DNA of 61,204 bases, from the IMG/VR virus record IMGVR_UViG_3300045988_122465; one strand, 5' to 3'. Below are positions 1 to 61,204 of this stretch, piece by piece. The translations under genes and the position numbers were made by a program. The notes under the pieces were generated by a model. It made no database searches. It saw only the letters and a list, made by a program, of their open reading frames with translations, and was not told the DNA's origin. Source of the stretch: a virus. Positions within the stretch are counted from its first letter, which is position 1; every line of letters begins with the position of its first letter.

Positions 1-42
1 TTCGTAACGCGTAGGTCGCCAGTTCAAGTCTGGCTAGCGGCT
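1..42 (+). tRNA. tRNA-Thr(CGU), 3' portion only (starts at the anticodon loop; 5' half lies outside the window)
   Basis: Loop UUCGUAA (U33, CGU, A37), stem CGCGU, variable AGGUC, T arm GCCAG-UUCAAGU-CUGGC, acceptor UAGCGGC plus discriminator U. Confidence 0.6.
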
Positions 43-48
43 CTCAAA
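1..48 (+). repeat. attL core (identical to 61157-61204)
   Basis: ttcgtaacgcgtaggtcgccagttcaagtctggctagcggctctcaaa occurs identically at both window ends. Confidence 0.9.
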
Positions 49-50
49 TA

Positions 51-90
51 AAACGCTGATTATTAGTTTTTTAATCAGCGTTTCTCTTTT
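51..90 (+). terminator. Hairpin plus T-rich tail downstream of the tRNA
   Basis: aaacgctgatta / taatcagcgttt 12-bp stem followed by ctctttt. Confidence 0.5.
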
Positions 91-145
91 CTAAAAATTC
101 AATTCCGAATAAAAAAAACATAAATCTGCGTATATATTTGCACAA

Positions 146-171
146 AATTGTATAGTAGAGTTGTGTTTTGA
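146..171 (+). repeat. P' arm repeat (candidate integrase arm site / int promoter element)
   Basis: aattgtatagtagagttgtgttttga, near-identical to 61067-61091; TAtaTTTG box at about 133-140 just upstream. Confidence 0.45.
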
Positions 172-181
172 TTATTCGACT

Positions 182-1414
182 ATGGCAACAATCAGATTAA
201 CAATTTTAAGTTCCATTAAGGAACATGATGGCAGGCTCCCTATCTTAGTCTGCATCTCCCAAAAGAAAGAACGTGCCTACATCAAAACAGAGTTTCTGTT
301 AGATGATATTGCAGAATTCGATAACGGTAAAGTCGCTTACCGGAAGGATGCGAATGTCATGAATAAAAGGCTTGAATTTGTGTTTTCACAATACAAAGAG
401 AAGTTTAATTCTATTGAATGCATAGACTATTTTTCTGCAATTCAGATAAAGCGGATTATAATGTCCAAGGAACGCCCTTCACATATTTCGTTTTTGGATT
501 TCTGGAAACAGCGCATAAATGAAATTAAGGAAGAGGGTAGGGAAAGCTATGCCAAAATGAATGAGGAGACTGTACGGGTGTTTGCTAATTCGGAAGGAGA
601 TGTACCTATTCCTGCAATTAATACTTTATTGGTAGAGCATTTTAAAAAGTGGATGATAAAGAAAGGTTATGCTAATGGGAACATCGGATTGAGATTGACC
701 CATCTGAAAGCCCGGATAAACGAGCTGATAAAATCAGGTGTTCTGAAAACGGATGTGCACCCATTTGCGTACACGAAAATACCAACAGCAGAACCTAAAG
801 AGTGCGATCTTTCAATAGAAGAATTTCAGAAAATACAAAGGGCGGAAGTCGAAGGAAAACGGTTGAATTTAGGTCGGGATATGTTTTTACTCTCTTTCTA
901 TTTGTGTGGTATCAATCTGAAAGATTTATTATCAGTCGATTTGTCGGTGAATATACTTTCTTTTGAAAGAATCAAGACTGTTCATGCTAGGACAGGGAAA
1001 TCAGTTATAACGATACCCATACACAGTGAAGCGAAAGCAATTATCAGTAAGTACATAAATAAAAGCGGATTTTTGGATTTGGGGTATTCTTATACCTATT
1101 CTAACTTGCAAAAGTACATCAATCTTTGCATGAGGGAACTAAAAGAGCACTTGGGAATCAAACAGACATTGTGTTTTTATTCCGCCCGTAAGACTTTTGC
1201 ACAATTCGCCTCTGAACTTGGCATACCTGATGGAGTGATAGATTATTGTCTCGGTCATTCGGATAAGAGTAGGGGAGTTATTCGATATTATACACGCACT
1301 AGAGCTATACAAGCTAAAGCAGCCGTAGAAAGGGTTATTGATTATGTGAATAACCCCGATAAATACAAAGATGTTATAGAATTCAGAGAAAGACTTATTC
1401 TTCTACAGCAGTAA
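182..1414 (+). CDS. int: Tyrosine recombinase / phage integrase
   Basis: ORF 161..1414 (ATG at 182); C-terminal ARKTFA...LGHSDKSRGVIRYY (R, HxxR, Y catalytic boxes); adjacent to attL. Confidence 0.9.
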   Translation: MATIRLTILSSIKEHDGRLPILVCISQKKERAYIKTEFLLDDIAEFDNGKVAYRKDANVMNKRLEFVFSQYKEKFNSIECIDYFSAIQIKRIIMSKERPSHISFLDFWKQRINEIKEEGRESYAKMNEETVRVFANSEGDVPIPAINTLLVEHFKKWMIKKGYANGNIGLRLTHLKARINELIKSGVLKTDVHPFAYTKIPTAEPKECDLSIEEFQKIQRAEVEGKRLNLGRDMFLLSFYLCGINLKDLLSVDLSVNILSFERIKTVHARTGKSVITIPIHSEAKAIISKYINKSGFLDLGYSYTYSNLQKYINLCMRELKEHLGIKQTLCFYSARKTFAQFASELGIPDGVIDYCLGHSDKSRGVIRYYTRTRAIQAKAAVERVIDYVNNPDKYKDVIEFRERLILLQQ

Positions 1415-1475
1415 GAAACAACAGCCTACTTGAAGTCATGTTTCCCAATCTAGATACTTTAAGTAGGCTGTTTCT
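1415..1475. terminator. Bidirectional hairpin between convergent int and HNH genes
   Basis: aacagcctactt (1420-1431) pairs with aagtaggctgtt (1461-1472). Confidence 0.45.
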
Positions 1476-2277
1476 CGTCATACTCCCATCTAAAGCCATC
1501 GTGAACCTCGACTTTCTTTTGTAGACATTGCAGTAAATAATATCTTGAGATGTTGAATTGCTTCAATATGGATTTAACACTATCCCATCTTTTTATAAGG
1601 TTACCTTCCTTGTCATATTGATTTATTGGTCTCATATTTTTCTTGCATGGCTTATATTCTGGTACCTCATTCTTGTTATATGACCATAGAAATCCGCCAG
1701 CGGTTATTTGGTGGGCATATCTATTACAAGCTGATGAAATGTGCCCACAATAAATATTCAATTTTCTACCAGCTTCGCTTGCACTTTCATGTTCAGCAAT
1801 GAAAGTACCATCTTTACTAAACTGATAAACTTTTCTAGGAGCATTTTTCGCTTTATTACGAACTAATGTAGAGAGTTTCTTCGCAATTGCTTCTTTAGAG
1901 GAGGAATTCTGTTTATTCCTTTTATGAGTAATTGGATTGTTTGAATTTTCCTTATATGTAACCCATCTTAAATTGTCTATACTATAATCTATTCTTATAG
2001 TATTTATATGATCTACGCATGGTTTATTCTCTGGATTTGGAATAAAGGCTTCTGCTATTAATCTATGTAATGGAATATTTTGATATTTTCCCTTTATGTG
2101 AAGTCTGACTGTTGGATAACCTTGAGTATTAATTTTATGTGAAATTAATGCCCCTTTTCTAGTCATGGTTCTCCCATTTACCCTAATAATAACACAATCA
2201 AGTGAACGAACCCTACCTAAATTAGATACTTGGTAAAAGCCTTCATATCCCTTGATATCTTTCCAAATTTCATCCAT
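1459..2277 (-). CDS. HNH homing endonuclease (NUMOD4-like N-terminus, HNH_3 core, two IENR1/NUMOD1-like DNA-binding repeats)
   Basis: MDEIWKDIKGYEGFYQVSNLGRVRS..., HRLIAEAF...VDHIN...NLRWVTYKENSNN; likely start at internal ATG 2277; paralog of 34145..34687. Confidence 0.8.
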   Translation of the reverse strand: MDEIWKDIKGYEGFYQVSNLGRVRSLDCVIIRVNGRTMTRKGALISHKINTQGYPTVRLHIKGKYQNIPLHRLIAEAFIPNPENKPCVDHINTIRIDYSIDNLRWVTYKENSNNPITHKRNKQNSSSKEAIAKKLSTLVRNKAKNAPRKVYQFSKDGTFIAEHESASEAGRKLNIYCGHISSACNRYAHQITAGGFLWSYNKNEVPEYKPCKKNMRPINQYDKEGNLIKRWDSVKSILKQFNISRYYLLQCLQKKVEVHDGFRWEYDEKQPT

Positions 2278-2360
2278 GCTTTTTTGCTTTAAAGTTAATA
2301 AATAAAAGGCAGTCTTCAAAGGTCGTGCTAAGACTGCCTTTCTGAATAATCGTGTAAAAA

Positions 2361-2582
2361 TCATACTGTGAGCATATCAATACACGCAGCATGATGATTC
2401 ACGCCCTTATAATGCTGAGAAAACTCTCTAAATTGGTCTAACAGCCCCATCTGTATGATAAAAGAATATAATTCACTCTTAGCTTCTTTCTCAATATAAA
2501 ACCGCTTTTGTACTTCATTTAAAAAGTCGCTGAATACTGGTATTGAATGTGTATTTGAACATTCAATTTCAATTGTTGCCAT
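2361..2582 (-). CDS. Hypothetical 73-aa protein (68/73 residues identical to 33843..34064)
   Basis: ORF track; only 5 of 73 residues differ from the second copy; the nucleotide sequence is also near-identical. Confidence 0.75.
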   Translation of the reverse strand: MATIEIECSNTHSIPVFSDFLNEVQKRFYIEKEAKSELYSFIIQMGLLDQFREFSQHYKGVNHHAACIDMLTV

Positions 2583-2712
2583 ATTTTTCTTTTTTCATAA
2601 TCGTTATATTTTATGTGTTTATACTTTAAAATCCGGCTGACGGTTCGATTTCAGTGCGTGCACTCACTTAATCGCTATTGCCAACGTCTAAGACTACCAC
2701 TTTCGGACTATA

Positions 2713-2973
2713 TTAGAAATCACAAGACCACGAATATTCTTTTTTCAGTTTATCCAGTGCCTTATCAGTTACATAATAGACATGACCACCACAGTTTGCA
2801 CGGCTGATAGAACGGCTTTCTTTCAGTTCAACGGGCTTGTTAAAGCTGATTGCACTTCTGTAACCACATGAGATAATAAGAAAATCTGCGTTCTTCTTAT
2901 ATGCATCCAAAGATGTCTCTTTATACTCACCTCTCTTTTGAGCTTCTTTTGTCATTGCTATTGTTGCTTTCAT
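2713..2973 (-). CDS. Hypothetical 86-aa protein (paralog of 40934..41230)
   Basis: Shared GEYKET.LD.YK...DFLI.SCG...FNKP..LKE.RSI....Y.VT.KAL..LKK.Y...CDF. Confidence 0.7.
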   Translation of the reverse strand: MKATIAMTKEAQKRGEYKETSLDAYKKNADFLIISCGYRSAISFNKPVELKESRSISRANCGGHVYYVTDKALDKLKKEYSWSCDF

Positions 2974-3024
2974 AATTCTTTTTATTTAATGTTTATTCTT
3001 TATTCATTTCTATATTCTTTTGCT

Positions 3025-3321
3025 TTAATCACCGCAGTATTGAGAGCCCATATACCCTTTACTATTTGAATTGTAACAGTCAGACCAAGTTAAGCTATCC
3101 GGTTGTGCCGGTTGGTTCTTTCTTTCATTATGAGCAGCCCAGCTTGCTTCAACCATAGCTTGTAACTTGGCTTCTTTCTCTGCACGTACCTTTACAGCAT
3201 CTTTCGCCCAACGCCAAGCAGCTTGCAGACATTCGCCCCAAGAGCGACCTTTTCTCTGATACTCATTATTATATAATCTATGAGCATCTTTCATGATTTG
3301 AGATAAGTTGTAGCGTTTCAT
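3025..3321 (-). CDS. Hypothetical 98-aa protein; N-terminal domain shared with 33496..33825 and 57504..57836
   Basis: SQIMKDAH...GRSWGECLQAAWRWAK aligns with SQMKEVM...GYSMSEALKCAWANLK; first gene leftward of a divergent promoter. Confidence 0.7.
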   Translation of the reverse strand: MKRYNLSQIMKDAHRLYNNEYQRKGRSWGECLQAAWRWAKDAVKVRAEKEAKLQAMVEASWAAHNERKNQPAQPDSLTWSDCYNSNSKGYMGSQYCGD

Positions 3322-3359
3322 AATCGTATATTTTTAGCGTTTATACTATTTTGTTGTAC

Positions 3360-3481
3360 TTTGATGATGCAAATATACTATTTAAATAGTACGCATGCGA
3401 ACAAAAAGAACTATTTAATTAGTATATTAACCTTATTTAATACTATTATAATAGTATAAAATGAGAATAAACGTACTTTTG
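3360..3481. promoter_or_regulatory. Divergent promoter/operator region of cassette A
   Basis: Minus-sense TAGTATATTTGCATCATCAAA (-7 box TAtaTTTG); palindromes TACTATTTAAATAGTA (3376-3391), imperfect copy about 3410-3424, TACTATTATAATAGTA (3441-3456); plus-sense TActTTTG at 3474-3481. Confidence 0.6.
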
Positions 3482-3492
3482 TAAAAAAATAC

Positions 3493-3777
3493 ATGCTTAT
3501 GAACCTAAGAATAACCGAACATTGTAAATCGCAAGGTATTACCCTGCAAGATTTAGCTGACAAAATGGGGGTAGCCCGTTCTACATTAGCTAATACGTTG
3601 TCAAAAGGCAATCCCACTATTGAAACACTTTCCAAGATAGCCGATGCTCTTGGAGTGGAAGTCACAGCTCTATTCGAGAAGTCTTCCGACGAAGTAGTCG
3701 GAGCCATCCGGATCGGGGACAGCACTCATGTTGTGAATAGCAAGGAGGATATTAAGAAACTGGCGGAAAACCTTTAA
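3493..3777 (+). CDS. XRE-family HTH repressor-like protein with a short conserved C-terminal extension
   Basis: GITLQDLADKMGVARSTLANTLSKGNPTIETLSKIADALGV; paralog of 33024..33302. Confidence 0.85.
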   Translation: MLMNLRITEHCKSQGITLQDLADKMGVARSTLANTLSKGNPTIETLSKIADALGVEVTALFEKSSDEVVGAIRIGDSTHVVNSKEDIKKLAENL

Positions 3778-3790
3778 AAATAGCAAAAGA

Positions 3791-4582
3791 ATGGAAAAAA
3801 AAAGAGCAAAAGAACTTATTATAAAGCAACAGAATGAAATCGATTCACTCAAAGTATACGAAAACTCTTTAGTTAAACCTTTTCAGTCTTGGAGAGAGCA
3901 GACCCAAGTCGTGATAAAAGCTATTTTTGGAATTAATTCCAATTATTATAAAAGATTTGATGCTTTAGCTTTTTATCCCCAAGTACAATTAATTAGCCCA
4001 TCAATGACTCACAACACCAAAATAAAGGAATCATATTTAAGAGATTTAGATAGATGTGCTACAATGATGGATGGCATGATCGCAGAAATAGAAATTAGGG
4101 AAGATGGTACTAACATCGACTCTAATGATACAATTACCACAGTGCAAAATATCTGTAATCGTTTTCATCAAATATCACGTCAGCTAAAACAACGTCATGC
4201 AAACCGTTCAACTATCGAGATAGTGGATGAATATGATGTGCAGGACTTACTACACGCACTTCTTCGTTTGCACTTCGATGATGTACGCGCAGAAGAGTGG
4301 ACGCCAACTTATGCAGGTGCTGCTTCTCGTATGGATTTCCTTCTAAAAAAGGAGAAGATTGTCATAGAGGTGAAGAAGACTCGGAATAATTTAGGAGCCA
4401 AAGAAGTAGGTGAACAGTTAATGATAGACATAGAGAGATACACCGCACACCCTGATTGCGATACTCTAATTTGTTTTGTTTACGATCCTGAAGGAAGAGT
4501 TGCCAATCCGGTAGGAATAGAACGTGACTTGAACCGAGAAACAGATGCACTAAAAGTAATGACCATAATTACACCTAAATAA
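3791..4582 (+). CDS. PD-(D/E)xK-type nuclease-fold protein with a coiled-coil N-terminal domain (candidate defence effector)
   Basis: C-terminal EYDVQDLLHALLR...SRMDFLLKKEKIVIEVKKTR (D...E-x-K motif); 13 nt downstream of the HTH gene. Confidence 0.6.
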   Translation: MEKKRAKELIIKQQNEIDSLKVYENSLVKPFQSWREQTQVVIKAIFGINSNYYKRFDALAFYPQVQLISPSMTHNTKIKESYLRDLDRCATMMDGMIAEIEIREDGTNIDSNDTITTVQNICNRFHQISRQLKQRHANRSTIEIVDEYDVQDLLHALLRLHFDDVRAEEWTPTYAGAASRMDFLLKKEKIVIEVKKTRNNLGAKEVGEQLMIDIERYTAHPDCDTLICFVYDPEGRVANPVGIERDLNRETDALKVMTIITPK

Positions 4583-4638
4583 TAAATCTCAATTTCACTA
4601 ATAATTAACCTATTAACCACCAAACGCCCACATCCAGT

Positions 4639-4788
4639 TTGCCGACCGATGCGAGCGTTTTTTATACGAAGGTAAAGCAAAAGCAAGCGGAAATAGCCAT
4701 AAACAGGGTGATAGACTATACCAACAATCCAGAAAAATATACTGAATATATAGAGATGAGAGCAGATATTATGCTGATGAAAGGATAA
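4639..4788 (+). pseudogene. Ghost 3' end of a second integrase gene
   Basis: Translates to ...VFYTKVKQKQAEIAINRVIDYTNNPEKYTEYIEMRADIMLMKG*, aligning with the int C-terminus YYTRTRAIQAKAAVERVIDYVNNPDKYKDVIEFRERLILLQQ*; no upstream coding part. Confidence 0.75.
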
Positions 4789-4826
4789 CCGAACCTTTTT
4801 CTTATATTTGCTGGAAAATAATCTAT

Positions 4827-5114
4827 ATGACATTTGAAGAAGCAATTGCTCTCATTGAGCGAATAAAAGACCAGATTGTCGGTGCTCCAGTTAAAGGTAG
4901 GCTCATTGAATCTTTGTTCATTGGGCCAACCAACTGGGATGAAATGCATGTCTTTATGAATATCAGTTTGCAAAAAGGAGAGGATGAAGCTATCAACGAG
5001 TTTATTGGCAAAAGTTTTTCTGTGTATGGCAGGTCAGTAACTTATATTAATCCGGATCTTCCGCGGTGGGATGTAACCGTGTTAGACGATTGGGAAAAGA
5101 CGATATACAATTAA
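4827..5114 (+). CDS. Hypothetical 95-aa protein
   Basis: ORF track; followed by a strong hairpin. Confidence 0.55.
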   Translation: MTFEEAIALIERIKDQIVGAPVKGRLIESLFIGPTNWDEMHVFMNISLQKGEDEAINEFIGKSFSVYGRSVTYINPDLPRWDVTVLDDWEKTIYN

Positions 5115-5139
5115 AGAGGTAGCTTATTCGGCTACCTCT
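5115..5139. terminator. Bidirectional terminator hairpin
   Basis: agaggtagc-ttattcg-gctacctct, 9-bp stem between convergent genes. Confidence 0.6.
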
Positions 5140-5141
5140 GT

Positions 5142-6428
5142 TTATATCGGAACCAAAGGAGAACAGTTTTCTCGGTTTACAACTATATCACGCATATTAG
5201 GCTTATTATTAAAATTTCGAGATATATTTTTTATCAAATCGATATAATTATCTGTCCTATCTTCGTACTGTCGATAAAAGACTTTAATAGATAGGCAATT
5301 GTCATGCTCAAATAAAGTATTTAATAATGTCCGATCAGAGTTTCCACATGAATGCCCCATTATAAAGACCTGATATGGCCCTAATGCAATAAACTCCAAA
5401 AGACTTCTATAATTTTTGGTTTTATGGTATCTTATAGATTTAATATTCTCTAGAAAATCATTATTCTGTAATCTCTCTATTCTTTCATAATCATCATCTA
5501 GCTCATCACCATATCCGAATATAATGGGATTATTTTCATTGTTAAGCTCTCCATGAATATTAATAATCTTGTCATTTCCATTTTTAACATATAATTTTTC
5601 TGCCGTTTTTGTATAATTAAAATTTAGAATCAAGGTGTTTGGTATAAGATTCTTTTTTTTAAAATTGTCATTATTAAGTTTCTTATCAATATAGTATCTC
5701 AGTTCTTCATCCTTTGTCAAGCATTCATTATATGAAAGATCTCCATGACGGTCAATGTCAAAATCAAAACGTATATCCATATTAGAAAAAAAAGAGTTAA
5801 TAAATGCAGTTTGCTTACAAGTGGCAACTTCTTCAAATTCTACATAACTTGAAAATGCATCTTGTATAGATTGATGTTTTTTCAGTTCTGTGTTTTCAGT
5901 AATCCTAGTTAAATATTTTTCTAGCAATCTTTTTACACTATCAAACTCTTTATTAAGCGTATGGATACTTTCGTTTTGCTTTTGGTAATTTTCTTCTTGA
6001 AGTAGCTCTTTCAATGCCTTATAATATTCATTTTCTATATCTACCCAATTCACAAGAGAACATTGATGAGATATACGTTCAAAAAAATGATTTGTGAACG
6101 TTAAAGTAACTGTCACATTAGAACTAGGATCATTATTATGCTCATCAATTAGTGTATGCAATTTCCATAAAGGACTATCTTCTTTATAAGAAGAACAAGC
6201 TTTATTAACTCCGGTTTTATCATATTCTTTTCCAATTTTTATAAACTGATCTTCATAGTCATTAAGAGGGTGTTTGCCCCCTCCATATTGTTGGTCTAAC
6301 AACCGCCAGTATTTATCATAAATCCTTTCTTCAACAGTATCCCAATAATCATTTATAAAATCTTTATATCCAGTCTTTAAATTGTGAGCTAAATCAAAAC
6401 CGTTACCAATAATTATAATTCTATTCAT
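5142..6428 (-). CDS. abiH: AbiH-family abortive-infection protein
   Basis: N-terminal IIIGNGFDLAHNLKTGYKDFI, LNFNYTKTAEKLY, INIHGEL, VFIMGHSCGNSDRTLL - the characteristic AbiH motifs. Confidence 0.85.
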   Translation of the reverse strand: MNRIIIIGNGFDLAHNLKTGYKDFINDYWDTVEERIYDKYWRLLDQQYGGGKHPLNDYEDQFIKIGKEYDKTGVNKACSSYKEDSPLWKLHTLIDEHNNDPSSNVTVTLTFTNHFFERISHQCSLVNWVDIENEYYKALKELLQEENYQKQNESIHTLNKEFDSVKRLLEKYLTRITENTELKKHQSIQDAFSSYVEFEEVATCKQTAFINSFFSNMDIRFDFDIDRHGDLSYNECLTKDEELRYYIDKKLNNDNFKKKNLIPNTLILNFNYTKTAEKLYVKNGNDKIINIHGELNNENNPIIFGYGDELDDDYERIERLQNNDFLENIKSIRYHKTKNYRSLLEFIALGPYQVFIMGHSCGNSDRTLLNTLFEHDNCLSIKVFYRQYEDRTDNYIDLIKNISRNFNNKPNMRDIVVNRENCSPLVPI

Positions 6429-6504
6429 ACTGGAGACTTATTTAAGTTAATAACAAAAACATCATAATTCAAGAACGAAGTTATGATCGCATTTATTTCC
6501 CATA

Positions 6505-6993
6505 TTATATTTTTAAACATTCAATATTATTATTGTTTACAAAATCTTCAAACTCACCTTTCAATTCCCTACTCAATTTTAATTCGCTATTCCAAAGAGG
6601 TAATCTTTTATTTTGTATAACAGACTCCAATATTAAACAGTATTCTACTAGTAACGGATTGTCATTTTCTGTATTATACCAACATATTTCCAATTTGCAG
6701 ATAGATAGCGCACGCATTTTTTCAGGCCACAGTTTCCATCTAGGAGTCCTTTGCTGCTTCCCAATTATTCGTCTTTTTAGCCCTCCTTTGCGATGCACTG
6801 TCTTTCCATTTTCTATATGCCCTGAACTTCCAATATAAACTGGAACCTTCGTCCCTTTAAAATAACCGTATACAATATACACTCCACAACAATCATCAGG
6901 AATTTGAGCCTTCTCGCATTTTCTATTCAAATTGTCATCAATAGCAAATTTTAAACATCCCTGTTTATTATAGCGATTTAATAAATCAAACAT
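6505..6993 (-). CDS. GIY-YIG-like nuclease domain protein
   Basis: CGVYIVYGYFKGTKVPVYIGSSG...GLKRRI; start overlaps the upstream gene end by 8 nt. Confidence 0.5.
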   Translation of the reverse strand: MFDLLNRYNKQGCLKFAIDDNLNRKCEKAQIPDDCCGVYIVYGYFKGTKVPVYIGSSGHIENGKTVHRKGGLKRRIIGKQQRTPRWKLWPEKMRALSICKLEICWYNTENDNPLLVEYCLILESVIQNKRLPLWNSELKLSRELKGEFEDFVNNNNIECLKI

Positions 6994-7690
6994 ACCTTTC
7001 CAAATGTTTTTTTATAATTTCTGCCATCTCCTTTAACATATCATCCTTTACATCCGCACTTAGCTGACGAGTATGGATTACAAGTTTTCTACCACCGGCA
7101 TCATGATGAGTATAAAACCAATTCCCTTTATTAAACAAAAATCTACCGACATCATCACCATCATAAGTGACACCAAAAATCTTATCTATCTCGCGAATAT
7201 TGTCATTATTCTGAATATAATTAGAACATGCCAATATAATCACAGGAAAACTTTGAATAAAGGAGGATACCTGGAATAATTCTTTCCGTGAGGAAATTCC
7301 ACTTTTATCGGCTTGAGCAGTTCGGAGGCTAGGGGCATCATTTATCTCGGTAGTAAATATTTGAGTTGGGAAATCAACATACCGATTGTGAAATCCTTCG
7401 CTGCCATAGATATAATCTTTTAATCTCTGATACTTGCTCCAAGTATTTACACCCCACCCTTTTGCTACGTTAACATCTTGTTCTACTTTATGACATAACT
7501 CCATAATTGTATCATTACTAACATGATTATCCCACATAGATGCATTGCTGTTATAAAACTCATCAGGTTCTTCCATTGCAGACTCTTTACCCACTATTAG
7601 TATTTTAGAGTTAGGGTTTCCCCAACCAACATATTTACCATTTTGATTACAGTAATTTACAAATTCCTTAAATTCATCTAAGTATTCCAT
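6986..7690 (-). CDS. Hypothetical protein, possibly uracil-DNA-glycosylase-superfamily fold
   Basis: ILIVGKESA (motif A-like), FTTEINDAP, VIILACSN, LVIHTRQLS (motif B-like) in UDG order; TAtaTTTG box about 25 nt upstream of the ATG. Confidence 0.4.
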   Translation of the reverse strand: MEYLDEFKEFVNYCNQNGKYVGWGNPNSKILIVGKESAMEEPDEFYNSNASMWDNHVSNDTIMELCHKVEQDVNVAKGWGVNTWSKYQRLKDYIYGSEGFHNRYVDFPTQIFTTEINDAPSLRTAQADKSGISSRKELFQVSSFIQSFPVIILACSNYIQNNDNIREIDKIFGVTYDGDDVGRFLFNKGNWFYTHHDAGGRKLVIHTRQLSADVKDDMLKEMAEIIKKHLERYV

Positions 7691-7943
7691 AGCATATCAA
7701 TTTTATTTGGACAAATATATATGATTATTTTATATACGACAAATAATAAAAAAAATCCCCGACTACATAGCCAGGGACAAACACAAAGTATAACTCTTGA
7801 AGGTTATTTGTTAACGATTACCGGCCTTCTACTTTACCGGATAAACTTAGTACTTAGAATTAATTAATGTATCATTTTATCCTCCTTTCCTTTAAAACCT
7901 TTTTCCGTAGGAAATTGTTATATAAGTGAAACTTAAACTTTTC

Positions 7944-7978
7944 ATACCGGAAACGGTCTGTGAAGATAGTGCCGGTAT
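7944..7978. terminator. Hairpin at the end of the late operon carrying the GTCTGTGAAGATAGTGC motif in its loop
   Basis: ataccgg...ccggtat stem; loop motif identical (17 nt, reverse complement) to 55306-55322. Confidence 0.4.
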
Positions 7979-8448
7979 TACCATATAAATAAGTTATAAC
8001 TAACCCCAGCTCCTACGTACCAACCACCCGGATAACTATATCCTGCTTGTAAACCTAATCCCCAGCGTTTCTTCTTCTGTAAAGGTGGAAAAGTAATAAT
8101 TTTATTGTCTCTGTATATTTCCATAGAATCAAGACTGGGATTATACCCACTGACTACCGCCCGGTAATCATCGGTCTTATATTCCTTGCTTGTAATCGGT
8201 ATAAGTACCGGAATTGAATCGCCTTCTATGGTTCTATCAGTGGTAGTATCTATCAGGATCGGTAGATATACCGTATCGGTACGTTTTAGAGTTTCCCTTA
8301 CCGGTTTGGGCATTGTGTCTCTTATTGTGTCCCGGATACGTACAGTATCTCCTTTAATGTAGACCGTTGACGGATCGTGCGGATTACACTGCATCCACAC
8401 GATCACGCCAAGCAACAGGCAGACTAGTATCCAAGGGAGGGACTTCAT
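7978..8448 (-). CDS. Membrane / outer-membrane-like protein (N-terminal TM; C-terminal GLGLQAGYSYPGGWYVGAGVSYNLFIW)
   Basis: ORF track; hydrophobic N-terminus and beta-barrel-like aromatic C-terminus. Confidence 0.55.
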   Translation of the reverse strand: MKSLPWILVCLLLGVIVWMQCNPHDPSTVYIKGDTVRIRDTIRDTMPKPVRETLKRTDTVYLPILIDTTTDRTIEGDSIPVLIPITSKEYKTDDYRAVVSGYNPSLDSMEIYRDNKIITFPPLQKKKRWGLGLQAGYSYPGGWYVGAGVSYNLFIW

Positions 8449-8729
8449 AGGATACTATCACTTGAAGACCACTCCGAACTTGCCAGCAAAGCATTCAATT
8501 CTTCGCCTTCGTAGACCGGATAGGGATAAGACACAATCGGTGTCTCTCCGTCCTCTGAAAGAGTCATAATCATTTTACTTGCAAATATTTCAGCATAATG
8601 TTCGGCTTTCATCAAAGCCTTTTTACCATTCAAGCTTATACGAGGCACTAAATTTCTTTTATCCAGCTCCTCTTGTGGAACTTCCTCCAAATCGGAATAT
8701 GGAAAAACGATGTACTGTAACGTTGACAT
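8445..8729 (-). CDS. Hypothetical 94-aa protein
   Basis: ORF track; 4-nt overlap with the downstream gene. Confidence 0.55.
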   Translation of the reverse strand: MSTLQYIVFPYSDLEEVPQEELDKRNLVPRISLNGKKALMKAEHYAEIFASKMIMTLSEDGETPIVSYPYPVYEGEELNALLASSEWSSSDSIL

Positions 8730-8809
8730 AAGTTATTTTATAAATGTTATTTTGTTAATAATTTCGTTCAAATTCGCTGTGGGGAATGTAATGTATTTCA
8801 TAATTGCTA

Positions 8810-10210
8810 TTAAAACGTTTTATTTGCGATTAGGAAGGAAGCAATTTTTTTAGCTATTTCCTTGAATCCTTTTTTAGGGTGTGTACCATCACTATCATTA
8901 AAGTATTGGCTGAAATTATACTTATTCCACCCCAACGTATTATACATATCACAGCATGGGATATGGTTAAGTCTTACTTCATTTTCAATAGCTTCACTAA
9001 AATCTTTAAGTGTCCCATTTTTCAATGAGCCAGAGGTGTTAGGCTCATTGCTTCCTGATTGTGGAAGATATGGTTGTTCAGTGCTACCCATCCTATCACT
9101 CCAATACCTATCATCCCATTCGGAAATAGAGTAAGACGAATATCGAACAATAGGGGTGAACCAATAGATTTTCACATGAGGGTATGTCGATGATAACAAT
9201 CTTATAATTTCATTGACAGCTCCTAAAGTCTTACCAATATCCGTACTTCCACTCTCACCTAAAGTCGCAGAATATGAAGGCCAGTCATTTGTTCCTGCAA
9301 AAACTGTGACTGCATCAACAGAATCCCAATCTACGGACTTCAATATTTGAACTATTGCAGTATTATCGTCGGACGTATTGTTTTTTAAATATTCTGCTGC
9401 ATTTTCCTGAATTGTAAAATCTCCCGAACAAGCAGCCTTAACCAGATTTATGATATCTAATGCAGCATAAGCCTGAGTTAAACTGGTAGGAATTTCTACA
9501 GGATTAGTCCTTTGCCGAATCTGTGTGCCACCAATTCCTACATTGTACACTTTACATTGATATATATCCTGCATATAATCACTATACCTTAAATTATATG
9601 CATCCGCTATCTCCGTAATACTATCCCCAAAACACAATATCGTCTTACCGATAAGATTATCATCTCTATTTTCTATCGTTGAAATCCGGGTTTCTAAAGA
9701 AGATATTTTATCTTTCTGTGACAACTTCGATGTTACTTTTTGCCTATTCAAAGAAGAGGTGTCTATTTCCGTATTAGGTTGCAAATATTGATTTATTATA
9801 GAGTCCCAATTAACTATGACATGAAGGACGTATTTACCCGAAACGCCACTTGCTGAAGAAGCGGATATTTTTAGTTCTTCCATTCCTGATTTGGGACCAT
9901 CATTATAATATTTAGAAAAATACGTTTTACCGGAAGCATCATCAAAGCGTACTATTGTTTTATAATCCCCGGAAGAGTTGCCTAGATAAGTACAATATAG
10001 TTTGTCTGGCAGAGAAATACTTTCATCCAGAACTTCCAACCACAAAGAAGTTACAGCTAATAGAAATATTTTATCATTATCATTTTTCTCAATCACACCT
10101 GATGTAGGATTGCTATAATAATATAAATTTTCGTTATTTCGGTCAATAGTTTTCGCAATGACTCCCCACTTTTGTTCGGAGTCTTTTGCTATATCAAATA
10201 TCTTTTCCAT
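8810..10210 (-). CDS. Tail-associated SGNH/GDSL hydrolase (candidate polysaccharide esterase)
   Basis: ILCFGDSITE (block I), FAGTNDW (block III), DGTHP (block V) in the C-terminal half. Confidence 0.7.
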   Translation of the reverse strand: MEKIFDIAKDSEQKWGVIAKTIDRNNENLYYYSNPTSGVIEKNDNDKIFLLAVTSLWLEVLDESISLPDKLYCTYLGNSSGDYKTIVRFDDASGKTYFSKYYNDGPKSGMEELKISASSASGVSGKYVLHVIVNWDSIINQYLQPNTEIDTSSLNRQKVTSKLSQKDKISSLETRISTIENRDDNLIGKTILCFGDSITEIADAYNLRYSDYMQDIYQCKVYNVGIGGTQIRQRTNPVEIPTSLTQAYAALDIINLVKAACSGDFTIQENAAEYLKNNTSDDNTAIVQILKSVDWDSVDAVTVFAGTNDWPSYSATLGESGSTDIGKTLGAVNEIIRLLSSTYPHVKIYWFTPIVRYSSYSISEWDDRYWSDRMGSTEQPYLPQSGSNEPNTSGSLKNGTLKDFSEAIENEVRLNHIPCCDMYNTLGWNKYNFSQYFNDSDGTHPKKGFKEIAKKIASFLIANKTF

Positions 10211-10214
10211 AATA

Positions 10215-12221
10215 TCATTCGTTTTTAATTAATGTTTCATTTGAAATTAAAGTTGAGTTGCTTAACATTGTCAAGTAACTGGAGATAATCATGTTTATCT
10301 TTTGAGGAGATTTGTCAGATAAAGTACCATTAAAAGTAAACCTGTTACCATTAACACTAGGAGTCCCCAAAGACATCCCATTTATTGTCAAAGATGTAAC
10401 TTTGTCTGCTGCACCCTTCATTGTTACAGCAATTCTCAATTTAGAATTAATCGGATAGTAGTTCCCTACAATAGCAGGAAGGGTATCTATATAACAATCT
10501 ACTACTTGATATTCGGAATTACTCTTCACTATCGGTCTGAACTCCACCATATCCGGATACAGCGTACCCAGCTTGTGCTTCTTCAACTGACGCTCGATCA
10601 AGAACTCGGACATACTATAAGGGAAGGACATGAGAGAGTAGATAGCTCCGTTGAAGAAACGAGAATCATTATCTCGAATCGTGCCTAACCACATATCAGT
10701 TCCATCTTCTGCTGCACCTGCTGTTATAGATTGCCCGCAATAAGAGTATTTAGATAAATAAGATATACTTCTAGTAGAAATAAAATTTAGACCAGAAGTA
10801 GCTTGACCAAAACTATAAACGCTATTTCCGGCAGTTTCCACAAATGCCCCCGGATTATTCTTTGACGATATAGCTCCAATATTAGCAAATATTTCTCTAT
10901 CGGTTACTACCGTATAATCCTTGTAAACAGGCATCCCTGTCACCTTACCGAAGTCATTGATACCGTCAAGGCATAGACCACCTGCGTGGGAAGGAATTTG
11001 GGTGATGGTAACACTATTACCCATACCCGGATTACCAAAACCACAAAATCGACCAGATCCACTATACAAAGTGTTATGTGAAGCTGGTAATATATTCACC
11101 CCATCTACAATTTTAACTGATTTAGGCGACCCAGTTTCATCAATATAGCTATAATCAATATCAGCTCCTGTTTTAATAACCTTAAACGAAGGAATGTCTG
11201 GATATTCTTTACTCCCTACGCTATAATACAGTAGCATAATATGACTTATAGCATTTTTACAATCTATCTTACTACTCGTTATAGTTGAATTACTACTGTT
11301 CCATATACTAGAATCGAGAAAATCAACCTCATACTTCCCAATACCTGAATCCCCCTTCCAAGCAATATTGTTCAACTGAATATCCCTACCGTTGCCGGAA
11401 AAGTCAATCAGCTTGTCGCCAAACTCTGCGTGGTTCTCATTGGTGATTCCCTGCTTGATGGTATTACACAGTATATTAGGCTTAAGAGTTCTATCCAAGT
11501 TGAAGTAGGCGATTACCTGGTTGATTTGGTCAGTAGTCAGCACCTTGTTGGCGATGATTGTCCAGTACCAAGCAAGTTGAGATAGTTGCGCAGATGAATG
11601 AGTTCCGTTTACACTAAATACAGAATCAATATTAGCTGGATTAGCCTTATCAACAGAATAATCTTTTTTATCTCCTAATATATCGTTTACAATAGCTATA
11701 TTAGATAAATTTCCCTTATATCCATATATACCTATTTTACCTATTGCGCTAATAGTATTTGTTAAGAAATCATTTCCTTGAATGAAATAGTTGTTTCTTG
11801 CATAATTTCGAGAAGATATAAACCCTATCTGATGAATCATACTCACCACCGTAATCTCGCTACTTCCTCCCAGCATCTCCTGTACGGTCTTGGTGGAAGT
11901 AATAAGGTCGTCGATTCCGTCGGTGACGAAGGCACCATAGTAAGGACTATCTTTATCTGCGTAGCCACTTCCTTCAGTGTAAGCTGCATTGCTAATCACA
12001 AACGGATTGTCAGGGTCCACCAAGTTCTTGATAATAGCCCTGTCCGGATCGTCGTTGCTTTTACCGTAGCAGATGCAGACGGCTTTCAGGGAGGCTAAGA
12101 CTTCTGGGTCGATGTAAGAACGGTCGGAACCGGAAGAAGAGCCACGGGAGGGCGAACCGATTCGGTTTAATCCGATCCGGTTAAGCCCCACTACATTTAA
12201 AGACAACCTGTTAAGCTTCAT
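10215..12221 (-). CDS. Tail fibre / receptor-binding protein with a LamG/concanavalin-like region
   Basis: 668 aa; ...DSRFFNGAIYSLMSFPYSM... jelly-roll-like motif; N-terminal GLNRIGLNRIG repeat. Confidence 0.55.
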   Translation of the reverse strand: MKLNRLSLNVVGLNRIGLNRIGSPSRGSSSGSDRSYIDPEVLASLKAVCICYGKSNDDPDRAIIKNLVDPDNPFVISNAAYTEGSGYADKDSPYYGAFVTDGIDDLITSTKTVQEMLGGSSEITVVSMIHQIGFISSRNYARNNYFIQGNDFLTNTISAIGKIGIYGYKGNLSNIAIVNDILGDKKDYSVDKANPANIDSVFSVNGTHSSAQLSQLAWYWTIIANKVLTTDQINQVIAYFNLDRTLKPNILCNTIKQGITNENHAEFGDKLIDFSGNGRDIQLNNIAWKGDSGIGKYEVDFLDSSIWNSSNSTITSSKIDCKNAISHIMLLYYSVGSKEYPDIPSFKVIKTGADIDYSYIDETGSPKSVKIVDGVNILPASHNTLYSGSGRFCGFGNPGMGNSVTITQIPSHAGGLCLDGINDFGKVTGMPVYKDYTVVTDREIFANIGAISSKNNPGAFVETAGNSVYSFGQATSGLNFISTRSISYLSKYSYCGQSITAGAAEDGTDMWLGTIRDNDSRFFNGAIYSLMSFPYSMSEFLIERQLKKHKLGTLYPDMVEFRPIVKSNSEYQVVDCYIDTLPAIVGNYYPINSKLRIAVTMKGAADKVTSLTINGMSLGTPSVNGNRFTFNGTLSDKSPQKINMIISSYLTMLSNSTLISNETLIKNE

Positions 12222-12510
12222 TGCCGGATTCGGTTACTGTTCCACTTAATACTTCGCTATAACTTTCGATGCGGATTGTCTTGGGGTAGACCAATGCGGA
12301 AAAATCACAGTCTATGGTTACCCCTGCATTGTACGCAAGACTTCCGGGCAAAACTACGGGTTCAAAATTCCCCTCACTTGTCGTCCGTTGAAGAATATTC
12401 ACCCGACCGTAGTTGTTGCGTTCCAAATGAATATTGAAATCAGAATTTACCTGAAATTCCGCATACCATACGCTACTGTTCTTTTTGAACTCCAAATTTA
12501 TTGTTGCCAT
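12211..12510 (-). CDS. Hypothetical 99-aa protein
   Basis: ORF track; overlaps the fibre gene start. Confidence 0.55.
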   Translation of the reverse strand: MATINLEFKKNSSVWYAEFQVNSDFNIHLERNNYGRVNILQRTTSEGNFEPVVLPGSLAYNAGVTIDCDFSALVYPKTIRIESYSEVLSGTVTESGNEA

Positions 12511-12535
12511 GATTGTTCCTCCTATTGATTAAAGT

Positions 12536-12937
12536 TTATAATAAATCCCATCCGGCTTCTATGTCAGCCATAACAGCCGGAATTCCATTCTCAACACGTG
12601 AGATGGCGGCAGCAAAAGCGCACATAGTCGCCTTATCGTTGATGTCCGGAACGTATGTGTTCGGGACTTGCATTTCGCTACATACACGGCTGATATATCC
12701 GGCTGTATTGTTTTCGTTCTCCGGTGCCCACCGGTGGACAAAATCTGCCACCGTCTGACAGCCGTGTCTTTTACGGTAGTTTTGCAAGGTTCGGATAAGG
12801 GCACGGTAACCCCATTTCATTTCCGTAAACTGGAAGAACGATTTGTCCTCCTGCTTTTCTCTCAATCCCTGCCATTTATCTTTTGTGATCCGGATGTTAC
12901 CCGGATTATTGTTTCTCAAACCTCTTGGTAAACTCAT
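12536..12937 (-). CDS. Candidate endolysin / peptidoglycan hydrolase (P5-like)
   Basis: GLRNNNPGNIR...WQG motif; directly downstream of three small membrane-protein genes. Confidence 0.5.
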   Translation of the reverse strand: MSLPRGLRNNNPGNIRITKDKWQGLREKQEDKSFFQFTEMKWGYRALIRTLQNYRKRHGCQTVADFVHRWAPENENNTAGYISRVCSEMQVPNTYVPDINDKATMCAFAAAISRVENGIPAVMADIEAGWDLL

Positions 12938-12949
12938 GTTTATTTCCTC

Positions 12950-13222
12950 CTATAATATCAATGTTAATATTCCCAACGCCAGACCCACGCAATCACAGAT
13001 GATGTCTTTAATTGAGAACTCTGTTTTCTTGAAATACTTGTCGTACACTTCCTTCAGGACGAAGATCACGACGGTTATAATGATTGCTGACCACAGTGGC
13101 GTATATTTTGATAGCCACATAACTAAGTTCTGGCATACTATAATATGTGCCATGCCGTCTATTCCGATCTTGGATAGAAGCTTGCTGGCTAATGCGCTGA
13201 TTTTATTTATGTGATTCATCAC
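12950..13222 (-). CDS. Holin-like small membrane protein
   Basis: 90 aa, 2-3 hydrophobic segments. Confidence 0.5.
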   Translation of the reverse strand: MMNHINKISALASKLLSKIGIDGMAHIIVCQNLVMWLSKYTPLWSAIIITVVIFVLKEVYDKYFKKTEFSIKDIICDCVGLALGILTLIL

Positions 13223-13463
13223 CCTTTACTTCTTTATTGTTGTTAAGCCTATCAACCAAACTATTAAACTTCCCATTAACATAAATCCCAATCCCAAATA
13301 TACTGCCAGCATATATCAGACATTGAGCAAAAAACCACAATACACTGTCATGAATCTGACCTAACGGCTCTACAACAAAACCTGCAACGGATAATCCGAC
13401 TCCAGCAAACAACATTCCCACTGCGGTCCATACTTGTATATCTTCTTTTGTATTCTTTTTCAT
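13203..13463 (-). CDS. Holin-like small membrane protein
   Basis: 86 aa, two TM segments (WTAVGMLFAGVGLSVAGFVV, WFFAQCLIYAGSIFGIGIYV). Confidence 0.5.
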   Translation of the reverse strand: MKKNTKEDIQVWTAVGMLFAGVGLSVAGFVVEPLGQIHDSVLWFFAQCLIYAGSIFGIGIYVNGKFNSLVDRLNNNKEVKGDESHK

Positions 13464-13960
13464 ACTAAACAGGTTAGATAAACGGTCAACAATGAAATTA
13501 CCTCAATCCAGAACATCGGCTTTCTCTTTATGAAGTCGGAGATGAAGTTACCGGTCCAGTGCTCACTCATGGAGATAGCCATGTACGCAATGAATCCAGC
13601 CCATAACAATAACCAATACCAAGAATTGCAACCTACCCATATCTGGGAGAAGATTAAAGACATAGCAGCACCGATACAATGGGCGGTTTTCTGGCTTCCT
13701 TTGAAATTGGGAGACACACCTAATACAATCATCCCGATAACCGAAAGGAATACAAGAAACGGGCTGTTTTCCGTACTTGCTTCAGATGCTGCCGGAAGAA
13801 GCAATGCACCGGAGCCGATCATGCACAAACCGAACCAGAACTTATGCGTCAGGGCATAGTAGGTATCACTGATAGAGTAAGGAATTTCCTCCATCTTTTT
13901 AATCATCGCAAAAACATATCCGGCAATGAGAATGAATGACATTAATACTAGTAGAATCAT
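13460..13960 (-). CDS. Multi-pass membrane protein
   Basis: 166 aa, about 5 hydrophobic segments. Confidence 0.5.
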   Translation of the reverse strand: MILLVLMSFILIAGYVFAMIKKMEEIPYSISDTYYALTHKFWFGLCMIGSGALLLPAASEASTENSPFLVFLSVIGMIVLGVSPNFKGSQKTAHCIGAAMSLIFSQIWVGCNSWYWLLLWAGFIAYMAISMSEHWTGNFISDFIKRKPMFWIEVISLLTVYLTCLV

Positions 13961-13986
13961 AGCTTTATTTGTTATAGTTCATAAAT

Positions 13987-14532
13987 TTAAGAATAGAAGT
14001 AAGCGATGAAATCAGGCATCAGTGGATACATGCTTTCAATGGGAATACTAATATCCGTATATCGGTCAGTGATAGTAAGCCAGTTATTTCGATAGGTATC
14101 CCGGATACTTTTTTGCATTTCTGTTTCTTGAACATCCCCACGCAATACCGCTTTGTCGTACAAATCTACCGCCTCTAATTGACGTTTCCGATCAAACCGG
14201 GCTTTAGACAGCTCCGATTCCAAAGTTATTACACCATCGGCTACAAGCTGCTCACGTGTTTTCTTTACGATAGCGCCATCCGAAACAGTCTCATTTGCGG
14301 GAAGGGATATTATACCCCTTTCATACAATTCTATTCGTGTGGCTTCACGTACATACTCCTTATCTCCGTCCTGTACGTAGGTGATATAATGCGGAAGATC
14401 TTCTCCGACAAACTCTATTGCCTTACCCCCAAAATATGCCGGATAATCCTTTACCGGATGATCTTTGACTGCAAAAACAAGAGCTGTACCTTTCTTTGCG
14501 TTTTCCCTGTCTAAATAAATATACTTTTCCAT
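13987..14532 (-). CDS. Hypothetical protein (possible tail-fibre accessory)
   Basis: ORF track; position after the collar-domain gene. Confidence 0.45.
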   Translation of the reverse strand: MEKYIYLDRENAKKGTALVFAVKDHPVKDYPAYFGGKAIEFVGEDLPHYITYVQDGDKEYVREATRIELYERGIISLPANETVSDGAIVKKTREQLVADGVITLESELSKARFDRKRQLEAVDLYDKAVLRGDVQETEMQKSIRDTYRNNWLTITDRYTDISIPIESMYPLMPDFIAYFYS

Positions 14533-14550
14533 ATTTTGTATGTTTAAATG

Positions 14551-15207
14551 TTATGATTTTCTTTCCCATATATGGACCTTGATATATGGCGGAAGGATGC
14601 TGAATTCTTTTCCTCCTCCAGTTTCAGCAAGGTTTCCGCTTAGTCCGTGAGAGTGGGTTCCGTTTTCAGACGTGGTTGGATTTGTATAGCTGGTATAAGG
14701 AGCAGCACTACCTGTACTTTCACCTCCTGCTGCACCTGATTGTCCCCATCCGTTTCCGGATGCTGCCGATTCCATACCGTAGTTACCGCCATTCGGAGCA
14801 AACAGGTAGTTTGGATTGCCGCTGTCGTTTCTATCCGACATCTTAACACTATGCGAGTGTGACGGCTGTGTATGGCTATGGCTGTCTACCTGATGACGGT
14901 GATTGCCCGCTGTATGGGTATGGGAACCGGACTCATCAGTTTTCGCAGTAAGTGCGTGAGTATGGGCAGGCATATTCTCAACGCTTAGCACAACCGAAGG
15001 GCTGCCACCGGTTGCACCACTTTCCTCCTGCCCGGAGGTACCGTAAAGGAAACGACCCTCCAACTTCTCCCAAGTTGTGCCCGGATAACGGACGGCAGGG
15101 TTGTCAGTCAACTTAGTTATAAATATTCCTCCTATGGGAACAGGGCAAATCAATATTTTATTAGCGTGATCGCCCGTTACTGTAAATGTATATTTTTCTT
15201 CTGCCAT
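14551..15207 (-). CDS. Phage tail collar domain protein with HxH repeats
   Basis: PVPIGGIF...GTTWEKLEGRFL collar-like N-terminus; AHTHA, SHTHT, NHRHQ, SHSHT, SHSHS, THSHG; ends ILPPYIKVHIW. Confidence 0.7.
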   Translation of the reverse strand: MAEEKYTFTVTGDHANKILICPVPIGGIFITKLTDNPAVRYPGTTWEKLEGRFLYGTSGQEESGATGGSPSVVLSVENMPAHTHALTAKTDESGSHTHTAGNHRHQVDSHSHTQPSHSHSVKMSDRNDSGNPNYLFAPNGGNYGMESAASGNGWGQSGAAGGESTGSAAPYTSYTNPTTSENGTHSHGLSGNLAETGGGKEFSILPPYIKVHIWERKS

Positions 15208-15221
15208 AGTTCGTTTTTTTA

Positions 15222-18200
15222 TTATGATGGATTAAAATCTTCATTTGCAAAGTCTTTGTAATTTTGTATATACCAGAAACTGAAATCTCCAAATGAAATA
15301 CATCTCAAAACAATTTCTTTATCCGAAACACGTACTTTTGATATTTGCATTGGAGATCCCGTTATCGGTATATATCCAGGGTAAAAGAATATACCGTTTT
15401 CTTTTATTGTTAAATCAAAGGAGCTTCTGGAAGACCTTGTTGTCATAAACCCTGAATAAATTCTAATTTCTGAACCATTATATTCCGGGCTGGGAATGGG
15501 AAGCTCTATGATTTGATCGCTATATATATTTCCATAACGTGCTACAAAGTATCTCCCCTTCGATAAATCCATAGGTGTCGGAGTTGAATCCGTGTTTATT
15601 TGAAATATCTTATAGGGCAAAGATAAAGACGCCAGCAGGTTAAGATTCCCAAGTTCATCCCAGAAAAGGTTCTTTGATGCAAGGAATCCGCTGCCGTCTT
15701 TCTTGAGTGCCCATTTTTCACCGTTTGATAATAGTTCGTCTGCATTTATATTATCAGCTTTAAGTCGTGGCTTTCCATCTTCTCCTATTTCAAAGACGGC
15801 TATTTGATTCCCATCCCGGTCTTTTATCGTGAAATTATCGGTAGATACATCTATTTCGGCACCGTGTATTTTCAAACCGGTTACAGGGTCAAACTGAATA
15901 AATGAGCCTTTATCCCGTGTGCCTGTATAGCTGCGTCCATATGTATTCGAATAGAACTGCTGCGTCTCCTGGTCGAATCCTTCTTCTTTCACCGCCTTTC
16001 CATCCAAAGAGTAAGAGTCTATTCCCTGCAACATCTGTATGGTAGGAGCCGTAAGCCCATAAGCGGACAGAAGAATGGCATTCTGACGTGCCGGGTCTGT
16101 ACGGTTTCCCAATTGGATTATCTTATCACCCGCTTGCGGAATATCACTACCTTCAGCACAATCATCTACAGATAAATCAATATAATTTTCGCCTACAGCC
16201 AGAACATAACGCCAGTAATAACGGTTGGATGCATTTTCATAAACCCCTTCTTTAATGTTGAACTGCCTGCATTGCGCCATGTCTCCGGCTGCGAATTGGT
16301 TGATAATGGCTTTCTCACCGTCATCAGTCGTAAAATAACAGCGGTAGACACCTCCAGTTGCTATGGATGATAATAATGCTTTCCCATCAACATCATAAAG
16401 GCGAAAGCCGTTTGCATCATAAAGAAGCGCTTCTGAAATCTTTTCCACTTTCGTGCATTCGATACTAGCCAATGTCAGAAGAACCTCACCACCTACCGAT
16501 TGAAGCTCCTTGATTGTTAAAGACTCAAATATTGCTTTCAGTCTTACATACAGCTCATCAACCTCGATGTATGACCGTCCGGTCTTTGGATCGCGTTTGA
16601 TGAGGAATCCTGAACCAAGTGCACCGAGAATAAAGTTCTGGGATTCTATATTGTCGGTAATAACACCGCCTAACAGCTTGATAAGAAACTCCATTGTCTC
16701 CTCCTGCGCCTTGTTCAAGAAGGTGGCAAGTGATCTCTTTGCGGAGAATACGTTTCTGTCAGACGGGATTGTCTTGTCATTAACCCCAATAACATACACA
16801 CTCGTTCCACCACCTCCAACAGCAGAGCCGGAATAGGTTTGTCCCTTGTAAGTGAGGGAATCAAGCTTGCTCTCTATCTCACCGATACGGGAATATGAAG
16901 CCGTCTCACCGACTGTATAAATCGGGTGATCGTAAGGAATATCCAGCGGCCACTCGAAACCGATTATTCTTGATTGTCTGCCTTCCGGGAAAAATGCCTT
17001 ATTTATCAGGTTGACTTTAGCCCCGACTTCGTATGTACGAATATTACCCTTATTGTAGATGAAATCAGCATCCATCTCACAATCGTAGGTGGACGGGTCA
17101 ATCATGGATTTCTTTACGTACTCCTTTGCCTTTTTGAGTAAATCCTGCTCTGCGTCCGGCAACATCTGCTCGGAGATGTATGCGGTATCAAAGCCGTAAA
17201 GGATATATGTGTCTGCGGGGACTTCTTCACCGTCCTCCATGTGTGCGGTTTGCGGATAAAGAACATCATCCGGAAGAAAGCGACCGTAATCCTCATTGCG
17301 GACAATTTCGAAGGTTGTTCCGGTGTTATCGCTTTCTACAATATTGATAGCAAAGTCCATCCCGGCAAGCTTGCCAGTTTGGAATATCATGTGAAGTTCC
17401 TCACCATCCAGCCTAAAATCTTCTGTAAAGTTCTTCAGTCCCGTATCTTTGAAATTATAGATCCGATATTCCTTATCGTTATCGTCTACCTTGTCATCGT
17501 GGCTGACACTGGATATTGTGCCCTTGTATTGGGGATATTCATCCTCAAATATAACGATCTCTTCGATTGCTTCCTCTTCTGGCATTTCCACGTTATCCGG
17601 ATCATTATAGCGTTCATCTCCGATATTGATACGTTCACCGGTCGGGCTGTATTTATAAGCATCTACATAAGAAATACCCTCCGGGAGCATAAGACGTTTC
17701 TGAACAACTCCGTTAAGGGTCATTTCCTTGTCATCCTTACTGAAGTAGTTATCGGGGACTTTACCGCTTATGATGTTGTTAATGGTGTACCGATTACCTA
17801 AAGAGGCGGTTACACCTTCCGGTAACTGGATAATGTTTGCTGCGTCACCGGTTAAAAGGTCGGGATTGTAAACAGCAGCAAAAGTCTGTCCGGCATTTGC
17901 ACCGGAAAGGAATGTTACGGAAGTCGTTGCAGAAGAACCGCCATACACGTTAATATCGTATGTTACATACGCCTGGAAAGTCGATAACAGCTCGGAAGAA
18001 GCTGGAGCTGGTACGTGAACGTATACCCTTACTTTTAAATCAGAACTGTTTTTGTCGATAACCAACGTGTCGGAAACCTGTATTTTAGACACAATCTCAT
18101 ATTGTTGATTTTGGGCTAATGAAACGGTCTGATTTCCAATAATCACCTCTTTTGATTCCCCGGAAACATTATATATATATGACGCCTTCAATATATAATC

Positions 18201-19202
18201 TCCTGCCGGTAGAAAAGCACGGTTCCCTATTTGCGGAACGGCTGTTGATATATTGATTGAAATTCCTCCCGAAACAACTTTATAAGAACCACCCTTGGCT
18301 GATGAAGCTAAAGCCTTATCAAGCGTCCATTCTGTATAAGAGGGAGTAAAAGGTCCGCTGCCTTCGTTGCTACTAGCGGTATAGTCTTCCTTATACGTAA
18401 CTCGTGACGGAAAGTAGTTTATTTTGAGCGGTCTTGACGTATCGGATATATTACGTCCATTAACCTCTTTTACGTCGAATATCAAATCTTTCCGGTAGCT
18501 GGAAGGAATGTTGCGGGTGGAGCCGAAAGCGTAGATACGGGTCGCATAAGTGGTCTGGCTGTCGCTGCGTGTCATGCTGTTGACATTCACATTTTCTGTG
18601 TCTGTCAAGTCACCGGCTTTGAAATCAACAGGTGAGCTGTATTCGCAACGTCCGAAGCAAATCTTATGATTCTCTATCCACCATTCACACTCCCAAGTCT
18701 CCGCCATCTGTGTGAGAGCGTCGATCAGATTTACGTTGTCATAGGAAACAAGCTTGGAAGTGTTTTTTACCGTACTATCGATGTCCCAAGTAAAATCCAG
18801 ATCCCTGAATTTATAGCCAAGAGCTTTCAGGTTATCCAAAAAGACTTTCAAATGCGTGTCAAGGGTAGCGGTGAGATTCCATGCGGCTTCGCGTCCGGTG
18901 GTTTCCGGTGTATAGAAAAACTTCTTGTTCTTCCATTTCCAGTAATAAGCATCAAGGCGGAGTTCGTAGTCGTATGCACCTGTCGTTGTATTGTAGGTAG
19001 GCTTATACAGGTCTACAAGCTCGAATATTCCCAACTCATTGTCTACGTAGTCACCTAGTTTGAAATAAACCGGATTGAAAAGGCTAAATAGCAAAGTGAT
19101 ATAATCTTCCTGCATCAAAAGGAAGTGTCTTTTCGAACCCTCATTGATAGGAGTCGAAAAGCGAATGTTGCCGGATATGTCTTTGATGTCTACTGATTCC
19201 AT
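15222..19202 (-). CDS. Large tail tip / baseplate hub protein
   Basis: 1326-1339 aa ORF directly after TMP and Dit-like genes (track start 19241 is TTG; ATG at 19202). Confidence 0.65.
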   Translation of the reverse strand: MESVDIKDISGNIRFSTPINEGSKRHFLLMQEDYITLLFSLFNPVYFKLGDYVDNELGIFELVDLYKPTYNTTTGAYDYELRLDAYYWKWKNKKFFYTPETTGREAAWNLTATLDTHLKVFLDNLKALGYKFRDLDFTWDIDSTVKNTSKLVSYDNVNLIDALTQMAETWECEWWIENHKICFGRCEYSSPVDFKAGDLTDTENVNVNSMTRSDSQTTYATRIYAFGSTRNIPSSYRKDLIFDVKEVNGRNISDTSRPLKINYFPSRVTYKEDYTASSNEGSGPFTPSYTEWTLDKALASSAKGGSYKVVSGGISINISTAVPQIGNRAFLPAGDYILKASYIYNVSGESKEVIIGNQTVSLAQNQQYEIVSKIQVSDTLVIDKNSSDLKVRVYVHVPAPASSELLSTFQAYVTYDINVYGGSSATTSVTFLSGANAGQTFAAVYNPDLLTGDAANIIQLPEGVTASLGNRYTINNIISGKVPDNYFSKDDKEMTLNGVVQKRLMLPEGISYVDAYKYSPTGERINIGDERYNDPDNVEMPEEEAIEEIVIFEDEYPQYKGTISSVSHDDKVDDNDKEYRIYNFKDTGLKNFTEDFRLDGEELHMIFQTGKLAGMDFAINIVESDNTGTTFEIVRNEDYGRFLPDDVLYPQTAHMEDGEEVPADTYILYGFDTAYISEQMLPDAEQDLLKKAKEYVKKSMIDPSTYDCEMDADFIYNKGNIRTYEVGAKVNLINKAFFPEGRQSRIIGFEWPLDIPYDHPIYTVGETASYSRIGEIESKLDSLTYKGQTYSGSAVGGGGTSVYVIGVNDKTIPSDRNVFSAKRSLATFLNKAQEETMEFLIKLLGGVITDNIESQNFILGALGSGFLIKRDPKTGRSYIEVDELYVRLKAIFESLTIKELQSVGGEVLLTLASIECTKVEKISEALLYDANGFRLYDVDGKALLSSIATGGVYRCYFTTDDGEKAIINQFAAGDMAQCRQFNIKEGVYENASNRYYWRYVLAVGENYIDLSVDDCAEGSDIPQAGDKIIQLGNRTDPARQNAILLSAYGLTAPTIQMLQGIDSYSLDGKAVKEEGFDQETQQFYSNTYGRSYTGTRDKGSFIQFDPVTGLKIHGAEIDVSTDNFTIKDRDGNQIAVFEIGEDGKPRLKADNINADELLSNGEKWALKKDGSGFLASKNLFWDELGNLNLLASLSLPYKIFQINTDSTPTPMDLSKGRYFVARYGNIYSDQIIELPIPSPEYNGSEIRIYSGFMTTRSSRSSFDLTIKENGIFFYPGYIPITGSPMQISKVRVSDKEIVLRCISFGDFSFWYIQNYKDFANEDFNPS

Positions 19203-19258
19203 AACACACCAAAGTTCGGAGATAAAAGAAAGAGTACCCAATTTTGGGCACTCGCATA

Positions 19259-19282
19259 TACGACAATGAAATCAATGTCGTA
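19259..19282. promoter_or_regulatory. Hairpin TACGACA-N10-TGTCGTA (related to 30363 and 40667)
   Basis: Intergenic between the Dit-like and hub genes. Confidence 0.35.
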
Positions 19283-19284
19283 AA

Positions 19285-19707
19285 TTAGGTCCTTAAACTC
19301 GGGTTTGGTTCACAAAACTTCATTGAGCATTTACCAAAAGTTCTGTCTAAACTCTGCGCATAGGTGATACTTTTACCTAAATAAATCAAGTGATAAATGT
19401 CACTGCTGTTAGCTGGAATCTGAATATCAATCACACCTTTGTATAATTCTTCAAAAAAAGCCCTTTTTTTTGCTTGATAATCAGATTTAGAATTGCCTTC
19501 TATGGTAAAAGAGAGCGTTATTTCCCGTTCATCAATTTTGGGATTATTAATTATTACACGTTTTCCATGTTCTAATCGGGATTTATTTTCAATAAATTCT
19601 TTCATAGGTAATGATGCACCAAGTACATCAAGGAATTTATCTCCCATTCTTACACCCCAAGTCTTGTAAGCATCTCTACCATTTATTAATAAATATGCCA
19701 TAACCAT
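19285..19707 (-). CDS. Distal tail protein (Dit)-like
   Basis: 140 aa, immediately downstream of the tape measure gene. Confidence 0.45.
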   Translation of the reverse strand: MVMAYLLINGRDAYKTWGVRMGDKFLDVLGASLPMKEFIENKSRLEHGKRVIINNPKIDEREITLSFTIEGNSKSDYQAKKRAFFEELYKGVIDIQIPANSSDIYHLIYLGKSITYAQSLDRTFGKCSMKFCEPNPSLRT

Positions 19708-22700
19708 TTATTTTGTTGATAATCCTTTGGTATTGTTTTTAACTTCCGCCATATCCTTCTGCATTTGCTGGATGGGTTTTATTATTGCTCCGGTATTTTC
19801 GGAGATTTGAACAAGTTCGAGATATGAACTTGCTATCAAATCACGTGTGTCATCGGCTATATTTCTCGTTTCCGTATTTATGGAAATAAGTGTATCCGCT
19901 TTCATCGTTAGAATATTTAATGATTGGGATTGAGTTATACTTTGATTCTTAATTTCTTCTCCGGCTATTTGCAAGGCGGTGAAACGCCCGTTAAGCTCGT
20001 CGATTGAATCCTGTGACGCAGTGGCAAAGCCTTTCTTTGAAGCTTCTTGGGATGAAGAGGAAGAACCACCAACAATGGCATCAATATTCTTTGCTTCTTC
20101 TGTAGCAGCTTTTATAATATCATTCCAATCTTTTCTAAGATCGCTTATCTCTTCTGCTGTTAAATCAAGTTTTCCGTTTTCGTCACTATCAGCCAAAAGG
20201 GTATATTTTTTATAAAATTCTTGTGCTTTACCTCTTAGTTGATCTATTACAAACGACTGCAATAAGGCGTTGCGCATTATCTCTTCAAAATCTTCTCCAA
20301 AATCTGCGATTCCTCTTTTTCCTCCTTTTAGTCCTTCCAGTATTGCTTCTTCGATACCTTTTGAAGTGGTTTGAAATAAATCCTCATTTAAAGTCTCTTC
20401 TAGTTCCTTAGTCTGGTCGTTGAGCTCTACAAATTTGTCAATAGCTTGTTGCATCCATTCCGGTAACTTAGACCAGATGTCGGCATTGCTTTTCATCGCC
20501 CAAATCGCTTCCTCTGATATGAGTTTGTTTTGTAGATCATATCCTCCATTAGCTTGTATGAAATCAAATATTTCTTTAGCTTGCGGACCTCCGAAGGCAT
20601 ATTCAGTCATTTTGCCAGCAAACTTACCACTTTTAAAAAGTTGAGCAAGCCCAAATGTTACAGCATCAACATCACCAACAGGCATAGATTTAACTATGTC
20701 TTTGTATGCCTTTTCTCTAGCTTTTTCAAGAGTTGTTAATGATTGGGTAGCTGTTGCAAAATAATCATTTCCTGCGGCTTCTTTGAGCAACTCCAGATAA
20801 CGTTCGGTTTGGTAGTTGATAGAATCCCAATATCCTTCCTGTCTACGTTGATATTCAATATTTCTTTCTTGTTCGGCTTTTGTAGAATCAAAAGCATTCA
20901 TTACAGTACCCACTAACGTAGTTATGATCCCAATAATTCCGCTAATGCCTTTCACTGTGTCACCGGCGGACTTTTCACCAGTTTTGCCGAATACTTCGAA
21001 TGCAGTAATACCGTCATTTATAACATCTACTGCTTTTTGGATGCCTTCTCCCAGTTCATCAGAAAAAGTCGTTCCAAGAGAAGATAGAGAAGCCCCTAAT
21101 GTTGAAATATTACTCTTTATAGATTCGCTAGCTTGTTCCACATTACTCCATGAAGTAAAGGCTCCCTGTTTATCCCCTTTCTTTATTGCTTTCTGATACT
21201 TTTCATATTCTTCTTTCAATGTCTTGAAAGGATTGCGAGCTATAAGGTTTTGACGAGCATTATTTATGGTATCCATCATAGCTTTCATATCTGTAGCCGA
21301 CAAGTTTGTAGTCTTGACAAGTTGTTCAGCATCAGATAATAATTTTTCAAGTGTATCTGTAGGTAATGCATCAACGTCTCCCATTAACATTTTCCAAATG
21401 CCAGAATCTTCGATTTCGCTTTTTGAAATAGAATCTATAGTTTTCTTGCGCTGTTTTTCTAGTTCTTTTAGGGCATCTTCATATTGTTTCTTTTCAGAAT
21501 CGCTTTTAGCTTTTGCTAATCCGTCCCTAAGTTTCTTTTCATCGTCTTGATACTGCTTCTCTATAGCTATGCGTTGAGCTGAATAATCACGATATTTATC
21601 TAGTATGGAATTTAATTCCTTACTTACATCGGCTATATCTTTCTCTCTTTTATTTTCAGCATTGGTATAACGAGCGGAAATTTCAATAGACTGCTCCGAA
21701 GTCAACTTTCCACCCTGTCTTTCACTCAAATCTTTTTCTTGTTTCTTGATGGCGTCAAGTTCTTTTTGATAGTCAAGGTCAATCTGTTTTAGCTTTTTCT
21801 CTGTGCCTTCCTTCATAAGATCTATTTCCGCCTGTTGATTTTGGCGACGGAGAGACAGAAGCTCTTCGGCTGATTTTTGTTGGTCTTTTTTTTGCTTGTC
21901 AGCCTCTTTTCCTGATTTTGAATCCGAATACTTATCTATTTGCTTTTGTGCTTCTTGTATTTGTTTGGTATATTTATTCCATTCTTCTGAATTCTTTTTA
22001 GAAACATCCAAGGCATTACGAGCGTCCTCTGCTTGTTTTTTCTTGTGCTCCCAATACTCTTTATTTCGTATTTCCTCCTTTTCATCCTCTTGCTTTTTCT
22101 TTTTATTGGCTTCTGACTGGATTTTCAACAGGTCATCTACATATTTTTGAGCAACTTCTTGTTCAGCTTTAGCTTCTGATAGCTGTGACTCATATTGCCC
22201 GTAATATGTACCTCTTTTAGAATCTTCAGCAATCAAGGCATTTATATTATTAACCTTGTTTTGAGCCATCACAAGCCTTGTTTTTGCACCTATACGCTCA
22301 CGTCTATTAATTTCTTCAGAGATTTGCTTATTTACAGAGAGTATGTCTAATAATTTCAATTTCTCAATATCCATATTTGAGAAAACGGTTGGCATAAGAG
22401 ATTGTAATTGCTTATAAGCCCTTATCTTATCAAATTGACTAGCACTTTCATTTTTAATAATAGAAACTAATGAATTAACTTTTCCTTTAAGTTCATCTAA
22501 TTGTTGCTTTTGGATGTCTATTGTGTTATTTAATTGTTTTTCCGCTCTTTCTGTTGCTGTAGTAGAATCATGTAAGGCCCACATTGCTACACCCAACCCA
22601 ACAACTACTGTAGCTAATGCCACATAAGGATTGGTTAACATGACTGCATTCAAAGCTAGTTGTGCTTTTCGTGCTAATATGCGGGCGTTAGTAAGTCCAA

Positions 22701-24036
22701 TTTCCACAAGTGTATGTTTGCTTTCGGCAGCAGTAACAAGCATCACTGCGGTCCGGTATGTACCATAAGTAACCACTAATCCAGCCAAGACCTTACCTAC
22801 TGTTTCATAATTCTGAATCAACGAAGTTGTCATTTGAATACCGTCCATGATAACACTTTCCGACTTTGTTCCCAATTCGTTAAACACGGAATCCAAAGCA
22901 TCCTGCATCATAGACAACTGACCATTGATAGTCTTTGAAGCATTCTCAGACATATTATAGAACTTACCACCTGCGGAAGTTGCATCAATGAATGCCTGTT
23001 GAACCATTTCAGCGGAAACAGCACCTTTGGACATTTCATCTTTCAAAGTTGCGATAGATTTTCCAGTCTTTTCGGAGATAATCTGTAACGGGTTGAATCC
23101 AGCGTTTATCATTTGATTCAAATCCTGCCCCATAAGTTTACCCGCTGCTGACATCTGTGAAAATGCCAAAGTTAGCGAATTGAACTTACTGGATTCCCCC
23201 ATAGAAATATCACTAATGGCTTTCAAGTATTTGATAGTGTCTTCTGCTTGTATGTTAAATCCAAGCATCATCTTTTCTGCTCCAACCATATCTGACATAG
23301 TAAGTGGAGAAATCTTAGCCAGCTCCTTGATTTGCGGAATCAGTTGCCCTGCCATATCCTTTCCAACCATAGTCTCAATAGCGGTCTGCATGGATTGAAA
23401 TTCGCCACGAACACGAATTATTTCAGAACCTAATGCCTTTAATACTCCAGCACCACCAATAACCGCCAATGCTTTCTTCCAAGAAATTGCAATGCCATTG
23501 TTTTTTTCTACAACCTCTTTGGCATTATCGTTGTAAAGGGCGTATTCGTCACGGAGCTTTTTCACAGAAAGACGAGCTTCAGCTTGTTGCTGGGTAAGTC
23601 CGAACAAAGCTGCCTTTTCTTCATCTAAGGCTTTGCGAGCAGCATTGTATTCTTCCAGCTTACCAGTTGCAGATAGAGGGTTGCGTTTTAGTGTTATGCG
23701 ATACGATTCTCCTAGGCGCTTTACATCAGTTTCAATATCTTTAACTACTGCCTTTTGAGCAATAATCTTTTCTGCGAATCCGTTAACAGATTGAGAGGCA
23801 TCAAAAATTTTCTTTTTAAATCTCATTTCTATTTCAGCTCCGGCTTTAGCAGCATTAGTCACCAGTTCATCCAATCTTTGATTGGATATAGCAAGTTGGG
23901 TATTTAGAGTTTTGAAGGTAGCAGGGGATTGTGTTCCATCCACATTTTTCAACTCCTGCTTTAGTTTAGCTATTTCACTACGAAGTCTTACGACTTCTTC
24001 CCAATCACTTGCGACTTTGAAATATAACTTTGCCAT
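19708..24036 (-). CDS. Tail tape measure protein
   Basis: 1442 aa, extensive coiled-coil/Lys-Glu-rich regions and a central hydrophobic segment; preceded by an overlapping chaperone gene pair. Confidence 0.9.
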   Translation of the reverse strand: MAKLYFKVASDWEEVVRLRSEIAKLKQELKNVDGTQSPATFKTLNTQLAISNQRLDELVTNAAKAGAEIEMRFKKKIFDASQSVNGFAEKIIAQKAVVKDIETDVKRLGESYRITLKRNPLSATGKLEEYNAARKALDEEKAALFGLTQQQAEARLSVKKLRDEYALYNDNAKEVVEKNNGIAISWKKALAVIGGAGVLKALGSEIIRVRGEFQSMQTAIETMVGKDMAGQLIPQIKELAKISPLTMSDMVGAEKMMLGFNIQAEDTIKYLKAISDISMGESSKFNSLTLAFSQMSAAGKLMGQDLNQMINAGFNPLQIISEKTGKSIATLKDEMSKGAVSAEMVQQAFIDATSAGGKFYNMSENASKTINGQLSMMQDALDSVFNELGTKSESVIMDGIQMTTSLIQNYETVGKVLAGLVVTYGTYRTAVMLVTAAESKHTLVEIGLTNARILARKAQLALNAVMLTNPYVALATVVVGLGVAMWALHDSTTATERAEKQLNNTIDIQKQQLDELKGKVNSLVSIIKNESASQFDKIRAYKQLQSLMPTVFSNMDIEKLKLLDILSVNKQISEEINRRERIGAKTRLVMAQNKVNNINALIAEDSKRGTYYGQYESQLSEAKAEQEVAQKYVDDLLKIQSEANKKKKQEDEKEEIRNKEYWEHKKKQAEDARNALDVSKKNSEEWNKYTKQIQEAQKQIDKYSDSKSGKEADKQKKDQQKSAEELLSLRRQNQQAEIDLMKEGTEKKLKQIDLDYQKELDAIKKQEKDLSERQGGKLTSEQSIEISARYTNAENKREKDIADVSKELNSILDKYRDYSAQRIAIEKQYQDDEKKLRDGLAKAKSDSEKKQYEDALKELEKQRKKTIDSISKSEIEDSGIWKMLMGDVDALPTDTLEKLLSDAEQLVKTTNLSATDMKAMMDTINNARQNLIARNPFKTLKEEYEKYQKAIKKGDKQGAFTSWSNVEQASESIKSNISTLGASLSSLGTTFSDELGEGIQKAVDVINDGITAFEVFGKTGEKSAGDTVKGISGIIGIITTLVGTVMNAFDSTKAEQERNIEYQRRQEGYWDSINYQTERYLELLKEAAGNDYFATATQSLTTLEKAREKAYKDIVKSMPVGDVDAVTFGLAQLFKSGKFAGKMTEYAFGGPQAKEIFDFIQANGGYDLQNKLISEEAIWAMKSNADIWSKLPEWMQQAIDKFVELNDQTKELEETLNEDLFQTTSKGIEEAILEGLKGGKRGIADFGEDFEEIMRNALLQSFVIDQLRGKAQEFYKKYTLLADSDENGKLDLTAEEISDLRKDWNDIIKAATEEAKNIDAIVGGSSSSSQEASKKGFATASQDSIDELNGRFTALQIAGEEIKNQSITQSQSLNILTMKADTLISINTETRNIADDTRDLIASSYLELVQISENTGAIIKPIQQMQKDMAEVKNNTKGLSTK

Positions 24037-24038
24037 AC

Positions 24039-24320
24039 TTATTTCTTTTTTCTACGATTTGCTAATTCTTTACCACTGATTTTTTTTACTTTTTGACCGC
24101 TATAAATTGCATGGAGTTTATCTCGTTGCATCATTAAAAGGTTTCTATATGGAATGACTTCAAACACTTCCGTATAGCTTAAATGGAGAGTGTCAACCAA
24201 ATGGGCTATTTGCCCGAAGAACGTTGCGTTTCCTACTGTTTCGGTCTTGCTGCCAGCATCGACACGTTCTTCATCAAGCTGACACACTGAAAAGCCGATA
24301 TATCCATCATAGAGAAACAT
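24039..24320 (-). CDS. Tail assembly chaperone, downstream (-1 frame) ORF
   Basis: Overlaps 24233..24658 by 88 nt in the -1 frame. Confidence 0.55.
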   Translation of the reverse strand: MFLYDGYIGFSVCQLDEERVDAGSKTETVGNATFFGQIAHLVDTLHLSYTEVFEVIPYRNLLMMQRDKLHAIYSGQKVKKISGKELANRRKKK

Positions 24321-24658
24321 ATTTCCAAAACTTCTTTGATTTCATCAAAGGTTCCGTTTTCCAAAGCCTTAGCCATATTCTCATTACCACAAATAAAACA
24401 GGAGATACCTTTCAGCATATCATCTGTGGCTCCGGGAAGTTTCTTGATAGCTTCCATGATGTTGTCACCTGTCATCCCAATATTGGAAAAATGATGAATA
24501 GCACTACAAATAACTTTGATTGTGGGCGGCTTGATTGTATAAACAACTCCACCTATTTCGACATTCTTAAAATCCAGCCCTAAAAGGGCATCAGAAACTA
24601 TTTTTGCTGCTTGATTCATTATTCTAAATTGAAACAAGGGTGAAGCGAATACCACCAC
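24233..24658 (-). CDS. Tail assembly chaperone (G-like)
   Basis: Position between the major tail and TMP genes. Confidence 0.6.
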   Translation of the reverse strand: MVVFASPLFQFRIMNQAAKIVSDALLGLDFKNVEIGGVVYTIKPPTIKVICSAIHHFSNIGMTGDNIMEAIKKLPGATDDMLKGISCFICGNENMAKALENGTFDEIKEVLEICFSMMDISAFQCVSLMKNVSMLAARPKQ

Positions 24659-24696
24659 CTCACCCTTGCTGTTTACAATCGTTTTACCTTAAAATG

Positions 24697-25257
24697 TTAC
24701 GCCACTGGTATCAAGGCTTTGATAGCTTCTTCTTCGTAATTGTATTCAGAAGAAACTCCTTCGATTCCCGGTTCCTGAACCATTCCGCGTACTGCAATGG
24801 CAATTGCTTTGTCCGTATTAGCTTCACGGGAAATGATACGGCATTTCGGGAAAATAAACCATACATCATCATCAGTCAGACAAAACAATGCTTTGTTGAC
24901 GATAACTTTGTCCAAGGCACGCTTCCATCCGACATCTTCAGATGTTGCCTGAATAACATCGCCACCCATGAACGCTTTCTTTGTCTTCCAGTCATACTGT
25001 CCGATAGAGAAAGAAGGGGAGACTTCTCCCGGCACATCATCGTAACGGTAATTTTTTCCTGTTAACTGATTTTTATGTCCAGTGACAGATGCTTCCGTTT
25101 CTTCAATCTGCCAAGTTTCCCCATGCACGTTCAAAACCTCATCTTTCGCCTTAATAGCGGCTTGAATCAAAGTCTTTGCGATTTCGGGGGTAATGTCTGC
25201 CGTTACCTTATCAATGTCGGCAAACAAGATTCTTTTAATTCCTACTGCTGAAATCAT
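24697..25257 (-). CDS. Major tail protein
   Basis: 186 aa, position upstream of the chaperones. Confidence 0.55.
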   Translation of the reverse strand: MISAVGIKRILFADIDKVTADITPEIAKTLIQAAIKAKDEVLNVHGETWQIEETEASVTGHKNQLTGKNYRYDDVPGEVSPSFSIGQYDWKTKKAFMGGDVIQATSEDVGWKRALDKVIVNKALFCLTDDDVWFIFPKCRIISREANTDKAIAIAVRGMVQEPGIEGVSSEYNYEEEAIKALIPVA

Positions 25258-25261
25258 AATT

Positions 25262-25672
25262 TTATAGTTTTACATTTAATACTTCAAATAAAATTCTCAC
25301 ATTCACATAATGACACTTTAAAGCTGTATCCGCTTCTATACTGATAGATTCAATAGAGTAACGATAGGTTGTACCATCATAGGTGCTTACTACATCATCA
25401 AACAGCTTGCCAGCCTTTCTTTCAAGTTCATTCAAACGGATAGTATTCGCTTCATTCTCGCTTAAATCAGGTACACAAAGATTCACTTCTGCGAAAGACT
25501 TCTTCCAATAAGTCCCCGGCTGTTGCTTCTTCGTGTGAATGACAATCCTTTCGGACTTCAATTCACCCGTCAGCGTTTCCCCTGCTGGTGCTATACCTAT
25601 CCCGAAAGCCTTGCAATCCCGATAGAGAATGTTTCCTATGTCAGTAGTTACTATCATTTCACAATCTCCCAA
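25262..25672 (-). CDS. Tail completion / terminator-like protein
   Basis: Position only. Confidence 0.4.
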   Translation of the reverse strand: MGDCEMIVTTDIGNILYRDCKAFGIGIAPAGETLTGELKSERIVIHTKKQQPGTYWKKSFAEVNLCVPDLSENEANTIRLNELERKAGKLFDDVVSTYDGTTYRYSIESISIEADTALKCHYVNVRILFEVLNVKL

Positions 25673-26154
25673 TCTTCTGCAAACACATCACTGATGGATG
25701 GAACCCACGAATCTGCACGTCCGGTATTCTCGTTGTAGATAAGGCATTGGCTTGTATAGTCAATAAAACCCTTGCCTTTCAGAATAAGGTCTTTTGCTGA
25801 TTGCGGAAGAGATTGCATCTTGGGGATAATGTCGCTTTCTATATGAGCCGGAATTTGCTTGATAACAAATAACCCTTTGCCGTTCCAGCCCTTTCTACGG
25901 ATAGCGCCACCTTGTTTCAAAACTTCTATAGCATCACCGAAACAGATAGGGGTTTCTTCCTTGACTTCTCGATATGATTCTTCAAACAGTTCTTTGGGTG
26001 ACCAACTTTCATAGCCATATTCAGTACGAGTGTGATATCCCAGTTTATAAGACTCATTCTCTTCTATTTCACTTTTTACCAAGCCTTTACTGTAAGCTTC
26101 ACCCAATGTCATAGGTTCGGCTTCAATCTGTTTTGTTCCTATATACTTTTTCAT
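25654..26154 (-). CDS. DUF2829 (Tad2-like) domain protein with an extra N-terminal domain
   Basis: FGDAIEVLKQGGAIRRKGWNGKGLFV...SWVPSISDVFAEDWEIV matches the DUF2829 pattern. Confidence 0.6.
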   Translation of the reverse strand: MKKYIGTKQIEAEPMTLGEAYSKGLVKSEIEENESYKLGYHTRTEYGYESWSPKELFEESYREVKEETPICFGDAIEVLKQGGAIRRKGWNGKGLFVIKQIPAHIESDIIPKMQSLPQSAKDLILKGKGFIDYTSQCLIYNENTGRADSWVPSISDVFAEDWEIVK

Positions 26155-26450
26155 TTTTCAAATTCTTCTTTTAATCGTTTCTCCGCATATAGAGCGGCAC
26201 CACTTAAAACATCATACCCTTTAGATTCCACGAATGAGGCGTATTCCGCTTCATTTTTCAGAGTTAAACCGTCTTTATCGACATCGTAATCATTGGACGT
26301 TCTCAAAGTCAATGTATGGTCTTTATAATTGCCGTGTTCCTCTGCATGTTTCACAGCTTCATCACCTACATCAATCATCTTCTTTTCAACTTCCCATTCT
26401 CCTTCATTGAAAAAGGAGTCGACATCGGAAAAATCGAAATCTACATCCAT
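26151..26450 (-). CDS. Hypothetical acidic 99-aa protein
   Basis: ORF track. Confidence 0.5.
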   Translation of the reverse strand: MDVDFDFSDVDSFFNEGEWEVEKKMIDVGDEAVKHAEEHGNYKDHTLTLRTSNDYDVDKDGLTLKNEAEYASFVESKGYDVLSGAALYAEKRLKEEFEK

Positions 26451-26845
26451 AGTTCCGAATAGTTAAAGTGGTTTGTACTCTTAACCGTGTAAACCTCACC
26501 TTGACCTCTCACATCAATATCTTTGGTAATCGAAGTTATAACAAGAGTTCCTTCACCCATATCCGTTGTAGTGGCTTTCAACCCTCTATCCCATATAGCT
26601 CTAACTTCATCCCCTGCCTTGACAGTGATTCTCTTCTCACACACTACATGGTAGTTTGGACGATACACAGAGCCGTTTTCTGACCTAAACTCTTTGGTAG
26701 TGTTATCGTCACAACGGCACTTGCATACCTCCTGCCAGTATTCACCGCCTGTTCCGGGAATGGGTCTGCCGAACTCATCCTTATCCATTGGGGTGATAAC
26801 CTTTATCTGCAATATGTGTGGAGCAAATATCATAAGAAAGTACAT
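26441..26845 (-). CDS. Head-tail joining protein (putative)
   Basis: Position only. Confidence 0.4.
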   Translation of the reverse strand: MYFLMIFAPHILQIKVITPMDKDEFGRPIPGTGGEYWQEVCKCRCDDNTTKEFRSENGSVYRPNYHVVCEKRITVKAGDEVRAIWDRGLKATTTDMGEGTLVITSITKDIDVRGQGEVYTVKSTNHFNYSELWM

Positions 26846-27144
26846 TTAGGCTTGTTACTTAATTCGTCTTTCAATCCGTACTGTTTACACAGAAATGAAT
26901 AGTAGTCCTTAATACCCTGAATGTTCCAAGACATAGAGAAGCCGTTTTCGCTGATTGAAGTGGCACGGAGTAGGAGAGAGGGGATGAACTTCGCAATTGC
27001 CACAGAAACGATATTGTAGGATTCCTTATTCATTTCATCCTCTCCGCTAATCTTCGCGTTCAGACACATATCCAAAAGATCAGTTTCTGATAAGTGAATA
27101 CTGAAAGACTGAAATCTTTGCTGTATGTAGTCATTCACTGTCAT
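26830..27144 (-). CDS. Head-tail connector protein (putative)
   Basis: Position only. Confidence 0.4.
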   Translation of the reverse strand: MTVNDYIQQRFQSFSIHLSETDLLDMCLNAKISGEDEMNKESYNIVSVAIAKFIPSLLLRATSISENGFSMSWNIQGIKDYYSFLCKQYGLKDELSNKPKCTFL

Positions 27145-27149
27145 TTTAA

Positions 27150-27506
27150 TTATGGTATAATCAGTCTGCTGTATGCAGTGTAGCTATAATGCGTACAATA
27201 CTTCGATTTGTAGATATATCGGAACGGACACTTAGGAACTGAAATTTGTTTTCCTTGCATTGCCGTAATAGTCGCTGGTTGCATCGCCGGACTATCTGTA
27301 ATCATAAAGATTGGTTGTGGAACTGACAATACAACGCAATCAGTCGGAGCAGCTTCTAAGGTGAAAAACTGAATAGGTGACAAACCAACATCAACCGATG
27401 GGGCTACGTATTCACACTCGAAAGATTCGACGCTTGATGCCTGTACGCTCAAGGAGACCAAAGACATCATTAAAAAGCCACATATGGCAAAAATAAAATT
27501 CTTCAT
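27150..27506 (-). CDS. Secreted Cys-containing 118-aa protein (moron-like)
   Basis: Signal peptide MKNFIFAICGFLMMSLVSLSVQASS. Confidence 0.6.
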   Translation of the reverse strand: MKNFIFAICGFLMMSLVSLSVQASSVESFECEYVAPSVDVGLSPIQFFTLEAAPTDCVVLSVPQPIFMITDSPAMQPATITAMQGKQISVPKCPFRYIYKSKYCTHYSYTAYSRLIIP

Positions 27507-27558
27507 TTCTTTATTGAATTATAAGTTACATAATGGAAGGGTAGGAGTACTACCCTTT

Positions 27559-27894
27559 TTATTTAATATCTAACACTTCTTTCAGTTTGGAAGTCGTTTC
27601 TTCATCCAACTCTGCAACCTTACCCAAAAGAGTCTCTTCTTTCATGTTCCCGGCTGCTTGAACACCGATAGATTTCAGAGCATCAACCAAAATCTTTTTC
27701 TCAAATTCCTTTTCAAAGAGGGATATTTTGATCTCCTTCTTTTCTTCAGAAACTTTCACTTCAACCCGTTCGCCAAGTTTGCGGTTTTCTATATCCAATA
27801 CACGGGATTCTTCGGAAATTTCAATCACCTCTCCGGGATTGTAATACTTACCAGTAAACTTATCACGGAAAACAGATATAACCTTTACTTTCAT
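27559..27894 (-). CDS. Hypothetical protein downstream of the capsid gene
   Basis: Likely start MKVKVISVF (27894); the track ORF extends to 27927. Confidence 0.5.
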   Translation of the reverse strand: MKVKVISVFRDKFTGKYYNPGEVIEISEESRVLDIENRKLGERVEVKVSEEKKEIKISLFEKEFEKKILVDALKSIGVQAAGNMKEETLLGKVAELDEETTSKLKEVLDIK

Positions 27895-27904
27895 ATCCTC
27901 CTCC

Positions 27905-29026
27905 TTATGCTGATTGGATTGATGCAATTTCGCTCAAATCGAAATTGGTGATCAAATCCGGATTGGTAATTTGTGGAATCCATTCTGCCGTATATTCCAT
28001 ATAACGACCGTTTTTGTCACGGTAGTTGGATATAAGCATCTGCCCCTCTGATGGAACATAAGTACGCCCTGATACTGGATCTGTCGCTTCATACGGGGTA
28101 TGATGGCGCATATAACCTACTTCATCACCGTTAAGCAAGGTGATACGGTTGTCTGCATAAATCTGCACATTTTTTCCTGTCTGGTCTTTCACGTAATCCT
28201 CTTTGATTTCGATACGTGGCAGACCGATACCAGTAAAAACTTCAGAAGCCAACGAAGAAGAAATCAAACCGGTACTTAATTTCATTTCGTTAGTGCCGAG
28301 AATCATCTTGTACTGTTCGCCAAATTCAGAAGAGCCAAGTACATTCTTGTTGAAGGTTGTACGTGTCATAATCATCTTGGCATAAGCGCCAAAGTCTGGA
28401 GCTAGGGAATGTAGTTTCTCTCTTAAATAAGAGATGAACATATTCTTGCCATCAACAATTATATCTCCAGCTGTAGGCTTAACAAAATTGAATGGAAGGG
28501 TAATTTCCAGCAGCTTATTGTTGGTCTGACCGGAAGTTATTGCAGCATCCTTATTGTAAACGGTGGCTTCACCAGTCATCAACAATGCACCGACAATAAT
28601 ATCCATACGCTTGTGAGCTGCAAGAGTAATCTGACGGTAGTCATCTGCCAGGAAGTTTACTATTTCTTCCAATGCTGTATTTTGGTCTGCCGGTTTGGCT
28701 TGATTGAACTTGTCAATCAAATCTTGCAATTCAGATAGACGGTCAATAGACATTTGATATGCATCGCCCAGATAGGCTATTTCACCATATCCAGAACCGA
28801 TATTTTTACGTTCACGGATGGGCTTTTCACCGAAACGTGAGTTGATAGAACCGGCCATCACTCCAGTTACAGAGCCGATGTAGTCTTTGAACAGACGAGT
28901 AGTTACTCTACGGAAAGTAAGATACTGCTGCCAATAGATTGTATCTTTACGCGTTTGGTTCACACGTCTGATGATAGCGGATACAATGTTCGCATCATCG
29001 AATAATGTTTGAATCGTTAAAAACAT
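27905..29026 (-). CDS. Major capsid protein (lambda gpE-like size and position)
   Basis: 373 aa following scaffold- and decoration-like genes. Confidence 0.65.
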   Translation of the reverse strand: MFLTIQTLFDDANIVSAIIRRVNQTRKDTIYWQQYLTFRRVTTRLFKDYIGSVTGVMAGSINSRFGEKPIRERKNIGSGYGEIAYLGDAYQMSIDRLSELQDLIDKFNQAKPADQNTALEEIVNFLADDYRQITLAAHKRMDIIVGALLMTGEATVYNKDAAITSGQTNNKLLEITLPFNFVKPTAGDIIVDGKNMFISYLREKLHSLAPDFGAYAKMIMTRTTFNKNVLGSSEFGEQYKMILGTNEMKLSTGLISSSLASEVFTGIGLPRIEIKEDYVKDQTGKNVQIYADNRITLLNGDEVGYMRHHTPYEATDPVSGRTYVPSEGQMLISNYRDKNGRYMEYTAEWIPQITNPDLITNFDLSEIASIQSA

Positions 29027-29037
29027 ATCCTACCTCC

Positions 29038-29625
29038 TTACTCGTTAAATTCAAACCATCCCTTCATATTGGCTTTATCGTTCTCGGAAAACGGCATAAC
29101 CAATTTTGAAGGCTCAATCTCTGCGGCTGTACGGAGCAGCGCAACTAACACGATACCATCTTCCACCTTTGTTCTTTCATACAAAGCGGAGTTTGAAACA
29201 TACTTTTGTTTCAGCCCGTCGACTGCGGTTGCTTGGAAGAGAACCGCATCTTTGGCGATATTTTCACCGAAAGCAGCCTTGATAGTCAATACGTCGTAAT
29301 TGGCGTTAGACTTGTCAATAGCCGTCACTTCTGCGCCTTTAGTACCATTACCAATGAACATGCCTACATAAGCCAAAGAATTCTTGGCTATTTTGATACT
29401 TGTACTGGAAGTATACTCTTCTACAACTTTCACATTGATTACCGCATAAGCAAACTTGTTTTTCAAGTCTGCGTAAATCGGGGTAAATCCGGGAAGGAAA
29501 CTTCCCACTACCAGGTTCTGCGTGTCGAGTTTGAACGGGCCACGTCTACGAATACCGGTCTGGGCATCGTAGCGTTCCTCTTGCTCAACGGGCGGAACCA
29601 AGTCATACTTAAATCCTGCTGACAT
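29038..29625 (-). CDS. Head decoration-like protein (putative)
   Basis: Position between the scaffold and capsid genes. Confidence 0.4.
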   Translation of the reverse strand: MSAGFKYDLVPPVEQEERYDAQTGIRRRGPFKLDTQNLVVGSFLPGFTPIYADLKNKFAYAVINVKVVEEYTSSTSIKIAKNSLAYVGMFIGNGTKGAEVTAIDKSNANYDVLTIKAAFGENIAKDAVLFQATAVDGLKQKYVSNSALYERTKVEDGIVLVALLRTAAEIEPSKLVMPFSENDKANMKGWFEFNE

Positions 29626-29627
29626 AA

Positions 29628-30305
29628 TTAATTCTTGTTTTGTTCAACAATAGTTTTCGTTCCCTCATCAATCATCTTAGCGATAGATTCAGATTCTTTC
29701 TCAATCTTCTCTTCCGCTGATTCGGGAGGGGTTACGCCCTTGAAACCGTCATTAGCGAACTCTTGCTTCAAATCCTTGAAATAAGAGTCTAAGTCCTCAT
29801 CGTCCTTGATGGCGCACCTCTTGGCGTAGTTTTCGGGAATACCATACTCCTTAGCCTTGGCAAGAATTTGCTCCTGCCGGGTAGCTTGCGACTTCTCCGT
29901 CTCAAATTGAGCGATTTTATCGGAAAGCGGTTTTACGGCTGCGCTCACTGCATCGGCAATGATTTTAGCCATATCCGGTTGTTGTTCCGTAGTTTGCTGC
30001 TGCGTGGTAGTAGTGGTAGTCTCGACTGGCTTACCGTCTTTAAGGTTATGCCTCTTCTCGTAGTTGGTCACTGCTGTTTTTGAAGCATCCCCGGCACGGA
30101 AATCACCATAGGAATTTAACACGTCCGAAAAACCGATACCCTCAACAATGGAGTTTACCTTTGTCTCGTCCGTTACACCCTCTGCCTTTTTAGTGGCAAT
30201 TCGGGTTAAGATAGCAGTGTCCACCCCAGTAAATTTCTGTTGTAGTCCTGTTAGGATTTGTTCTAAGATTGTCATACCGTATGAATTATTAAATTTGAAA
30301 TTCAA
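29628..30305 (-). CDS. Scaffolding protein (putative)
   Basis: 225 aa, Thr/Gln linker, acidic helical C-terminal half. Confidence 0.5.
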   Translation of the reverse strand: MNFKFNNSYGMTILEQILTGLQQKFTGVDTAILTRIATKKAEGVTDETKVNSIVEGIGFSDVLNSYGDFRAGDASKTAVTNYEKRHNLKDGKPVETTTTTTQQQTTEQQPDMAKIIADAVSAAVKPLSDKIAQFETEKSQATRQEQILAKAKEYGIPENYAKRCAIKDDEDLDSYFKDLKQEFANDGFKGVTPPESAEEKIEKESESIAKMIDEGTKTIVEQNKN

Positions 30306-30362
30306 TTTATGGAAGTAAAAATACCACCAATGCAGATGATTAGTAAATATTTAAGCTTCCCA

Positions 30363-30390
30363 TTCACGACAATGGATTGATTGTCGTGAA
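30363..30390. promoter_or_regulatory. Perfect hairpin TTCACGACAAT-N6-ATTGTCGTGAA upstream of the scaffold gene
   Basis: 11-bp inverted repeat; same 9-bp core as 40667-40690. Confidence 0.5.
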
Positions 30391-30480
30391 TACGGTATAA
30401 AAGTAAGAAGGAAGGAAGAGGAGAGGGAATAATTGAATGGATGAAAAACAACAATTGGGGTATTGTTGGAAAATGGCATA

Positions 30481-30519
30481 AAAAAGGCGTGAAACGGATT
30501 GGAATCACACCTTTTTTTT
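30481..30519. terminator. Bidirectional rho-independent terminator
   Basis: aaaaaggcgtga...tcacaccttttttttg: stem flanked by an A-run and a T-run. Confidence 0.6.
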
Positions 30520-30576
30520 GAATTTAAAAGCTCTGAATTTATAAAGTTGCAGATTGTAGCTCTGCTCCGATATTCT

Positions 30577-30990
30577 TTACAGTTTTACTTCAAGTTCTTT
30601 ACCAGTCAGAAAAAAATACAGATTTTGAAGTTGATGGACATACAATACTTTATAAACCGCTGGGATCGTTAATATTCCATTATAAGCTTTATTAGTAATA
30701 TAAAACAAATCTCCTGTATTTTGCTCTAGTTTTAAACCAATAGCAAACTTATCTCCAATCTCTTTTGAAAAACATTTACAATCAGAAACATAATTAAATC
30801 CGGCATCCACCAGGATTTTTTCAGTCAAAGAAACGCCTTCAAGCAGATGATAATCGTATTGATTTGAATTACCTTTTACGCTAACTAAATAGTCATTTAT
30901 ACTAAAGACAACTCCTACGGCGGACTGAGCTCCAATAGTATTATTGGGTAATACATAATTACCTATTCTTAATTCTCTAATATCTATCAT
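30577..30990 (-). CDS. Hypothetical 137-aa protein
   Basis: ORF track; C-terminal YVHQLQNLYFFLTGKELE. Confidence 0.55.
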   Translation of the reverse strand: MIDIRELRIGNYVLPNNTIGAQSAVGVVFSINDYLVSVKGNSNQYDYHLLEGVSLTEKILVDAGFNYVSDCKCFSKEIGDKFAIGLKLEQNTGDLFYITNKAYNGILTIPAVYKVLYVHQLQNLYFFLTGKELEVKL

Positions 30991-30995
30991 AACAG

Positions 30996-31298
30996 TTACA
31001 CAGCAGGAGTTAGTTCAACATTCAACCCCAAAGCGGAAGCAATACGATAAAAGGTAGAAACTTTAGGTTCTGTCTTTCCTGTTTCCACACGGGAAATATA
31101 AGACTTATTTGTTCCTATCTTTTCGGCGAGTTCTGCTTGTGTCATTTTTGCTTTCTTCCTTGCCTCTTCAATTATTTGCCCAGTAAAGAAAGCATTAGCT
31201 CTATCTTCGGCAGCCTTACGCTCCGGAGTCCCTTCTTTGCCAAACGCAGCATCTAATTGCGCATCGACATCAAACATCTTTAGTTCTTTTTCGCTCAT
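30996..31298 (-). CDS. HigA-like XRE HTH antitoxin
   Basis: MTQAELAEKIGTNKSYISRVETGKTEPKVSTFYRIASALG. Confidence 0.75.
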   Translation of the reverse strand: MSEKELKMFDVDAQLDAAFGKEGTPERKAAEDRANAFFTGQIIEEARKKAKMTQAELAEKIGTNKSYISRVETGKTEPKVSTFYRIASALGLNVELTPAV

Positions 31299-31611
31299 AA
31301 TATTCTTTCTTTAGTTTTAATGCTTTATCAATTTCTCTATCAGGAGTTTTCTGTGTTTTCTTCTGAAAGCCATTGAATAAAATCACAATCTGTCCTTCAT
31401 CAAAACAGAAGAAAATCCGATAAATATTACTTTGCCACTCAATTCTTAACTCAAACAGACCGTCTTTAATAGACTTCACATATTTATTGGATAGTCTATC
31501 TACGGTCTTTAACATGAGTAAACCGTATAGCACCTTTTCTTGAGCACCTTTGTTCAAGGTGTCAAAAAAGTCTTTATAGTAGTTTTCGTATGCTATTATC
31601 TTTCTGTTCAT
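31270..31611 (-). CDS. RelE/HigB (Gp49-like) toxin
   Basis: YYKDFFDTL...DGLFELRIEWQSNIYRIFFCFDEGQIVILFNGFQKKTQKTP; likely start 31611. Confidence 0.7.
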   Translation of the reverse strand: MNRKIIAYENYYKDFFDTLNKGAQEKVLYGLLMLKTVDRLSNKYVKSIKDGLFELRIEWQSNIYRIFFCFDEGQIVILFNGFQKKTQKTPDREIDKALKLKKEYYERKRTKDV

Positions 31612-31733
31612 ACGGCAAAGATAGAGAATGTTTATCAGTTGAGCAACTTTTGGGCGAATATTTTCATCCCTATACAAAAATAGCGGCAACTCCGAAGAAT
31701 CACCGCTAATGTTCCATTTTTCTTATTTAAAAA

Positions 31734-31850
31734 TTATAGACCTTGTAATTTTTTTGACCTAGAAATGTTTTTCTGTTCTATTTTTCTGATCTGCTCATTC
31801 TTTGCTGCTTGCTCCTCCTCGATTTCTGCAAGTTCCTCTTCGATAATGTG
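31734..31850 (-). pseudogene. Ghost 3' end of a second portal gene
   Basis: Translates HIIEEELAEIEEEQAAKNEQIRKIEQKNISRSKKLQGL*, aligning with the portal C-terminus DRIEEELAEIKEEQEEKINAEMQKQNIKKGE*. Confidence 0.7.
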
Positions 31851-32366
31851 TTAATTTTCCCTATTATATATCTCTTTAATTTTCCCCTCTGCAAACTCAT
31901 TTATATCAGAAGAAGTACATCCTGATTCGTTAAAAAAATCACTTATGTCAAAATAAATCTCCTTATGTTTATTCCCTTTCGATATATATATTATATCAAA
32001 AGGAATTGATTTATTCCCGTCCAATGTTATATCTCTCAGCATTTGCATACCCCAACTATAATCAGGGTAGTATTTATTTATCCATTCTCTTTCAGAATGC
32101 ACTCCCAGAGCATGTGTTATTGCATGGATTTTAACAATATCAAAATGTTGGCTTCGAAGCATTATTTCAAAAGTTATTGTCTCATCTTTATAGTTAATTA
32201 CAAACTCCCTTTTCTTGAAAAGCCCCTTTATAAAGTCATAAATTTGCTTTATCCCATCTCTTAGTGACGGAATAAAACCTATTACTACAGCTATTATAAC
32301 AATAGTAGCTATAATCCAATTATCTAAAAGGAAATTAATAATTGTGTCGTATTTTGTTGCTTCCAT
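31851..32366 (-). CDS. Membrane-anchored 171-aa protein (cassette B payload)
   Basis: N-terminal TM WIIATIVIIAVVIGFI; last gene of the HTH operon. Confidence 0.6.
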   Translation of the reverse strand: MEATKYDTIINFLLDNWIIATIVIIAVVIGFIPSLRDGIKQIYDFIKGLFKKREFVINYKDETITFEIMLRSQHFDIVKIHAITHALGVHSEREWINKYYPDYSWGMQMLRDITLDGNKSIPFDIIYISKGNKHKEIYFDISDFFNESGCTSSDINEFAEGKIKEIYNREN

Positions 32367-32367
32367 A

Positions 32368-32787
32368 TTATTCCTTGTCTTTATTTAAAATAGCAATGCC
32401 ATATATTAAACCTTCCATTTCAGAAGCTGCATTTATTTCATCACCAGAATACCACACATCTTTTACTTTATCCTGTATCTGAATAGCTCTTTGATATGAG
32501 TCTGGATATAAATCTTTGTTTTCTTCCATAAAAGATAAACCAGCTTGAATAAACCCTCTATTTGTAAACTTCATATTACGTTTATTTATCAGTTCAACAG
32601 CCGCCTTTTGTACACTTTTAGTTCTTTCCAACTTAGTATTTAATTGCACTAACCATCCACTAACAAACACAACAATAACAAAAGAAATCCATAGAAAGTA
32701 TTTGTTTGTTCTGAATTTGTCAGGAATAACAAATCCTACTATCGTTATTATCCCTGATACTATTGTTAATAATAAAAGATAATTCAT
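32368..32787 (-). CDS. Two-TM 139-aa membrane protein (cassette B payload)
   Basis: LLLLTIVSGIITIVGFVI and FLWISFVIVVFVSGWLV. Confidence 0.6.
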   Translation of the reverse strand: MNYLLLLTIVSGIITIVGFVIPDKFRTNKYFLWISFVIVVFVSGWLVQLNTKLERTKSVQKAAVELINKRNMKFTNRGFIQAGLSFMEENKDLYPDSYQRAIQIQDKVKDVWYSGDEINAASEMEGLIYGIAILNKDKE

Positions 32788-32795
32788 TTTCTCAA

Positions 32796-32996
32796 TTAAT
32801 ATATCATATCATCAACATATCCAATACAAGCATAAGAGCCCTGAAAAGATGTAAGTACTAAATATTTCCCATCTCTATAATTAATCTCTACATTTGACAA
32901 CTGATGCCCTATGCTTGCACAGTACTGAATGATGTCATTCAACGAAGTTACAGGAACTTGTGTATATCCATTAGGATGAAAATAAATCGTCTTCAT
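32796..32996 (-). CDS. Hypothetical 66-aa protein (cassette B payload)
   Basis: ORF track, 27 nt after the HTH gene. Confidence 0.55.
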   Translation of the reverse strand: MKTIYFHPNGYTQVPVTSLNDIIQYCASIGHQLSNVEINYRDGKYLVLTSFQGSYACIGYVDDMIY

Positions 32997-33023
32997 AATA
33001 TTTGCTTCCTATTTTTTATTGGT

Positions 33024-33302
33024 TTATAATTTTCCAGCTAAATTCTTCACATCCTCCGCAGACTTTACTTCATGCACGGTATCGCCCACTTTTACGAAGC
33101 CTACTATATCTCCAGTGTTTGACTTTTCAAATAGTTCAGTTACTGGGACACCCAAAGCATCGGCGATTTTTTCCAATGTACCAATAGTGGGGTTGCCATT
33201 AATTGCTTTTGATAGCCCAACTCGTGACAAGCCTATTTTTTCAGCGAGTTCAGTTTGATTGATTCCTGCCTCTTTACATAGTTCTAAAATTCTAAATCTC
33301 AT
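33024..33302 (-). CDS. XRE-family HTH repressor-like protein (paralog of 3493..3777)
   Basis: INQTELAEKIGLSRVGLSKAINGNPTIGTLEKIADALGV plus the same C-terminal extension. Confidence 0.85.
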   Translation of the reverse strand: MRFRILELCKEAGINQTELAEKIGLSRVGLSKAINGNPTIGTLEKIADALGVPVTELFEKSNTGDIVGFVKVGDTVHEVKSAEDVKNLAGKL

Positions 33303-33495
33303 ATATGTATATATTTAGTTTACTCCCATTATTTATGGCAAAGTTACTCAAAGTTTTCATATTAGCTAAATAAGACAACTAAAAGTATTCTTTTTATAGT
33401 TTATTAACTATCTATATTTTGCTAATTGAATACTTATAGTTTACTTTGTAATATCGAAATGATAACTAAAAGTATAATTTAAAACATATAAGAGT
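33303..33495. promoter_or_regulatory. Divergent promoter/operator region of cassette B
   Basis: Repeats AACTAAAAGTAT (x2) and TAGTTTA(C/T)T (x3); TAtaTTTA box. Confidence 0.5.
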
Positions 33496-33825
33496 ATGAG
33501 CACAAAATTTAAAAGTCAGATGAAAGAGGTAATGCAAATGGCATGGTCTTTTGTTCGCAAGAACGGTTATTCAATGAGCGAAGCATTGAAATGCGCATGG
33601 GCTAATTTAAAGCTGAAAGCGGCTTTGAAAGTGAAGATAGTAGAGTTCTACTTCAAAAAGACCGATGGCACGCTACGCCAAGCCTTTGGTACTCTCAAAG
33701 AGAATCTTATCGGTGAGGTAAAAGGTACAGGCAGAAAGCCGAATGACAATCTGCAAGTGTACTGGGACACAGAGAAAGAAGAATACAGATGTTTTAAGAA
33801 GTGTAACCTTATTAAAATCGCATGA
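33496..33825 (+). CDS. Hypothetical 109-aa protein (paralog of 57504..57836)
   Basis: Alignable over the full length, e.g. SMSEALKCAWAN.KLKA...F.K.DGT.R.A.GTL...RCFKK.NL.KIA. Confidence 0.75.
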   Translation: MSTKFKSQMKEVMQMAWSFVRKNGYSMSEALKCAWANLKLKAALKVKIVEFYFKKTDGTLRQAFGTLKENLIGEVKGTGRKPNDNLQVYWDTEKEEYRCFKKCNLIKIA

Positions 33826-33842
33826 CAATGAAAAAGAAAAGT

Positions 33843-34064
33843 ATGGCAACAGTTGAGATTGAATGCTCAAATACACATTCAATACCAGTATTCAGCGACT
33901 TTTTAAGTGAAGTACAAAAGCGGTTTGATATTGAGAAAGAAGCTAAGAATGAATTATATTCTTTTATCATACAGATGGGGTTGTTAGACCAATTTAGAGA
34001 GTTTTCTCAGCATTATAAGGGCGTGAATCACCATGCTGCGTGTATTGATATGCTTGCAGTGTAG
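33843..34064 (+). CDS. Hypothetical 73-aa protein (second copy of 2361..2582)
   Basis: The track ORF starts at 33822; MATVEIE start at 33843. Confidence 0.75.
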   Translation: MATVEIECSNTHSIPVFSDFLSEVQKRFDIEKEAKNELYSFIIQMGLLDQFREFSQHYKGVNHHAACIDMLAV

Positions 34065-34144
34065 TTCTTAACACGATTATCCAAAGGCAGCCTTCGCACG
34101 ACATTAAAGACTGCCTTTATTATTCACTCTTAAATGAAATAATT

Positions 34145-34687
34145 ATGGACGAAATTTGGAAAGATATTGAAGGGTACGAAAACGATTACCAAGTATCAAA
34201 TTTAGGCAGGGTAAAATCCTTGCCAAAGAAATGCTGGAACGGCAAAGGGTATTGGTTTAGAGATGGGCGTATTTTAACGCCAGTCAAAAGCCAAAAGGGG
34301 TATTTGAATGTATGGTGCAGAAAGAACATATTCAAGGTTCATCGCTTGGTTGCAAATGCTTTTATACCTAATCCGCAAAACCTACCACAAGTAAATCACA
34401 TAGACGGTGATAAAACCAATAATTGCGTTGCCAATCTTGAATGGGTTACTGATGGTGAGAACCTTCTACACGCATATAGAGTTCTTGGTAGAAAGCAAAA
34501 AACTGGTAAAAACCACCATAATTCACGAGCTGTTATACAATTGAAAGACGGCAAAATTATAAATTTATTTGATAGTCTTAATGAAGCAGCACGCGCGACA
34601 GGCGCTCATTTTTCGGGCATTTCAATGTGTTGTAGTGGAAAAATTAAAAAGCACAAGGGGTATCAATGGAAATACAAAGAGGAGTGA
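34145..34687 (+). CDS. HNH homing endonuclease (NUMOD4-like plus HNH_3 plus one IENR1-like repeat)
   Basis: MDEIWKDIEGYENDYQVSNLGRVKS, HRLVANAF...VNHIDGDKTNN...NLEWVT; stop is 2 nt from the portal stop codon. Confidence 0.8.
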   Translation: MDEIWKDIEGYENDYQVSNLGRVKSLPKKCWNGKGYWFRDGRILTPVKSQKGYLNVWCRKNIFKVHRLVANAFIPNPQNLPQVNHIDGDKTNNCVANLEWVTDGENLLHAYRVLGRKQKTGKNHHNSRAVIQLKDGKIINLFDSLNEAARATGAHFSGISMCCSGKIKKHKGYQWKYKEE

Positions 34688-34689
34688 TT

Positions 34690-36189
34690 TCACTCCCCTT
34701 TCTTTATGTTTTGTTTCTGCATTTCAGCGTTTATCTTTTCTTCTTGTTCTTCTTTTATCTCAGCGAGTTCTTCTTCGATGCGGTCAATATTTCCAGCAAA
34801 CATTACCCCATGTCGTTGCGACCATACACCACCTGACACAGCCTTTACAGCTACATTGACTTTATCTTCTAAATTATCAAGGCGATACGGAACAACTTCT
34901 GTACTAATATCTATCGTTTCAGTTGCTTTGTTAAATTCAGATGGATTGATAGAGCCTAAAGCGGAAACAATGAAATTGACTCTTCGTTGTAAAAATTCAC
35001 CTATCATCTCGGCATGATTTTGAACTTGCAAATGTGTCGAAAGAAACACGTAATCGAAAGCCACTCCCGACAAGGCATTTCCAGCGCCGCTCAACTTTTC
35101 AAAACTGATTTGCGGTGTATTTGTCATAGAATATGCTTTTTCAAAAAGGGTTTCTACCTCAAATTTTACGGTATCATTTGCTTGGTTCCACGTCAGATAT
35201 TGGGCATCCGCACCTTCACCTGTAAGTTTGACCATTCTATCTTTAACCTTACCCATGAAACCCTCTACATCACCAATTAGCTTCAACAGTGGGAAGAAAT
35301 GATAGTCTATGCAGTCGGCATAATTGGATAAAAGTTTCTCCAAGCGTATACGGAAGGTTTTTATCTTCTTGCAATAAGGTTCAGGTCGGTAGACATAGAG
35401 AACCGGCAGTTTGGGGAATCCGTGAACGAAAGAAATTCTTTCTTCATACCCTTTAGATAAATCCCATTGATAGACTGCTTTATCCGTGATAGTCATAAAG
35501 CAGGTAACTTCCGAATCATCCATGAGCTTTTTCTTGTACTCACGGGAGAAAGCAATCATCTTGCCTTCATCGTTGAAAAACGGATAAAGTTTATCCCCTC
35601 GGAATGGTGACCACAACACGCTTTTCAACTTCTTAGTAGGCTTTACCTTACCTCCAAAAGTGGTCTTCACTTTCTTCCAAAACTTCGCCCAGAACGAATC
35701 ATCATCGGTCGCGTACCAATACTCGGCTACCTCTTGCTCGGATAACCAGGAACGGACAATCTTCTTGTTCTGGTATTTGATTTTATTGGATTTGAATACA
35801 GCTTTGACCGCATCCAACAGCTTCTTTTCGTCATCATCAGTTGGAGTGCAATCCATAGACGGTTCTGTGCCGACCGTGAAAGCGGTTTGAATGTTCACTA
35901 TATCCTGCTCCAAAGGAATGGAGATACGGTTCACCGGTTCGGTTTTGTACTGTGCTTCAATCTCATAAGTCTTGCCGGTCTTTTCATCGAAATCTTTTTC
36001 CGCTTCCTTTTCAAGCACTTTTCTGTCTGGGTACTTCTCTTTATCAACCATGATTTCATGGCGTTCTGGATTCCAGTCGTCCCAAAGCTTGCAACGGTCA
36101 GGAAGTTCGGTTTTTCTACCTTTCTTTAAGTAGCTTATTTTCTGCCCGATGTCAGGCAATGCTAATATTTCTTCAAGCGTTAATGGCAT
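34690..36189 (-). CDS. Portal protein
   Basis: 499 aa directly downstream of the large terminase. Confidence 0.75.
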   Translation of the reverse strand: MPLTLEEILALPDIGQKISYLKKGRKTELPDRCKLWDDWNPERHEIMVDKEKYPDRKVLEKEAEKDFDEKTGKTYEIEAQYKTEPVNRISIPLEQDIVNIQTAFTVGTEPSMDCTPTDDDEKKLLDAVKAVFKSNKIKYQNKKIVRSWLSEQEVAEYWYATDDDSFWAKFWKKVKTTFGGKVKPTKKLKSVLWSPFRGDKLYPFFNDEGKMIAFSREYKKKLMDDSEVTCFMTITDKAVYQWDLSKGYEERISFVHGFPKLPVLYVYRPEPYCKKIKTFRIRLEKLLSNYADCIDYHFFPLLKLIGDVEGFMGKVKDRMVKLTGEGADAQYLTWNQANDTVKFEVETLFEKAYSMTNTPQISFEKLSGAGNALSGVAFDYVFLSTHLQVQNHAEMIGEFLQRRVNFIVSALGSINPSEFNKATETIDISTEVVPYRLDNLEDKVNVAVKAVSGGVWSQRHGVMFAGNIDRIEEELAEIKEEQEEKINAEMQKQNIKKGE

Positions 36190-36200
36190 AATCTATATTT

Positions 36201-37469
36201 TTAGTGTGTGAATATTCCAGTTAAATCTTTCGGCTTCTGAATCTTGCCAAGAAGCTCACCCAATACATAATAACGTGCAGCGTCTATACCGTGATTGTCA
36301 TGGTCTTCCGGCTCATTGATGTAATTTCCATCCTTGTCCTTCGCCCAAACATATTTTCGGAACTCACTTTGCAAGTTATAAGAGCGTTTGGTGATGTATA
36401 TTTCATACTCCTTCATCTTATCTATACCCGCTACAACAGAACCGGGGTATTTACTTACAGCATATATCCTCACACCTCCGTTATGAATCTCTTGAATGGT
36501 TCTTGGGTCTGCACTATCAGCTATAGTTTTTAATCCCCAAGGACGTATAGATTTAACAATGTCGGATGACAGCAGTCCTGTTCGATAGTCTACTTCATCA
36601 AGATATAGGCGATTATCAATAACTCCACACCGGATTGCTGCCGTTGGATCATTGGTGAAACCAAAGTCAAGACCTAAACCGACTTTTTTGCATTCCTGCG
36701 GGAATTCGTCAATAATACCCCACTTCTTGAATACAGCACCTTCCGCCACGTCAGCCCACCGGCCGATAACCACATGAGCGTACTTTTCGGGATTACCCAC
36801 CTTCATATCTTCCACCTCTTTCAGGAACTCTGGTGAAAGATTCTCTAGGTTATCTAGGTAGGTAGTATGAATGTGGAGTACATTCGGATGTGTGGAAACC
36901 TGAACTTGCGCACCATCAATCTCTACAAGCTTGTGAGTATTCTCTATGTACTTTTTATAGATGAAGTGATTGGAATCACACGGATTCATTATAATGATAA
37001 TCCGGTTCTGAATCCCCTTTTTACGGATAGAGAGCATTATTTTATCGAACTCTTCCTCATTCGTCCACTCTTCCGCTTCATCACAGACGAAAGTAGTAAT
37101 CCCCTGAATAGATTTTAGTTTTGCCGTCTGATTACCGGAAGAAGTCTTGATGCCTCGGAACATTATACGGCTATTAGTCATTTTATTGACTATATCCGTC
37201 TTGGTAGTCTTGAAATACTTAGTTGTTCCGTCTAGCTCTATCTTCTCCATCATTTCGGGAATGATAGACATACCAGCGGAAACCATCGTGTAGCGGGTGT
37301 AGAGAACCTGATGCACTATCTTTTCGGCTTCCGTCATTTCAAAGGTCAGACGTTCAATGAAGGTGGAAGCATTGAAGGATTTGCCGGAGCCACGACCGCC
37401 GGTGATAAGAATAATGAATTTATCCGTATCAGTGTATAATGGATGGTAAATTTCTTGAGGTACTATCAT
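36201..37469 (-). CDS. terL: Terminase large subunit
   Basis: Walker A ILITGGRGSGKSF, VCDEAEE Walker B-like, C-terminal nuclease-type acidic residues. Confidence 0.85.
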   Translation of the reverse strand: MIVPQEIYHPLYTDTDKFIILITGGRGSGKSFNASTFIERLTFEMTEAEKIVHQVLYTRYTMVSAGMSIIPEMMEKIELDGTTKYFKTTKTDIVNKMTNSRIMFRGIKTSSGNQTAKLKSIQGITTFVCDEAEEWTNEEEFDKIMLSIRKKGIQNRIIIIMNPCDSNHFIYKKYIENTHKLVEIDGAQVQVSTHPNVLHIHTTYLDNLENLSPEFLKEVEDMKVGNPEKYAHVVIGRWADVAEGAVFKKWGIIDEFPQECKKVGLGLDFGFTNDPTAAIRCGVIDNRLYLDEVDYRTGLLSSDIVKSIRPWGLKTIADSADPRTIQEIHNGGVRIYAVSKYPGSVVAGIDKMKEYEIYITKRSYNLQSEFRKYVWAKDKDGNYINEPEDHDNHGIDAARYYVLGELLGKIQKPKDLTGIFTH

Positions 37470-37981
37470 TTCAGCTTGTCTTTAATCCAGGAATCAATAC
37501 TAATACCGTGGTTTATGTTGGTAGGAATATCAGCATCTTCATCCTGTTTACGTTCAATCCTCCTCCAGTCTTCATCGTAATGGTACAACCAGGTCATTTG
37601 AGCACTCAAATTGGGAGCCAATTCACCTTCTACAGTTTGAACTTCTTCCTCACCTGTCAGTTTACCGTCCTTATCCCGCAGCTTTCGAATAGTAGTGTTC
37701 TTTGTTTTGATACCACCAAGGGCCATAGCAAGGAACTTTGCCCGGACAAGAGAGTTTATTGCACAACGCGCGCGTGAGAGGGTTTGACTTAATTGACTGA
37801 ACTCTCTTTTCTTCCTACAAAAAGTTTCTGGTTCAATTCCAATGGCATGAGCTATTTCTCCGTCAGTGAATCCCTTTTTGGCATACGACTCTACGAGAGA
37901 AAGGAATTCCTCGCTTGTGTAATCAAACTTAGGCTTTCTTCCTCCTTTACCTTTTTTGTTTTGAGATTCACTTTTTGTCAT
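37466..37981 (-). CDS. terS: Terminase small subunit (HTH)
   Basis: Basic N-terminus, GFTDGEIAHAIGIEPETF HTH, overlaps the terL start. Confidence 0.65.
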   Translation of the reverse strand: MTKSESQNKKGKGGRKPKFDYTSEEFLSLVESYAKKGFTDGEIAHAIGIEPETFCRKKREFSQLSQTLSRARCAINSLVRAKFLAMALGGIKTKNTTIRKLRDKDGKLTGEEEVQTVEGELAPNLSAQMTWLYHYDEDWRRIERKQDEDADIPTNINHGISIDSWIKDKLK

Positions 37982-37985
37982 AATC

Positions 37986-38180
37986 TTATCCGTTAGCTAA
38001 ACCTCGGCTAGCAGTTGTGTAACCCCTTCTATCTCTGAAATTGGAGAAAGGAAGCAGTGAAGAGTCTACTCTTAAACTTCTTGCCAGATTTTGGGTTACA
38101 TTATACCCTGCACGAGAGATTCGTTGGTTATTTGATATGTTTCTTGCAATATTACCACTTGCTGCATAGGTTTTTCTCAA
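37986..38180 (-). CDS. Small basic Arg/Asn/Gly/Ser-rich ORF S1 (TTG start)
   Basis: ...NIARNISNN...ASRGLANG*; paralog of S2 and S3; ends 4 nt before terS. Confidence 0.4.
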   Translation of the reverse strand: MRKTYAASGNIARNISNNQRISRAGYNVTQNLARSLRVDSSLLPFSNFRDRRGYTTASRGLANG

Positions 38181-38249
38181 CCTTTTTGTTGTTGAAAGAA
38201 TTTCGCTGTAACTTCTTTGTCTTTTTCTGACTCTGCTTTCCTCCTATAA

Positions 38250-38990
38250 TTAATCTATTCTCTCTACTTGTTCATCGAATACCTCTCCCTTGATAAATTT
38301 CATATCTGGATCATAACCGAACCTTTCACAGAAAGCCGCTTTAGCTTTATAGGAATCAAAGGATAACATTACATAAGCATCCATATTCTCGGCTTGCTTC
38401 TGTGCATTCTCCTTGACCTGTTGCTTGACTTCTTTCATGTGGGCTACTTTTTCGGCACGTTCCAACTGTTTGGCGGCTTTATCGGCTTCTTTCTGTTCGG
38501 TGACAGGTGACATCATATCAGACAAAGCATCAGCAATGGAGCTTTCTTCTTCAGTCTGCAACAGATAATCAACACCAATCATGTTTAGGTCAGCATCAGT
38601 CAGACCTGCGTCTTTCCAATCAATATCAGGAACAATCTGCGCAAGAGCGTCGAAATCCCAAGTACCTTGCGCATTGGGGTTATTCATTAAAATGTTCAAC
38701 TCCTTTTCCTGTTTTTCGTCTACGTCAATGACATCGACACGAATACGATAGTCGTTATCGGGGAACTTCTGCAATTCATCCATGACAGACAAACGCTGAT
38801 GTCCGCTGACTACGGTCAATCCAGTACGCTTGTTCACGACAATTCCACCGACCAACCCGAATTTCTTGATACCACGTTTTAATGTCTTTCGTGATTCATC
38901 GGAAAGTTTTCGAGGATTATAATTTGCAAAGTGAATGGCAGAACGATTTAGTTCTACCGATTCGCTCTTTATGTACTTACTTAGTTCCAT
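38250..38990 (-). CDS. ParB-like nuclease domain protein
   Basis: FGLVGGIVVNKRTGLTVVSGHQRLS ParB N-terminal motif. Confidence 0.75.
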   Translation of the reverse strand: MELSKYIKSESVELNRSAIHFANYNPRKLSDESRKTLKRGIKKFGLVGGIVVNKRTGLTVVSGHQRLSVMDELQKFPDNDYRIRVDVIDVDEKQEKELNILMNNPNAQGTWDFDALAQIVPDIDWKDAGLTDADLNMIGVDYLLQTEEESSIADALSDMMSPVTEQKEADKAAKQLERAEKVAHMKEVKQQVKENAQKQAENMDAYVMLSFDSYKAKAAFCERFGYDPDMKFIKGEVFDEQVERID

Positions 38991-38991
38991 G

Positions 38992-39207
38992 TTATCCGTT
39001 ACTTAAACCTAATCCACCACTGCGTCCTTGACGAGCAGACCTTGAATATTGTTGGTACACGCTTCCGTTTCTTGCATAATTTAAACGGCTAAGGTTACGA
39101 TACATGGCACCGCCAATACTGTTAATTCTTGCCTGCCTTCCTGGATTACCAGCTGCAGCATTACTCAAACGATTGGTTTGTACGCCTATATCGGCAGCAC
39201 TTTTCAT
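38992..39207 (-). CDS. Small basic ORF S2
   Basis: ...GRQARINSIGG...SGGLGLSNG*; ends 1 nt before the ParB-like ATG. Confidence 0.45.
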   Translation of the reverse strand: MKSAADIGVQTNRLSNAAAGNPGRQARINSIGGAMYRNLSRLNYARNGSVYQQYSRSARQGRSGGLGLSNG

Positions 39208-39911
39208 TCTTCCTCTTCTTCTATTTCTGACTCGGCTATTTGTTTTTTATTATTATACTCAAATAAAATTCTTTCACTCATAGGAAATACCCGATAGATT
39301 CGTTGTAAATCCTGCGGATAGTTCTCTTTTAACCAAAGCATACAATCAAGATTAAACCCCACTCCTGAACTGGCTTTTAAAGAATATCTAACTGGTTCTG
39401 GCAATCCATGTTGTCTCATGTATGCAAGAATATCCTTTTGCGTCCAATCAGCCAAAGGATAACATAAGCCGTTGTTCTCATATCCGTTAGCTTCATACCC
39501 TTTCAGCATCAAACGTCTATTCATGCCATCGGCTTTCTTCATCCCCAAGAACGTGTAATAAACTCCATGAGCAAGTTGCATAGCTTTTACCACATCAGCA
39601 AGTTTCAGCAGCTTCACCTTTGGATTAGGGACACAATACAACCCGCCACGAAGAATGTAAGTTAGATTCCAGTGAGGCGTTTGCACAAACTCGATCTTTG
39701 GATATTTGGCTTTAGTCCAGCCAATCCATCGGTTTATGTGCTCCAAGTCTTTGACGAAGTACATAAACACACAAACGATCCGATCAAACTTTGGATAGAT
39801 TAAATCAAGTAGGACAAGCGAATCTTTACCCAAGGATAAAAACAGTAAAGCCTCATTCGATTTTACCCGAATGAGGTCTATATACCGGTTCGCTTGCTCT
39901 ATTTTGTTCAT
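39204..39911 (-). CDS. PAPS-reductase-like PP-loop protein
   Basis: FLSLGKDSLVLLDL (SGGKDS-type PP-loop). Confidence 0.7.
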   Translation of the reverse strand: MNKIEQANRYIDLIRVKSNEALLFLSLGKDSLVLLDLIYPKFDRIVCVFMYFVKDLEHINRWIGWTKAKYPKIEFVQTPHWNLTYILRGGLYCVPNPKVKLLKLADVVKAMQLAHGVYYTFLGMKKADGMNRRLMLKGYEANGYENNGLCYPLADWTQKDILAYMRQHGLPEPVRYSLKASSGVGFNLDCMLWLKENYPQDLQRIYRVFPMSERILFEYNNKKQIAESEIEEEEE

Positions 39912-39913
39912 AG

Positions 39914-40042
39914 TTATCCTCCGGACACACCTAATGACACACGTAAATCAGCATAACGCTGCCTACGCGATCCTAACTGTGTGGCACTAGCCGTACCTCT
40001 ACGATTGGCTACCAATCTACCGCCTGCTCCTGCGCCATTCAT
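39914..40042 (-). CDS. Small basic ORF S3 (42 aa; homology continues upstream of the ATG)
   Basis: MNGAGAGGRLVANRRGTASATQLGSRRQRYADLRVSLGVSGG*; upstream in-frame ARRINRVAG matches S2 ARINSIGG. Confidence 0.35.
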   Translation of the reverse strand: MNGAGAGGRLVANRRGTASATQLGSRRQRYADLRVSLGVSGG

Positions 40043-40114
40043 GTTTCTGCGCGGTCCGGCTACTCTGTTAATTCTTCTTGCGACTCAGCAAATCAAATTT
40101 TAAGTTTAAACAAT

Positions 40115-40504
40115 TCAATCTATATGTTTCTCTAATATTTTGCCTAAAGTATAATCCATTTGGGCGGCAAGATATTCTTCACCTTTATAAGTATAAACAA
40201 TATCCTTGCCTTCATCATCTGTGAGAATTGATGCTCCTGCATCTTTCACCTCAACTATAATATACGGACGTTTACCCCTATATTCACCAGTTAACAGCTT
40301 TATAGCATCATACTTGATAGGCTTTAATTCTATCTCACCCTCTTCAGGTAATTCGTCATCAGCCTTGTATTCTTTACCATCACAAAGGTAGGTGATATAC
40401 TTCTTTGCATTGGTAGGTCTAATTTCACGGTATTCGTGCGTTTTTTTGCCTACCAAGATTTCATCGAAATACTTCTGTTTGATGCTCAATGTAAGAATGT
40501 TCAT
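40115..40504 (-). CDS. ASCH-like domain protein
   Basis: LSIKQKYFDEILVGKKTHEYREIR. Confidence 0.5.
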   Translation of the reverse strand: MNILTLSIKQKYFDEILVGKKTHEYREIRPTNAKKYITYLCDGKEYKADDELPEEGEIELKPIKYDAIKLLTGEYRGKRPYIIVEVKDAGASILTDDEGKDIVYTYKGEEYLAAQMDYTLGKILEKHID

Positions 40505-40536
40505 AATCGTGTCAAATTTAAATCAATACTCAATAG

Positions 40537-40608
40537 TTGCGGGGGGCTGAATCGAACAACCGACCTTCACCAAGTCAAAGTGAAAAGCTACCACTGCTAC
40601 ACCCCGCG
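40537..40608 (-). tRNA. Phage tRNA, anticodon GAC (Val) by position, with atypical features
   Basis: CGCGGGG-UG-UAGC-AGUGGUA-GCUU-U-UCACU-UUGACUU-GGUGA-AGGUC-GGUUG-UUCGAUU-CAGCC-CCCCGCA-A; C1/A72 mismatch, U at position 37. Confidence 0.65.
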
Positions 40609-40666
40609 ATAGTACCCCAAAGGTACTACCACAACCAAAGATAACGAAATATATTCAATCGTTATA

Positions 40667-40690
40667 CACGACAATCGGTTTATTGTCGTG
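40667..40690. promoter_or_regulatory. Hairpin CACGACAAT-N6-ATTGTCGTG at the early/packaging boundary
   Basis: 9-bp perfect stem, same core as 30363-30390. Confidence 0.5.
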
Positions 40691-40886
40691 AACTAAGCCA
40701 AATATCACGTTCTTCTCTGCAAGCTTTTAGCGTTGGGGCTACTGTAGCAAACAGATCGCCGCTTTCAGTACGGTAGTCATACTGGTACATTCGCCTTACT
40801 TTACCTTTTAGTTTTATTGAGAAAGTGCAGTAGTTCTCTTTACCTGGTTGGCATACGCTACAACCGTTTTTGTTTATTGAGTTCAT
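40680..40886 (-). CDS. Hypothetical 68-aa Cys-containing protein
   Basis: ORF track. Confidence 0.55.
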   Translation of the reverse strand: MNSINKNGCSVCQPGKENYCTFSIKLKGKVRRMYQYDYRTESGDLFATVAPTLKACREERDIWLSSRQ

Positions 40887-40933
40887 AACTAATCTATATT
40901 TAAAGTTTTACATTCAATCTTTCTACGCTCGTA

Positions 40934-41230
40934 TCAAAAATCACATGTGTGCGTATATTGCTTTTTCAGGCTCTCTAAGGCTTTTTCTGTAACAAGATAT
41001 GTGTAGCATTCATTGCTGCCAATGCGCTTAATAGAGCGTGTTTCTTTGAGAACAATAGGCTTGTTGAAGATAACTTCATACTTGTTGCCACAACTTGTTA
41101 TCAGAAAATCAACACTACGTTTATATTCGTCCAGTTCTGTTTCTTTGTATTCACCTTTAGAGATGAAATTGGGATTGGGTACCAAGTACCCCTCTGCTAT
41201 TAATACGCTATTCGAGTTGTATACTTTCAT
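40934..41230 (-). CDS. Hypothetical 98-aa protein (paralog of 2713..2973)
   Basis: ACGATTATG start context; shared C-terminal ...CDF. Confidence 0.7.
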   Translation of the reverse strand: MKVYNSNSVLIAEGYLVPNPNFISKGEYKETELDEYKRSVDFLITSCGNKYEVIFNKPIVLKETRSIKRIGSNECYTYLVTEKALESLKKQYTHTCDF

Positions 41231-41241
41231 AATCGTGTATG

Positions 41242-41379
41242 CTAATAGAAAAACATTTTACAGTGGTTATTGTACAATCTTGATCTCAACGGGCTAGGGT
41301 TGGCGAGCCAAGCAAAATGAAAATTTAGGCTAATTTCACACATTACGTTTTTATGGTGAATCCATTGTTCTTTTGTCAT
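41242..41379 (-). CDS. Possible 45-aa ORF
   Basis: ACGATTATGAC start context only. Confidence 0.25.
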   Translation of the reverse strand: MTKEQWIHHKNVMCEISLNFHFAWLANPSPLRSRLYNNHCKMFFY

Positions 41380-41389
41380 AATCGTATTA

Positions 41390-41599
41390 TTAAAGATTCA
41401 TATATAAACAAGTCAGATCACATTCTTCATCGTAGTCGTATTCAAGCGATACGGGTGCAAAGTATTGCTGTATCTTCTTTGCTGCTGTTTCATTCTTACC
41501 CTCAAAAGAGAAAGTAAAAGAGCGCTTGCCTCTGACTGTTATTTCAACCGGTATGCCTGCTACCTTAGTCATGTTGTTTTCAAGTTCTTGTTTTGTCAT
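41390..41599 (-). CDS. Hypothetical 69-aa protein
   Basis: ACGATTATG start at 41599 (track start 41632). Confidence 0.6.
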   Translation of the reverse strand: MTKQELENNMTKVAGIPVEITVRGKRSFTFSFEGKNETAAKKIQQYFAPVSLEYDYDEECDLTCLYMNL

Positions 41600-41609
41600 A
41601 ATCGTATAT

Positions 41610-41792
41610 TTAAGCGTTAATACCAATTGCATTTCTCATAAAGTCACTCGCTTGCTCTACTGACATATCCAACTTCTTTTGGATCAGAATAAGCATACAG
41701 CTTACTTGCTCTTTTGTATTTAAGTTGCCTTGTACAAATTCTAACATGATGAACTTTTCTATTGTTTTTTGTTTAATTACTGATGTTGCCAT
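41610..41792 (-). CDS. Hypothetical 60-aa protein
   Basis: ACGATTATG start. Confidence 0.55.
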   Translation of the reverse strand: MATSVIKQKTIEKFIMLEFVQGNLNTKEQVSCMLILIQKKLDMSVEQASDFMRNAIGINA

Positions 41793-41828
41793 AATCGTGT
41801 GTATTGTGGTAGCCCGAAGGCTACCGGA

Positions 41829-42038
41829 TTAAACCAAACCCAATCTTTTCGCAATGTAAGCGTCATGATTAATCTCGCCATAAGAGGCATATTCATTCGG
41901 GCTGTTTCTTTCAAGGGTTCTGCGATACTCATCGCATAATTCTTGCGCCTCAATCTGCGTGAGATTTGATGCTATTAGACACTCTTTGTTGCCAACTATC
42001 TCTTGTATGTATACAAACCAAGTATTTTTGCTTTTCAT
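41829..42038 (-). CDS. Hypothetical 69-aa protein
   Basis: ORF track. Confidence 0.55.
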   Translation of the reverse strand: MKSKNTWFVYIQEIVGNKECLIASNLTQIEAQELCDEYRRTLERNSPNEYASYGEINHDAYIAKRLGLV

Positions 42039-42080
42039 AATCTTCTGTGTTACGCAGGGCTTTCGCCCTGCTGGTTAAGC

Positions 42081-42260
42081 TTAGTTTATTTCGTAATAAG
42101 GTTGCTCGCCTCTAATAACTCTCTTTGCATCTGCAATGCTATCATACAGCTTTGCTTCATCATTGTCTATGATTACAAATTCTTAATGAAAGCCATCTTC
42201 AAACATTGTTATTGTGTGACCTTTGTAACTTACTTCTTTTATGATCTTCTTTGTTGTCAT
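42081..42260 (-). pseudogene. Small early gene with an in-frame TAA at codon 26
   Basis: MTTKKIIKEVSYKGHTITMFEDGFH*EFVIIDNDEAKLYDSIADAKRVIRGEQPYYEIN*; TAA at 42183-42185. Confidence 0.5.
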
Positions 42261-42286
42261 AATCGTATATCTTTTAATTGCTATTA

Positions 42287-42463
42287 TTATTTAATACCGC
42301 AAAGTTTTGAAACTTTCAGTAACTCTTTATCGCTCATAAATATGAGGTCGAAGAAAACACCCTCATCAAAAGGCTGGTTTTGCGATAAAGCGGCTGATTT
42401 CATTTCAACCATGATTCTAGTAATCAATTCACCTTTTACCTTATCACTCATTTTTGTTGCCAT
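42287..42463 (-). CDS. Hypothetical 58-aa protein
   Basis: MATKMSDKVKGELITRIMVEMKSAALSQNQPFDEGVFFDLIFMSDKELLKVSKLCGIK; first gene after the promoter at 42496. Confidence 0.5.
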   Translation of the reverse strand: MATKMSDKVKGELITRIMVEMKSAALSQNQPFDEGVFFDLIFMSDKELLKVSKLCGIK

Positions 42464-42495
42464 AATCTTTATATTTTAATTGTTATTACTTCGTT

Positions 42496-42516
42496 TTTGA
42501 TGATGCAAAGATAGTA
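42496..42516 (-). promoter_or_regulatory. Early promoter copy (minus sense ACTATCTTTGCATCATCAAA)
   Basis: TAtcTTTG -7 box inside the conserved GCATCATCAAA context. Confidence 0.55.
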
Positions 42517-42597
42517 TATTGTGTTACAAATAATACTATTTATGTAGTTAATAAATTATAAATATATTATTCTGTGTAACGTATAATAATTATATGA

Positions 42598-42610
42598 GTA
42601 TATTTGCATC
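42598..42610 (+). promoter_or_regulatory. Promoter copy (plus sense GTATATTTGCATC) abutting the ATG of 42611
   Basis: Same core as the early promoters; the ATG lies in the predicted +1 region. Confidence 0.5.
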
Positions 42611-42835
42611 ATGGAAAAGGAAGATAAAAGAAGAGTTATACACGTAGAAATGAAAGCAACTGGTAAGCATAGGTATTTTGCTTCACCTGCTGCCATCTAT
42701 GATGTATTTTCAAGTCAAGAACTCGGAATTGCCCGACAGTCACTTCTGAACTACTGGCAAAAAACAGAAGCCCCCTATGAGAATGCTGTTTGCATAATCA
42801 GAAAAGGGGAGTTAGAACGTAAAAAGAAAGGATAA
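42611..42835 (+). CDS. Hypothetical basic 74-aa protein (possible DNA-binding)
   Basis: ORF track; opposite strand to the surrounding early genes. Confidence 0.6.
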   Translation: MEKEDKRRVIHVEMKATGKHRYFASPAAIYDVFSSQELGIARQSLLNYWQKTEAPYENAVCIIRKGELERKKKG

Positions 42836-42839
42836 ATTT

Positions 42840-43229
42840 ATGTTGAAGCTATCAGAGATAAGAAAAACGTATGAAGATTTAACAGGAAAGCTAAGTGACA
42901 TTAATCGCCAATTATGCTTCGCAGGATTTGGTATTATATGGATTTTCAACAAAACTGGAAATGAAACAATAATACCAAGTGAATTATATGAGCCAGCTGT
43001 ATGGCTAGTGATTTCGTTAGCTATTGATGTGATACAATATGTGTATTCATCTATAGCATGGGCTATTTATTATACCACAAAGCGAAAGAGGAATAAAAAT
43101 GATGACAAAATAGAGGTTGACGAGCCTACAGGAATTAATTATCTTACATGGATTTTATTTTCTGCTAAGGTTATAACTATGTGTATCGGTTTTTATAAAA
43201 TAGGATTTTTCTTAATTTCAAAATTATAA
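42840..43229 (+). CDS. Multi-pass membrane protein, 129 aa
   Basis: 3-4 hydrophobic segments (LCFAGFGIIWIF, AVWLVISLAIDVIQYVY, YLTWILFSAKVITMCIGFYKIGFFLI). Confidence 0.6.
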   Translation: MLKLSEIRKTYEDLTGKLSDINRQLCFAGFGIIWIFNKTGNETIIPSELYEPAVWLVISLAIDVIQYVYSSIAWAIYYTTKRKRNKNDDKIEVDEPTGINYLTWILFSAKVITMCIGFYKIGFFLISKL

Positions 43230-43233
43230 TATT

Positions 43234-43362
43234 ATGGCAAAAACAAACACCCCAAAACCGAGTACCCCAAAACCGAGTACCCCAAAATCTATTCCTTCAC
43301 ACGGAAATGGAGGTAAAATAACCGAAGTTAATGGTACTGGACCAAGAAGACCAAAAAAGTAA
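43234..43362 (+). CDS. 42-aa Pro/Lys-rich ORF with a tandem PKPST repeat
   Basis: MAKTNTPKPSTPKPSTPKSIPSHGNGGKITEVNGTGPRRPKK; nucleotide repeat ccccaaaaccgagta x2. Confidence 0.4.
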   Translation: MAKTNTPKPSTPKPSTPKSIPSHGNGGKITEVNGTGPRRPKK

Positions 43363-43370
43363 ATTAAAAA

Positions 43371-43391
43371 GCCGGAGTTAAGTGCTCCGGC
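43371..43391. terminator. Bidirectional terminator hairpin
   Basis: gccggag-ttaagtg-ctccggc between convergent genes. Confidence 0.6.
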
Positions 43392-43394
43392 ATA

Positions 43395-43832
43395 TTAATT
43401 GATTAGCCCTTTAAATTTTAACCGATTTACGATTTCGGTGTAAAGATATTCTATATCTCCACTGAAATCCCCATAATTCTGGTACAGAAACACGACATCA
43501 GTACAATTGTCGGAAATTGTACTCTTGGACTGAACCCCCAATACTCTTGACATTTCTTCACGTAATCCGGCTGTCATTTTTCCACCGGCAAGCGAGCTTG
43601 GAGAAAACAAGTACAAGATGATGAAGATAAATTTTTTCCGCTGGGTCACACTGTCAATATTCGGTGGACATCCCCTCTCATTCAGTACCTCAACGAATAT
43701 TTTGTAGATTTCATGGATAAGGCTTTTATCTTTCAAAATCGGGGAAGTTAAGATATTTTCTTCCTCTGAAAGTTCTGATTTTTCGATACGAATCTTTTTA
43801 AGACGAATTATTTTATTAAAATCCAGCTTCAT
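43395..43832 (-). CDS. Hypothetical 145-aa protein
   Basis: ORF track. Confidence 0.6.
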   Translation of the reverse strand: MKLDFNKIIRLKKIRIEKSELSEEENILTSPILKDKSLIHEIYKIFVEVLNERGCPPNIDSVTQRKKFIFIILYLFSPSSLAGGKMTAGLREEMSRVLGVQSKSTISDNCTDVVFLYQNYGDFSGDIEYLYTEIVNRLKFKGLIN

Positions 43833-43856
43833 AACACGATTATTTAAAAAGTAAAT

Positions 43857-43878
43857 AGTATATTTGCATCATAATCGT
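43857..43878 (+). promoter_or_regulatory. Fifth copy of the promoter core, facing antisense to the early operon
   Basis: TAGTATATTTGCATCATAATCG on the plus strand; no plus-strand ORF downstream. Confidence 0.4.
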
Positions 43879-43928
43879 GTAAGATTTGGGAGAATCAATG
43901 CTTGGTCGTGCTGGCAGATTCTCCCTTT

Positions 43929-44276
43929 CTATTTTAAAGGATCAATCATTTGTTCTCTGTCTTCCATTTTTCTTTTAAGATTACTGTATTCATCTTCAAT
44001 ACACTTGCTTATCTTAGCTGCATCTTCGTAACGTTCGGCTTTTATAAGTATTCTTCTTATCTCTTCAAGCTGATTGATGTATACGATGTCGTTACGATCC
44101 GTTACGTGCTGAATATAACTTTTGATGTCATTCAGCTTGACCTCCATGCGTCTGTGCCATTTGCCTATCAAAATTACAATGATGGCAACAGTTGTAGCAT
44201 TTAGGATGAATAATGCGATTTTAAGTATTAATTCTGCAACTTCGCTTATTGGTATGGCTATTCCTCCTTTAGTCAA
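43929..44276 (-). CDS. TM plus coiled-coil 115-aa protein
   Basis: ILKIALFILNATTVAIIVILIG. Confidence 0.55.
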   Translation of the reverse strand: MTKGGIAIPISEVAELILKIALFILNATTVAIIVILIGKWHRRMEVKLNDIKSYIQHVTDRNDIVYINQLEEIRRILIKAERYEDAAKISKCIEDEYSNLKRKMEDREQMIDPLK

Positions 44277-44928
44277 CTAACACAAACTCGTAAGCAAATA
44301 CAAACGGATTACTTTCCCATGTGCCTTTGCCGGAAACTTTATCTATCAAGAACGAAAAAGCTTGTTGAGCTACATCTGTTGATAAATATCCTCTTTTTGT
44401 ATGAGGGGTATGATATCTCTTTATTCCATTATTATCAGTATACGCATGAATAATTCCTTCTTTCAAGCAATCTTCATCTGATATATCCTGTAGGCGTTCT
44501 ACTTTTACATTGGTTATCTTTATGTGATGTTTACAAGCATATGACTTAACGAACATCTTGTTATTCCATCCTGCGGAATTCTTCATGAGGCCACGAATGC
44601 TTAAATCTTTCGGATGCCTGTCTAGTGAGTCTGGGGAATAGCCTAAATCCCTATAGCTTTGTGCAATGGCAACAACTTCGCCAACCTTGTAAAGGGGATT
44701 ATTCCATCCTGTAAAATCTCCATCTTTATTTTTCCACCCAAATGCACCAAATAAAGGAGATACTAGGTTCCCTTCGTTATCATAATCTTTAGATCCAAAA
44801 ACGGGAAATACAATATCCCAACTTTCATCAGGTCTATCGTATTTACAAATCCTTCTCGTCATAGTCTTCCGACCTTCCAATACGGCTTGGGTTAAGCCAA
44901 GTTTATCATTGAACATTATTTTCTTCAT
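44269..44928 (-). CDS. ASCH-like domain protein (219 aa)
   Basis: MFNDKLGLTQAVLEGRKTMTRRI N-terminus. Confidence 0.5.
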   Translation of the reverse strand: MKKIMFNDKLGLTQAVLEGRKTMTRRICKYDRPDESWDIVFPVFGSKDYDNEGNLVSPLFGAFGWKNKDGDFTGWNNPLYKVGEVVAIAQSYRDLGYSPDSLDRHPKDLSIRGLMKNSAGWNNKMFVKSYACKHHIKITNVKVERLQDISDEDCLKEGIIHAYTDNNGIKRYHTPHTKRGYLSTDVAQQAFSFLIDKVSGKGTWESNPFVFAYEFVLVD

Positions 44929-44930
44929 GA

Positions 44931-45337
44931 TTATTCCTCCTTGATTAATTCAGGATTATCGTAGATGTTGCCTACAATCTCTTCCATTACATTATAGTTA
45001 CAGAATGGCAATAATTCTCCACTATACTCTCCGATATATCCAAAACATCCGTCTTTTACACCTACTTTATTATAGATTCTTACGCCTTCATCTTCACCCA
45101 TTAACAATATATCCCTTCGTAAATTTCCTTACCGTTCTTGTCAAGTAATCCGGTGAACTGACCTACGGTTTCGGGAATGACCTTACTTCTATTAAACATT
45201 TCAGTAGCTTCGCATCCATATTGGGAAAGTTTATTGCTGAAAATAGCCATTTCACCACTTTCGTACTGAATCAAGTCACCAAATATCCATTCGTTATTAT
45301 ATAAGTTTTTTCCTCTGAATTTTATTGTACGATTCAT
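44931..45337 (-). pseudogene. YopX-family gene split by a 1-nt frameshift
   Basis: N-part MNRTIKFRGK...KEIYEGIYC* (45101..45337); C-part MGEDEG...GNIYDNPELIKEE* (44931..45101); restoring one G after GAAGGG gives YEGDILLMGEDEG. Confidence 0.65.
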
Positions 45338-45338
45338 T

Positions 45339-45530
45339 TTATTCCTCCTTCTTTACCAATTCAACTTCTGTCGGCTCTTCATCTTCCCATTTTACTTCGG
45401 GGAATAAAGAAGAGTCTAGCTTATAGAAATCATGGGGATTGTCACTACATAATTGCCAACTTTCCGAATACTTCACGGGTTGCTTCTTATAAAGGCATAA
45501 ATCCCCGTCTTTGTCTCTTGCTACATACAT
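45339..45530 (-). CDS. Hypothetical 63-aa protein
   Basis: ORF track. Confidence 0.55.
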   Translation of the reverse strand: MYVARDKDGDLCLYKKQPVKYSESWQLCSDNPHDFYKLDSSLFPEVKWEDEEPTEVELVKKEE

Positions 45531-45531
45531 A

Positions 45532-45954
45532 TTAGTCTCCTTTCTCTTTAATCCGTTCTAGTACATCTCTGTTGGCTTCCAGTATTTCATCGAAAGATGG
45601 TATTGGCATCCAATGTGTGACTCCGCTATCAAAAGTACCCAATGTTACATCTGAATAAAATAGTCCTGCACAATAGAATAAAGCACGATATGGATTGCGA
45701 CCGCCTGCCACAAATACCCATCCGCTTTCTTTCGGCAACCTATCTTCTACACTTATCCACGGGGATTGCTTTGCATGCCATTCTGCACCTTGAATGAAAT
45801 TCATTTCTCCAAATTGTGCTAGATATTTGCCCGACAAAGTTCTATCAACAGTTCTGTGATTAAACAAGATATTTTCTCTTGCTGCTGCTTCTAATTTCTG
45901 TTTCATACTACTCTGTTTTACGCAAATCCTTGATAATTCTTCAAGAACTTGCAA
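45532..45954 (-). CDS. DUF551-like protein
   Basis: SPWISVEDRLPKESGWVFV. Confidence 0.55.
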   Translation of the reverse strand: MQVLEELSRICVKQSSMKQKLEAAARENILFNHRTVDRTLSGKYLAQFGEMNFIQGAEWHAKQSPWISVEDRLPKESGWVFVAGGRNPYRALFYCAGLFYSDVTLGTFDSGVTHWMPIPSFDEILEANRDVLERIKEKGD

Positions 45955-45963
45955 GGTTTTACT

Positions 45964-46446
45964 CTAATTGATTCGTACATACTTACCTGCGATATCGCAA
46001 GTTCTTAATATATCGGCATTATCTTCACCGAAAGCTATTAGGATACTGCCGCACCCGGGCGAGTCCCCACGAGTCCCATCCGGTCGAAAGAAGCGAATCC
46101 GGTTCCGTAGAAATTTCATAGCTGTTGCTTTTTCAAAGATGACATCTTGGAACATCTTTGAATCGCAACGATTGAAAAGTAATGCGATTCCGTTTCCATG
46201 CTCTGCCAGACGTTTAACGAACTGTTCAATAAGCGGACGGGAATAAGGAGGATTTAGCCAAACACGACCTACCCAATCTTTAGTTAATCCGTCATGGTTC
46301 TTGTTGTACATGATTTCTGCTGTTTGCCAAAGTGGGTTAACCGGAGCGCATGGATCTAAATCGAACTTTCCCAATGCGTCTATAATTTCTTTTGGCGTGT
46401 ACCATTCATCGGTGGTATTAACCGATTTCTCAAAGGTTGTATTCAT
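45964..46446 (-). CDS. dam: Phage DNA N6-adenine methyltransferase
   Basis: DEWYTPKEIIDALGKFDLDPCA and WLNPPYS motifs. Confidence 0.85.
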   Translation of the reverse strand: MNTTFEKSVNTTDEWYTPKEIIDALGKFDLDPCAPVNPLWQTAEIMYNKNHDGLTKDWVGRVWLNPPYSRPLIEQFVKRLAEHGNGIALLFNRCDSKMFQDVIFEKATAMKFLRNRIRFFRPDGTRGDSPGCGSILIAFGEDNADILRTCDIAGKYVRIN

Positions 46447-46456
46447 TGAAAATATT

Positions 46457-46558
46457 TTAATTAATTGTATCCATCAAGTGGTCCGCTATCGCATACACCA
46501 CCAGGTAAAATAAGATGTTCACTCCTAGGAGAAGGAGGATGTTTAGGAGTATTCTCAT
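46457..46558 (-). CDS. Possible 33-aa hydrophobic peptide
   Basis: MRILLNILLLLGVNILFYLVVYAIADHLMDTIN. Confidence 0.25.
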   Translation of the reverse strand: MRILLNILLLLGVNILFYLVVYAIADHLMDTIN

Positions 46559-46560
46559 AA

Positions 46561-46965
46561 CTAATCCAGCTTCTCGTTACTTTCGAAAATATGAGCAAAC
46601 GTACTTTTTTCATCTGATAGATCGAGTCCAAGTTGTGAAGGGTGACGTTTGATGTAATTATAAAATGCGAACATCTTTTTGTCATCGTCACCGCAGCGGT
46701 CTACCAACAGCCGGATGAAAGCCAGAAGACAATCGGAGTCGTTTCCGAAGTTTTCCTGTGTGGAGAACTGTGTTTTATCCACATCTTGTTTCAATTTCCG
46801 GATCGCGGCTATTGCTGTGTTGAAATTGCGTTTCGCATCGTGGCGTAATTCATAGCCTTGCTTTCCCATTTCGCTTCTCAAATCATAGAGAAGGGTTTCT
46901 ACGACATCTGTCAACACATAGGTTAAGTTGAGAGTCGTATTAAGATTTGTTGTTCCTACTAACAT
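46561..46965 (-). CDS. Hypothetical 134-aa protein
   Basis: ORF track. Confidence 0.6.
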   Translation of the reverse strand: MLVGTTNLNTTLNLTYVLTDVVETLLYDLRSEMGKQGYELRHDAKRNFNTAIAAIRKLKQDVDKTQFSTQENFGNDSDCLLAFIRLLVDRCGDDDKKMFAFYNYIKRHPSQLGLDLSDEKSTFAHIFESNEKLD

Positions 46966-46969
46966 GATT

Positions 46970-47152
46970 TTATTTATTTCTTATTTGGATAAATCCACGT
47001 TTTTCTGTCTCTCTAAGGAGTTCCATATCTTCTTCCTTGATATTACAAGGTGTTTCTCTGTTGACACTCATATAAGATGATATGCCGAATTTCTTTCGTA
47101 TCTTTTCTATGACTTTCCATTCTTTGGTAGTCCAGCATATTGTAACATTCAT
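46970..47152 (-). CDS. Hypothetical 60-aa protein
   Basis: ORF track, 4-nt overlap with the upstream gene. Confidence 0.5.
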   Translation of the reverse strand: MNVTICWTTKEWKVIEKIRKKFGISSYMSVNRETPCNIKEEDMELLRETEKRGFIQIRNK

Positions 47153-47742
47153 TTTCTTAAACTTTTTCCTATGAATTTCACTCGTGTAGTAATGGAAACC
47201 AATCTATCCATAGTACGTTCCCCATACTTTTGGGAGATTTCATCAAGTGATAGATTAGTGGTCAATATCAAGAGTTTTCCTCGCTTTTCCGCTTCATCAA
47301 CAATTTCACAGAAGGCAAGTCTTTTTTCTCCGAATTTCACGCTAAGATTCTCTGTGCCGACATCATCAATATAGATGATATGCTTTGCCTTCACAGCGTC
47401 TATATCAGCATTCATCTGTTGTGCATCATAACATGCTACAATCTTCCGGCAATAGTGATTGAGAAGCAAAGGGATAATCTTCCAGCATATAAGTGATTTC
47501 CCTCGTCCACAATTGCCATGGCATAAAAGTCCACGCCCGTTATTCCCAGAAAGCCATGTGGCTATTTCATCGTATTCCGGTAGCCATTCGGCATTTCCCG
47601 TGAAATAGTTCAACCCTTGCCAAAGGATATTCTTTGCATCTGGTATCGCTATGTTCACAAGATTGGGAACAGGGTTAAATCCAGTCTTCCTAAGATTGTC
47701 GATTGTTTTTTTAAAGTCTATTTGTTCCATCTTTCCTCCCAT
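47149..47742 (-). CDS. DnaC/IstB-like AAA+ helicase loader
   Basis: HGNCGRGKS Walker A, IIYIDDVG Walker B. Confidence 0.75.
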   Translation of the reverse strand: MGGKMEQIDFKKTIDNLRKTGFNPVPNLVNIAIPDAKNILWQGLNYFTGNAEWLPEYDEIATWLSGNNGRGLLCHGNCGRGKSLICWKIIPLLLNHYCRKIVACYDAQQMNADIDAVKAKHIIYIDDVGTENLSVKFGEKRLAFCEIVDEAEKRGKLLILTTNLSLDEISQKYGERTMDRLVSITTRVKFIGKSLRK

Positions 47743-48566
47743 TTTCTTTCCTGTGGCGAATCGTATTTGTCAGGAGAGTTATCTTTGAGAACCACACCAA
47801 TATCAGTAGTTGGCTTGGCCGGTATTTTTTCCCGATTTGCCCATGTTGCCAACCTTTTAGGAAGTTCCCAGGTCTTTTCAAGTTCATAGCGCATTTTAGT
47901 TTCTGATTTGTTCAGTTCAGACCAATAATCAAAGAAGGAGCGAATCATTTCCTTTTGATACTTACCGACAAAAGGTACAAGAGATTGATAAAAAGATTCT
48001 TTTCGAGAGAGAGTAGCGGCTTTAGCCGCGTTTTTCTTATCTCCGTAAGGAGATTCTTTAGTATTATCTTCTTCATCTTTCTTCTTATTATCGCCCTTAG
48101 CTTGCCCCATTTTTTCAACAACTGCCCTTAACTCCGCCCTTAATTCGCCCAAAGCATTATTTAACTCTCTGATTTCTTTATTGTTATCTATGTCCTTGTC
48201 TATGCCCTTGGGTATGCCCTTGTAGGGGTTGTATTCATCATACTTGCATAAAGTTATCACAGTCATGCCTTGTTTGTTACAAGTCGTTATCATGCCTCTC
48301 TTTTTCAGTTTGGCAAGAAAATAGCGCACTTTCTTTTCAGACCATTGCCAACGCTTCATCAAAAACGATATAGATGCTGGATATTGACCTCTTGAATAAG
48401 AGATTTCCCGACCTCCGATGAGTTCGCTGTACGCCTTGTCGGTTGCCTCAAATCGTGCTGACTGAATCAAGTCAAGCCACGCTTCGCACTCCGAAAACTC
48501 ACGGGCTACCTTCCACATTTCATTCGAGAAAAACCTGCGGCTTAGCCTCAAAAATCCTTCGTCCAT
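47718..48566 (-). CDS. Replication initiation / replisome organiser-like protein
   Basis: N-terminal winged-helix-like region, position upstream of the loader. Confidence 0.5.
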   Translation of the reverse strand: MDEGFLRLSRRFFSNEMWKVAREFSECEAWLDLIQSARFEATDKAYSELIGGREISYSRGQYPASISFLMKRWQWSEKKVRYFLAKLKKRGMITTCNKQGMTVITLCKYDEYNPYKGIPKGIDKDIDNNKEIRELNNALGELRAELRAVVEKMGQAKGDNKKKDEEDNTKESPYGDKKNAAKAATLSRKESFYQSLVPFVGKYQKEMIRSFFDYWSELNKSETKMRYELEKTWELPKRLATWANREKIPAKPTTDIGVVLKDNSPDKYDSPQERKWEERWNK

Positions 48567-48568
48567 AG

Positions 48569-49738
48569 TTAGAATCTCACGTTTGTTAATTGTCTTCCTT
48601 TAGAGCAAACTACCCATTTACCATTACCGCTATCAAACAACCGTAAATCAGAGACTTCGCCAAAACGTTTGATGTTACCGCATAAATCTACAATCCAGCC
48701 ACATTCTTTGGAAGGGTGGGGGCGAATAGCCCGACCGACTATCTGATACCACATAGCAAGTGACATCGTAGGACGTGCCATAACAACAGTGTCAAGTTCT
48801 GGATAATCAAAACCCGTAGTCAATACCCCGACATTCGCCACTACTGGTATTTCCCCAGTTTTGAAATGTTGGAGAATCATTTCACGAGTTGCTTTTGGAG
48901 TATCACCGGATACAATAGCGCAACCAGGTATTGAATAGGTCAACCGCTCTGCTTCTTTCAAGAACCGAGTAAATACTAAAATGCCTTTTCTCTTACCACC
49001 TGCTTTGGGATTCATCAGTCTTTGGACGATATGAACGAGATAACCGTAGAAGTCTATCCGTTCATATTCTCGTTGAACTGATTTATCCGTATAGTCTGCA
49101 CCGGTGGTATTTACTTTCAGGTTAAGTTCATTCCATCCTGAAGGATTCATCGGATAATAGTTTAGCTTCGCCAAGTAGCCCATATCTAATAGGGTTGATA
49201 CCTGTACATGGTAAATGACCTCTGAAAAGACATGAGGTTTTGTCCGAGTGATAAATTTCAGCATAGAACCAAAGTCACGGCTGGAACTTAAACGATACGG
49301 TGTAGCTGTCAGTCCAAGAACCTTACACTTCACCGCATCGAAGAAATCCTTGTACATTCCCTCTTTAGGGTTAACAAGGTGACATTCGTCCACGATGATG
49401 TTCTTGAAGTGGGTGAACAGTTCAGGATGATTCTTCACACTGCCGATGGTGGCAAATGTTATCCGGCTTATCTCCTTTGAGTTAAAGGATGCTGAATAGA
49501 TACTGCAATCAAGAATGCCGTATGAGCAGAGTTTTTTGAAGTTTTGCTCTAAAATTTCTTTTGAGGGCTGAAAAACCAATGTATGACCGTCAAGCCTTGC
49601 GGCTATATCCGCTATGATAAGGCTCTTTCCACTCCCCGTAGGCAGAACCATGATAGCATTCGTCTTCTTCGCCCTGTTATTGAAGAAAGAAACGGCAGCA
49701 TCAGAGGCTTTCTGTTGGTAATCACGTAGTTTGTACAT
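48569..49738 (-). CDS. SF2 DEAD/DEAH-box helicase
   Basis: LPTGSGKS, VDECH, helicase C-terminal motifs; likely start MYKLRDYQ at 49738. Confidence 0.85.
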   Translation of the reverse strand: MYKLRDYQQKASDAAVSFFNNRAKKTNAIMVLPTGSGKSLIIADIAARLDGHTLVFQPSKEILEQNFKKLCSYGILDCSIYSASFNSKEISRITFATIGSVKNHPELFTHFKNIIVDECHLVNPKEGMYKDFFDAVKCKVLGLTATPYRLSSSRDFGSMLKFITRTKPHVFSEVIYHVQVSTLLDMGYLAKLNYYPMNPSGWNELNLKVNTTGADYTDKSVQREYERIDFYGYLVHIVQRLMNPKAGGKRKGILVFTRFLKEAERLTYSIPGCAIVSGDTPKATREMILQHFKTGEIPVVANVGVLTTGFDYPELDTVVMARPTMSLAMWYQIVGRAIRPHPSKECGWIVDLCGNIKRFGEVSDLRLFDSGNGKWVVCSKGRQLTNVRF

Positions 49739-49898
49739 ATCTATCTTCTGATTTAATGATAAAAGGGGAATCCTCACTAAGTTTGGAAAGAAATGTCCGG
49801 ATTATATAAGCCTGTTTCTTACTTAATCCAACCGGAGAGAATGAACCATCATTATTCTTGACCATCATGACAAATGTTCCTGCTTCCAAATCATTCAT
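49722..49898 (-). CDS. Possible 58-aa ORF
   Basis: ATGA overlap with the NinG-like stop; MNDLEAGTFVMMVKNNDGSFSPVGLSKKQAYIIRTFLSKL... Confidence 0.4.
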   Translation of the reverse strand: MNDLEAGTFVMMVKNNDGSFSPVGLSKKQAYIIRTFLSKLSEDSPFIIKSEDRYVQTT

Positions 49899-50374
49899 AA
49901 CCCTTTCTCCTTTCGTAACTTCTTATTAAGTGCTTTGTAATACTTGATTAGCTGTTCGTACTCAAAATCAGTCATTTTGGAAGTACCATCAGCTTTCACT
50001 TTCAGCAAGTCAAATTTCTGTTGCCCGATTTTGGCTATCAGATTCACCCGATAGCCTTCCAAATGATCGGCTTTGAACCTGTTGCAGTGCCGGCATTCGG
50101 CATGGCAATTATTCTCATCAAACCGTGTTGCCAAATGTGTACGACTGAAATAGTGCCCGCAGTCTGCTTGTGTAAACGGCTTTATCTGTCCGCAACTGAT
50201 ACAGCGAAAATATCCGTTCGGCATACAATCACGAAGCCGGATGAAAAGGGAAAACTCCTTGTCGAGTTTAGCTTTCAAATCCGGCTTTTTCTTTACTGTT
50301 ACCCCTGCTTTATCAAACAGAGGTAAAGGCTTGTCTTTTTTCTTAGCTTTGGTTCGTTTAATGTAATACGGCAT
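49895..50374 (-). CDS. NinG/Rap-like recombination endonuclease
   Basis: FIRLRD...CISCGQ...DCGHYFSR...RFDENNCHAECRHCNRFK...YRVNLIAKIGQ parallels lambda NinG. Confidence 0.8.
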   Translation of the reverse strand: MPYYIKRTKAKKKDKPLPLFDKAGVTVKKKPDLKAKLDKEFSLFIRLRDCMPNGYFRCISCGQIKPFTQADCGHYFSRTHLATRFDENNCHAECRHCNRFKADHLEGYRVNLIAKIGQQKFDLLKVKADGTSKMTDFEYEQLIKYYKALNKKLRKEKGL

Positions 50375-50393
50375 TGTTTATAATTTTAGTTTG

Positions 50394-50549
50394 TGGTGGC
50401 AGCAGGATTCGAACCTGCAATGCTTGGCAATCTTCTACATCTTCCGTGTAACACTGGATTGGTTCGTTTTACAATGATGCCCAGTTTTCATAACATCGTA
50501 ACCAAGTCTACTAAGAGTTGTCAGCGTCTACCTATTTCGCCATACCACC
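50394..50549 (-). tRNA. 156-nt tRNA-like gene: canonical acceptor, D arm, T arm with about 87 nt in place of a 7-nt anticodon loop
   Basis: GGUGGUA-UG-GCG-AAAUAGGUAGA-CGC ... GCAGG-UUCGAAU-CCUGC-UGCCACC-A; acceptor pairs 7/7 (one G-U). Confidence 0.55.
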
Positions 50550-50595
50550 ATGTTCGCCCGCCAATCTTCACAGACAGGCAGGCAGGTTAACAAAG

Positions 50596-51333
50596 TTATA
50601 CTTCGATGATTACGATGTCCGGTGCAATTTGTCTGATAGCATCCAACTGTTCATCAATGACTTTATTTTTGTATTCCTCGATGGCCTCATTCGCACCGGC
50701 AGACACAAGAGATAAAGAAACATCCCGACCGTCCACATCAGCGTAAATTTCGATTTCTATCTCTTCACAGGCAAAACCTTTGAAAAGAGGGATGTTTAGT
50801 TTGAAAGATTTTGGAAGGTTGGAATCAACCACCTGTGAGTAGTTATCCACCTTACTACCATTTTCCTCCTTACTGCGTTCGATGTCTTGGTTTACCTTTG
50901 CTTTGAAGTTTTTCAAAGTAGAAACAAGCATCATGTTTTGCGACTTGTCAGTAAAGAAAGCTCGGTGCATCTTCAAAAACTGCGATAATTTGATAGGTTC
51001 CCATTTCTTATCGGTATTAATGCCGAACTCTACCATCTCTTTGGACGGCTGAAGTACTCCGGTGATGACATCTTGGTAATAATTTGTTTCGTTAATCGTT
51101 AAAATCATCCCCATCTTGTCACGATTCACGATAATATTGGACGACTTTTGGTTGATTAAATCAATACGTTTCTCTAACCATCTGTAAGGCGCATCAATCG
51201 TCCCGTCTATCATAACCCTTTCCGGCTCTTTTATCTCCAGTTGTTCGGGGGCTGTTCCCTCTCTCAATACTACTTCAATAGGCGTACCATTATAATCTTT
51301 CGGTACAACCACGTTTAATTTGTTTTCGCTCAT
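50596..51333 (-). CDS. Hypothetical 245-aa protein
   Basis: ORF track. Confidence 0.6.
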   Translation of the reverse strand: MSENKLNVVVPKDYNGTPIEVVLREGTAPEQLEIKEPERVMIDGTIDAPYRWLEKRIDLINQKSSNIIVNRDKMGMILTINETNYYQDVITGVLQPSKEMVEFGINTDKKWEPIKLSQFLKMHRAFFTDKSQNMMLVSTLKNFKAKVNQDIERSKEENGSKVDNYSQVVDSNLPKSFKLNIPLFKGFACEEIEIEIYADVDGRDVSLSLVSAGANEAIEEYKNKVIDEQLDAIRQIAPDIVIIEV

Positions 51334-51761
51334 GATTCTGTTCCTGTTTTACGGTTAATATTAAAAATAGTTCTTTGCATTTCCTGCGGCATGATAGGAC
51401 GGGAATAAACCAGCTCACCAAGTTTGTTGTAATACCCGGCCATCTTTTCTTCATGATAGAGAATTTTTACACACTCTTCATTTTCAACATATTCAGAGCC
51501 TTTCTTTATATTTTCAAGAAGTTCCTGTTTCCTTTCATTCAAAGGCTTTAACTCTGCCTTAAATGCTTCCATTGCTTCTTTTTTCTCTATCTCAATATCA
51601 TTAATTTGAATTGAGGTTTCAGCAAGAGATTCTTTCTTTTGCGCTAATTCATCCGGTGTAAAGCGATGAGTATAGCCAATCTCTTCCACTGCATCGGCAT
51701 TGTCCTGTAAGAACTGCCATCTATCCTTTTCGGGGATTTCTTGACCTAAAAATTTGTCCAT
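51330..51761 (-). CDS. Hypothetical coiled-coil 143-aa protein
   Basis: ORF track. Confidence 0.6.
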   Translation of the reverse strand: MDKFLGQEIPEKDRWQFLQDNADAVEEIGYTHRFTPDELAQKKESLAETSIQINDIEIEKKEAMEAFKAELKPLNERKQELLENIKKGSEYVENEECVKILYHEEKMAGYYNKLGELVYSRPIMPQEMQRTIFNINRKTGTES

Positions 51762-51773
51762 AAAATAAAATGA

Positions 51774-52211
51774 TTAAATAAATTCTTTGTTACGTTCAAT
51801 TTCTTGCTGGGCATATACCAACATTTGATGTTCATTAGCAGCCGGTAGATAAATATCTGCCTGTGCCGTGCTCCAATTACGAAAACGCTCAATAGATAAA
51901 GTCATTTCCCCTGTTGTCAGTTCTGCCGAACTGCGTAAATAAGTTACTTCTTCACCTTTCTTGTTGATCGTTTTGCGTTCAAACAAATCACGGTTGCAAG
52001 TTCTCTTATAGAAGTCAATTTTGGCTTCGTCAAGGCTACAACCGTACTCACTACCGAAATATCCTAAAAGAAGATGTAAGTAGCTGTTTTGGGCAAGCGT
52101 GCGGTTAGGAAGTTTCTTTTTCACTTCCACCACCGCACGTTCACTAAACAGCTTGTTTACATACTCTTTGAACTTGGGTATTTGATATTCATTCTTCAAA
52201 TCGAAAATCAT
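51774..52211 (-). CDS. NinB/Orf-like recombination mediator (putative)
   Basis: VVEVKKKLPNRTLAQNSYLHLLLGYFG parallels lambda NinB ...ERNRSLDQNRKLWACLG. Confidence 0.5.
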   Translation of the reverse strand: MIFDLKNEYQIPKFKEYVNKLFSERAVVEVKKKLPNRTLAQNSYLHLLLGYFGSEYGCSLDEAKIDFYKRTCNRDLFERKTINKKGEEVTYLRSSAELTTGEMTLSIERFRNWSTAQADIYLPAANEHQMLVYAQQEIERNKEFI

Positions 52212-52214
52212 ACG

Positions 52215-52658
52215 CTAAAAAGGCAAATCATCCTTTGCATTACCATTCGCATCAACCGGAGGCGGAAAATCCTGCGGTTGATGATAAGTCGGCTGTGGTG
52301 GTTGTGTTGGTGCTGTTTGTGGGGATTGTGATACACCCCCACGCCCTTCTATTTTATAGCATCGAATAGACGCCATACGTTTAAGCTCTCCATCCTGATT
52401 CGTCCAAGAACGTCCCTGTAAGACAAATAATACAGTAACAACATCACCCCGATTAAAGCGGTCAAGTTCTGTACACTTGTCACCCGAAAACTCTAAGGGA
52501 ATAATGTTTTCATACTCGCTACGCTCTCCCGTATAAGGATCATAAGTGGTAGCGTCTAAAATAAACTCCCGTTTCGTAAATGAGGAACCACCGTTTTTGG
52601 ATGGGATTTGAACGGTTTGTCCGATTTCGATAATTCTTCCAGTTATTTGATTTGCCAT
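52215..52658 (-). CDS. Single-stranded DNA-binding protein (OB-fold, acidic tip)
   Basis: C-terminal ...DDLPF tail after a Pro/Gln-rich linker. Confidence 0.7.
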   Translation of the reverse strand: MANQITGRIIEIGQTVQIPSKNGGSSFTKREFILDATTYDPYTGERSEYENIIPLEFSGDKCTELDRFNRGDVVTVLFVLQGRSWTNQDGELKRMASIRCYKIEGRGGVSQSPQTAPTQPPQPTYHQPQDFPPPVDANGNAKDDLPF

Positions 52659-53419
52659 TAATTTTCTCCTCCAAAAATCTTTTTATCGGTTATAAGTTCC
52701 CTGTTCTCTTCCAAGAACCGGATAAACTCCTCACAATGATTAGTAAGAATAGGAATATCACGTTCAGGATTGAAAACGTATGTTTCTGTATAGGTATCTA
52801 CCACATAACCGCCTTTGTTGAACTCTACAATGTTGTACTCAAATGTCCGTACATCCGAACCGTTCTGCATCAAAGCGTAAGGATAAATCAAATGTTGATG
52901 GTGGTCTTTGAATTTCCCTACAGTGTAACTGCCGGTTGTTTTGATGTCGTGAACGCTGGTAGGCATCAGTTCGTCAATTACCCCATAAACCAAAACATTG
53001 CCGTATGCGGTCGGTAGGATTGCTTCTACTCTCTGCTGTGTTAATGCGCCTTTGAAATAGTCTGCAAATTCACAACAAAGAGAAATAGGGAAAGTAAATG
53101 TACGATTCTTGTAAATTACCGTGTAGCAAGTGTTTTCTGCATTCCTTTCTACATCCATATCATTAGGCTTTCTCTTTTCAATCAGAGCATCCACTAATTC
53201 ATTAAAGGCTGTTCCCTTGTCTGCCGCTTCGCTATCGAATGGCTTGCGGTTAATCCGGTCTATCAGTTCTTGAAACTGTTGTTCGTGAAATTCTTCGGGA
53301 GTATGGGGCGGATTTTCTGACCACCCCCAATATTTATCCCAAATCACATCACTATTCAGATATTCCCCAAAGGCATCAAGAAGCGTTGCGTAAATACGAT
53401 ATTTAGGCTGCTGGTTCAT
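52658..53419 (-). CDS. PD-(D/E)xK recombination exonuclease (Cas4/RecB-like)
   Basis: VYGVIDELMPTSVHDIKTT motif; between the SSB and Sak4-like genes. Confidence 0.55.
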   Translation of the reverse strand: MNQQPKYRIYATLLDAFGEYLNSDVIWDKYWGWSENPPHTPEEFHEQQFQELIDRINRKPFDSEAADKGTAFNELVDALIEKRKPNDMDVERNAENTCYTVIYKNRTFTFPISLCCEFADYFKGALTQQRVEAILPTAYGNVLVYGVIDELMPTSVHDIKTTGSYTVGKFKDHHQHLIYPYALMQNGSDVRTFEYNIVEFNKGGYVVDTYTETYVFNPERDIPILTNHCEEFIRFLEENRELITDKKIFGGEN

Positions 53420-54332
53420 ATTTCTTTTCTGAATTAAGTTTCAGATTCAAAGACTTCGCTTTGTTGGCTACCAACTTTGCCGCCATTTGCTTTGAAGAAC
53501 CAACGTGCTCAAAATTATCTATTTGCGCGATAAAATTATTGGCAGATTCCGCATCCGTAATAAGTTCGATCTGTTCTTTTATTTCTTCAATAACTTTATC
53601 ATACTTTTCCTGTGCCGCTTTTTTGGCTGCAAGCATACCCAAATACGAATTGATTATCTTGGTAGTGATAAAGTCGTTTTTGGCAGTCGGATTGCCATTC
53701 TTGTCAAGGATGGTAGGAACCTCCATTACTGAAGGAAGATTGCAGGTATTCTTACCGTCATTTCTTGAAGTCGGGTCAAAAGTTATAGTGCGTCTTTGAA
53801 CGCCTCTTTCACTTTTCATTTCAAGATAGCCGAGCAAATCCAGTTCGGTAACGATGGAGTTGTAGGATTTTTCACGTAAAGCAGGAATGAACACCGTATC
53901 ATCACCCTCTTTCCGTGTGTCCCGATGGGCAACGAAAATGATGTGTTTATTCAAGCTTGAGAGCGTTCTTGTCATCCATGAAAACTCTGCATTAATACCG
54001 CTCCAATCCCTGATGGATGGTTGGCGGCTGCCACATTTATAAGTAATGATGAAATCCATCATCTTACCAATGGTATCAACTACGATTGTCTGATAAGCCG
54101 ATAAATCTTCTTGCAAAACCTGTTGCACATCATTCCATGAAGTGACCTGTACGGTATCTATGTTTTCCAGATGCGCCATATTCATACGCTTGACTCCGTT
54201 GTCAAAGTCCAATAATAACGGTTTCGGTGCGCTCAATGCCACTGTTGATTTTCCCATACCAGCTTGACCGTAAATCATCATCTTTACTGTGGTAGGGATT
54301 ACTAATTCATTACTTTTTTTGATAAGACTCAT
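53403..54332 (-). CDS. RecA-fold AAA ATPase (Sak4-like)
   Basis: MIYGQAGMGKST Walker A, TIVVDTIG Walker B. Confidence 0.65.
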   Translation of the reverse strand: MSLIKKSNELVIPTTVKMMIYGQAGMGKSTVALSAPKPLLLDFDNGVKRMNMAHLENIDTVQVTSWNDVQQVLQEDLSAYQTIVVDTIGKMMDFIITYKCGSRQPSIRDWSGINAEFSWMTRTLSSLNKHIIFVAHRDTRKEGDDTVFIPALREKSYNSIVTELDLLGYLEMKSERGVQRRTITFDPTSRNDGKNTCNLPSVMEVPTILDKNGNPTAKNDFITTKIINSYLGMLAAKKAAQEKYDKVIEEIKEQIELITDAESANNFIAQIDNFEHVGSSKQMAAKLVANKAKSLNLKLNSEKKYEPAA

Positions 54333-54355
54333 AATCGTAAAATTTAAAGGGTTAA

Positions 54356-54583
54356 TTATATTCTTTGCTCTTTAGAATCAACGGCATAAAGAAGCACATC
54401 ACAGGCATTGATAGCGTATGGAGACATTTTTGTGGTTCCGGTCTTTTCTGCCCGTATTTTCTTCTCCGCTATCAGCTTTTCAAGTCTATAGCGACCGCCT
54501 ACAAACTCTTTTGCCTGCTCTTTATTGAGAGAAACTCTGCTACCTATTCGATAGAGAGTATTTAGTTTTGCTTCTGCATTCAT
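54356..54583 (-). CDS. Hypothetical 75-aa protein
   Basis: ORF track. Confidence 0.55.
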   Translation of the reverse strand: MNAEAKLNTLYRIGSRVSLNKEQAKEFVGGRYRLEKLIAEKKIRAEKTGTTKMSPYAINACDVLLYAVDSKEQRI

Positions 54584-54942
54584 TCTGGCCTCCTTATTCT
54601 TTCAATTCGTTCAACCTTTGCTTCTCTTCCTCTTCTCATCTCGCTTTGTTCGTGGTAAAGCGATAGTGAGAATACACATAATAGAAAACAGGAAACAGAA
54701 GCCCTAACTATTGGTGATAAGTCTAAGGTGAACTTAACACGATTAAGTCTTTCCATCATTTTAATGGATAACTCACTTCTGTTTCTTACCTGTAGCTTTT
54801 CATATATGCTCTGCATGTGATTTCTAATAGTGGCAGAGGAACGAAAAAGAAGATTAGCGACCTCCTTTACCTCTAACCCGCCACCATACAATTGAGCAAT
54901 TTCATTTTCTCTATCAGATAGCTCTGTAAATACTCTATCCAT
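54580..54942 (-). CDS. LuxR/sigma-70 region-4 type HTH regulator with a C-terminal TM segment
   Basis: LSDRENEIAQLYGGGLEVKEVANLLFRSSATIRNHMQSIYEKL; VSCFLLCVFSLSLY. Confidence 0.6.
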   Translation of the reverse strand: MDRVFTELSDRENEIAQLYGGGLEVKEVANLLFRSSATIRNHMQSIYEKLQVRNRSELSIKMMERLNRVKFTLDLSPIVRASVSCFLLCVFSLSLYHEQSEMRRGREAKVERIERIRRPE

Positions 54943-54961
54943 AATCGTGTAAGTTTAGATA

Positions 54962-55183
54962 CTATTTCTGCATATTATTTATAATATACATTGATCCGGT
55001 GTACTTGTTTTTAGAGATTGTGTATGCCGGCTTGCCGCCTGGAACAACAACACCTTTATCTCTCAATTCTTTGCTAATTACATGGGCTTGTTGTCTGTAG
55101 CCTGTAACATCAACTTCTGATAGCGGGATAATCTTCTGTTTGCCCGGTTTTACTTTTAAAATCGTTTCTCTGATTGTTGCCAT
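54962..55183 (-). CDS. Hypothetical 73-aa protein
   Basis: Start MATIRETI at 55183; the longer track ORF runs into the tRNA-like gene. Confidence 0.55.
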   Translation of the reverse strand: MATIRETILKVKPGKQKIIPLSEVDVTGYRQQAHVISKELRDKGVVVPGGKPAYTISKNKYTGSMYIINNMQK

Positions 55184-55207
55184 AAGATTAAAAATTAAAT
55201 TAATGAT

Positions 55208-55292
55208 TGGCGGGTGATAGAGGAATCGAACCCCTCTCAATTGTGATAATTGGCTGCGCAGCACAAAGCTCTAACCGATAAGCTAACCACCC
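55208..55292 (-). tRNA. 85-nt tRNA-like gene with a 16-nt anticodon loop, CCA encoded
   Basis: GGGUGGU-UA-GCUU-AUCGGUUA-GAGC-U-UUGUG-[CUGCGCAGCCAAUUAU]-CACAA-UUGAG-AGGGG-UUCGAUU-CCUCU-AUCACCC-G-CCA. Confidence 0.6.
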
Positions 55293-55448
55293 ATATAAGA
55301 AAGGTGCACTATCTTCACAGACGGCACGCCTAGTACAAACACAAAATAAAACACGACAAAAACTACTATATTTTTCAGAATCCGCCCGGCTGGTTTCCCT
55401 TACTCACAGTACTGGTTTATTGCAGGAACCTTATGCCGGATTGTCGGT

Positions 55449-55607
55449 CTACCTTTTTGCGGATTTCTGTTTGGATTTTAGGTGTTTCAATTCTTCAATT
55501 ATCCTTTCAAGGCGATTGTATTCTTCTCTCCCGGCATCGTAATCAAGTACGATACAGTCACGGCAAAACTCTAACCGCTTAATTTGCAGTTCTAATGCTT
55601 CATTCAT
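55449..55607 (-). CDS. Possible 52-aa coiled-coil ORF
   Basis: MNEALELQIKRLEFCRDCIVLDYDAGREEYNRLERIIEELKHLKSKQKSAKR. Confidence 0.4.
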   Translation of the reverse strand: MNEALELQIKRLEFCRDCIVLDYDAGREEYNRLERIIEELKHLKSKQKSAKR

Positions 55608-55614
55608 ATCTATC

Positions 55615-55812
55615 TTATTTAACGGTTATTATTCTTAAACGTTTTACAAGAGTATTTCCTAGGTGATAAGAATCACCAAAAAGAGTAATGCCCATAAAGG
55701 AGTTGTGTCGGATATTCACATTGTCAACTGTTCTTATCAGTCCGTCTGTATGTAAAATAGTGTCTCCGGCTTGAATTGTACTTATATGCACCTCTTCTAC
55801 CTCATAGTTCAT
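55615..55812 (-). CDS. Hypothetical 65-aa protein
   Basis: ORF track. Confidence 0.55.
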   Translation of the reverse strand: MNYEVEEVHISTIQAGDTILHTDGLIRTVDNVNIRHNSFMGITLFGDSYHLGNTLVKRLRIITVK

Positions 55813-55834
55813 TTTATCTAATTTATATTGAAGA

Positions 55835-55999
55835 TTATTTTTTATCTGCCAAGATCTCGAAACATTTCTTAGGAAGATTCTTTTTGAATTTCTCCCATGC
55901 GAGGCGTTTTGCTTCTGTCTCTGAACAGGCTTTTACTTCGTAGTCTATCGACCAACGCATATCTACATTGACCAAATATTCTTTTTTAATTTTATTCAT
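55835..55999 (-). CDS. Possible 54-aa ORF
   Basis: MNKIKKEYLVNVDMRWSIDYEVKACSETEAKRLAWEKFKKNLPKKCFEILADKK. Confidence 0.45.
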   Translation of the reverse strand: MNKIKKEYLVNVDMRWSIDYEVKACSETEAKRLAWEKFKKNLPKKCFEILADKK

Positions 56000-56028
56000 T
56001 TCTTATTTGTTATGAGGTGTTTTAAAGT

Positions 56029-56259
56029 TTATTTACGTAATTCTGTGTAGGTGATTCTAACAAAAGCAAAACAACCAACACATATAATACCCATTATAAT
56101 AATAGAGATCGTTTTTATTGGGCTGTAGGTTGTGATTGCCCCATAAAACATAATTATAGCGCATAAGGCTAAAAATATGGATAAAATCAACTGGATTATT
56201 TTCATAATTGTAAAATTTGAAAGTTTGTTCCCCTGAACCAATTCGATTGGCAACATCAC
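56029..56259 (-). CDS. Small two-TM membrane protein
   Basis: IIQLILSIFLALCAIIMFYGAI and ISIIIMGIICVGCFAFV. Confidence 0.5.
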   Translation of the reverse strand: MMLPIELVQGNKLSNFTIMKIIQLILSIFLALCAIIMFYGAITTYSPIKTISIIIMGIICVGCFAFVRITYTELRK

Positions 56260-56314
56260 GTTATAATCAGGGGATTTTCTTAACTTTGAGGTGTCTAACT
56301 AAAAATTAAGAAAT

Positions 56315-56512
56315 ATGAAACAGTTTATTGAAGTAAATCTTAAAAATGGAGGTGTAACATTAGTTAATGTAAACACTATTAGTTTTTTGAGTGCATTAAA
56401 TAGCGGCAAGGTGCAAATTATCCTTACTTCACCATCTTCAAATGGCTCTCATTTCATAGAAACGAGTGAAACATACGAAGAAATAAAAACTAAGATTCAG
56501 GAAGCCCTTTAA
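56315..56512 (+). CDS. Hypothetical 65-aa protein (opposite strand)
   Basis: ORF track; followed by a long hairpin at 56530-56579 (ttggcggta...taccgccaa). Confidence 0.45.
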   Translation: MKQFIEVNLKNGGVTLVNVNTISFLSALNSGKVQIILTSPSSNGSHFIETSETYEEIKTKIQEAL

Positions 56513-56640
56513 TCCATTTATAGATTTGGTTGGCGGTATAATATACACAATCATAATGTGTGTTTGTCTTTACCGCCAATCTTACACACCATTTACGCAA
56601 CCTTATATCGTTACGCCTTTTAATATACTGAACTATTCTT

Positions 56641-56898
56641 TTAATCATCTTTTTTCTCTTTATTGGTTGGATATAACTTCTCGCTCCACTCTCTTATAGT
56701 CCTATTTACATAGCGGACTACACTATCATCCGGCAAGTCAGATACTAAAATATTCGGCATATCTTTACCTGCTTCAGCATTAATGATTGAATAAAACAGA
56801 AATTTGTATGCTTGCTTATATTGGATAAGCTCATCTTTCAATTTACAGATAGTATTTACATCTGTATTGGTAAATCTTCTTTTTCGCCTACGTTTCAT
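56641..56898 (-). CDS. Hypothetical 85-aa protein
   Basis: ORF track. Confidence 0.55.
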   Translation of the reverse strand: MKRRRKRRFTNTDVNTICKLKDELIQYKQAYKFLFYSIINAEAGKDMPNILVSDLPDDSVVRYVNRTIREWSEKLYPTNKEKKDD

Positions 56899-57255
56899 AA
56901 TAATATGTTTTAGTTAGTACCCGTGCTCTCATCGAAGAGAAGAACCCTTATCACAAGTTCGGCACGGGCTATATTGCACCTGTTAGCGCAACCGTTGCCT
57001 ACTCGGTAGTGCTTACTGATAAAGACATTTTCAGACTAACAGTAAATTTCGTTTCAAGTAATATAGCCTACCACCGTTCACCGCATCCCTGCTATGGTGG
57101 CTTCTATATCTCATTATCTTTGGTTGACCTTGACGGCTTATGAATTACACCGTAAAGGCTTTTACAATATGTCAAAGAGCTTAATCAATAGTGCCCGTGT
57201 AGAATATTCTCTACGTCTGCACGGGTTGTCGTGCTCGGTATAATCATGTAAGATT
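56899..57255 (-). other. 357-bp ORF-free, hairpin-rich segment inside the early operon (candidate ncRNA or cis element)
   Basis: CCCGTGC...GCACGGG (about 56918-56969) and CCCGTG-[GTAGA..TCTAC]-CACGGG (about 57193-57226) hairpins; CCACC...GGTGG at about 57071-57100. Confidence 0.35.
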
Positions 57256-57507
57256 CTATGCGTATCTGCTTAAACCTTGAATCAGACAAAGGGCATCATA
57301 ATTCATGTCGTTATCTTCGTCTGTATCCGGTCCTGAAAGGATGGCTTCATAGGTATCAATTTCTTCTTGTATCACTTCTATGATGTCAGCCTTGCAATCT
57401 ACGTTGTAAACTCTGCGGGCTGTTTCTTCATCCATATTCTGAACATGGTCCAGGTCTCTGTATAAGGCATTCAAGCCTTGTTCAATCTCGCAACGTGTCA
57501 TAATCAT
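57256..57507 (-). CDS. Hypothetical acidic 83-aa protein
   Basis: ORF track. Confidence 0.6.
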   Translation of the reverse strand: MIMTRCEIEQGLNALYRDLDHVQNMDEETARRVYNVDCKADIIEVIQEEIDTYEAILSGPDTDEDNDMNYDALCLIQGLSRYA

Positions 57508-57836
57508 GCAATTTTTAAAAGGTTAGCTTTCTTGAAACATCTGAACTCACCGCGTTCTGTATCGAAATAGGTTTGAACCGTATCGTTCTTTGCTCTTTTG
57601 TCATTACCGGTTACTGTCGGCATGTATTTTTCGCAAAGCGTGCCGTAAGCTTCTCTCATTGTGCCATCTACTTTCTGAAAATAGAACTTCACAATCTTGC
57701 TTTTCATTTGAGCTTTCAACTTCATATTTGCCCACGCGCATTTCAGTGCTTCGCTCATTGAAAAACCGTTTCTCTTTACAAAAGACCATGCTAGACTCAT
57801 GACCTCTTTCATTTGATTTTTAAAATTCGTGCTCAT
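57504..57836 (-). CDS. Hypothetical 110-aa protein, first gene of the main early operon (paralog of 33496..33825)
   Basis: ACGATTATG start; full-length similarity to the cassette B copy. Confidence 0.75.
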   Translation of the reverse strand: MSTNFKNQMKEVMSLAWSFVKRNGFSMSEALKCAWANMKLKAQMKSKIVKFYFQKVDGTMREAYGTLCEKYMPTVTGNDKRAKNDTVQTYFDTERGEFRCFKKANLLKIA

Positions 57837-58022
57837 AATCGTGTATTTTAATATGTTTATACTATTGTATATGACCTTAAAAATGTCTTTCTTTGCAAAA
57901 GTGATTAGGTTATCACTGTTTGATGATGCAAATATACTAGAAGTTCTATATCTAGCATAGAATTTCTAGTTAATTATTGTAAATATGCTAGGTTTTCTAT
58001 AATTAAAAACTAGAATATCTAT
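57837..58022. promoter_or_regulatory. Main lysis/lysogeny switch: divergent promoters plus four CTAGAAnnTCTAT-type operators
   Basis: Minus-sense CTAGTATATTTGCATCATCAAA; operators at 57937-57949, 57957-57969 (inverted), 57988-58000, 58010-58022. Confidence 0.65.
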
Positions 58023-58718
58023 ATGACTTTAAGAGAAAGAATGTTCTATCTGATTGAGAAAGAGGGTATTAATCCAAACCAATTCTATACTATCTCTGGT
58101 TTGGGGAATGGGTACTTGAATAATGTTGGTGAAAGTTTCAGAAAACCGACAATAGAAAAAATAAAAAAAAGCTTCCCACATTGGAATATGGACTGGATTC
58201 TTTATGAAAAAGGAGAACCTATTATATCTAAAGAAAATATAGAAGTTCTAGAAGCAGTGCCATTGAATCAGAACTATATTATAAATGTGCCATTAGTGAA
58301 TCAATATGCACAAGCAGGTTATTTATGTGGCTTCCAAGATGCTGCATATATGGCTACATTGCCTACTATACCTTTTATAATAGATCATGAGGCTAAAGGA
58401 AACTATGTAGCTTTTGAGGTGAGAGGCGATAGTATGAATGATGGAACAGAGGAAAGTTACCTTGAAGGAGATAGGCTTCTTTGTCGCGAAATTGCCCCCT
58501 ATCTATGGGCGGAGTCTAAACTTCATATTAGAAAATGGGATTTTGTAATAATCCATGAGGAAGGTATATTAGTCAAAAGGATTATTGATCATAATCTAGA
58601 AAATCATACAATAACGATACATTCCCTAAATGATATGTATTCTGATAGAGTTATTGATTTGGCAGAGGTTAGGCAAATATTCAATGTGATAGAATTACAA
58701 AGGCCAAGAAGGAGATAG
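58023..58718 (+). CDS. CI/LexA-like repressor (HTH plus S24 peptidase)
   Basis: FEVRGDSMNDG (Ser) and ILVKRII (Lys) autocleavage motifs. Confidence 0.85.
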   Translation: MTLRERMFYLIEKEGINPNQFYTISGLGNGYLNNVGESFRKPTIEKIKKSFPHWNMDWILYEKGEPIISKENIEVLEAVPLNQNYIINVPLVNQYAQAGYLCGFQDAAYMATLPTIPFIIDHEAKGNYVAFEVRGDSMNDGTEESYLEGDRLLCREIAPYLWAESKLHIRKWDFVIIHEEGILVKRIIDHNLENHTITIHSLNDMYSDRVIDLAEVRQIFNVIELQRPRRR

Positions 58719-58755
58719 TTTAAAGCTTAATGTGCAAACTGTTGAAACTAGTATT

Positions 58756-60210
58756 ATGAAATTCAATCCATATACATGGAATTTGTATAGGCAGACTGTT
58801 ATCGGAGAAAAAATGATAAAGTATTTTTCCGATGCAGAAGGGTATGATTTGTTTAAAAGGTATTGTCCTCATTCCTGTTTTATACCAGAAGATTTATATA
58901 ACGATTGGTTGGAAGATATATATTGTTACGGTGTGTCAGATTACGACAAACCAGTTTCATTGGATGAAGCAAAAGAACTGTATGTTTCACTTATTACGTT
59001 AGGTATAAGGGTAGAAGGACAACAATGGCTTCCTGCTAATGATTTCAAAAATATGCTTGAAATTATCCAACCTATGTCCTATATTCTATCACAATTCGCG
59101 CCTGAATATTTCTTTCCATATTTATTCCTATGTCGGATATTTGAGTTAGATAAAATAGCCGACTTTTTTGGTATTGACCTTCCCAATATACCTAAAAGAG
59201 CTGATTATAAAGGAAGATGTATGTATTATTGGGAATTGTGCGAAATCTTTTATGGGTTTAGGAAAGAAAATGGATTGTCTTCAGTGGAATTATGGGCTTT
59301 TCTGTATGACTTTGCCCTTAATAACATCCAAAATGAGAAAACTGATATTCCCAAGCCATCGCAAGCATGGTTTATAGGTGGCAGATTATATCCGGAAGAT
59401 AAATCTTTAGATTCAAAATTTTGGCAATCAAATCCCGATACAGCAAAAGGAGATATTCTTGTCCATTATGAAACATCTCCGGTTAGTGCAATCACTTGTA
59501 TAGAGACATCGCTCACAGATGGGGTAATAGACCCACTATTTCGATATTATGGATGTATCTATATTGGCAATAGAATAAGCATTCCTCGAATCAGCCTGAA
59601 AGAACTACAAGCCGACGAATACTTTTCAAAACATTCACTTATCAGAAAGAAGTTTCAAGGTGTAAACGGGTGGGGGATGAGTAGCGAAGATTATTCCGAA
59701 CTTCTACGGGTGATAAAGGCAAAGGGGTTTGATACTGATACGCTACCGAAACTATATGCCCCAACTATGCCAAAGAATGTGAATATAGAAATAGAACGAG
59801 ACGTGGAGCAGCAATTGTTAGAACCATTGCTTAACTCTATGGGATGGTACGAAAACAAGGATTTCATTCGGCAATTACCGATACATGCAGGACGCGGGCA
59901 TAGGGTATTTCCTGATTATGCACTCCATTATGATAACAAACCCGATGAGGAAAGGGCAAAAGTTCTGATTGAAGCTAAGTCGCATATGAAAAATAACAAG
60001 GAGATAGAAGAAGCTTTTTTACAAGCTCGCTCATACGCTTGTCTTCTAGAATCCTCCGTCATCATCCTATGTGATAAAGTGGGGTTGATTGTATATGAAA
60101 AGAAAGACAGTTTCGATCGAGATAGATACAAGAAATATCATTGGATAGAATTTGAAAATCCAGATATATTCAACGAATTAAAGAACAAACTAAATATTAA
60201 AGCACAATGA
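58756..60210 (+). CDS. Large protein with a C-terminal HsdR-N/Mrr-like PD-(D/E)xK nuclease domain
   Basis: ERDVEQQLLEPLL...HRVFPDYAL...KVLIEAKS...QARSYA; track ORF from GTG 58732. Confidence 0.6.
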   Translation: MKFNPYTWNLYRQTVIGEKMIKYFSDAEGYDLFKRYCPHSCFIPEDLYNDWLEDIYCYGVSDYDKPVSLDEAKELYVSLITLGIRVEGQQWLPANDFKNMLEIIQPMSYILSQFAPEYFFPYLFLCRIFELDKIADFFGIDLPNIPKRADYKGRCMYYWELCEIFYGFRKENGLSSVELWAFLYDFALNNIQNEKTDIPKPSQAWFIGGRLYPEDKSLDSKFWQSNPDTAKGDILVHYETSPVSAITCIETSLTDGVIDPLFRYYGCIYIGNRISIPRISLKELQADEYFSKHSLIRKKFQGVNGWGMSSEDYSELLRVIKAKGFDTDTLPKLYAPTMPKNVNIEIERDVEQQLLEPLLNSMGWYENKDFIRQLPIHAGRGHRVFPDYALHYDNKPDEERAKVLIEAKSHMKNNKEIEEAFLQARSYACLLESSVIILCDKVGLIVYEKKDSFDRDRYKKYHWIEFENPDIFNELKNKLNIKAQ

Positions 60211-61028
60211 AAAAGATTTTATTTTTAATGGTGGCTGCATTAGCGGTAATGGGATGCAGTAAAGATGAAGATGTGAAAGATGAGGAATATGAAATTGTTG
60301 CATTCTTTAATACCTATAATTCTAAGGATTCAATACATTGCTATGCAGTAGATGATGAGCATTTATATAAACAAGAAAGAGGGAGCAATAAGGTCGTATG
60401 GAAGAAGCCTGTTACAGTCCCTGATCCTATTATAAAGGATTTGGGGTATGGAGAAAAAGAAGTTATAGAATATATATACTCTTTTGTCGCATTAGATACT
60501 GATAAGCATATTTATACATGTTGGTTGGCAGCAAAAGAGAGAGAGTATTATTGTAATATTGGATTGTATTCCATAACTGGAGAGTTTATTAAAAATGAAA
60601 AAATAATCTCAGTAGCCAATTCCCCCAAATTAATTGAATTGAAAGATGGAGATGTCATAATAATTGCGAAAGGAGTTGATTCCTATGTTTATGTTGTTAT
60701 TGATGAAAATGTAAATATAGTTAAGCAAGGAAAAAATATTCCTTATTTGGATCATATTAGATTTATAAATAGCTTTCAATATATTACATATAATAGCAGC
60801 TCAATAATATTCTTCAACCTTAACACACAGGAAAAGATGGAAGTGAATGTAAGAGAATTTATTGATAACAAGTATTCCGATGAGAACCATAAACCTAAAT
60901 ATGTAATAAAAGACATCGAGGTCGGTTCTCGCTATTCAATAGCGCATATTGCTGTAACTCTATATAGTGGAGTTGTTGATAATGTTGAGATGAAGCTAAA
61001 TAATGAAACAGGTGAAATTCTAAAGTAA
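60207..61028 (+). CDS. Lipoprotein, 273 aa
   Basis: MKKILFLMVAALAVMGCSKDED lipobox; ATGA overlap with the upstream gene. Confidence 0.7.
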   Translation: MKKILFLMVAALAVMGCSKDEDVKDEEYEIVAFFNTYNSKDSIHCYAVDDEHLYKQERGSNKVVWKKPVTVPDPIIKDLGYGEKEVIEYIYSFVALDTDKHIYTCWLAAKEREYYCNIGLYSITGEFIKNEKIISVANSPKLIELKDGDVIIIAKGVDSYVYVVIDENVNIVKQGKNIPYLDHIRFINSFQYITYNSSSIIFFNLNTQEKMEVNVREFIDNKYSDENHKPKYVIKDIEVGSRYSIAHIAVTLYSGVVDNVEMKLNNETGEILK

Positions 61029-61066
61029 ATTAATTATTAACATTTCAATTCTACCTTAAAAATAGC

Positions 61067-61091
61067 AATTGTATAGTAGATTGTTTTTTGA
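61067..61091 (+). repeat. P arm repeat (partner of 146-171)
   Basis: aattgtatagtagattgttttttga, direct orientation, about 65 nt before the attR core. Confidence 0.45.
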
Positions 61092-61156
61092 AAGGGTTAG
61101 AAAAGAGTGCTTAATAAATTAGTAATCAGTATAATAATAGAGCTGTTGCATGGGAC

Positions 61157-61204
61157 TTCGTAACGCGTAGGTCGCCAGTTCAAGTCTGGCTAGCGGCTCT
61201 CAAA
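61157..61204 (+). repeat. attR core (displaced tRNA 3' remnant)
   Basis: Identical to 1-48; upstream flank (gcatgggac) cannot form the 5' anticodon stem, so no complete tRNA here. Confidence 0.85.

Follow-up and report, generated by a model that had tools for sequence, protein, structure and literature searches.

Predicted stacking of a divergent uracil-DNA-glycosylase-fold protein, a GIY-YIG-type nuclease candidate and AbiH in an accessory operon of a Bacteroides prophage

The window analysed here, a 61,204-nt stretch of viral DNA deposited as IMG/VR record IMGVR_UViG_3300045988_122465, carries on its minus strand, from 7719 down to 5115, what may be considered as a three-gene accessory ("moron") operon A-B-AbiH, composed of two genes hereafter designated A and B and of a gene for an AbiH-family protein. 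In the explanation that we favour, and on which our confidence taken as a whole is evenly divided, this operon would hold autonomous defence modules stacked one after another, with A representing a new, largely Bacteroidota family of DNA glycosylases similar to the Brig proteins. The host element is a temperate Bacteroides phage common in human-gut metagenomes, and the cassette is located in its integrase-proximal accessory arm, where the following features are distinguished.

6986..7690, minus strand: gene A, 234 aa, predicted DNA glycosylase with a divergent fold of the uracil-DNA glycosylase (UDG) superfamily, from an unannotated, mostly Bacteroidota family
6505..6993, minus strand: gene B, 162 aa, small standalone divergent GIY-YIG-type nuclease candidate
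5142..6428, minus strand: abortive-infection gene of the AbiH family, 428 aa, following B after a gap of 76 nt, third gene of the predicted unit
7755..7778, minus strand: terminator-like hairpin with a 10-bp stem and a T run, ending the upstream late/lysis transcription unit and isolating the cassette
5115..5139, no strand: terminator-like hairpin, bidirectional, immediately following the stop codon of AbiH and common to the convergent ORF 4827..5114
7712..7719, minus strand: TATATTTG, candidate cassette promoter matching TAnnTTTG, 22 nt upstream of the ATG of A

Both open reading frames, their 8-nt overlap and the motifs quoted for them in the initial annotation were confirmed at these positions, including the peptides ILIVGKESA, TEINDAP, VIILACSN and VIHTRQLS, all of which are found in the translation of A, and the start codons of A and B are consistent with the N-termini of homologues. 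Since the junction reads ...AGG TAT GTT TGA (ATGTTTGA), the ATG of B falls within the last codons of A. The consensus TAnnTTTG describes the Bacteroides -7 promoter element, and the TAtaTTTG box that had been ascribed to the pair as its own promoter does exist; however, its 76 occurrences in the window do not amount to an enrichment over the 69 +/- 8 expected, so that it is the position of the box which argues for a promoter role. Neither a terminator-like site nor a TAnnTTTG box was found in the gap between B and AbiH, with only a weak 5-bp hairpin inside B, and the hairpins 7778..7755 and 5139..5115 enclose A, B and AbiH jointly. AbiH, initially described as lying beside the pair, is indeed adjacent but belongs to the same hairpin-bracketed unit. 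Judged from these signals, A, B and AbiH constitute one predicted transcription unit, in which A and B are predicted to be translationally coupled. The whole cassette is AT-rich, with a GC content of 27-34% vs 36-45% in the flanking phage genes.

Profile searches of A against Pfam, NCBIfam, PADLOC and PHROGs gave no match; only one of 50 family members met the Pfam UDG model (PF03167), at the noise level of E 0.16, and the family profile retrieved nothing relevant from PDB sequences. Comparison of the A profile by hhalign with E. coli MUG and UNG, for which approximate target sequences were used, was not significant either (probability ~0.1%). The UDG superfamily, which comprises UNG, MUG/TDG, SMUG and the family 4/5 UDGs, is characterised by an alpha/beta/alpha fold built around a central parallel sheet, and the proposed assignment of A to it was borne out at the structural level. 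The AlphaFold2 model of A (pLDDT 95.5, pTM 0.93) was compared with PDB by Foldseek, and the top 27 matches belong to the UDG superfamily without exception, including family-4 UDG 4zbx/4zby, TDG, MUG, family-5 2d3y and T. maritima UDG, with the S. tokodaii family-4 enzyme 4ZBY as the best one. E-values of the top matches range from 9.2e-4 to ~6e-2, with probability up to 1.00, and target-normalised TM scores of ~0.40-0.56 are moderate only. Membership of A in the UDG structural superfamily as a divergent representative is thus supported by the fold of the model.

Columns that are invariant or nearly invariant in the A family comprise E36, T114, E115, L153-A154-C155, H206, Q209 and S211, and since the motifs of both A and B (see below for the latter) reside on columns of this kind, they are not chance matches. 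According to the family alignment and the model, invariant polar residues of A are located at the ends of core strands: G34-K-E36 is invariant and follows strand 30-34, while H206, Q209 and S211, likewise invariant, follow strand 203-207 together with L210. Arranged in this way, E36 after strand 1, T114-E115 closing strand 2 and H206-T-R-Q-L-S211 after the last core strand would correspond to the placement of the two catalytic motifs in UDGs, where motif 1 follows strand 1 and motif 2, made up of a His and an intercalating residue, comes behind the last core strand. In terms of similarity, A is predicted to share with canonical UDGs of families 1-6 both the core fold and the succession of conserved loops, which follow strand 1, strand 2 and the final strand, and its H206-x3-L210-S211 recalls, as far as the sequence may tell, the HPSPLS motif of family 1. 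It differs from them by the lack of a PF03167 match and of a four-Cys Fe-S site (the only invariant cysteine is C155), by motif 1, which is G-K-E instead of GQDPY, GINPG or GEAPG, by insertions of ~40 aa and by the only moderate TM scores given above (0.4-0.56). In the hhalign alignment with MUG, itself not significant, motif 1 was placed against the GINPG region of MUG. Clustered at 90% identity, the family has no fewer than 251 clusters and is almost confined to Bacteroidota, and two relatives of A possess an N-terminal OB-fold nucleic-acid-binding domain.

Defence glycosylases with the UDG fold are as such already known, namely Brig1, Brig2 and Brig3. Brig1, an alpha-glucosyl-5hmC DNA glycosylase with family-4 UDG 4ZBY of S. 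tokodaii as the best structural match, confers immunity for which a dedicated AP endonuclease is not required (Hossain et al., Nature 2024, PMC11078745). Like A, it is a single protein of ~250 aa encoded in a defence locus, with a UDG-superfamily fold seen mainly by structure and with the same best match; its acidic residue E147 follows strand 2, at a place where Asn is usual in UDGs, and in the corresponding stretch of A the invariant E115 is found. Compared by structure and description, the two differ in that Brig1 and the homologues listed for it come from actinobacteria, whereas the A family is almost entirely from Bacteroidota (no Bacteroidota names occur in the Brig1 supplementary tables; PMC11078745), and in that A is prophage-borne and predicted to be co-transcribed with a GIY-YIG-type gene and AbiH. 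Brig2 is a UDG-like protein targeting 5-(2-aminoethyl)uridine and related thymidine modifications, with 735 homologues in Pseudomonadota and 274 in Bacillota vs 32 in Bacteroidota (Getz et al., bioRxiv 10.1101/2025.10.29.685425), and Brig3-BapA combines a 5hmC glycosylase with a deglucosylase (bioRxiv 10.64898/2026.02.25.707755). Both resemble A as divergent UDG-superfamily proteins repurposed for defence, putatively so in the case of A, and carried by mobile elements in AT-rich acquired regions; Brig3 moreover demonstrates that a glycosylase can share an operon with a helper enzyme, although in that case the helper is no nuclease but a hydrolase that acts on the modification. The A-type motifs HTRQLS and TTEIND were not found in the supplementary text searched.

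The product of B displays the pattern GVYIVYG...VYIGSSG...RR, in which the spacer between GVY and YIG amounts to 13 residues rather than the 10 initially reported. Across 98 family members the conserved positions are G37 (98), Y39 (89, with Phe in 8 more), Y53 (92), G55 (97), R75 (82), E117 (85) and N135 (90), i.e., the tyrosines of GIY and YIG followed by Arg, Glu and Asn in the canonical GIY-YIG order, and the predicted order of secondary-structure elements is beta-beta-alpha-...-beta-alpha. The family embraces about 430 clusters at 50% identity with these residues kept, two members being named "GIY-YIG domain-containing protein" in UniRef. Profile evidence is concordant and weak: 18 of the 98 relatives match GIY-YIG PF01541 (best E 1e-4) and seven match GIY_YIG_2 PF20815, while the window protein itself has no Pfam match at threshold and none in NCBIfam, PADLOC or PHROGs; the broad family profile reached the UvrC GIY-YIG domain in PDB at E 0.3 and the N-terminal domain of GRXS16 at E 0.11, whereas a profile of close homologues retrieved nothing relevant from PDB sequences, and hhalign against UvrC gave a probability of 47%. 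Structure prediction yielded one confident model of five (pLDDT 54-76 for the other four), for which Foldseek found in PDB no significant match and no GIY-YIG protein, and in BFVD GIY-YIG proteins at ranks 7, 9 and 12 with sub-threshold E-values of 0.07-0.2. The GIY-YIG assignment made initially is therefore sustained by conserved catalytic residues and weak profile matches, but not by a significant fold match.

With the GIY-YIG superfamily (the UvrC N-terminal domain, I-TevI, small URI-only proteins) B has in common the GVY...YIG hairpin, the Arg helix, the Glu helix and the Asn of P-x-W-N, along with the profile similarity to PF01541, PF20815 and the UvrC domain; it differs by an N-terminal extension of 35 aa, an extra beta hairpin, the longer spacer and the absence of a DNA-binding domain. 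The conserved residues and concordant profile matches support the classification of B as a minimal standalone GIY-YIG-type nuclease candidate. Its assignment as a homing endonuclease was considered and rejected, given the very small size (140-160 aa), the lack of a DNA-binding module of NUMOD or IENR type and the occurrence of chromosomal homologues in non-phage contexts.

Neither A nor B finds a family in PADLOC-DB v2.0.0 at E <= 1, a release that predates Brig1-3, and the literature search revealed no defence pair of UDG and GIY-YIG proteins and no AbiH partners in Bacteroides; as far as these two sources reach, the pairing is not a described system, in agreement with what had been presumed. 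The accompanying proposal of a two-gene DNA-targeting system is not supported, because B is missing from 72 of the 73 species-level genomes that have A (the remaining one carries the same prophage), B lacks A in every other lineage looked up, and variants with a broken gene persist. Outside the prophage lineage, A was absent from all 11 loci of B homologues looked up, the wider contexts of the B family resting on twelve look-ups only. The nearest of these relatives (67%, 57%, 56%, 54%, 51%, 49% and 41% identity) are never accompanied by A; their neighbours are AbiH, Mrr or a KAP NTPase, or cannot be recognised. Among the B relatives that do not adjoin AbiH, some stand upstream of Mrr_cat, of a KAP NTPase or of an NS-type endonuclease, and several are surrounded by housekeeping genes. 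Within the lineage, L112/L113 carry a frameshift in A and L109/L110 a B shortened to 84 aa, the remaining genes being intact, and such inactivated variants persist in independent samples. At the same time, the 8-nt overlap and the spacing are unchanged in all intact cassettes, even in a lineage with A 79% and B 91% identical to those in the window, which fits a functional A-B pair as well.

This constancy speaks for cooperative base-excision restriction, in which A would excise an unusual phage base and B, kept in fixed stoichiometry via coupling, would cut the DNA at the resulting abasic site or close to it. Both genes are served by a single candidate promoter and a single terminator-like hairpin, and the combination of glycosylase and nuclease is chemically sensible. 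A functional analogy is provided by restriction glycosylases of R.PabI type, where base excision leads to AP sites and then to breaks (PMC10273834), although these are single proteins of half-pipe fold, have a methyltransferase partner and attack unmodified bases in a recognition site. Nevertheless, confinement of the pair to one Bacteroides prophage lineage, absence of A next to the closest outside relatives of B, persistence of inactivated variants and the immunity of Brig1 achieved without a dedicated AP endonuclease (PMC11078745) make such cooperation rather improbable. Since elsewhere each of the two genes mostly occurs without the other, A and B look like stacked single-gene modules.

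The third gene belongs to the AbiH family: its product matches Pfam PF14253 with 94.8 bits (cut-off 30.9; E 1.2e-26) and the PADLOC AbiH model with 1.3e-9. Across otherwise near-identical prophages AbiH is hypervariable (64-100% identity vs 92-100% for A and B), and it is the constant partner: besides the full A-B-AbiH arrangement (the window, 27 IMG/VR contigs and L081-84), B-AbiH without A (L085/86, with B 67% and AbiH 69% identical) and an A remnant followed directly by AbiH in the absence of B (L002) exist. This suggests one more possibility, namely that AbiH is the core of the system while A and/or B are interchangeable upstream accessories, a sensor or a second effector, modulating or triggering it. 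A single transcription unit for all three genes and the variability expected of a phage-contacting component agree with this idea, which we nonetheless regard as unlikely. AbiH is a single-gene system in Lactococcus and is handled as such in PADLOC, it is found near none of the other 71 A loci, relatives of B precede other genes as listed above, and AbiH stays intact where A or B is broken. Hardly probable in our estimation is also a modular base-excision defence built around AbiH, in which A would remove a phage-specific modified base, B, made in fixed ratio through translational coupling, would turn abasic sites into breaks, and both would serve as exchangeable front ends of the hypervariable AbiH effector; if true, it would be the first glycosylase-nuclease-Abi system and give the first mechanistic handle on AbiH.

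The accessory arm also holds an integrase and a protein with a DpnII-type REase domain, and in sister prophages the slot upstream of A is occupied by STAND-TIR or ORC/CDC6-like genes, the integrase-proximal arm being a hot spot of defence cargo in related prophages. In other genomes restriction-modification, Dnd, AbiEii, McrBC and PDC candidates are among the neighbours of A. The sole recurrent partner of A is an unannotated upstream membrane/coiled-coil protein (10 of 73 loci), which is absent from the window and whose GINPS-containing C-terminal domain has no match in PDB or Pfam. Many neighbours of A and B elsewhere are housekeeping or metabolic genes, so that a defence role may not hold for the whole families, which leaves room for a non-defence interpretation, with A as a glycosylase of repair or phage DNA metabolism (e.g., uracil removal) and B as a selfish homing endonuclease or a housekeeping URI-type nuclease adjoining it by chance. 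In phages, GIY-YIG genes frequently encode homing endonucleases, and the arm of the cassette includes, at 1459..2364, a gene resembling HNH-NUMOD homing endonucleases. We consider this interpretation quite unlikely in view of the small size of B and its lack of a DNA-binding module, the location of the cassette, which with AbiH forms a unit of its own at the lysogeny end, and the distribution of A: a pattern scan of 185,579 species, one genome per species, gave 73 sporadic loci with variable neighbourhoods, which is atypical of a core repair enzyme, and neither the cassette DNA nor the A protein had a match in 50,697 GenBank phage records.

Under the favoured explanation of stacked autonomous modules, A would act in a Brig-like manner, extruding a non-canonical base from the DNA of an incoming phage and cleaving its N-glycosidic bond, and the abasic sites left behind would block phage replication. 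AbiH would act as a separate single-gene abortive-infection module, while B might cut A-damaged DNA opportunistically, with neither gene requiring the other.

UDG-fold glycosylases have only recently been recognised as anti-phage effectors, and tests of the characterised Brig examples were all carried out in E. coli, Vibrio or Pseudomonas. The family defined by A is large and has no model in Pfam, NCBIfam or PADLOC, and A itself is borne by a prophage recurring in many human-gut metagenomes, and the B family is likewise an unannotated standalone GIY-YIG-type nuclease candidate. Here a tight overlap, even within one operon, does not amount to a system, which calls for caution with guilt-by-adjacency in prophage hot spots. 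If A is a defence glycosylase, it would fill a missing entry in defence-annotation databases and point to gut Bacteroides phages whose DNA bears a modification as yet unknown.

Two overlapping ORFs, the UDG-like A and the GIY-YIG-like B, had been singled out in the initial annotation, and this observation was confirmed: both lie on the minus strand, all peptides quoted for them are found in the ORFs, and the junction ...AGG TAT GTT TGA places the ATG of B inside the last codons of A with an overlap of 8 nt. Together with AbiH they form one predicted transcription unit, delimited by the following features.

7778..7755, minus strand, strong terminator-like hairpin after the preceding late gene
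7712..7719, minus strand, TATATTTG box, 22 nt ahead of the ATG of A
6986..7690, minus strand, A, ORF of 234 aa
6505..6993, minus strand, B, ORF of 162 aa
5142..6428, minus strand, AbiH, Pfam match with E 1.2e-26, downstream of B
5139..5115, both strands, bidirectional hairpin after the AbiH stop codon

The box proposed as a promoter of the pair is thus present, but since TAnnTTTG is no commoner in the window than expected by chance, TATATTTG alone is of little weight. A second match to this motif, TATGTTTG (6987..6994, minus strand), falls exactly on the overlap of the A stop and B start and probably just reflects the ATGTTTGA junction, not a promoter. The gap between B and AbiH is free of TAnnTTTG boxes and terminators.

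No model of Pfam, NCBIfam, PADLOC or PHROGs matched A or B, even at E = 1. For A, at least 251 relatives were collected at E <= 1e-3 from a 90%-clustered protein collection, all of them unannotated and without a Pfam domain; nearly all come from Bacteroidota such as Tenacibaculum, Flavobacterium, Bacteroides and Prevotella. Alignment of 50 sequences revealed invariant E36 (in G-K-E), T83-W84, Y87-Q88, F112, T114-E115, R135, L153-A154-C155, Y158 and H195, as well as H206, Q209 and S211 within H-T-R-Q-L-S, so that the four motifs originally noticed in A make up the conserved core of a genuine protein family. The AlphaFold2 model of A is very confident (pLDDT 95.5, pTM 0.93), and its first 27 Foldseek matches in PDB are all UDG-superfamily enzymes of four different families, among them family-4 UDG of S. 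tokodaii, human TDG, E. coli MUG, T. thermophilus family-5 UDG and T. maritima UDG (best E 9e-4, probability up to 1.00, target-normalised TM about 0.40-0.56), in agreement with the fold suggested earlier. The conserved motifs come after strands 1 (30-34), 2 (111-115) and 3 (150-154) and after the final core strand (203-207), in the same order as the catalytic loops of UDGs. Judging from the predicted model, this likeness is detectable by structure only; the Pfam UDG model matched one of 50 family members (E 0.16), and profile-to-sequence comparison of A with MUG and UNG was not significant. An OB-fold nucleic-acid-binding domain (PF01336) is fused N-terminally to the A domain in two relatives, P0035 (362 aa; E 3e-5) and P0050 (376 aa; E 1e-3). 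Both matches stay under the gathering score; the arrangement fits a DNA-directed enzyme.

The family of B seemed rare in the first search (20 matches), while an exhaustive profile search retrieved 430 representative clusters, mostly of standalone proteins of about 140 aa, and a second one 448 proteins from Bacteroidota, Marinimicrobia, Calditrichota and others. Residues G37, Y39, Y53, G55, R75, E117 and N135 are conserved in 82-98 of 98 members and sit on a beta hairpin, two helices and a P-x-W-N turn, in GIY-YIG order. PF01541 was weakly matched by 18 of 98 members (best E 1e-4) and PF20815 by 7 of 98; against PDB sequences the family profile found, at E 0.1-0.4, the GIY-YIG domain of UvrC and the N-terminal domain of GRXS16, itself a GIY-YIG domain. 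By hhalign the hairpin was aligned to E. coli UvrC with 47% probability, and two members bear the UniRef name "GIY-YIG domain" protein. Only one of five predicted structures of B is confident; Foldseek gave nothing significant in PDB and GIY-YIG proteins below threshold in BFVD. The evidence for the fold of B is weaker than for A but has one direction: the conserved residues and the weak profile matches agree in favouring GIY-YIG, and B is probably a divergent GIY-YIG nuclease.

The proposal that A and B constitute a two-gene DNA-targeting system did not survive the co-occurrence check. Scanning one genome per species (GTDB) yielded 73 loci with A homologues; a B homologue accompanies A in just one of them, L001 (this very prophage, in B. 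xylanisolvens). Conversely, A was never found beside relatives of B at 67, 57 (two, P0127 and P0129), 54, 51, 49 and 41% identity, nor beside four more distant members. Genes downstream of B relatives encode AbiH (L085), Mrr_cat (L074, and L147 after one small gene), KAP NTPase (L143) or NS-type endonuclease (L149), the remainder being followed by housekeeping genes or by ORFs that are small or unannotated. The L147 island (2719-6010) combines a B homologue (57%) with AbiGi, a TIR fragment and Mrr_cat; three genes from this homologue it also harbours a canonical Pfam UDG (PF03167, 168 aa), different from A. A and B are not a pair in the sense of a system, and their cooperation as glycosylase and nuclease, conceivable from their overlap and predicted folds, is an unlikely explanation given such distribution. 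Judged by PADLOC and a literature search, neither of which offered a system joining UDG-fold and GIY-YIG proteins, the pairing was correctly said not to be a described defence system.

In the prophage lineage itself the cassette order does not change. Of 27 IMG/VR contigs (97-100% identity), at least 23 have A of 234 aa, the -8 overlap and B of 162 aa, followed, where the contig extends to AbiH, by a gap of 76 nt; the sister lineage L081-84 shares this junction with 79, 91 and 64% identity for A, B and AbiH. With other genes intact, A is frameshifted in two contigs from different samples (L112, L113) and B is reduced to 84 aa by deletion in two others (L109, L110), while L002 has no B, and its decayed A (60% identity) directly precedes an intact AbiH. 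Taken together, intact and broken variants and L002 mark AbiH as the constant element, with A and B as separable modules placed upstream of it. A modular system centred on AbiH, which these variants recall, seems to us about as unlikely as cooperation of A with B. AbiH itself (5142..6428 and L081-L142) is hypervariable, with 64-100% amino acid identity among prophages, against 96-100% for A and 92-99% for B in the same prophages, which indicates that allele shuffling or diversifying selection acts on AbiH alone.

The cassette occupies an accessory arm between tail/lysis genes and integrase, which includes the following genes.

161..1414, plus strand, integrase
1459..2364, minus strand, homing-endonuclease-like gene (NUMOD4, HNH_3, NUMOD1 domains), next to integrase
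3791..4582, plus strand, 263-aa protein with C-terminal DpnII/MboI-type REase domain (Pfam E 2.9e-58)

The last protein matches PADLOC Aga_Helical-REase models, by its N-terminal part candidate PDC-S35, and over its full length PHROG 29450; no methyltransferase turned up in its vicinity. The slot directly upstream of A is filled in sister prophages by either a STAND NTPase-TIR or an ORC/CDC6-like protein (L081:4153-5649, L082:4158-5705), which shows that defence cargo is exchanged in the arm. The cassette is AT-rich (GC 27-34% versus 36-45% in flanking phage genes), and such a setting is typical of prophage defence hot spots. Further along the window lie tRNA-Val(GAC) (40536..40608, minus) and tRNA-Arg(GCG) (55208..55292, minus).

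Elsewhere in Bacteroidota, A lies among varied genes, many of them metabolic; the defence genes among them comprise type I/II/III RM, DndC, AbiEii, McrBC, WYL and several PADLOC candidate families. A non-defence reading, for which this mixed company has to be weighed, appears slightly less probable than either alternative already considered. The sole recurrent partner, absent from the window, is an unannotated membrane/coiled-coil protein upstream of A at 10 of 73 loci, occurring in two forms.

Long form: L004:1134-2504, L005:93-1268, L006:2828-4192, L026:8558-9982, L029:8611-9981
Short form: L007:9394-9999, L010:55-630, L011:455-1015, L012:2416-2976, L021:9433-9993

It is encoded immediately upstream on the same strand (gap 1-22 nt). 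Its N-terminus is conserved (GKxxDSFKRQxGRDAGKVVSNxxFGDKHSTP), and it also has a coiled coil and, at the C-terminus, a transmembrane segment. About 200 additional residues of the long form contain ILYVGINPSYEP, recalling the MUG/TDG motif GINPG, and could represent a second UDG-like domain beside A; the partner has no Pfam or PDB sequence match, and hhalign against the A family was not significant.

Defence glycosylases of UDG fold are already known, so the kind of system is not new. Brig1 acts alone, requiring no dedicated AP endonuclease, and, like A, it matches the S. tokodaii enzyme best in structure (PMC11078745); UDG-like Brig2 counteracts thymidine-modified phages, and integrons yielded eleven more UDG-like clusters (10.1101/2025.10.29.685425); Brig3, a 5hmC glycosylase, works with the deglucosylase BapA (10.64898/2026.02.25.707755). 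Their taxonomic profiles differ from that of A, and A is best regarded as an apparently new sequence family, mostly from Bacteroidota, of the Brig kind. The earlier fold predictions were largely right, while the system-level interpretation is unsupported. As the most likely mechanism, with roughly an even chance of being correct, we propose that A would be a Brig-like glycosylase and B an autonomous small GIY-YIG nuclease, expressed from the prophage together with AbiH, all three serving as stacked, independent barriers to superinfection. The locus is valuable not as a system of a new type but because A belongs to a large family of candidate defence glycosylases from gut Bacteroidota that carries no annotation.

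Follow-up and report, generated by a model that had tools for sequence, protein, structure and literature searches.

A candidate homing-endonuclease cassette with its own repressor region and variable cargo at the end of the portal gene of a gut Bacteroides prophage

Introduction

The locus described here raises the question of how a foreign set of genes, encoding a nuclease, a repressor and several small proteins, has come to occupy the end of the portal gene in a gut Bacteroides prophage, and by which means it is passed on. The resident phage is a temperate Bacteroidales siphophage, and the window, i.e. the whole stretch of DNA analysed, comprises 61,204 nucleotides. The reading favoured in this work is that the gene set, named cassette B, is probably a free-standing homing-endonuclease cassette, equipped with a repressor switch and defence-type cargo, which would spread by nuclease-stimulated recombination.

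Layout of the cassette and its insertion site

Relative to cassette-less relatives, cassette B is an insertion of about 2.9 kb of foreign DNA (window 31845-34742). Its genes are an HNH gene that converges on the portal gene, the ORFan p73, one WYL_2/DUF2693 gene, an XRE gene and three small payload genes, with a divergent control region between WYL_2 and XRE (Table 1). Every ORF proposed in an initial annotation of this DNA was found at its place, and the description given there, of an HNH-linked module that brings a payload and a repressor/operator region of its own, is supported. The HNH stop codon lies 2 nt from that of the portal gene, and the palindrome spanning both is short and terminator-like in both directions.

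Table 1. Features of cassette B, its surroundings and the related module of cassette A (window coordinates)
Feature	Position	Strand	Remarks
Cassette A copy of the shared module (HNH N-terminus, leader hairpin, p73)	2210-2594	-	
Native terminator-like hairpin	31681-31708	-	3' of the portal gene in all relatives, 3' of the ghost here
Ghost of native portal 3' end, codons ~471 to stop	31734-31844	-	Frame-decayed
Payload operon p66 + p139 + p171	31851-32996	-	Genes tightly packed
p171	31851-32366	-	One N-terminal hydrophobic helix
p139	32368-32787	-	Two N-terminal hydrophobic helices
p66	32796-32996	-	No significant family match
XRE-family HTH repressor, 92 aa	33024-33302	-	Heads the payload operon
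Divergent control region	33303-33495	.	Four operator-like 12-mers and a -7 box
WYL_2/DUF2693 protein, 109 aa	33496-33825	+	Pfam
p73, small helical ORFan, 73 aa	33843-34064	+	ORF opens at 33822
HNH leader, conserved	34070-34144	+	Hairpin 34083-34118, then U-rich tract
HNH homing-type endonuclease gene, free-standing	34145-34687	+	Pfam; PADLOC 'HEase'; I-HmuI match
Palindrome GGAGTGA-TT-TCACTCC across HNH and portal stop codons	34681-34696	.	Kept in all cassette-bearing loci
Portal gene, SPP1_portal family	34690-36189	-	Pfam

The flanks of the insertion are the same in relatives without it. The cassette-less locus L058 matches the window at 95-99% nucleotide identity from the ghost onward, and at only 83% across terL and portal. 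L058 could not serve as a pristine empty site, since an indel of ~100 nt is peculiar to its portal tail; tails were therefore compared with native ones of the L019 type and others. Two neighbours, the Gp49/HTH pair and the 137-aa gene (30577-31689), belong natively to this position and lie outside the cassette, because L058 has Gp49 and HigA at 99% and 95%, respectively, in the same order; variable TA-like morons also occupy the portal-scaffold position in cassette-less relatives. The 4.4 kb of foreign DNA first proposed is therefore reduced to about 2.9 kb. Moreover, a conserved terminator-like hairpin lies directly 3' of the portal gene in all relatives, and a terminator and palindromes precede the scaffold gene with or without the cassette; the operon is therefore natively interrupted here already, and the idea that the insertion forces late transcription across 4.4 kb is not supported. 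The hairpin at 30363, once suggested as the point where late expression restarts, is likewise a native conserved feature and no adaptation to the cassette. A sigma-70 promoter/terminator scan stayed at chance level and is unsuited to Bacteroides.

The replacement tail and the ghost of the portal gene

The portal gene is a hybrid of a resident-type body and a cassette-linked tail, comprising the last 17 codons (483-499, window 34690-34742) and reading EEKINAEMQKQNIKKGE up to the stop. Two tail classes exist, which split directly after ...EIKEEQ (codon 482). Among 76 related contigs with enough downstream sequence, taken from 80 IMG/VR relatives, the cassette-type tail was present in all HNH-adjacent portals (40/40) and no HNH gene stood next to a native-tail portal (0/35); the sole exception, L038, has undergone an internal deletion in which tail and payload were retained and the HNH gene was lost.

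On the other side of the cassette lies a ghost of the native portal end (31844-31734, minus strand), reading IEEELAEIEEEQAAKNEQIRKIEQKNISRSKKLQGL up to the stop; its frame has decayed, a single lost T having lengthened it. The ghost, suspected from the beginning, is real: together with the downstream hairpin it aligns with the functional portal 3' end and terminator of cassette-less relatives at 83% over 174 nt (E ~3e-45). It was found in 29 of the 30 portal-site loci listed, the cultured phage BS-TP2 included, while the thirtieth contig ends before it. The 5' ends of these ghosts form two clusters, one within ~8 nt (codons 436-438) beside four unrelated payload-side sequences and the other within ~6 nt (codons 470-471) beside four others. 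No motif common to the payload sides of these eight junctions was found, and the payload-side junctions occur only 0-25 nt past the last stop codon. Direct repeats of 48-147 nt, made up of portal and ghost, bracket the cassette.

A replacement end together with a displaced ghost is what integration into the 3' end of a gene classically leaves, as in phages that enter host genes in this way and bring a new end with them. Near-constant ghost starts and the portal/ghost repeats would also suit a circle with a copy of the portal 3' end, integrated in Campbell fashion through a recombinase acting in trans or through homologous recombination between portal and ghost. Such an element is nevertheless improbable, as no tyrosine or serine recombinase or transposase domain was detected in any cassette ORF, the left crossover points vary, the ghost starts scatter over several nucleotides with no single core, and the unrelated target genes would demand many specificities.

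The portal genes themselves bear marks of exchange. Those of L062, L050 and L044 are 63-82% identical to that of L011 until ~145-180 nt before the stop, and from this point through the HNH gene the identity is 85-100%, a jump which points to horizontal spread with co-conversion of the flank.

The nuclease gene, its leader and p73

The nuclease of cassette B, HNH_B, combines NUMOD4, HNH_3 and I-HmuI NUMOD-like domains (Pfam), is labelled 'HEase' by PADLOC and matches I-HmuI (1U3E) over its full length (E 4e-13, 174-residue alignment), with the catalytic motif NHxDGxxxNN...N of the homing-endonuclease family aligned between both. Its nuclease activity and specificity are putative. As is typical of homing endonuclease genes (HEGs), the site is filled in some close relatives and empty in others (40 and 35, respectively, among the 80 IMG/VR relatives, and mostly empty in GTDB genomes), and adjacent sequence is co-converted, as seen in the last 17 codons, always found with HNH, and in the identity jump of L062, L050 and L044. 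The nuclease slot is interchangeable, with at least three divergent HNH types and, in L125, a T5orf172/MUG113 nuclease; HNH-deleted derivatives still exist (L038, L136, L164).

Since the gene adjoins those of the portal and large terminase, the HNH protein might be thought to assist the terminase-portal machinery in packaging, as HNH proteins of HK97-like cos phages do, with unrelated morons as neighbours. This role was discarded as scarcely credible: 35 close relatives whose terL and portal genes are homologous do without the gene, its NUMOD4/HNH_3/I-HmuI architecture is not that of the small packaging HNH proteins, and paralogues stand beside integrase and helicase genes.

The hairpin proposed upstream of the HNH start exists, with one C.A mismatch in the copy of cassette B and none in that of cassette A, and it is kept in 20 of 25 distinct cassette variants. 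Its stem is of 10-12 bp, one pair varies as UG/CG/UA and the consensus structure has -11.9 kcal/mol; together with the U-rich tract it looks like an attenuator or terminator before the nuclease gene. The preceding gene, p73, is 93% identical to its cassette A copy (2361-2582) and belongs to a narrow family, with only 25 protein clusters among 5.8 billion sequences; no match was obtained in Pfam, PHROG or PADLOC, and its AF2 model is of low confidence (pLDDT 65).

The repressor region and the payload

The nuclease operon (WYL_2 - p73 - leader hairpin - HNH) begins with WYL_2. This gene is 65% identical to the WYL_2 of the main lysis-lysogeny switch of the phage (57504-57836), and no match was found among PDB sequences. 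The intergenic region contains four operator-like 12-mers, AACTAWAWRTAT (33309-33320, 33377-33388, 33430-33441 and 33464-33475), i.e. four of the five matches in the entire window, against 0.27 expected. Across loci, the operator-like motif varies with the type of XRE, not with that of WYL_2; the operators of cassette A are different and palindromic. A Bacteroides -7 box, TAACTTTG, is situated upstream of the XRE gene (33346-33339, minus strand); the -7 boxes come from a TAnnTTTG scan and are suggestive. An HTH repressor and repeated operator-like sites between divergent genes are thus found, as in CI/Cro-type modules; the direction of regulation is a predicted one. The pairing of an inducible (S24) repressor with an HTH Cro partner was not found in cassette B: XRE has 92 aa with an HTH only, its partner is WYL_2, and Peptidase_S24 occurs only in the main-switch repressor. 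The cassette switch mirrors the S24-repressor/WYL_2 switch of the phage itself. Furthermore, breakpoints fall between XRE, WYL_2, p73 and HNH across loci, a sign that these modules are exchanged freely.

On the other side of the control region, XRE is the first gene of the payload operon. Searches with p66, p139 and p171 in PADLOC, PHROG and Pfam gave nothing above noise (SieB, E 0.009; PDC-M10A, E 0.004). The same payload genes recur in other combinations in L038, L125, L011-13, L179 and BS-TP2, at least nine payload types exist at the portal site, and some sister payloads match defence families, namely PD-T7-4 (E 3e-15), PDC-M29A/B and a DpnII-MboI REase-like protein. The payload products, small proteins of membrane and soluble type, would serve superinfection exclusion or defence.

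Relation to cassette A

A second cassette, A, lies beside int and is paralogous to cassette B. The near-identical stretch reported initially exists, its range having been stated roughly: it consists of an inverted repeat of 240 nt at 94% (2355-2594 and 33831-34070) and a further 97 nt at 76% (2210-2306 and 34116-34212). Cassette A had also been described as a mirror of cassette B; the paralogy stands but the exact mirror does not, as A has genes of 98 and 86 aa instead of WYL_2. The HNH, the first-operon genes, XRE, the operators and the payload all differ between both.

The inverted repeat invites the view that B is a diverged intragenomic copy of A, poised to invert the ~31-kb interval between them. 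This is hardly tenable, since similarity is confined to the p73/leader segment, each cassette is found alone in other phages, and two hybrid-junction patterns scanned over all IMG/VR contigs gave 0 matches, against 13 parental matches (4 and 9) in fetched loci. Inversion as an observed state was accordingly rejected, and so was a simple A-to-B duplication, only ~385 nt being similar. The 94% identity goes back to family-wide conservation of a narrow ORFan and HNH-leader module and not to a recent event within this genome.

Spread to other essential genes

Population data bear out the mobility initially suspected, with filled and empty sites among close relatives, varied payloads, and ghosts at portal, integrase and helicase genes; neither a cassette always at fixed positions nor a segmental duplication devoid of ghosts was encountered. 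At the 3' end of the integrase gene, which holds cassette A, the foreign tail is found only with HNH_A and the native tail is the same as the ghost; this site is empty in L098 and has two serial ghosts in L085. At the 5' end of the helicase gene a ghost N-terminus is 88% identical to the intact helicase of the window, in a cassette that shares its contig with L051, whose portal site is empty. A foreign in-frame end with the native end kept downstream is thus found at the portal, the integrase and the helicase N-terminus. More cassette sites exist between tail genes and at the helicase 3' end. In the latter the ghost abuts the nuclease side and not the payload side, and the rules of orientation are not uniform. 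At the integrase site, moreover, the island of L096 and the second one in L085 are flanked by ghosts but contain no nuclease gene, and ghost formation is therefore not strictly dependent on a resident HNH.

These nuclease-less islands, the persistence of L038, L136 and L164, the modular breakpoints and the TA-like morons of cassette-less relatives would all agree with a passive recombination hotspot. The portal-scaffold gap would then be an ordinary moron or defence hotspot, in which co-resident phages recombine through conserved flanks (portal end, ghost and terminator), and the HNH gene a selfish or decaying passenger that does not drive the cargo. Such an origin is rather unlikely, however, in view of the perfect linkage of tail type and HNH, the two unrelated nuclease families in the same slot, and the tight clustering of ghost starts at two positions across unrelated payloads; neutral shuffling, moreover, does not predict the same cassette type in the ends of three different essential genes.

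A model for nuclease-driven spread

In the homing reading, the mobile unit would comprise three modules: the replacement portal tail followed by the convergent I-HmuI-like HNH gene; the switch, in which XRE and its own operators are divergent from WYL_2 - p73 - leader hairpin - HNH; and the payload operon, co-transcribed with XRE. In the lysogen, the XRE promoter would drive repressor and payload, while the repressor and the leader terminator would hold the nuclease operon low. In a mixed infection, or in a superinfected lysogen, the nuclease would nick or cut cassette-less portal alleles, and repair of the break would copy the cassette from the cassette-bearing genome with the portal gene as homologous arm. 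When a new backbone is first colonized, the far side would be joined without homology at the break, leaving the resident 3' end as a ghost, and in later rounds the ghost and the downstream terminator region would serve as second homology arm.

Several observations sit uneasily with this homing model. The portal sequence at both ghost hot spots is identical in cassette-bearing and some cassette-less phages (L019 type), which poses a problem of self-immunity and appears to count against homing. Recognition extending into the divergent tail may solve it, and so may a nicking enzyme that acts on its own allele as well, which is the case with I-HmuI. The payload-side junctions also look too tidy for random end-joining. 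The nuclease-less ghost-flanked islands, the orientation at the helicase 3' end and the absence of a defence-family match for the payloads of the window likewise speak against homing.

A more far-reaching reading can be offered only tentatively and is somewhat doubtful. The cassettes would form a distinct class of phage-borne gene drive, with an HNH or T5orf172 slot placed under a private bistable XRE versus WYL_2 switch, so that the nuclease fires only in lytic or mixed infection. It would cut, at defined points, the ends of essential genes (portal, integrase, helicase) in competing phages that lack the cassette; the replacement end would repair these genes, the cassette would thereby install itself with its defence cargo, and anti-phage genes would be driven through gut Bacteroidales phage populations. 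The two ghost hot spots would be the cleavage sites.

Comparison with known systems

Among the closest parallels are the free-standing phage HNH HEGs of the I-HmuI structural family and of T4 Mob-type intronless homing. Nuclease fold, domain order, location beside a conserved essential gene, filled and empty sites among close relatives and co-conversion of the adjacent target-gene sequence are all shared. Unlike them, the cassette brings a switch of repressor and operators as well as several cargo genes that vary greatly, resides in a temperate phage and leaves duplicated gene ends; its cleavage is predicted.

The mobile ORFs (mORFs) of fungal mitochondria consist of an endonuclease gene and a foreign C-terminus in atp6, atp9, cox2 or nad3, and downstream of them the native C*-terminus remains (PMC3630166, where the Allomyces atp6 case is cited). 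In both systems the foreign end is in frame and more divergent than the ghost from the native ends of relatives, the displaced native end is non-functional and the endonuclease gene lies between the two. The cassette differs in belonging to a bacteriophage and not an organelle, in using HNH or T5orf172 instead of LAGLIDADG or GIY-YIG nucleases without in-frame fusion, in its regulatory and cargo genes, and in also hitting a gene 5' end.

In the HEG-islands of ICP1-like lytic vibriophages, essential core genes are bracketed by at least two HEGs (Barth et al. 2023, PMC10448857). There, as here, nuclease genes mark exchange boundaries, cargo moves with the HEG, and families including T5orf172 and HNH are interchangeable; each cassette, in contrast, has a single nuclease gene, an accessory, variable cargo of lysogeny type and its own repressor.

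Prophage defence hotspots of the P2/P4 type accommodate many alternative small defence-like gene sets at a fixed position. The cassette shares the fixed site between core genes, and some of its payloads match PD-T7-4, PDC-M29 and REase families, but it is physically coupled to a nuclease gene, has a repressor of its own, and lies inside a gene end, with a ghost. With the lambdoid immunity region (CI/operators/Cro) it has in common divergent promoters, repeated operators for each repressor type and several heteroimmune types; it differs in a repressor without autocleavage domain, a WYL_2 beta-barrel partner instead of an HTH Cro, and a switch controlling a nuclease operon and not the lytic programme. 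Literature searches on Bacteroides phages did not turn up this cassette type, and HNH or homing is mentioned neither in a BV01/Salyersviridae paper nor in a later preprint.

Implications

If the homing reading is true, temperate gut phages would trade defence and superinfection-exclusion genes by means of a dedicated, self-regulated homing vehicle, beyond chance recombination. This vehicle would alter essential genes at their ends but would not destroy them. The fast replacement of payloads at fixed sites in abundant Bacteroides prophages would thereby be explained, and homing endonucleases would have a part in spreading defence systems. From the applied point of view, the cultured phage BS-TP2 is a tractable system in which to follow inheritance driven by the nuclease, and the XRE/operator/WYL_2 modules amount to a ready-made set of orthogonal switches for use in Bacteroides. 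Finally, the ghost signature, a duplicated and diverged gene end beside a nuclease gene, offers a simple means of finding such cassettes in other genomes.

Prophage setting and cassette genes

The prophage, bounded by a 48-nt perfect direct repeat, fills the 61.2-kb window in a siphovirus-type gene order: the integrase lies at the left end and the lysis-lysogeny switch near the right end, while the minus strand carries the lysis, tail and head genes, with terL and the portal gene at 34.7-37.5 kb. Among its close relatives are BS-TP2, a cultured phage of Bacteroides salyersiae, several hundred contigs of IMG/VR, and prophages in genomes of Bacteroides, Parabacteroides, Phocaeicola, Paraprevotella and Prevotella. 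Outside the cassettes, one prophage end has a defence-like region in which an AbiH-family protein is encoded beside two ORFans, and a further such region near attR encodes a 492-aa protein (a weak HSDR_N match) and a 273-aa protein. The phage also encodes two tRNAs (Val-GAC and Arg-GCG), and a motif of about 17 nt, TTTTGTCATAATCGTAT, is repeated at 2584-2621, 37956-37989, 41365-41402 and 41585-41622, overlapping the start codons of several minus-strand genes.

All open reading frames assigned to cassette B, the HNH-linked insertion at the portal gene 3' end, by the initial annotation were found where it had placed them. The 180-aa protein combines NUMOD4 and HNH_3 with an I-HmuI NUMOD-like domain, the protein of 109 aa described as a DUF is WYL_2/DUF2693, and the 92-aa protein is an XRE-type HTH; family searches of the cassette proteins gave no family for the 73-aa protein or the three payload proteins. 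The HNH stop does lie 2 nt from the portal stop, and both stops fall inside a small palindrome.

Coordinates of the cassettes and associated features (in the window unless a contig is named)
Feature	Coordinates	Location	Content
Cassette A	1294-4788	integrase 3' end	foreign int tail, HNH_A, p73, 86-aa and 98-aa genes, XRE_A, payload
Integrase ghost	4662-4788	beyond cassette A	native integrase tail
Defence-like region	5142-7690	one prophage end	AbiH-family protein (5142-6428), two ORFans
Hairpin and palindromes	30340-30515	upstream of scaffold gene	bidirectional terminator-like hairpin (about 30479-30512); palindromes (about 30448-30470, 30363-30390)
Native variable region	30577-31689	portal-scaffold interval	137-aa gene; Gp49/HigB-like and HTH (HigA-like) pair (30996-31689)
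Hairpin	31681-31708	3' of portal gene	terminator-like
Portal ghost	31734-31844 (-)	beyond cassette B	native portal end
Cassette B	~31845 to ~34742	portal gene 3' end	HNH_B, p73, WYL_2, XRE_B, p66, p139, p171
tRNA genes	40536-40608, 55208-55292		Val-GAC, Arg-GCG
Helicase gene	48569-49777		empty site for third cassette type
Main switch	57504-58718	near right end	Peptidase_S24 repressor, WYL_2/DUF2693
Defence-like region	58732-61028	near attR	492-aa and 273-aa proteins
L125 cassette (Bacteroides intestinalis)	9547-11996	directly behind native portal tail	XRE/WYL_2, opposite orientation
L085 island	4381-7801	integrase site	ghost-flanked, nuclease gene absent
L096 island	1233-5347	integrase site	ghost-flanked, nuclease gene absent

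Portal tail replacement and flanks

The portal 3' ends translated for 80 relatives fall into two tail classes, which split directly past ...EIKEEQ (codon 482). A tail of the EEKRxAEMQKQxIKKGE type occurs in 40 of 40 portals with a convergent HNH gene behind them, and HNH is absent for all 35 native-tail portals (AAKNEQIGNKEQKNAS and variants). The sole cassette-type tail without HNH, in L038, is accompanied by an internal deletion running from HNH to the XRE N-terminus, with the payload retained. Since the two classes are tied to the presence or absence of HNH, the inserted DNA in the window can be delimited to 2.9 kb. The population data support the proposal that the cassette is mobile.

From the displaced portal end (the "ghost") onward, the cassette-B-less relative L058 matches the window at 95-99%, but over terL and portal at only 83%; thus the window is a mosaic with its breakpoint at the cassette. 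The 137-aa gene, like the Gp49/HigB-like gene with its HTH partner, lies in a variable region native to this position: Gp49 (99%) and HigA (95%) are retained in L058 in unchanged gene order. The Gp49/HTH pair is toxin-antitoxin-like, and other such pairs occupy the same portal-scaffold position in relatives; pairs of small ORFs in L019/L065 and L125 are examples. On the portal side, three divergent backbones (L062, L050 and L044) are 63-82% identical to the common cassette-bearing lineage up to ~145-180 nt before the portal stop; past that point identity rises to 85-100% and is held through the HNH gene. The jump marks a co-conversion tract of variable length, which points to homologous recombination on the portal side.

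Displaced native ends

The ghost portal end, a decayed leftover of the native gene end, proved to be real: the frame past the last payload stop reads IEEELAEIEEEQAAKNEQIRK..., parallel to the functional portal end ...RIEEELAEIKEEQEEKINAEMQ..., and a 174-nt stretch that runs from 31844 and takes in the hairpin matches the functional portal 3' end and terminator of cassette-less relatives at 83% (E about 3e-45). Every complete portal-site cassette extending that far has a ghost, including that of BS-TP2. The ghost portal lineage (ADRVEEELAEIKEEQAAKN...) differs from the functional copy of the same genome and is matched by functional portals in other Bacteroides prophages.

At the nucleotide level, ghost 5' ends form two classes, with a spread of 6-8 nt within each. 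Class 1 starts within ATGATTGATGATTTG (codons 436-438), beside four unrelated payload-side sequences, and class 2, which includes the window, within CGCATCGAAGAAGAA (codons 470-471), beside four further ones. The hot-spot sequence is identical between cassette-bearing phages and empty phages of the L019 type, and payload-side junctions lie very near, even suspiciously near, the last stop codon.

Two variant arrangements were also seen. One portal gene of L004 has two cassettes behind it (+9 to +4130 from the portal stop), nested or in tandem, with two HNH genes, three WYL_2 pieces and two XRE genes. Only one ghost follows them, an arrangement that suggests serial insertions and then partial deletions. 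The cassette-less L058, L060 and L061 have an insertion of ~100 nt within the native portal tail, giving a new stop with the old tail end downstream, and so a small ghost without any cassette.

Nuclease, leader and likeness to cassette A

HNH_B, the cassette B nuclease, can be aligned end to end with I-HmuI (1U3E) and retains the catalytic motif. The nuclease slot holds at least three divergent HNH types, and in the B. intestinalis cassette (L125) it is occupied by T5orf172/MUG113, with no HNH; this cassette has a p66 homologue 89% identical to that of the window (tblastn). The 75 nt upstream of the HNH start form a leader with a 10-bp hairpin and U-tract, conserved in 20 of 25 distinct cassettes irrespective of the upstream gene, with one stem pair varying as UG/CG/UA. 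This leader looks like an attenuator limiting nuclease expression, and it is a module boundary too.

Cassettes A and B share a 240-nt inverted repeat at 94% and a 97-nt stretch at 76%, spanning the HNH N-terminus, the leader with its hairpin and p73, the 73-aa gene. The suggestion that such a repeat mediates inversion between them found no support in IMG/VR, where searches returned 0 A/B hybrid junctions (inversion or exchange) and the controls were positive. The 94% identity reflects a narrow, highly conserved p73/leader module common to many cassettes.

Repressor switch

In the cassette B control region, AACTAWAWRTAT occurs four times, which accounts for four of the five matches in the window (0.27 expected). 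Across loci, three to four copies accompany only those XRE proteins that share at least 96% identity with XRE_B, the cassette repressor, and the motif is missing with XRE proteins of 77% identity or less, even where WYL_2 is 96-97% identical. Because its presence follows XRE identity and not WYL_2 identity, the motif is the predicted operator of XRE, and the cassettes seemingly comprise several heteroimmune types. Cassette A differs here, with three palindromes spaced 32-33 nt apart.

The main switch consists of a 231-aa Peptidase_S24 repressor and, in the Cro position, a divergently oriented WYL_2/DUF2693 gene that is 65% identical to WYL_2 of cassette B. The name "mini-immunity module" given to the cassette is therefore fair, as the main switch is likewise a repressor with WYL_2, although the cassette repressor is without an autocleavage domain. 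WYL_2 may be the Cro or antirepressor analogue of this phage group. A 21-nt block with a TATATTTG -7 box occurs both in the control region of cassette A (3359-3380) and in the main switch (57919-57940).

Payload

About 30 complete cassettes at the portal site carry at least nine payload types, each made up of one to three genes and starting -4 to +27 nt relative to the XRE stop; hydrophobic helices are present at the N-terminus of many of the proteins. One type, DUF4145, gives a match to the defence gene PD-T7-4 (E 3e-15), two PDC-M29A/B-like ATPases are encoded as a pair in a neighbouring cassette, and the cassette A payload includes a DpnII-MboI REase-like protein. The payload of cassette B in the window gave no match to defence families; its genes reappear, differently combined, in L038, L125, L011-13, L179 and BS-TP2.

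Other target sites

Cassette A follows the same plan, with a nuclease of NUMOD4/HNH_3/NUMOD1 domains and three predicted palindromic operators with XRE_A. The int divergence point coincides with the ghost start (YYT|), so that a clean insertion of about 3.4 kb is delimited. The foreign integrase tail (RTRAIQAKAAVERV...LILLQQ) is seen only together with HNH_A, the ghost is the native integrase tail, and L098 has an empty integrase site in otherwise identical gene order. L085 has two integrase ghosts in series. Of the nuclease-less islands of L085 and L096, whose ghosts start 14 nt downstream of that of cassette A, one holds a HipA-like kinase and a HIRAN-like protein, the other large ORFans.

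At the helicase gene, a cassette in L185, L186 and L201 replaces the 5' end and a ghost N-terminus remains. In L185 this ghost, 39 aa long at the payload end, is 88% identical to the intact helicase of the window, and the functional helicase has a diverged N-terminus adjoining HNH; L051, on the same contig, has an empty portal site. L176 and L253 carry a cassette at the opposite, 3' end of the gene, together with a ghost C-terminus. Intervals between tail genes and the region upstream of the scaffold gene also hold cassettes.

Late transcription

The idea that the cassette newly splits a continuous late operon is not supported, as relatives with or without it already have terminator features. 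A terminator-like hairpin just 3' of the portal gene is conserved in all relatives, and all have a terminator and conserved palindromes, including that at 30363, upstream of the scaffold gene, cassette or not. The supposed role of the cassette as a transcription barrier is likewise unsupported. Even without a cassette, the portal gene is probably the last in its transcription unit, and the palindrome arrangement could be a late-promoter or leader element.

The hairpin behind the portal gene is GC-rich, with a 12-bp stem and a T-tract, and its stem is kept despite sequence variation (L019, L020, L058, L064-L068). Upstream of the scaffold gene, the bidirectional terminator-like hairpin precedes two palindromes that share the core ACAAT...ATTGT, and two compensatory changes preserve the 30363 stem in the L020-type lineage.

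Mechanism and classification

The cassettes thus show a four-part pattern: a nuclease gene by an essential gene that is hybrid, a replacement end of foreign origin, a native end that has been displaced, and co-conversion of the flank. The same combination has been described for the endonuclease "mobile ORFs" of fungal mitochondria (PMC3630166), and it fits intronless phage homing and the HEG-boundary picture of ICP1-like phages (PMC10448857). Spread would proceed by nuclease-stimulated recombination, with homology on the target-gene side, and in founding events a non-homologous join at the break would have fixed the ghost start. Difficulties for this scheme are the hot-spot sequence common to cassette-bearing and L019-type empty phages, the nuclease-less islands at the integrase site and the closeness of payload-side junctions to the last stop codon. 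Cassette B may be filed as a free-standing HEG of temperate Bacteroidales phages, with mORF-like end replacement, a private repressor switch and defence-type cargo.

Follow-up and report, generated by a model that had tools for sequence, protein, structure and literature searches.

Phages have been known to make tRNA-like RNAs since species 1 RNA of phage T4, a stable RNA of about 140 nt encoded by rnaC among tRNA genes, for which the T4 record annotates no function. In tmRNA, an acceptor and T-arm domain is joined to pseudoknotted RNA that takes the place of the anticodon region, and the molecule is charged without an anticodon. The synthetases LeuRS and AlaRS ignore the anticodon. The C4 RNA of P1 and P7 and the CI RNA of P4 are phage antisense RNAs processed by RNase P, with variable loops that give specificity, and in engineered tRNA scaffolds, which are a laboratory design and not a natural family, the tRNA machinery stabilises a foreign cargo RNA.

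A 61,204-nt stretch of viral DNA (IMG/VR record IMGVR_UViG_3300045988_122465; the whole stretch is called the window below) had been described in preliminary fashion as carrying a tRNA-like gene whose ends are those of a perfect tRNA and whose middle is long and foreign. All the features listed for it are present, on the minus strand. Among the explanations then offered, a tRNA-scaffolded noncoding RNA is the one the evidence favours, and the anatomy is very probably that of a tRNA-shelled noncoding RNA rather than of an intron-bearing tRNA. The element belongs to a large phage family of tRNA-shelled RNAs, apparently undescribed so far; a full-text literature search found no published description of a family of cassette RNAs with Leu-type shells.

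A class II tRNA-Leu shell

The gene is 156 nt long (50549..50394, minus strand) and lies between genes for DUF2303 (50596-51333) and NinG (49895-50374), both also on the minus strand. The Rfam tRNA model recognises it, the E value being 0.0011 when the window as a whole is searched. Its parts are as follows, where position p of the element is window coordinate 50549-(p-1).

50556..50598, minus: conserved leader; TAACUUUG overlaps the stop codon of DUF2303 and precedes a hairpin, GCCUGCC...GGCGGGC, whose loop has the motif GUCUGUGAAGAU
50394..50549, minus: whole tRNA-shaped RNA gene (Rfam RF00005, 35.2 bits; gathering score 29)
50543..50549, minus: acceptor stem 5' strand GGUGGUA, positions 1-7 (7/7 pairs with 50395-50401), then U8 G9
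50524..50540, minus: D arm GCG-AAAUAGGUAGA-CGC, positions 10-26, a 3-bp stem with class II tRNA-Leu-type D loop
50507..50523, minus: linker UGACAACUCUUAGUAGA, 17 nt, positions 27-43, replacing the 5' half of the anticodon arm
50501..50506, minus: closing helix 5' strand CUUGGU, positions 44-49 (pairs with GCCAAG, 50423-50428)
50453..50497, minus: H-type pseudoknot, positions 53-97, of interleaved stems Pd (GAUG, 53-56, with CAUC, 71-74) and Pa (ACUGG, 65-69, with CCAGU, 93-97); A-rich loop 3 AUUGUAAAACGAACCAAU, positions 75-92
50436..50450, minus: hairpin Pb, UACA-CGGAAGA-UGUA, positions 100-114
50431..50434, minus: AAGA, positions 116-119, complement of linker UCUU 34-37 (50513-50516)
50419..50428, minus: closing helix 3' strand GCCAAG (122-127) and spacer CAUU (128-131), ending in U48
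50402..50418, minus: T arm GCAGG-UUCGAAU-CCUGC, positions 132-148, invariant in type A
50394..50401, minus: acceptor stem 3' strand UGCCACC (149-155) and discriminator A (156)

The outer shell is the L-shaped core of a class II tRNA-Leu: acceptor stem, U8, Leu-type D arm, U48, T arm and A73. Its 5' end reads GGUGGUA-UG-GCG-AAAUAGGUAGA-CGC, and its 3' end reads GCAGG-UUCGAAU-CCUGC-UGCCACC-A. The 7/7 pairing of the acceptor strands, reported earlier, is there (one of the seven is a U-G pair), and it is maintained by covariation: across 21 homologues, four of the seven pairs change on both sides, with 100% of cells paired. In most relatives the D arm is GCGGAAUUGGUAGACGC, identical to that of 60 real bacterial tRNA-Leu genes. 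In its 7-bp acceptor and discriminator base, its D arm and its T arm, whose loop fits UUCRANY, the element is like a tRNA, but its 156 nt exceed the length of a canonical tRNA (about 70-95 nt). The base at -1 is U, and the 3' flank is CAA rather than CCA.

No terminator was found near the element in the window, so the RNA would have to be cut from the operon transcript. The leader upstream is kept in nearly all related loci, independently of what lies within the shell. For the motif CTGTGAAGAT, 0.15 occurrences would be expected in the window, and there are three.

An insert in place of the anticodon arm

Some 105 nt of non-tRNA sequence lie inside the shell. They replace the anticodon arm and are closed just before the T stem, in the manner of a hugely enlarged variable arm. 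The absence of the arm is evident from several comparisons. ARAGORN in default mode calls no canonical tRNA at the locus, and in the Rfam tRNA alignment of the element all five anticodon-stem pairs are non-standard, so that a standard tRNA fold was not simply overlooked. No 5-bp stem with a 7-nt loop, U33 and purine 37 follows directly after position 26. Among family representatives, a canonical anticodon arm is found in 1/67, compared with 59/60 of the real tRNA-Leu controls, a result at odds with the earlier notion that about 87 nt stand in for an anticodon loop atop an otherwise ordinary arm.

That notion was built on a helix of GACAA (50522-50518) with UUGCC (50430-50426), which can indeed be drawn, with one A-C mismatch, and encloses exactly 50517-50431 (87 nt). 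As an anticodon stem, however, it has no support from covariation, being invariant, and it competes with CUUGGU/GCCAAG. Nearest-neighbour energies are alike for the two models. The minimum-free-energy fold chooses CUUGGU/GCCAAG once the tRNA shell is enforced, and that helix also fits the architecture of the family, where the closing helix stops 1-4 nt short of the T stem. Within the window's own type the closing helix never varies, because the search pattern partly fixed it.

On the option that the preliminary description listed first, an intron, removal of a piece of 80-87 nt would yield a decoding tRNA-Lys(CUU) or a Leu tRNA. For the window and the variants closest to it, ARAGORN in its intron mode does propose tRNA-Lys(CUU), the intron being 80 nt long and placed at 38/39, the putative exon parts are invariant, and the same mode makes type B, one of the related elements described below, resemble tRNA-Leu(UAG) with a 20-nt insert at 31/32. 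But over 19 types (ARAGORN -i0,250) the splice positions scatter over 31/32, 32/33, 34/35, 38/39 and 39/40, the anticodons are inconsistent too, and the window's version carries a mismatch in the anticodon stem and a 7-nt variable loop on a class II D arm. Nor do real sequences lend themselves to splicing: removal of one segment restores an arm of 5/5 bp in 1.5% of them, compared with 5.4% of shuffles, and an arm of at least 4/5 bp in 18%, compared with 34%. Introns with a group I catalytic core are typically 200 nt or more, and a piece of 80-105 nt is too short for one; the insert (87-105 nt) has no match to Intron_gpI. Bacteria are not known to possess the BHB splicing endonuclease. Permissive Rfam searches of the window region and of 32 related loci returned only tRNA and one weak tmRNA match, and no intron, ribozyme or riboswitch family; a scan of 50300-50650 (E <= 10) gave nothing credible besides tRNA. 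A novel small tRNA intron is therefore very improbable. The genome scan did turn up one genuine 313-nt case of a tRNA with a group I intron (L286), quite unlike the element.

What the insert does show is compensatory change. In stem Pa, pair 67:95 is G-C in eight sequences, U-A in seven and A-U in four. In stem Pd, pairs 56:71 and 53:74 are each G-C in 20 sequences, with a single exception apiece, A-U at 56:71 and G-U at 53:74. In hairpin Pb, pair 103:111 is G-C in 14 and A-U in seven. The insert is, then, a selected structure, and covariation among phage homologues, which the preliminary description had proposed to look for, exists in the acceptor, Pa, Pd and Pb. Folding energy of the molecule as a whole is unremarkable (z = -0.30).

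Other pairings fared less well. UUGGUU/AACCAA, proposed earlier as an internal helix, is present in the sequence, but it does not survive in 8/21 homologues, indels disrupt it too, and no change compensates. The linker is invariant in the 21 homologues, although the search pattern fixed only positions 37-43; it includes both GACAA and UCUU. The complementarity of UCUU to AAGA, also noted before, is real, but covariation lends it no support, AAGA being invariant among homologues. The two segments could form a second pseudoknot, joining the linker with the 3' part of the insert, to judge from their complementarity. Across the family such a topology gives z = 2.2 (4/300 shuffles reach it), and in per-sequence tests it is not significant; that a linker-insert pseudoknot is universal is a weakly supported hypothesis. 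The outermost helices of the window's insert never vary in the 21 homologues, and their pairing is a prediction.

Cassettes at one locus and in the wider family

Related loci were gathered from 80 viral contigs, each encoding a DUF2303 protein with 87-100% identity to that of the window. In 77 of the 80, an element of the same kind lies downstream of the DUF2303 gene, and among these 77 the middles fall into 15 unrelated types; GenBank phage records add two more. The unrelated middles at this locus alone thus number at least 17 and measure 50-200 nt. The acceptor stems differ between elements at the locus yet always pair. The window's element has an identical copy in six viral contigs and belongs to a type (A) of which 31 variants are known; its cassette is found in five or more distinct acceptor shells. 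Type G shows covariation in the closing helix and type B in the variable-arm stem. One relative (L029, 3383-3423) has a 41-nt minihelix that consists of nothing but acceptor stem and T arm.

In many relatives the element forms a unit of its own, with a terminator. The host group of the phages that bear it is Bacteroides, and two cultured Bacteroides phages, BS-TP2 and BF1-TP2, have a family member. In GenBank the element of BS-TP2, 108 nt at about 19555-19662 of PQ571275, is unannotated and that of BF1-TP2 is overlapped by a CDS for a "hypothetical protein"; ARAGORN in default mode misses such genes, leaving a gap in annotation. The slot of relatives also houses a gene for an RlmN/Cfr-like radical SAM protein, and a DUF3268 gene whose match to the Lar restriction-alleviation family is weak and below cutoff. 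No conserved protein partner emerged from the gene neighbourhoods, whose recurrent genes are just the ordinary ones of replication and recombination.

A scan anchored on the Leu-type D arm, reaching beyond the set of loci just described, added 89 unique elements, whose middles are of 75 unrelated kinds, and copies across viral contigs run to hundreds. The family proposed here is recognised by a Leu-type shell with U48, by the lack of an anticodon arm, and by a helix that closes the insert and stops 1-4 nt short of the T stem; this helix is common to the family (z = 6.5). The family uses 44 different acceptor sequences, nearly all of which pair 7/7; the nucleotide directly before the T stem is U (U48) in 84/89 members and the discriminator is A in 72/89, and scan-1 elements keep tRNA-type T loops, mostly UUCGAAU or UUCGAGU. 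Besides the Leu type, some shells are of an Ala/tmRNA type with G3-U70. Element lengths range from 93 to 250 nt, and Rfam tRNA scores are 31-41 bits, compared with 48-66 bits for real tRNAs at the same loci. The flanks look like those of tRNA genes: among 106 elements the base at -1 is U in 79 and G in none, C nearly always follows the discriminator, but just four genes encode CCA. Some elements sit within the tRNA arrays of large phages, and the conservation of distinct cassette types reaches from Bacteroides phages to one Flavobacterium genome. An element with an AGUCAGG shell found no match by BLAST among cultured phage genomes. In sum, near-identical phages, and many other viral contigs besides, use one shell to hold dozens of cassettes that are unrelated to each other.

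How cassettes come to be exchanged may be suggested by the shell itself: the conserved sequences of the D and T arms could serve as crossover points. One might go further and take the element for a site of recombination or attachment that acts as DNA, with no function for the RNA, or for a tRNA pseudogene in decay or disrupted at random, and the degenerate T and D loops of some variants would suit decay. Neither idea accounts for acceptor stems that covary and nearly all pair 7/7 in their 44 versions, for tertiary nucleotides that are kept, for compensatory changes within the insert, or for hundreds of copies, and the integrases of BS-TP2 lie more than 12 kb from that phage's copy of the element. 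Random disruption is refuted by the changes within the insert and by the size of the family, and we give the whole group of explanations scarcely any credence, the least of all those weighed here.

A role in cis deserves a little more. The tRNA shape might exist only for RNase P to cut the transcript between DUF2303 and NinG, the middle being filler that is tolerated. The position within an operon lacking a terminator, the conservation of U at -1 and C at +74, and the minihelix of L029 would all be expected on this account. Filler, however, should not undergo compensatory changes or retain an invariant 17-nt linker, and at up to 200 nt it would be costly. Also against it are the many relatives whose elements occupy terminator-bearing units of their own or the tRNA arrays of large phages, and the conservation of distinct cassette types between Bacteroides phages and a Flavobacterium genome. 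A signal in cis is accordingly improbable.

Proposed maturation, possible roles and known counterparts

On balance, then, it is probable, if by no means assured, that the gene encodes a tRNA-shelled noncoding RNA that tRNA enzymes excise and of which the cassette is the working part. The shell would lead RNase P to cut at G1, and a 3' nuclease and the CCA-adding enzyme would complete the 3' end. The RNA would in this way be released from the early DUF2303-NinG transcript and build up as a stable, tRNA-like particle. Hints of such maturation can be read in the flanks, with U at -1, C after the discriminator, and CCA rarely encoded. The RNA may be leucylated too, since bacterial LeuRS does not read the anticodon.

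Perhaps charging is the point. An aminoacylated mimic of tRNA, for which LeuRS charging is essential, might act on the ribosome or EF-Tu, as a donor or a sink of amino acid, with the cassette modulating or targeting its activity, loosely as in tmRNA. The shells found are either of Leu type or bearers of G3-U70, identities that synthetases read without the anticodon, and so charging may count for more than a reading of the shell as pure scaffold would admit. The prevalence of A73 and U48 and the tRNA-type T loops of scan-1 elements point the same way, as does one shell type that matches tmRNA below threshold (29.5 bits). Against this, the discriminator is U in 9/21 type-A variants, and some variants have the T loop UGCAAGU and D loops without GG (G18 G19), yet keep the cassette with compensatory changes; identity for LeuRS is thus not strictly needed for function. 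U73 recurs in shell types K, L and Q. There is also no tag reading frame, and ARAGORN in tmRNA mode (-m) finds no tmRNA among 19 type representatives. On these grounds a role that hinges on charging seems rather unlikely. Identity with tmRNA itself was considered and rejected: no frame holds a plausible tag by eye, an indel between the window and its relative L002 shifts the frame, and the Rfam tmRNA models have no match in the window.

If instead the cassette is what matters in the tRNA-shelled RNA, it would most likely be a module that binds protein or RNA, serving as decoy, sponge or regulator in conflict between phage and host or between phages. Such a role would explain why the cassette is accessory, is swapped as a unit, and is sited in a hotspot for accessory genes. 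We put forward binding or decoy in conflict only tentatively as the specific role, and an anti-defence function, which draws on genomic context and the pattern of diversity, is likewise possible at best. The preliminary description had named anticodon nucleases as what is decoyed, and for that there is no support, because the RNA presents no anticodon loop; a decoy in the wider sense is possible. Regulation of the phage's own genes by antisense pairing was rejected. Elsewhere in the window the element finds no match of 12 nt or more, whether complementary or identical, shorter ones are at chance level, and the invariant linker has no complementary target with three mismatches or fewer.

Put more broadly, and as conjecture, phages of many environments, both temperate phages of Bacteroidota and large phages with tRNA arrays, may encode RNAs with tRNA-Leu shells and interchangeable pseudoknotted cassettes. 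The shell would hijack tRNA maturation and perhaps LeuRS, and the cassettes would be diversifying decoys or regulators directed at factors of the host or of rival phages, an RNA counterpart of the islands of protein anti-defence genes. The family is easy to recognise, by its Leu-type shell and missing anticodon arm, it is abundant, and its cargo is very diverse; since it is also present in the cultured phages BS-TP2 and BF1-TP2, the role of the RNAs is directly testable.

How do these RNAs stand beside those already described? To bacterial class II tRNA-Leu they are alike in the 7-bp acceptor, U8, the 3-bp D stem with loop GAAUUGGUAGA or a close variant, U48, the UUCGAAU-type T loop, A73 in most members, and a helix that lies immediately 5' to the T stem, as in a long variable arm. 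They differ in lacking the anticodon arm and in having a middle of 50-200 nt, compared with about 35 nt. With species 1 RNA of T4 the likeness lies in a perfect T arm (CCGGG-UUCGAAU-CCCGG), in acceptor-like pairing of the ends around a long non-tRNA interior, and in location among tRNA genes. Compared by reading of the records, however, the T4 RNA has no visible Leu-type D arm, its acceptor has U-U mismatches, and we know of no diversity of cassettes in it.

The replacement of the anticodon region by pseudoknotted RNA recalls tmRNA, all the more in the one shell type at the hotspot (GGGGAUG.../CAUCUCC-A) that has G3-U70 and the sub-threshold match. The window's element, unlike tmRNA, has a D stem, U3-A70 and no tag frame, and it is 156 nt long rather than about 350 nt. 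YrlA Y RNA and the TLS of viruses such as TYMV also mimic the elbow and acceptor of tRNA to engage its enzymes, but the ends of YrlA lie in a Ro-binding stem, with the tRNA-like domain internal, where those of the window's element form an acceptor stem. A TLS, for its part, terminates an RNA-virus genome at its 3' end; in the window and 32 related loci there is no Rfam match to either. If the RNAs proved to be leucylated, they would constitute a new class of non-decoding aminoacyl-tRNA mimics.

C4, CI and the engineered scaffolds embody the concept proposed for the family, the use of tRNA-like features to recruit maturation machinery and stabilise a cargo. C4 and CI have no full tRNA shell and pair with known targets in the same phage, whereas no target of that type was found in the window. 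The engineered scaffold is the counterpart that the family would bring into nature: should the cassettes prove to bind or to decoy, phages would have a natural tRNA scaffold system, and with it a new layer of their conflict with the host.

The tRNA-like gene and its relatives

The element lies on the minus strand between two genes of the same orientation:

50596-51333, minus strand: DUF2303 gene, one flank of the element
50549-50394, minus strand: tRNA-like element, 156 nt
49895-50374, minus strand: NinG gene, the other flank

It reads GGUGGUA-UG-GCG-AAAUAGGUAGA-CGC, then 105 nt, then GCAGG-UUCGAAU-CCUGC-UGCCACC-A. Against the Rfam tRNA model it aligns over its full length with 35.2 bits (gathering score 29; for the whole window, E = 0.0011), but the alignment needs about 90 nt placed in insertions, and all five anticodon-stem pairs are flagged as non-standard. 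The features that the preliminary description had read from the sequence are thus correct: tRNA ends, a 7-bp acceptor stem, and D and T arms. ARAGORN, run on the window in default mode, does not call the element; its only calls are a tRNA-Val (40536-40608) and an odd tRNA-Arg (55208-55292). A permissive Rfam scan (E up to 10) of 50300-50650 gave no match to intron, ribozyme or riboswitch families, and no terminator was found near the element.

The window comes from a temperate phage of Bacteroides and is related to BS-TP2, a phage of B. salyersiae. At the equivalent position BS-TP2 carries a 108-nt element with a near-identical Leu-type D arm, an identical T arm, a compensatorily altered acceptor stem (GGUAUCG/CGAUACC), and an unrelated middle of 57 nt. 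Two GenBank gut-virome scaffolds carry, respectively, another unrelated middle and the window's middle at 85% identity. Eighty viral contigs were gathered through the DUF2303 protein (87-100% identical among them), and in 77 at least one tRNA-like gene lies just downstream of DUF2303 (the exceptions are L033, L058 and L059). Across these contigs and the GenBank records, at least 17 mutually unrelated middles can be distinguished, each about 50-200 nt long. The acceptor stem varies with the type of middle (GGUGGUA, GGUAUCG, GGAGAAG, GGAUAGC, GGAUAAG, GGGAUAA, GGGGAUG, GGGCGUA, GGGCGCA) and pairs in all types, except that the stem of a GenBank scaffold copy of type H (L003) appears to have only 5 bp.

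The locus has further variants. Tandem pairs of long tRNA-like RNAs occur in L027 (4249-4620), L114 (2036-2350), L142 (1224-1512) and also L024, while L029 (3383-3423) has a 41-nt minihelix, acceptor stem and T arm alone. T loops UGCAAGU or UGCAAAU (U55 to G) in L002, L009, L025, L052 and L057 mostly accompany D loops lacking G18 G19 (L025 is the exception), and these paired changes may mean that the elbow contact has altered in a coordinated way, or that it is decaying. In GenBank, the element of phage BF1-TP2 (PQ571263 3787-3951; L004 1405-1569) is overlapped by a CDS for a 54-aa 'hypothetical protein', gp8, probably a mis-annotation; that of BS-TP2 (PQ571275 about 19555-19662; L001 3498-3604) has no annotation.

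A scan of IMG/VR for a T loop lying 45-75 nt beyond a Leu-type D arm matched at least 120 stretches. Among the matches listed there are at least 89 unique elements of 93-250 nt, nearly all with acceptor stems paired 7/7 and T stems 5/5, and these 89 have at least 44 distinct acceptor sequences and at least 75 unrelated middles. Of the 89, 72 have A as the discriminator and 84 have U at position 48, directly before the T stem, and a large subgroup of the listed matches has the shell (acceptor stem, D arm, U48 and T arm) AGUCAGG...CCUGACU-A. Many members lie in early replication/recombination modules, adjoining NinB, NinG, SSB, ERF, helicase and O-like genes, and others within tRNA arrays of large phages. 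On bacterial genomes the pattern hit ordinary tRNA-Leu genes for the most part, and these were used as controls; family members also occur in Bacteroidota (e.g., Cnuella, Flavobacterium, Sphingobacterium, Chryseobacterium, Parabacteroides) and a few other phyla.

The scan touched other unusual genes. Alphaproteobacteria genomes (L252, L260, L316, L237, L285) have tRNA-Leu-like genes with normal shell and variable arm and a long, irregular, rod-like hairpin (about 40-50 nt) in place of the anticodon arm. Gammaproteobacteria MAGs (L236, L232, L264, L266, L295) have tRNAs of 98-101 nt with a Leu body, in which the anticodon arm is proper, the anticodon is not one for Leu (CGC, GGA, GGC, CAC) and the variable arm is very long; they are possibly recoding or mistranslating tRNAs.

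The middle of the gene

The preliminary description saw an anticodon-stem-like helix enclosing the extra sequence, with an intron among its options. However, a canonical anticodon arm follows the D stem in only 1 of 67 non-redundant representatives, compared with 59 of 60 real tRNA-Leu genes, and helices beginning directly after the D stem are not enriched across the family (z = 1.4). In intron mode ARAGORN places the intron at 31/32, 32/33, 34/35, 38/39 or 39/40, varying by type, with anticodons for Lys, Leu, Thr, Tyr, Ser or His, and calls nothing in several types. The window's element appears in this mode as tRNA-Lys(CUU) with an 80-nt intron. When real sequences and shuffles were compared for whether deletion of one contiguous piece can rebuild a canonical anticodon arm, 5/5 bp were recovered in 1.5% of real sequences and 5.4% of shuffles, and at least 4/5 bp in 18% and 34%. 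Since rebuilding is rarer in the real sequences, the apparent tRNA-Lys is at chance level and is rejected. The inserts of 32 loci match no Rfam family beyond tRNA, save one weak tmRNA match in a different shell type. The rarity of arms, the inconsistent intron sites and the shuffle comparison thus tell against the intron and the anticodon stem, while another option raised at the outset, a tRNA-scaffolded ncRNA, is supported.

With a cassette-specific pattern for the window's type (type A), 64 contigs with 31 unique variants were retrieved; the variants sit in at least five acceptor shells. Pairs were counted in a 21-sequence alignment (position p is window coordinate 50549-(p-1), minus strand):

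65-69 with 93-97: Pa, ACUGG/CCAGU; key pair 67:95 is G-C in 8, U-A in 7, A-U in 4
53-56 with 71-74: Pd, GAUG/CAUC; pairs 56:71 and 53:74 show one G-C to A-U double change and one G-U
100-103 with 111-114: Pb hairpin; key pair 103:111 is G-C in 14, A-U in 7

Judging from the sequences, the type-A insert is a selected structure. Because the strands of Pd and Pa interleave, they form an H-type pseudoknot, whose third loop is A-rich and includes GUAAAA, a hexamer present in 6 of 17 types. A second pseudoknot, between the insert and the linker directly after the D stem, is weakly supported (z = 2.2). The UUGGUU/AACCAA helix proposed earlier does not survive the alignment: indels disrupt it, and it is broken in 8 of the 21 sequences. 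The outer helices (GACAA/UUGCC, UCUU/AAGA and the alternative CUUGGU/GCCAAG) do not vary among type-A sequences, partly because the search pattern fixed those positions; the sequences also show no variation in the 10 nt that precede the pattern on its 5' side.

Across the family one kind of helix is strongly enriched (z = 6.5): its 3' strand stops 1-4 nt short of the T stem. Its mean length is 5.78 bp, compared with 4.76 bp for shuffles, and none of 300 dinucleotide-preserving shuffles reached this value; by position it is an enlarged variable arm. Its counterpart in the window is CUUGGU/GCCAAG plus CAUU; ViennaRNA selects CUUGGU/GCCAAG when the shell is enforced. The closing helix covaries in type G (GAGCUUU/AAAGCUC, UUGUAAU/AUUACAG, AUAACAGC/GCUGUUAU), where it surrounds the conserved sequences GAGUACUG and UACUCAAAGCAG, and in type B (CGAG/CUCG, UGAG/CUCA).

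Neighboring structured sequences

A hairpin with loop motif GUCUGUGAAGAU(A/U) recurs in the window, twice beside a non-canonical tRNA:

50556-50583, minus strand: hairpin just upstream of the tRNA-like gene
55208-55292, minus strand: odd tRNA-Arg, an Arg-like cloverleaf
55303-55330, minus strand: hairpin just upstream of the odd tRNA-Arg
7944-7978, plus strand: intergenic hairpin, near 7.95 kb

CTGTGAAGAT occurs three times in the window, compared with 0.15 expected. In relatives the hairpin stays where the DUF2303 gene ends, regardless of what comes next, and it could act close to a promoter, in antitermination or in processing. The odd tRNA-Arg, present in at least 119 viral contigs, has a covarying 5-bp anticodon stem (UUGUG/CACAA in the window, UCGUG/CACGA in BS-TP2) and a 16-nt anticodon loop, CUGCGCAGCCAAUUAU. 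The spacing from D arm to T loop is 35 nt in all variants but one, so the enlarged loop (consensus YUGCGCAANCAAUUNN) is constant and does not reflect damage.

In L002, L003, L022, L027 and other relatives, a conserved stretch CAUAAAUGUGAGCCACACAUAAAUGGCA(A/U)GGGUUAGU.AAUAAUGGUUGUG, followed by terminator GCCCCGGAGAAUACGCUUCGGGGCUUUU, lies about 5-90 nt 3' of the element, often upstream of a DUF3268 zinc-finger gene. The stretch is absent from the window and has no Rfam match.

Maturation, role and known RNAs

The elements retain the nucleotides of the tRNA tertiary core, and their flanks look, in sequence, like those of tRNA genes: among 106 elements, the base at -1 is U in 79 and G in none, the base after the discriminator is almost always C, and CCA is encoded in only 4. 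As the window has no terminator near the element, the RNA must be excised from the operon transcript. RNase P would cut the precursor at G1, and the 3' end would be trimmed before CCA is added, leaving a stable, L-shaped particle on which the cassette is displayed.

Since the anticodon is not read by bacterial LeuRS, and A73 predominates, leucylation is plausible. However, the cassette is retained, with compensatory changes, in type-A variants that have U73, D loops lacking GG, and T loop UGCAAGU, hence charging is probably not central to function. Perhaps the cassette serves in conflict, as a binding module or decoy. This conjecture is suggested by the element's accessory nature, by the swapping of whole cassettes between near-identical phages, by the genes that occupy the slot elsewhere (a radical SAM gene of RlmN/Cfr-like type, and a DUF3268 gene whose match to the Lar family is weak and below cutoff), and by the lack of any self-target found for the cassette within the window. 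The radical SAM gene (L027 3301-4083; also L078, L048, L049 and L053) encodes 260 aa, lies between DUF2303 and the tRNA-like genes, and is followed by a 44-aa ORF; its product best matches the RlmN/Cfr family of RNA methyltransferases (TIGR00048; E = 3.7e-23, well short of the family cutoff).

A different shell, with G3-U70, occupies the same hotspot in L024 (3720-3861) and in L022, L026 and L055 (about 3285-3430). It pairs GGGGAUG or GGGGGUG with CAUCUCC-A, and its 5' part resembles the tRNA-like domain of tmRNA (29.5 bits against Rfam tmRNA, under the gathering score of 47). No tag frame was found in this type; one variant includes a perfect Shine-Dalgarno-like AAGGAGGU.

The literature searched, an incomplete coverage of papers, yielded no published description of this tRNA-shelled family, which is apparently undescribed so far; a general survey of phage structured RNAs mentions unspecified tRNA-like candidates (PMC10690425). 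The element is a phage tRNA-like ncRNA, a member of a large, structured family. Its anatomy and family are solid, and its function is directly testable in cultured Bacteroides phages. As a decoding tRNA, an intron-containing tRNA, tmRNA or YrlA, it failed the defining tests of each. Nearest to it among known RNAs are class II tRNA-Leu, from which the shell comes, T4 species 1 RNA, tmRNA, the RNase P-processed phage RNAs C4 and CI, and the engineered tRNA scaffold.
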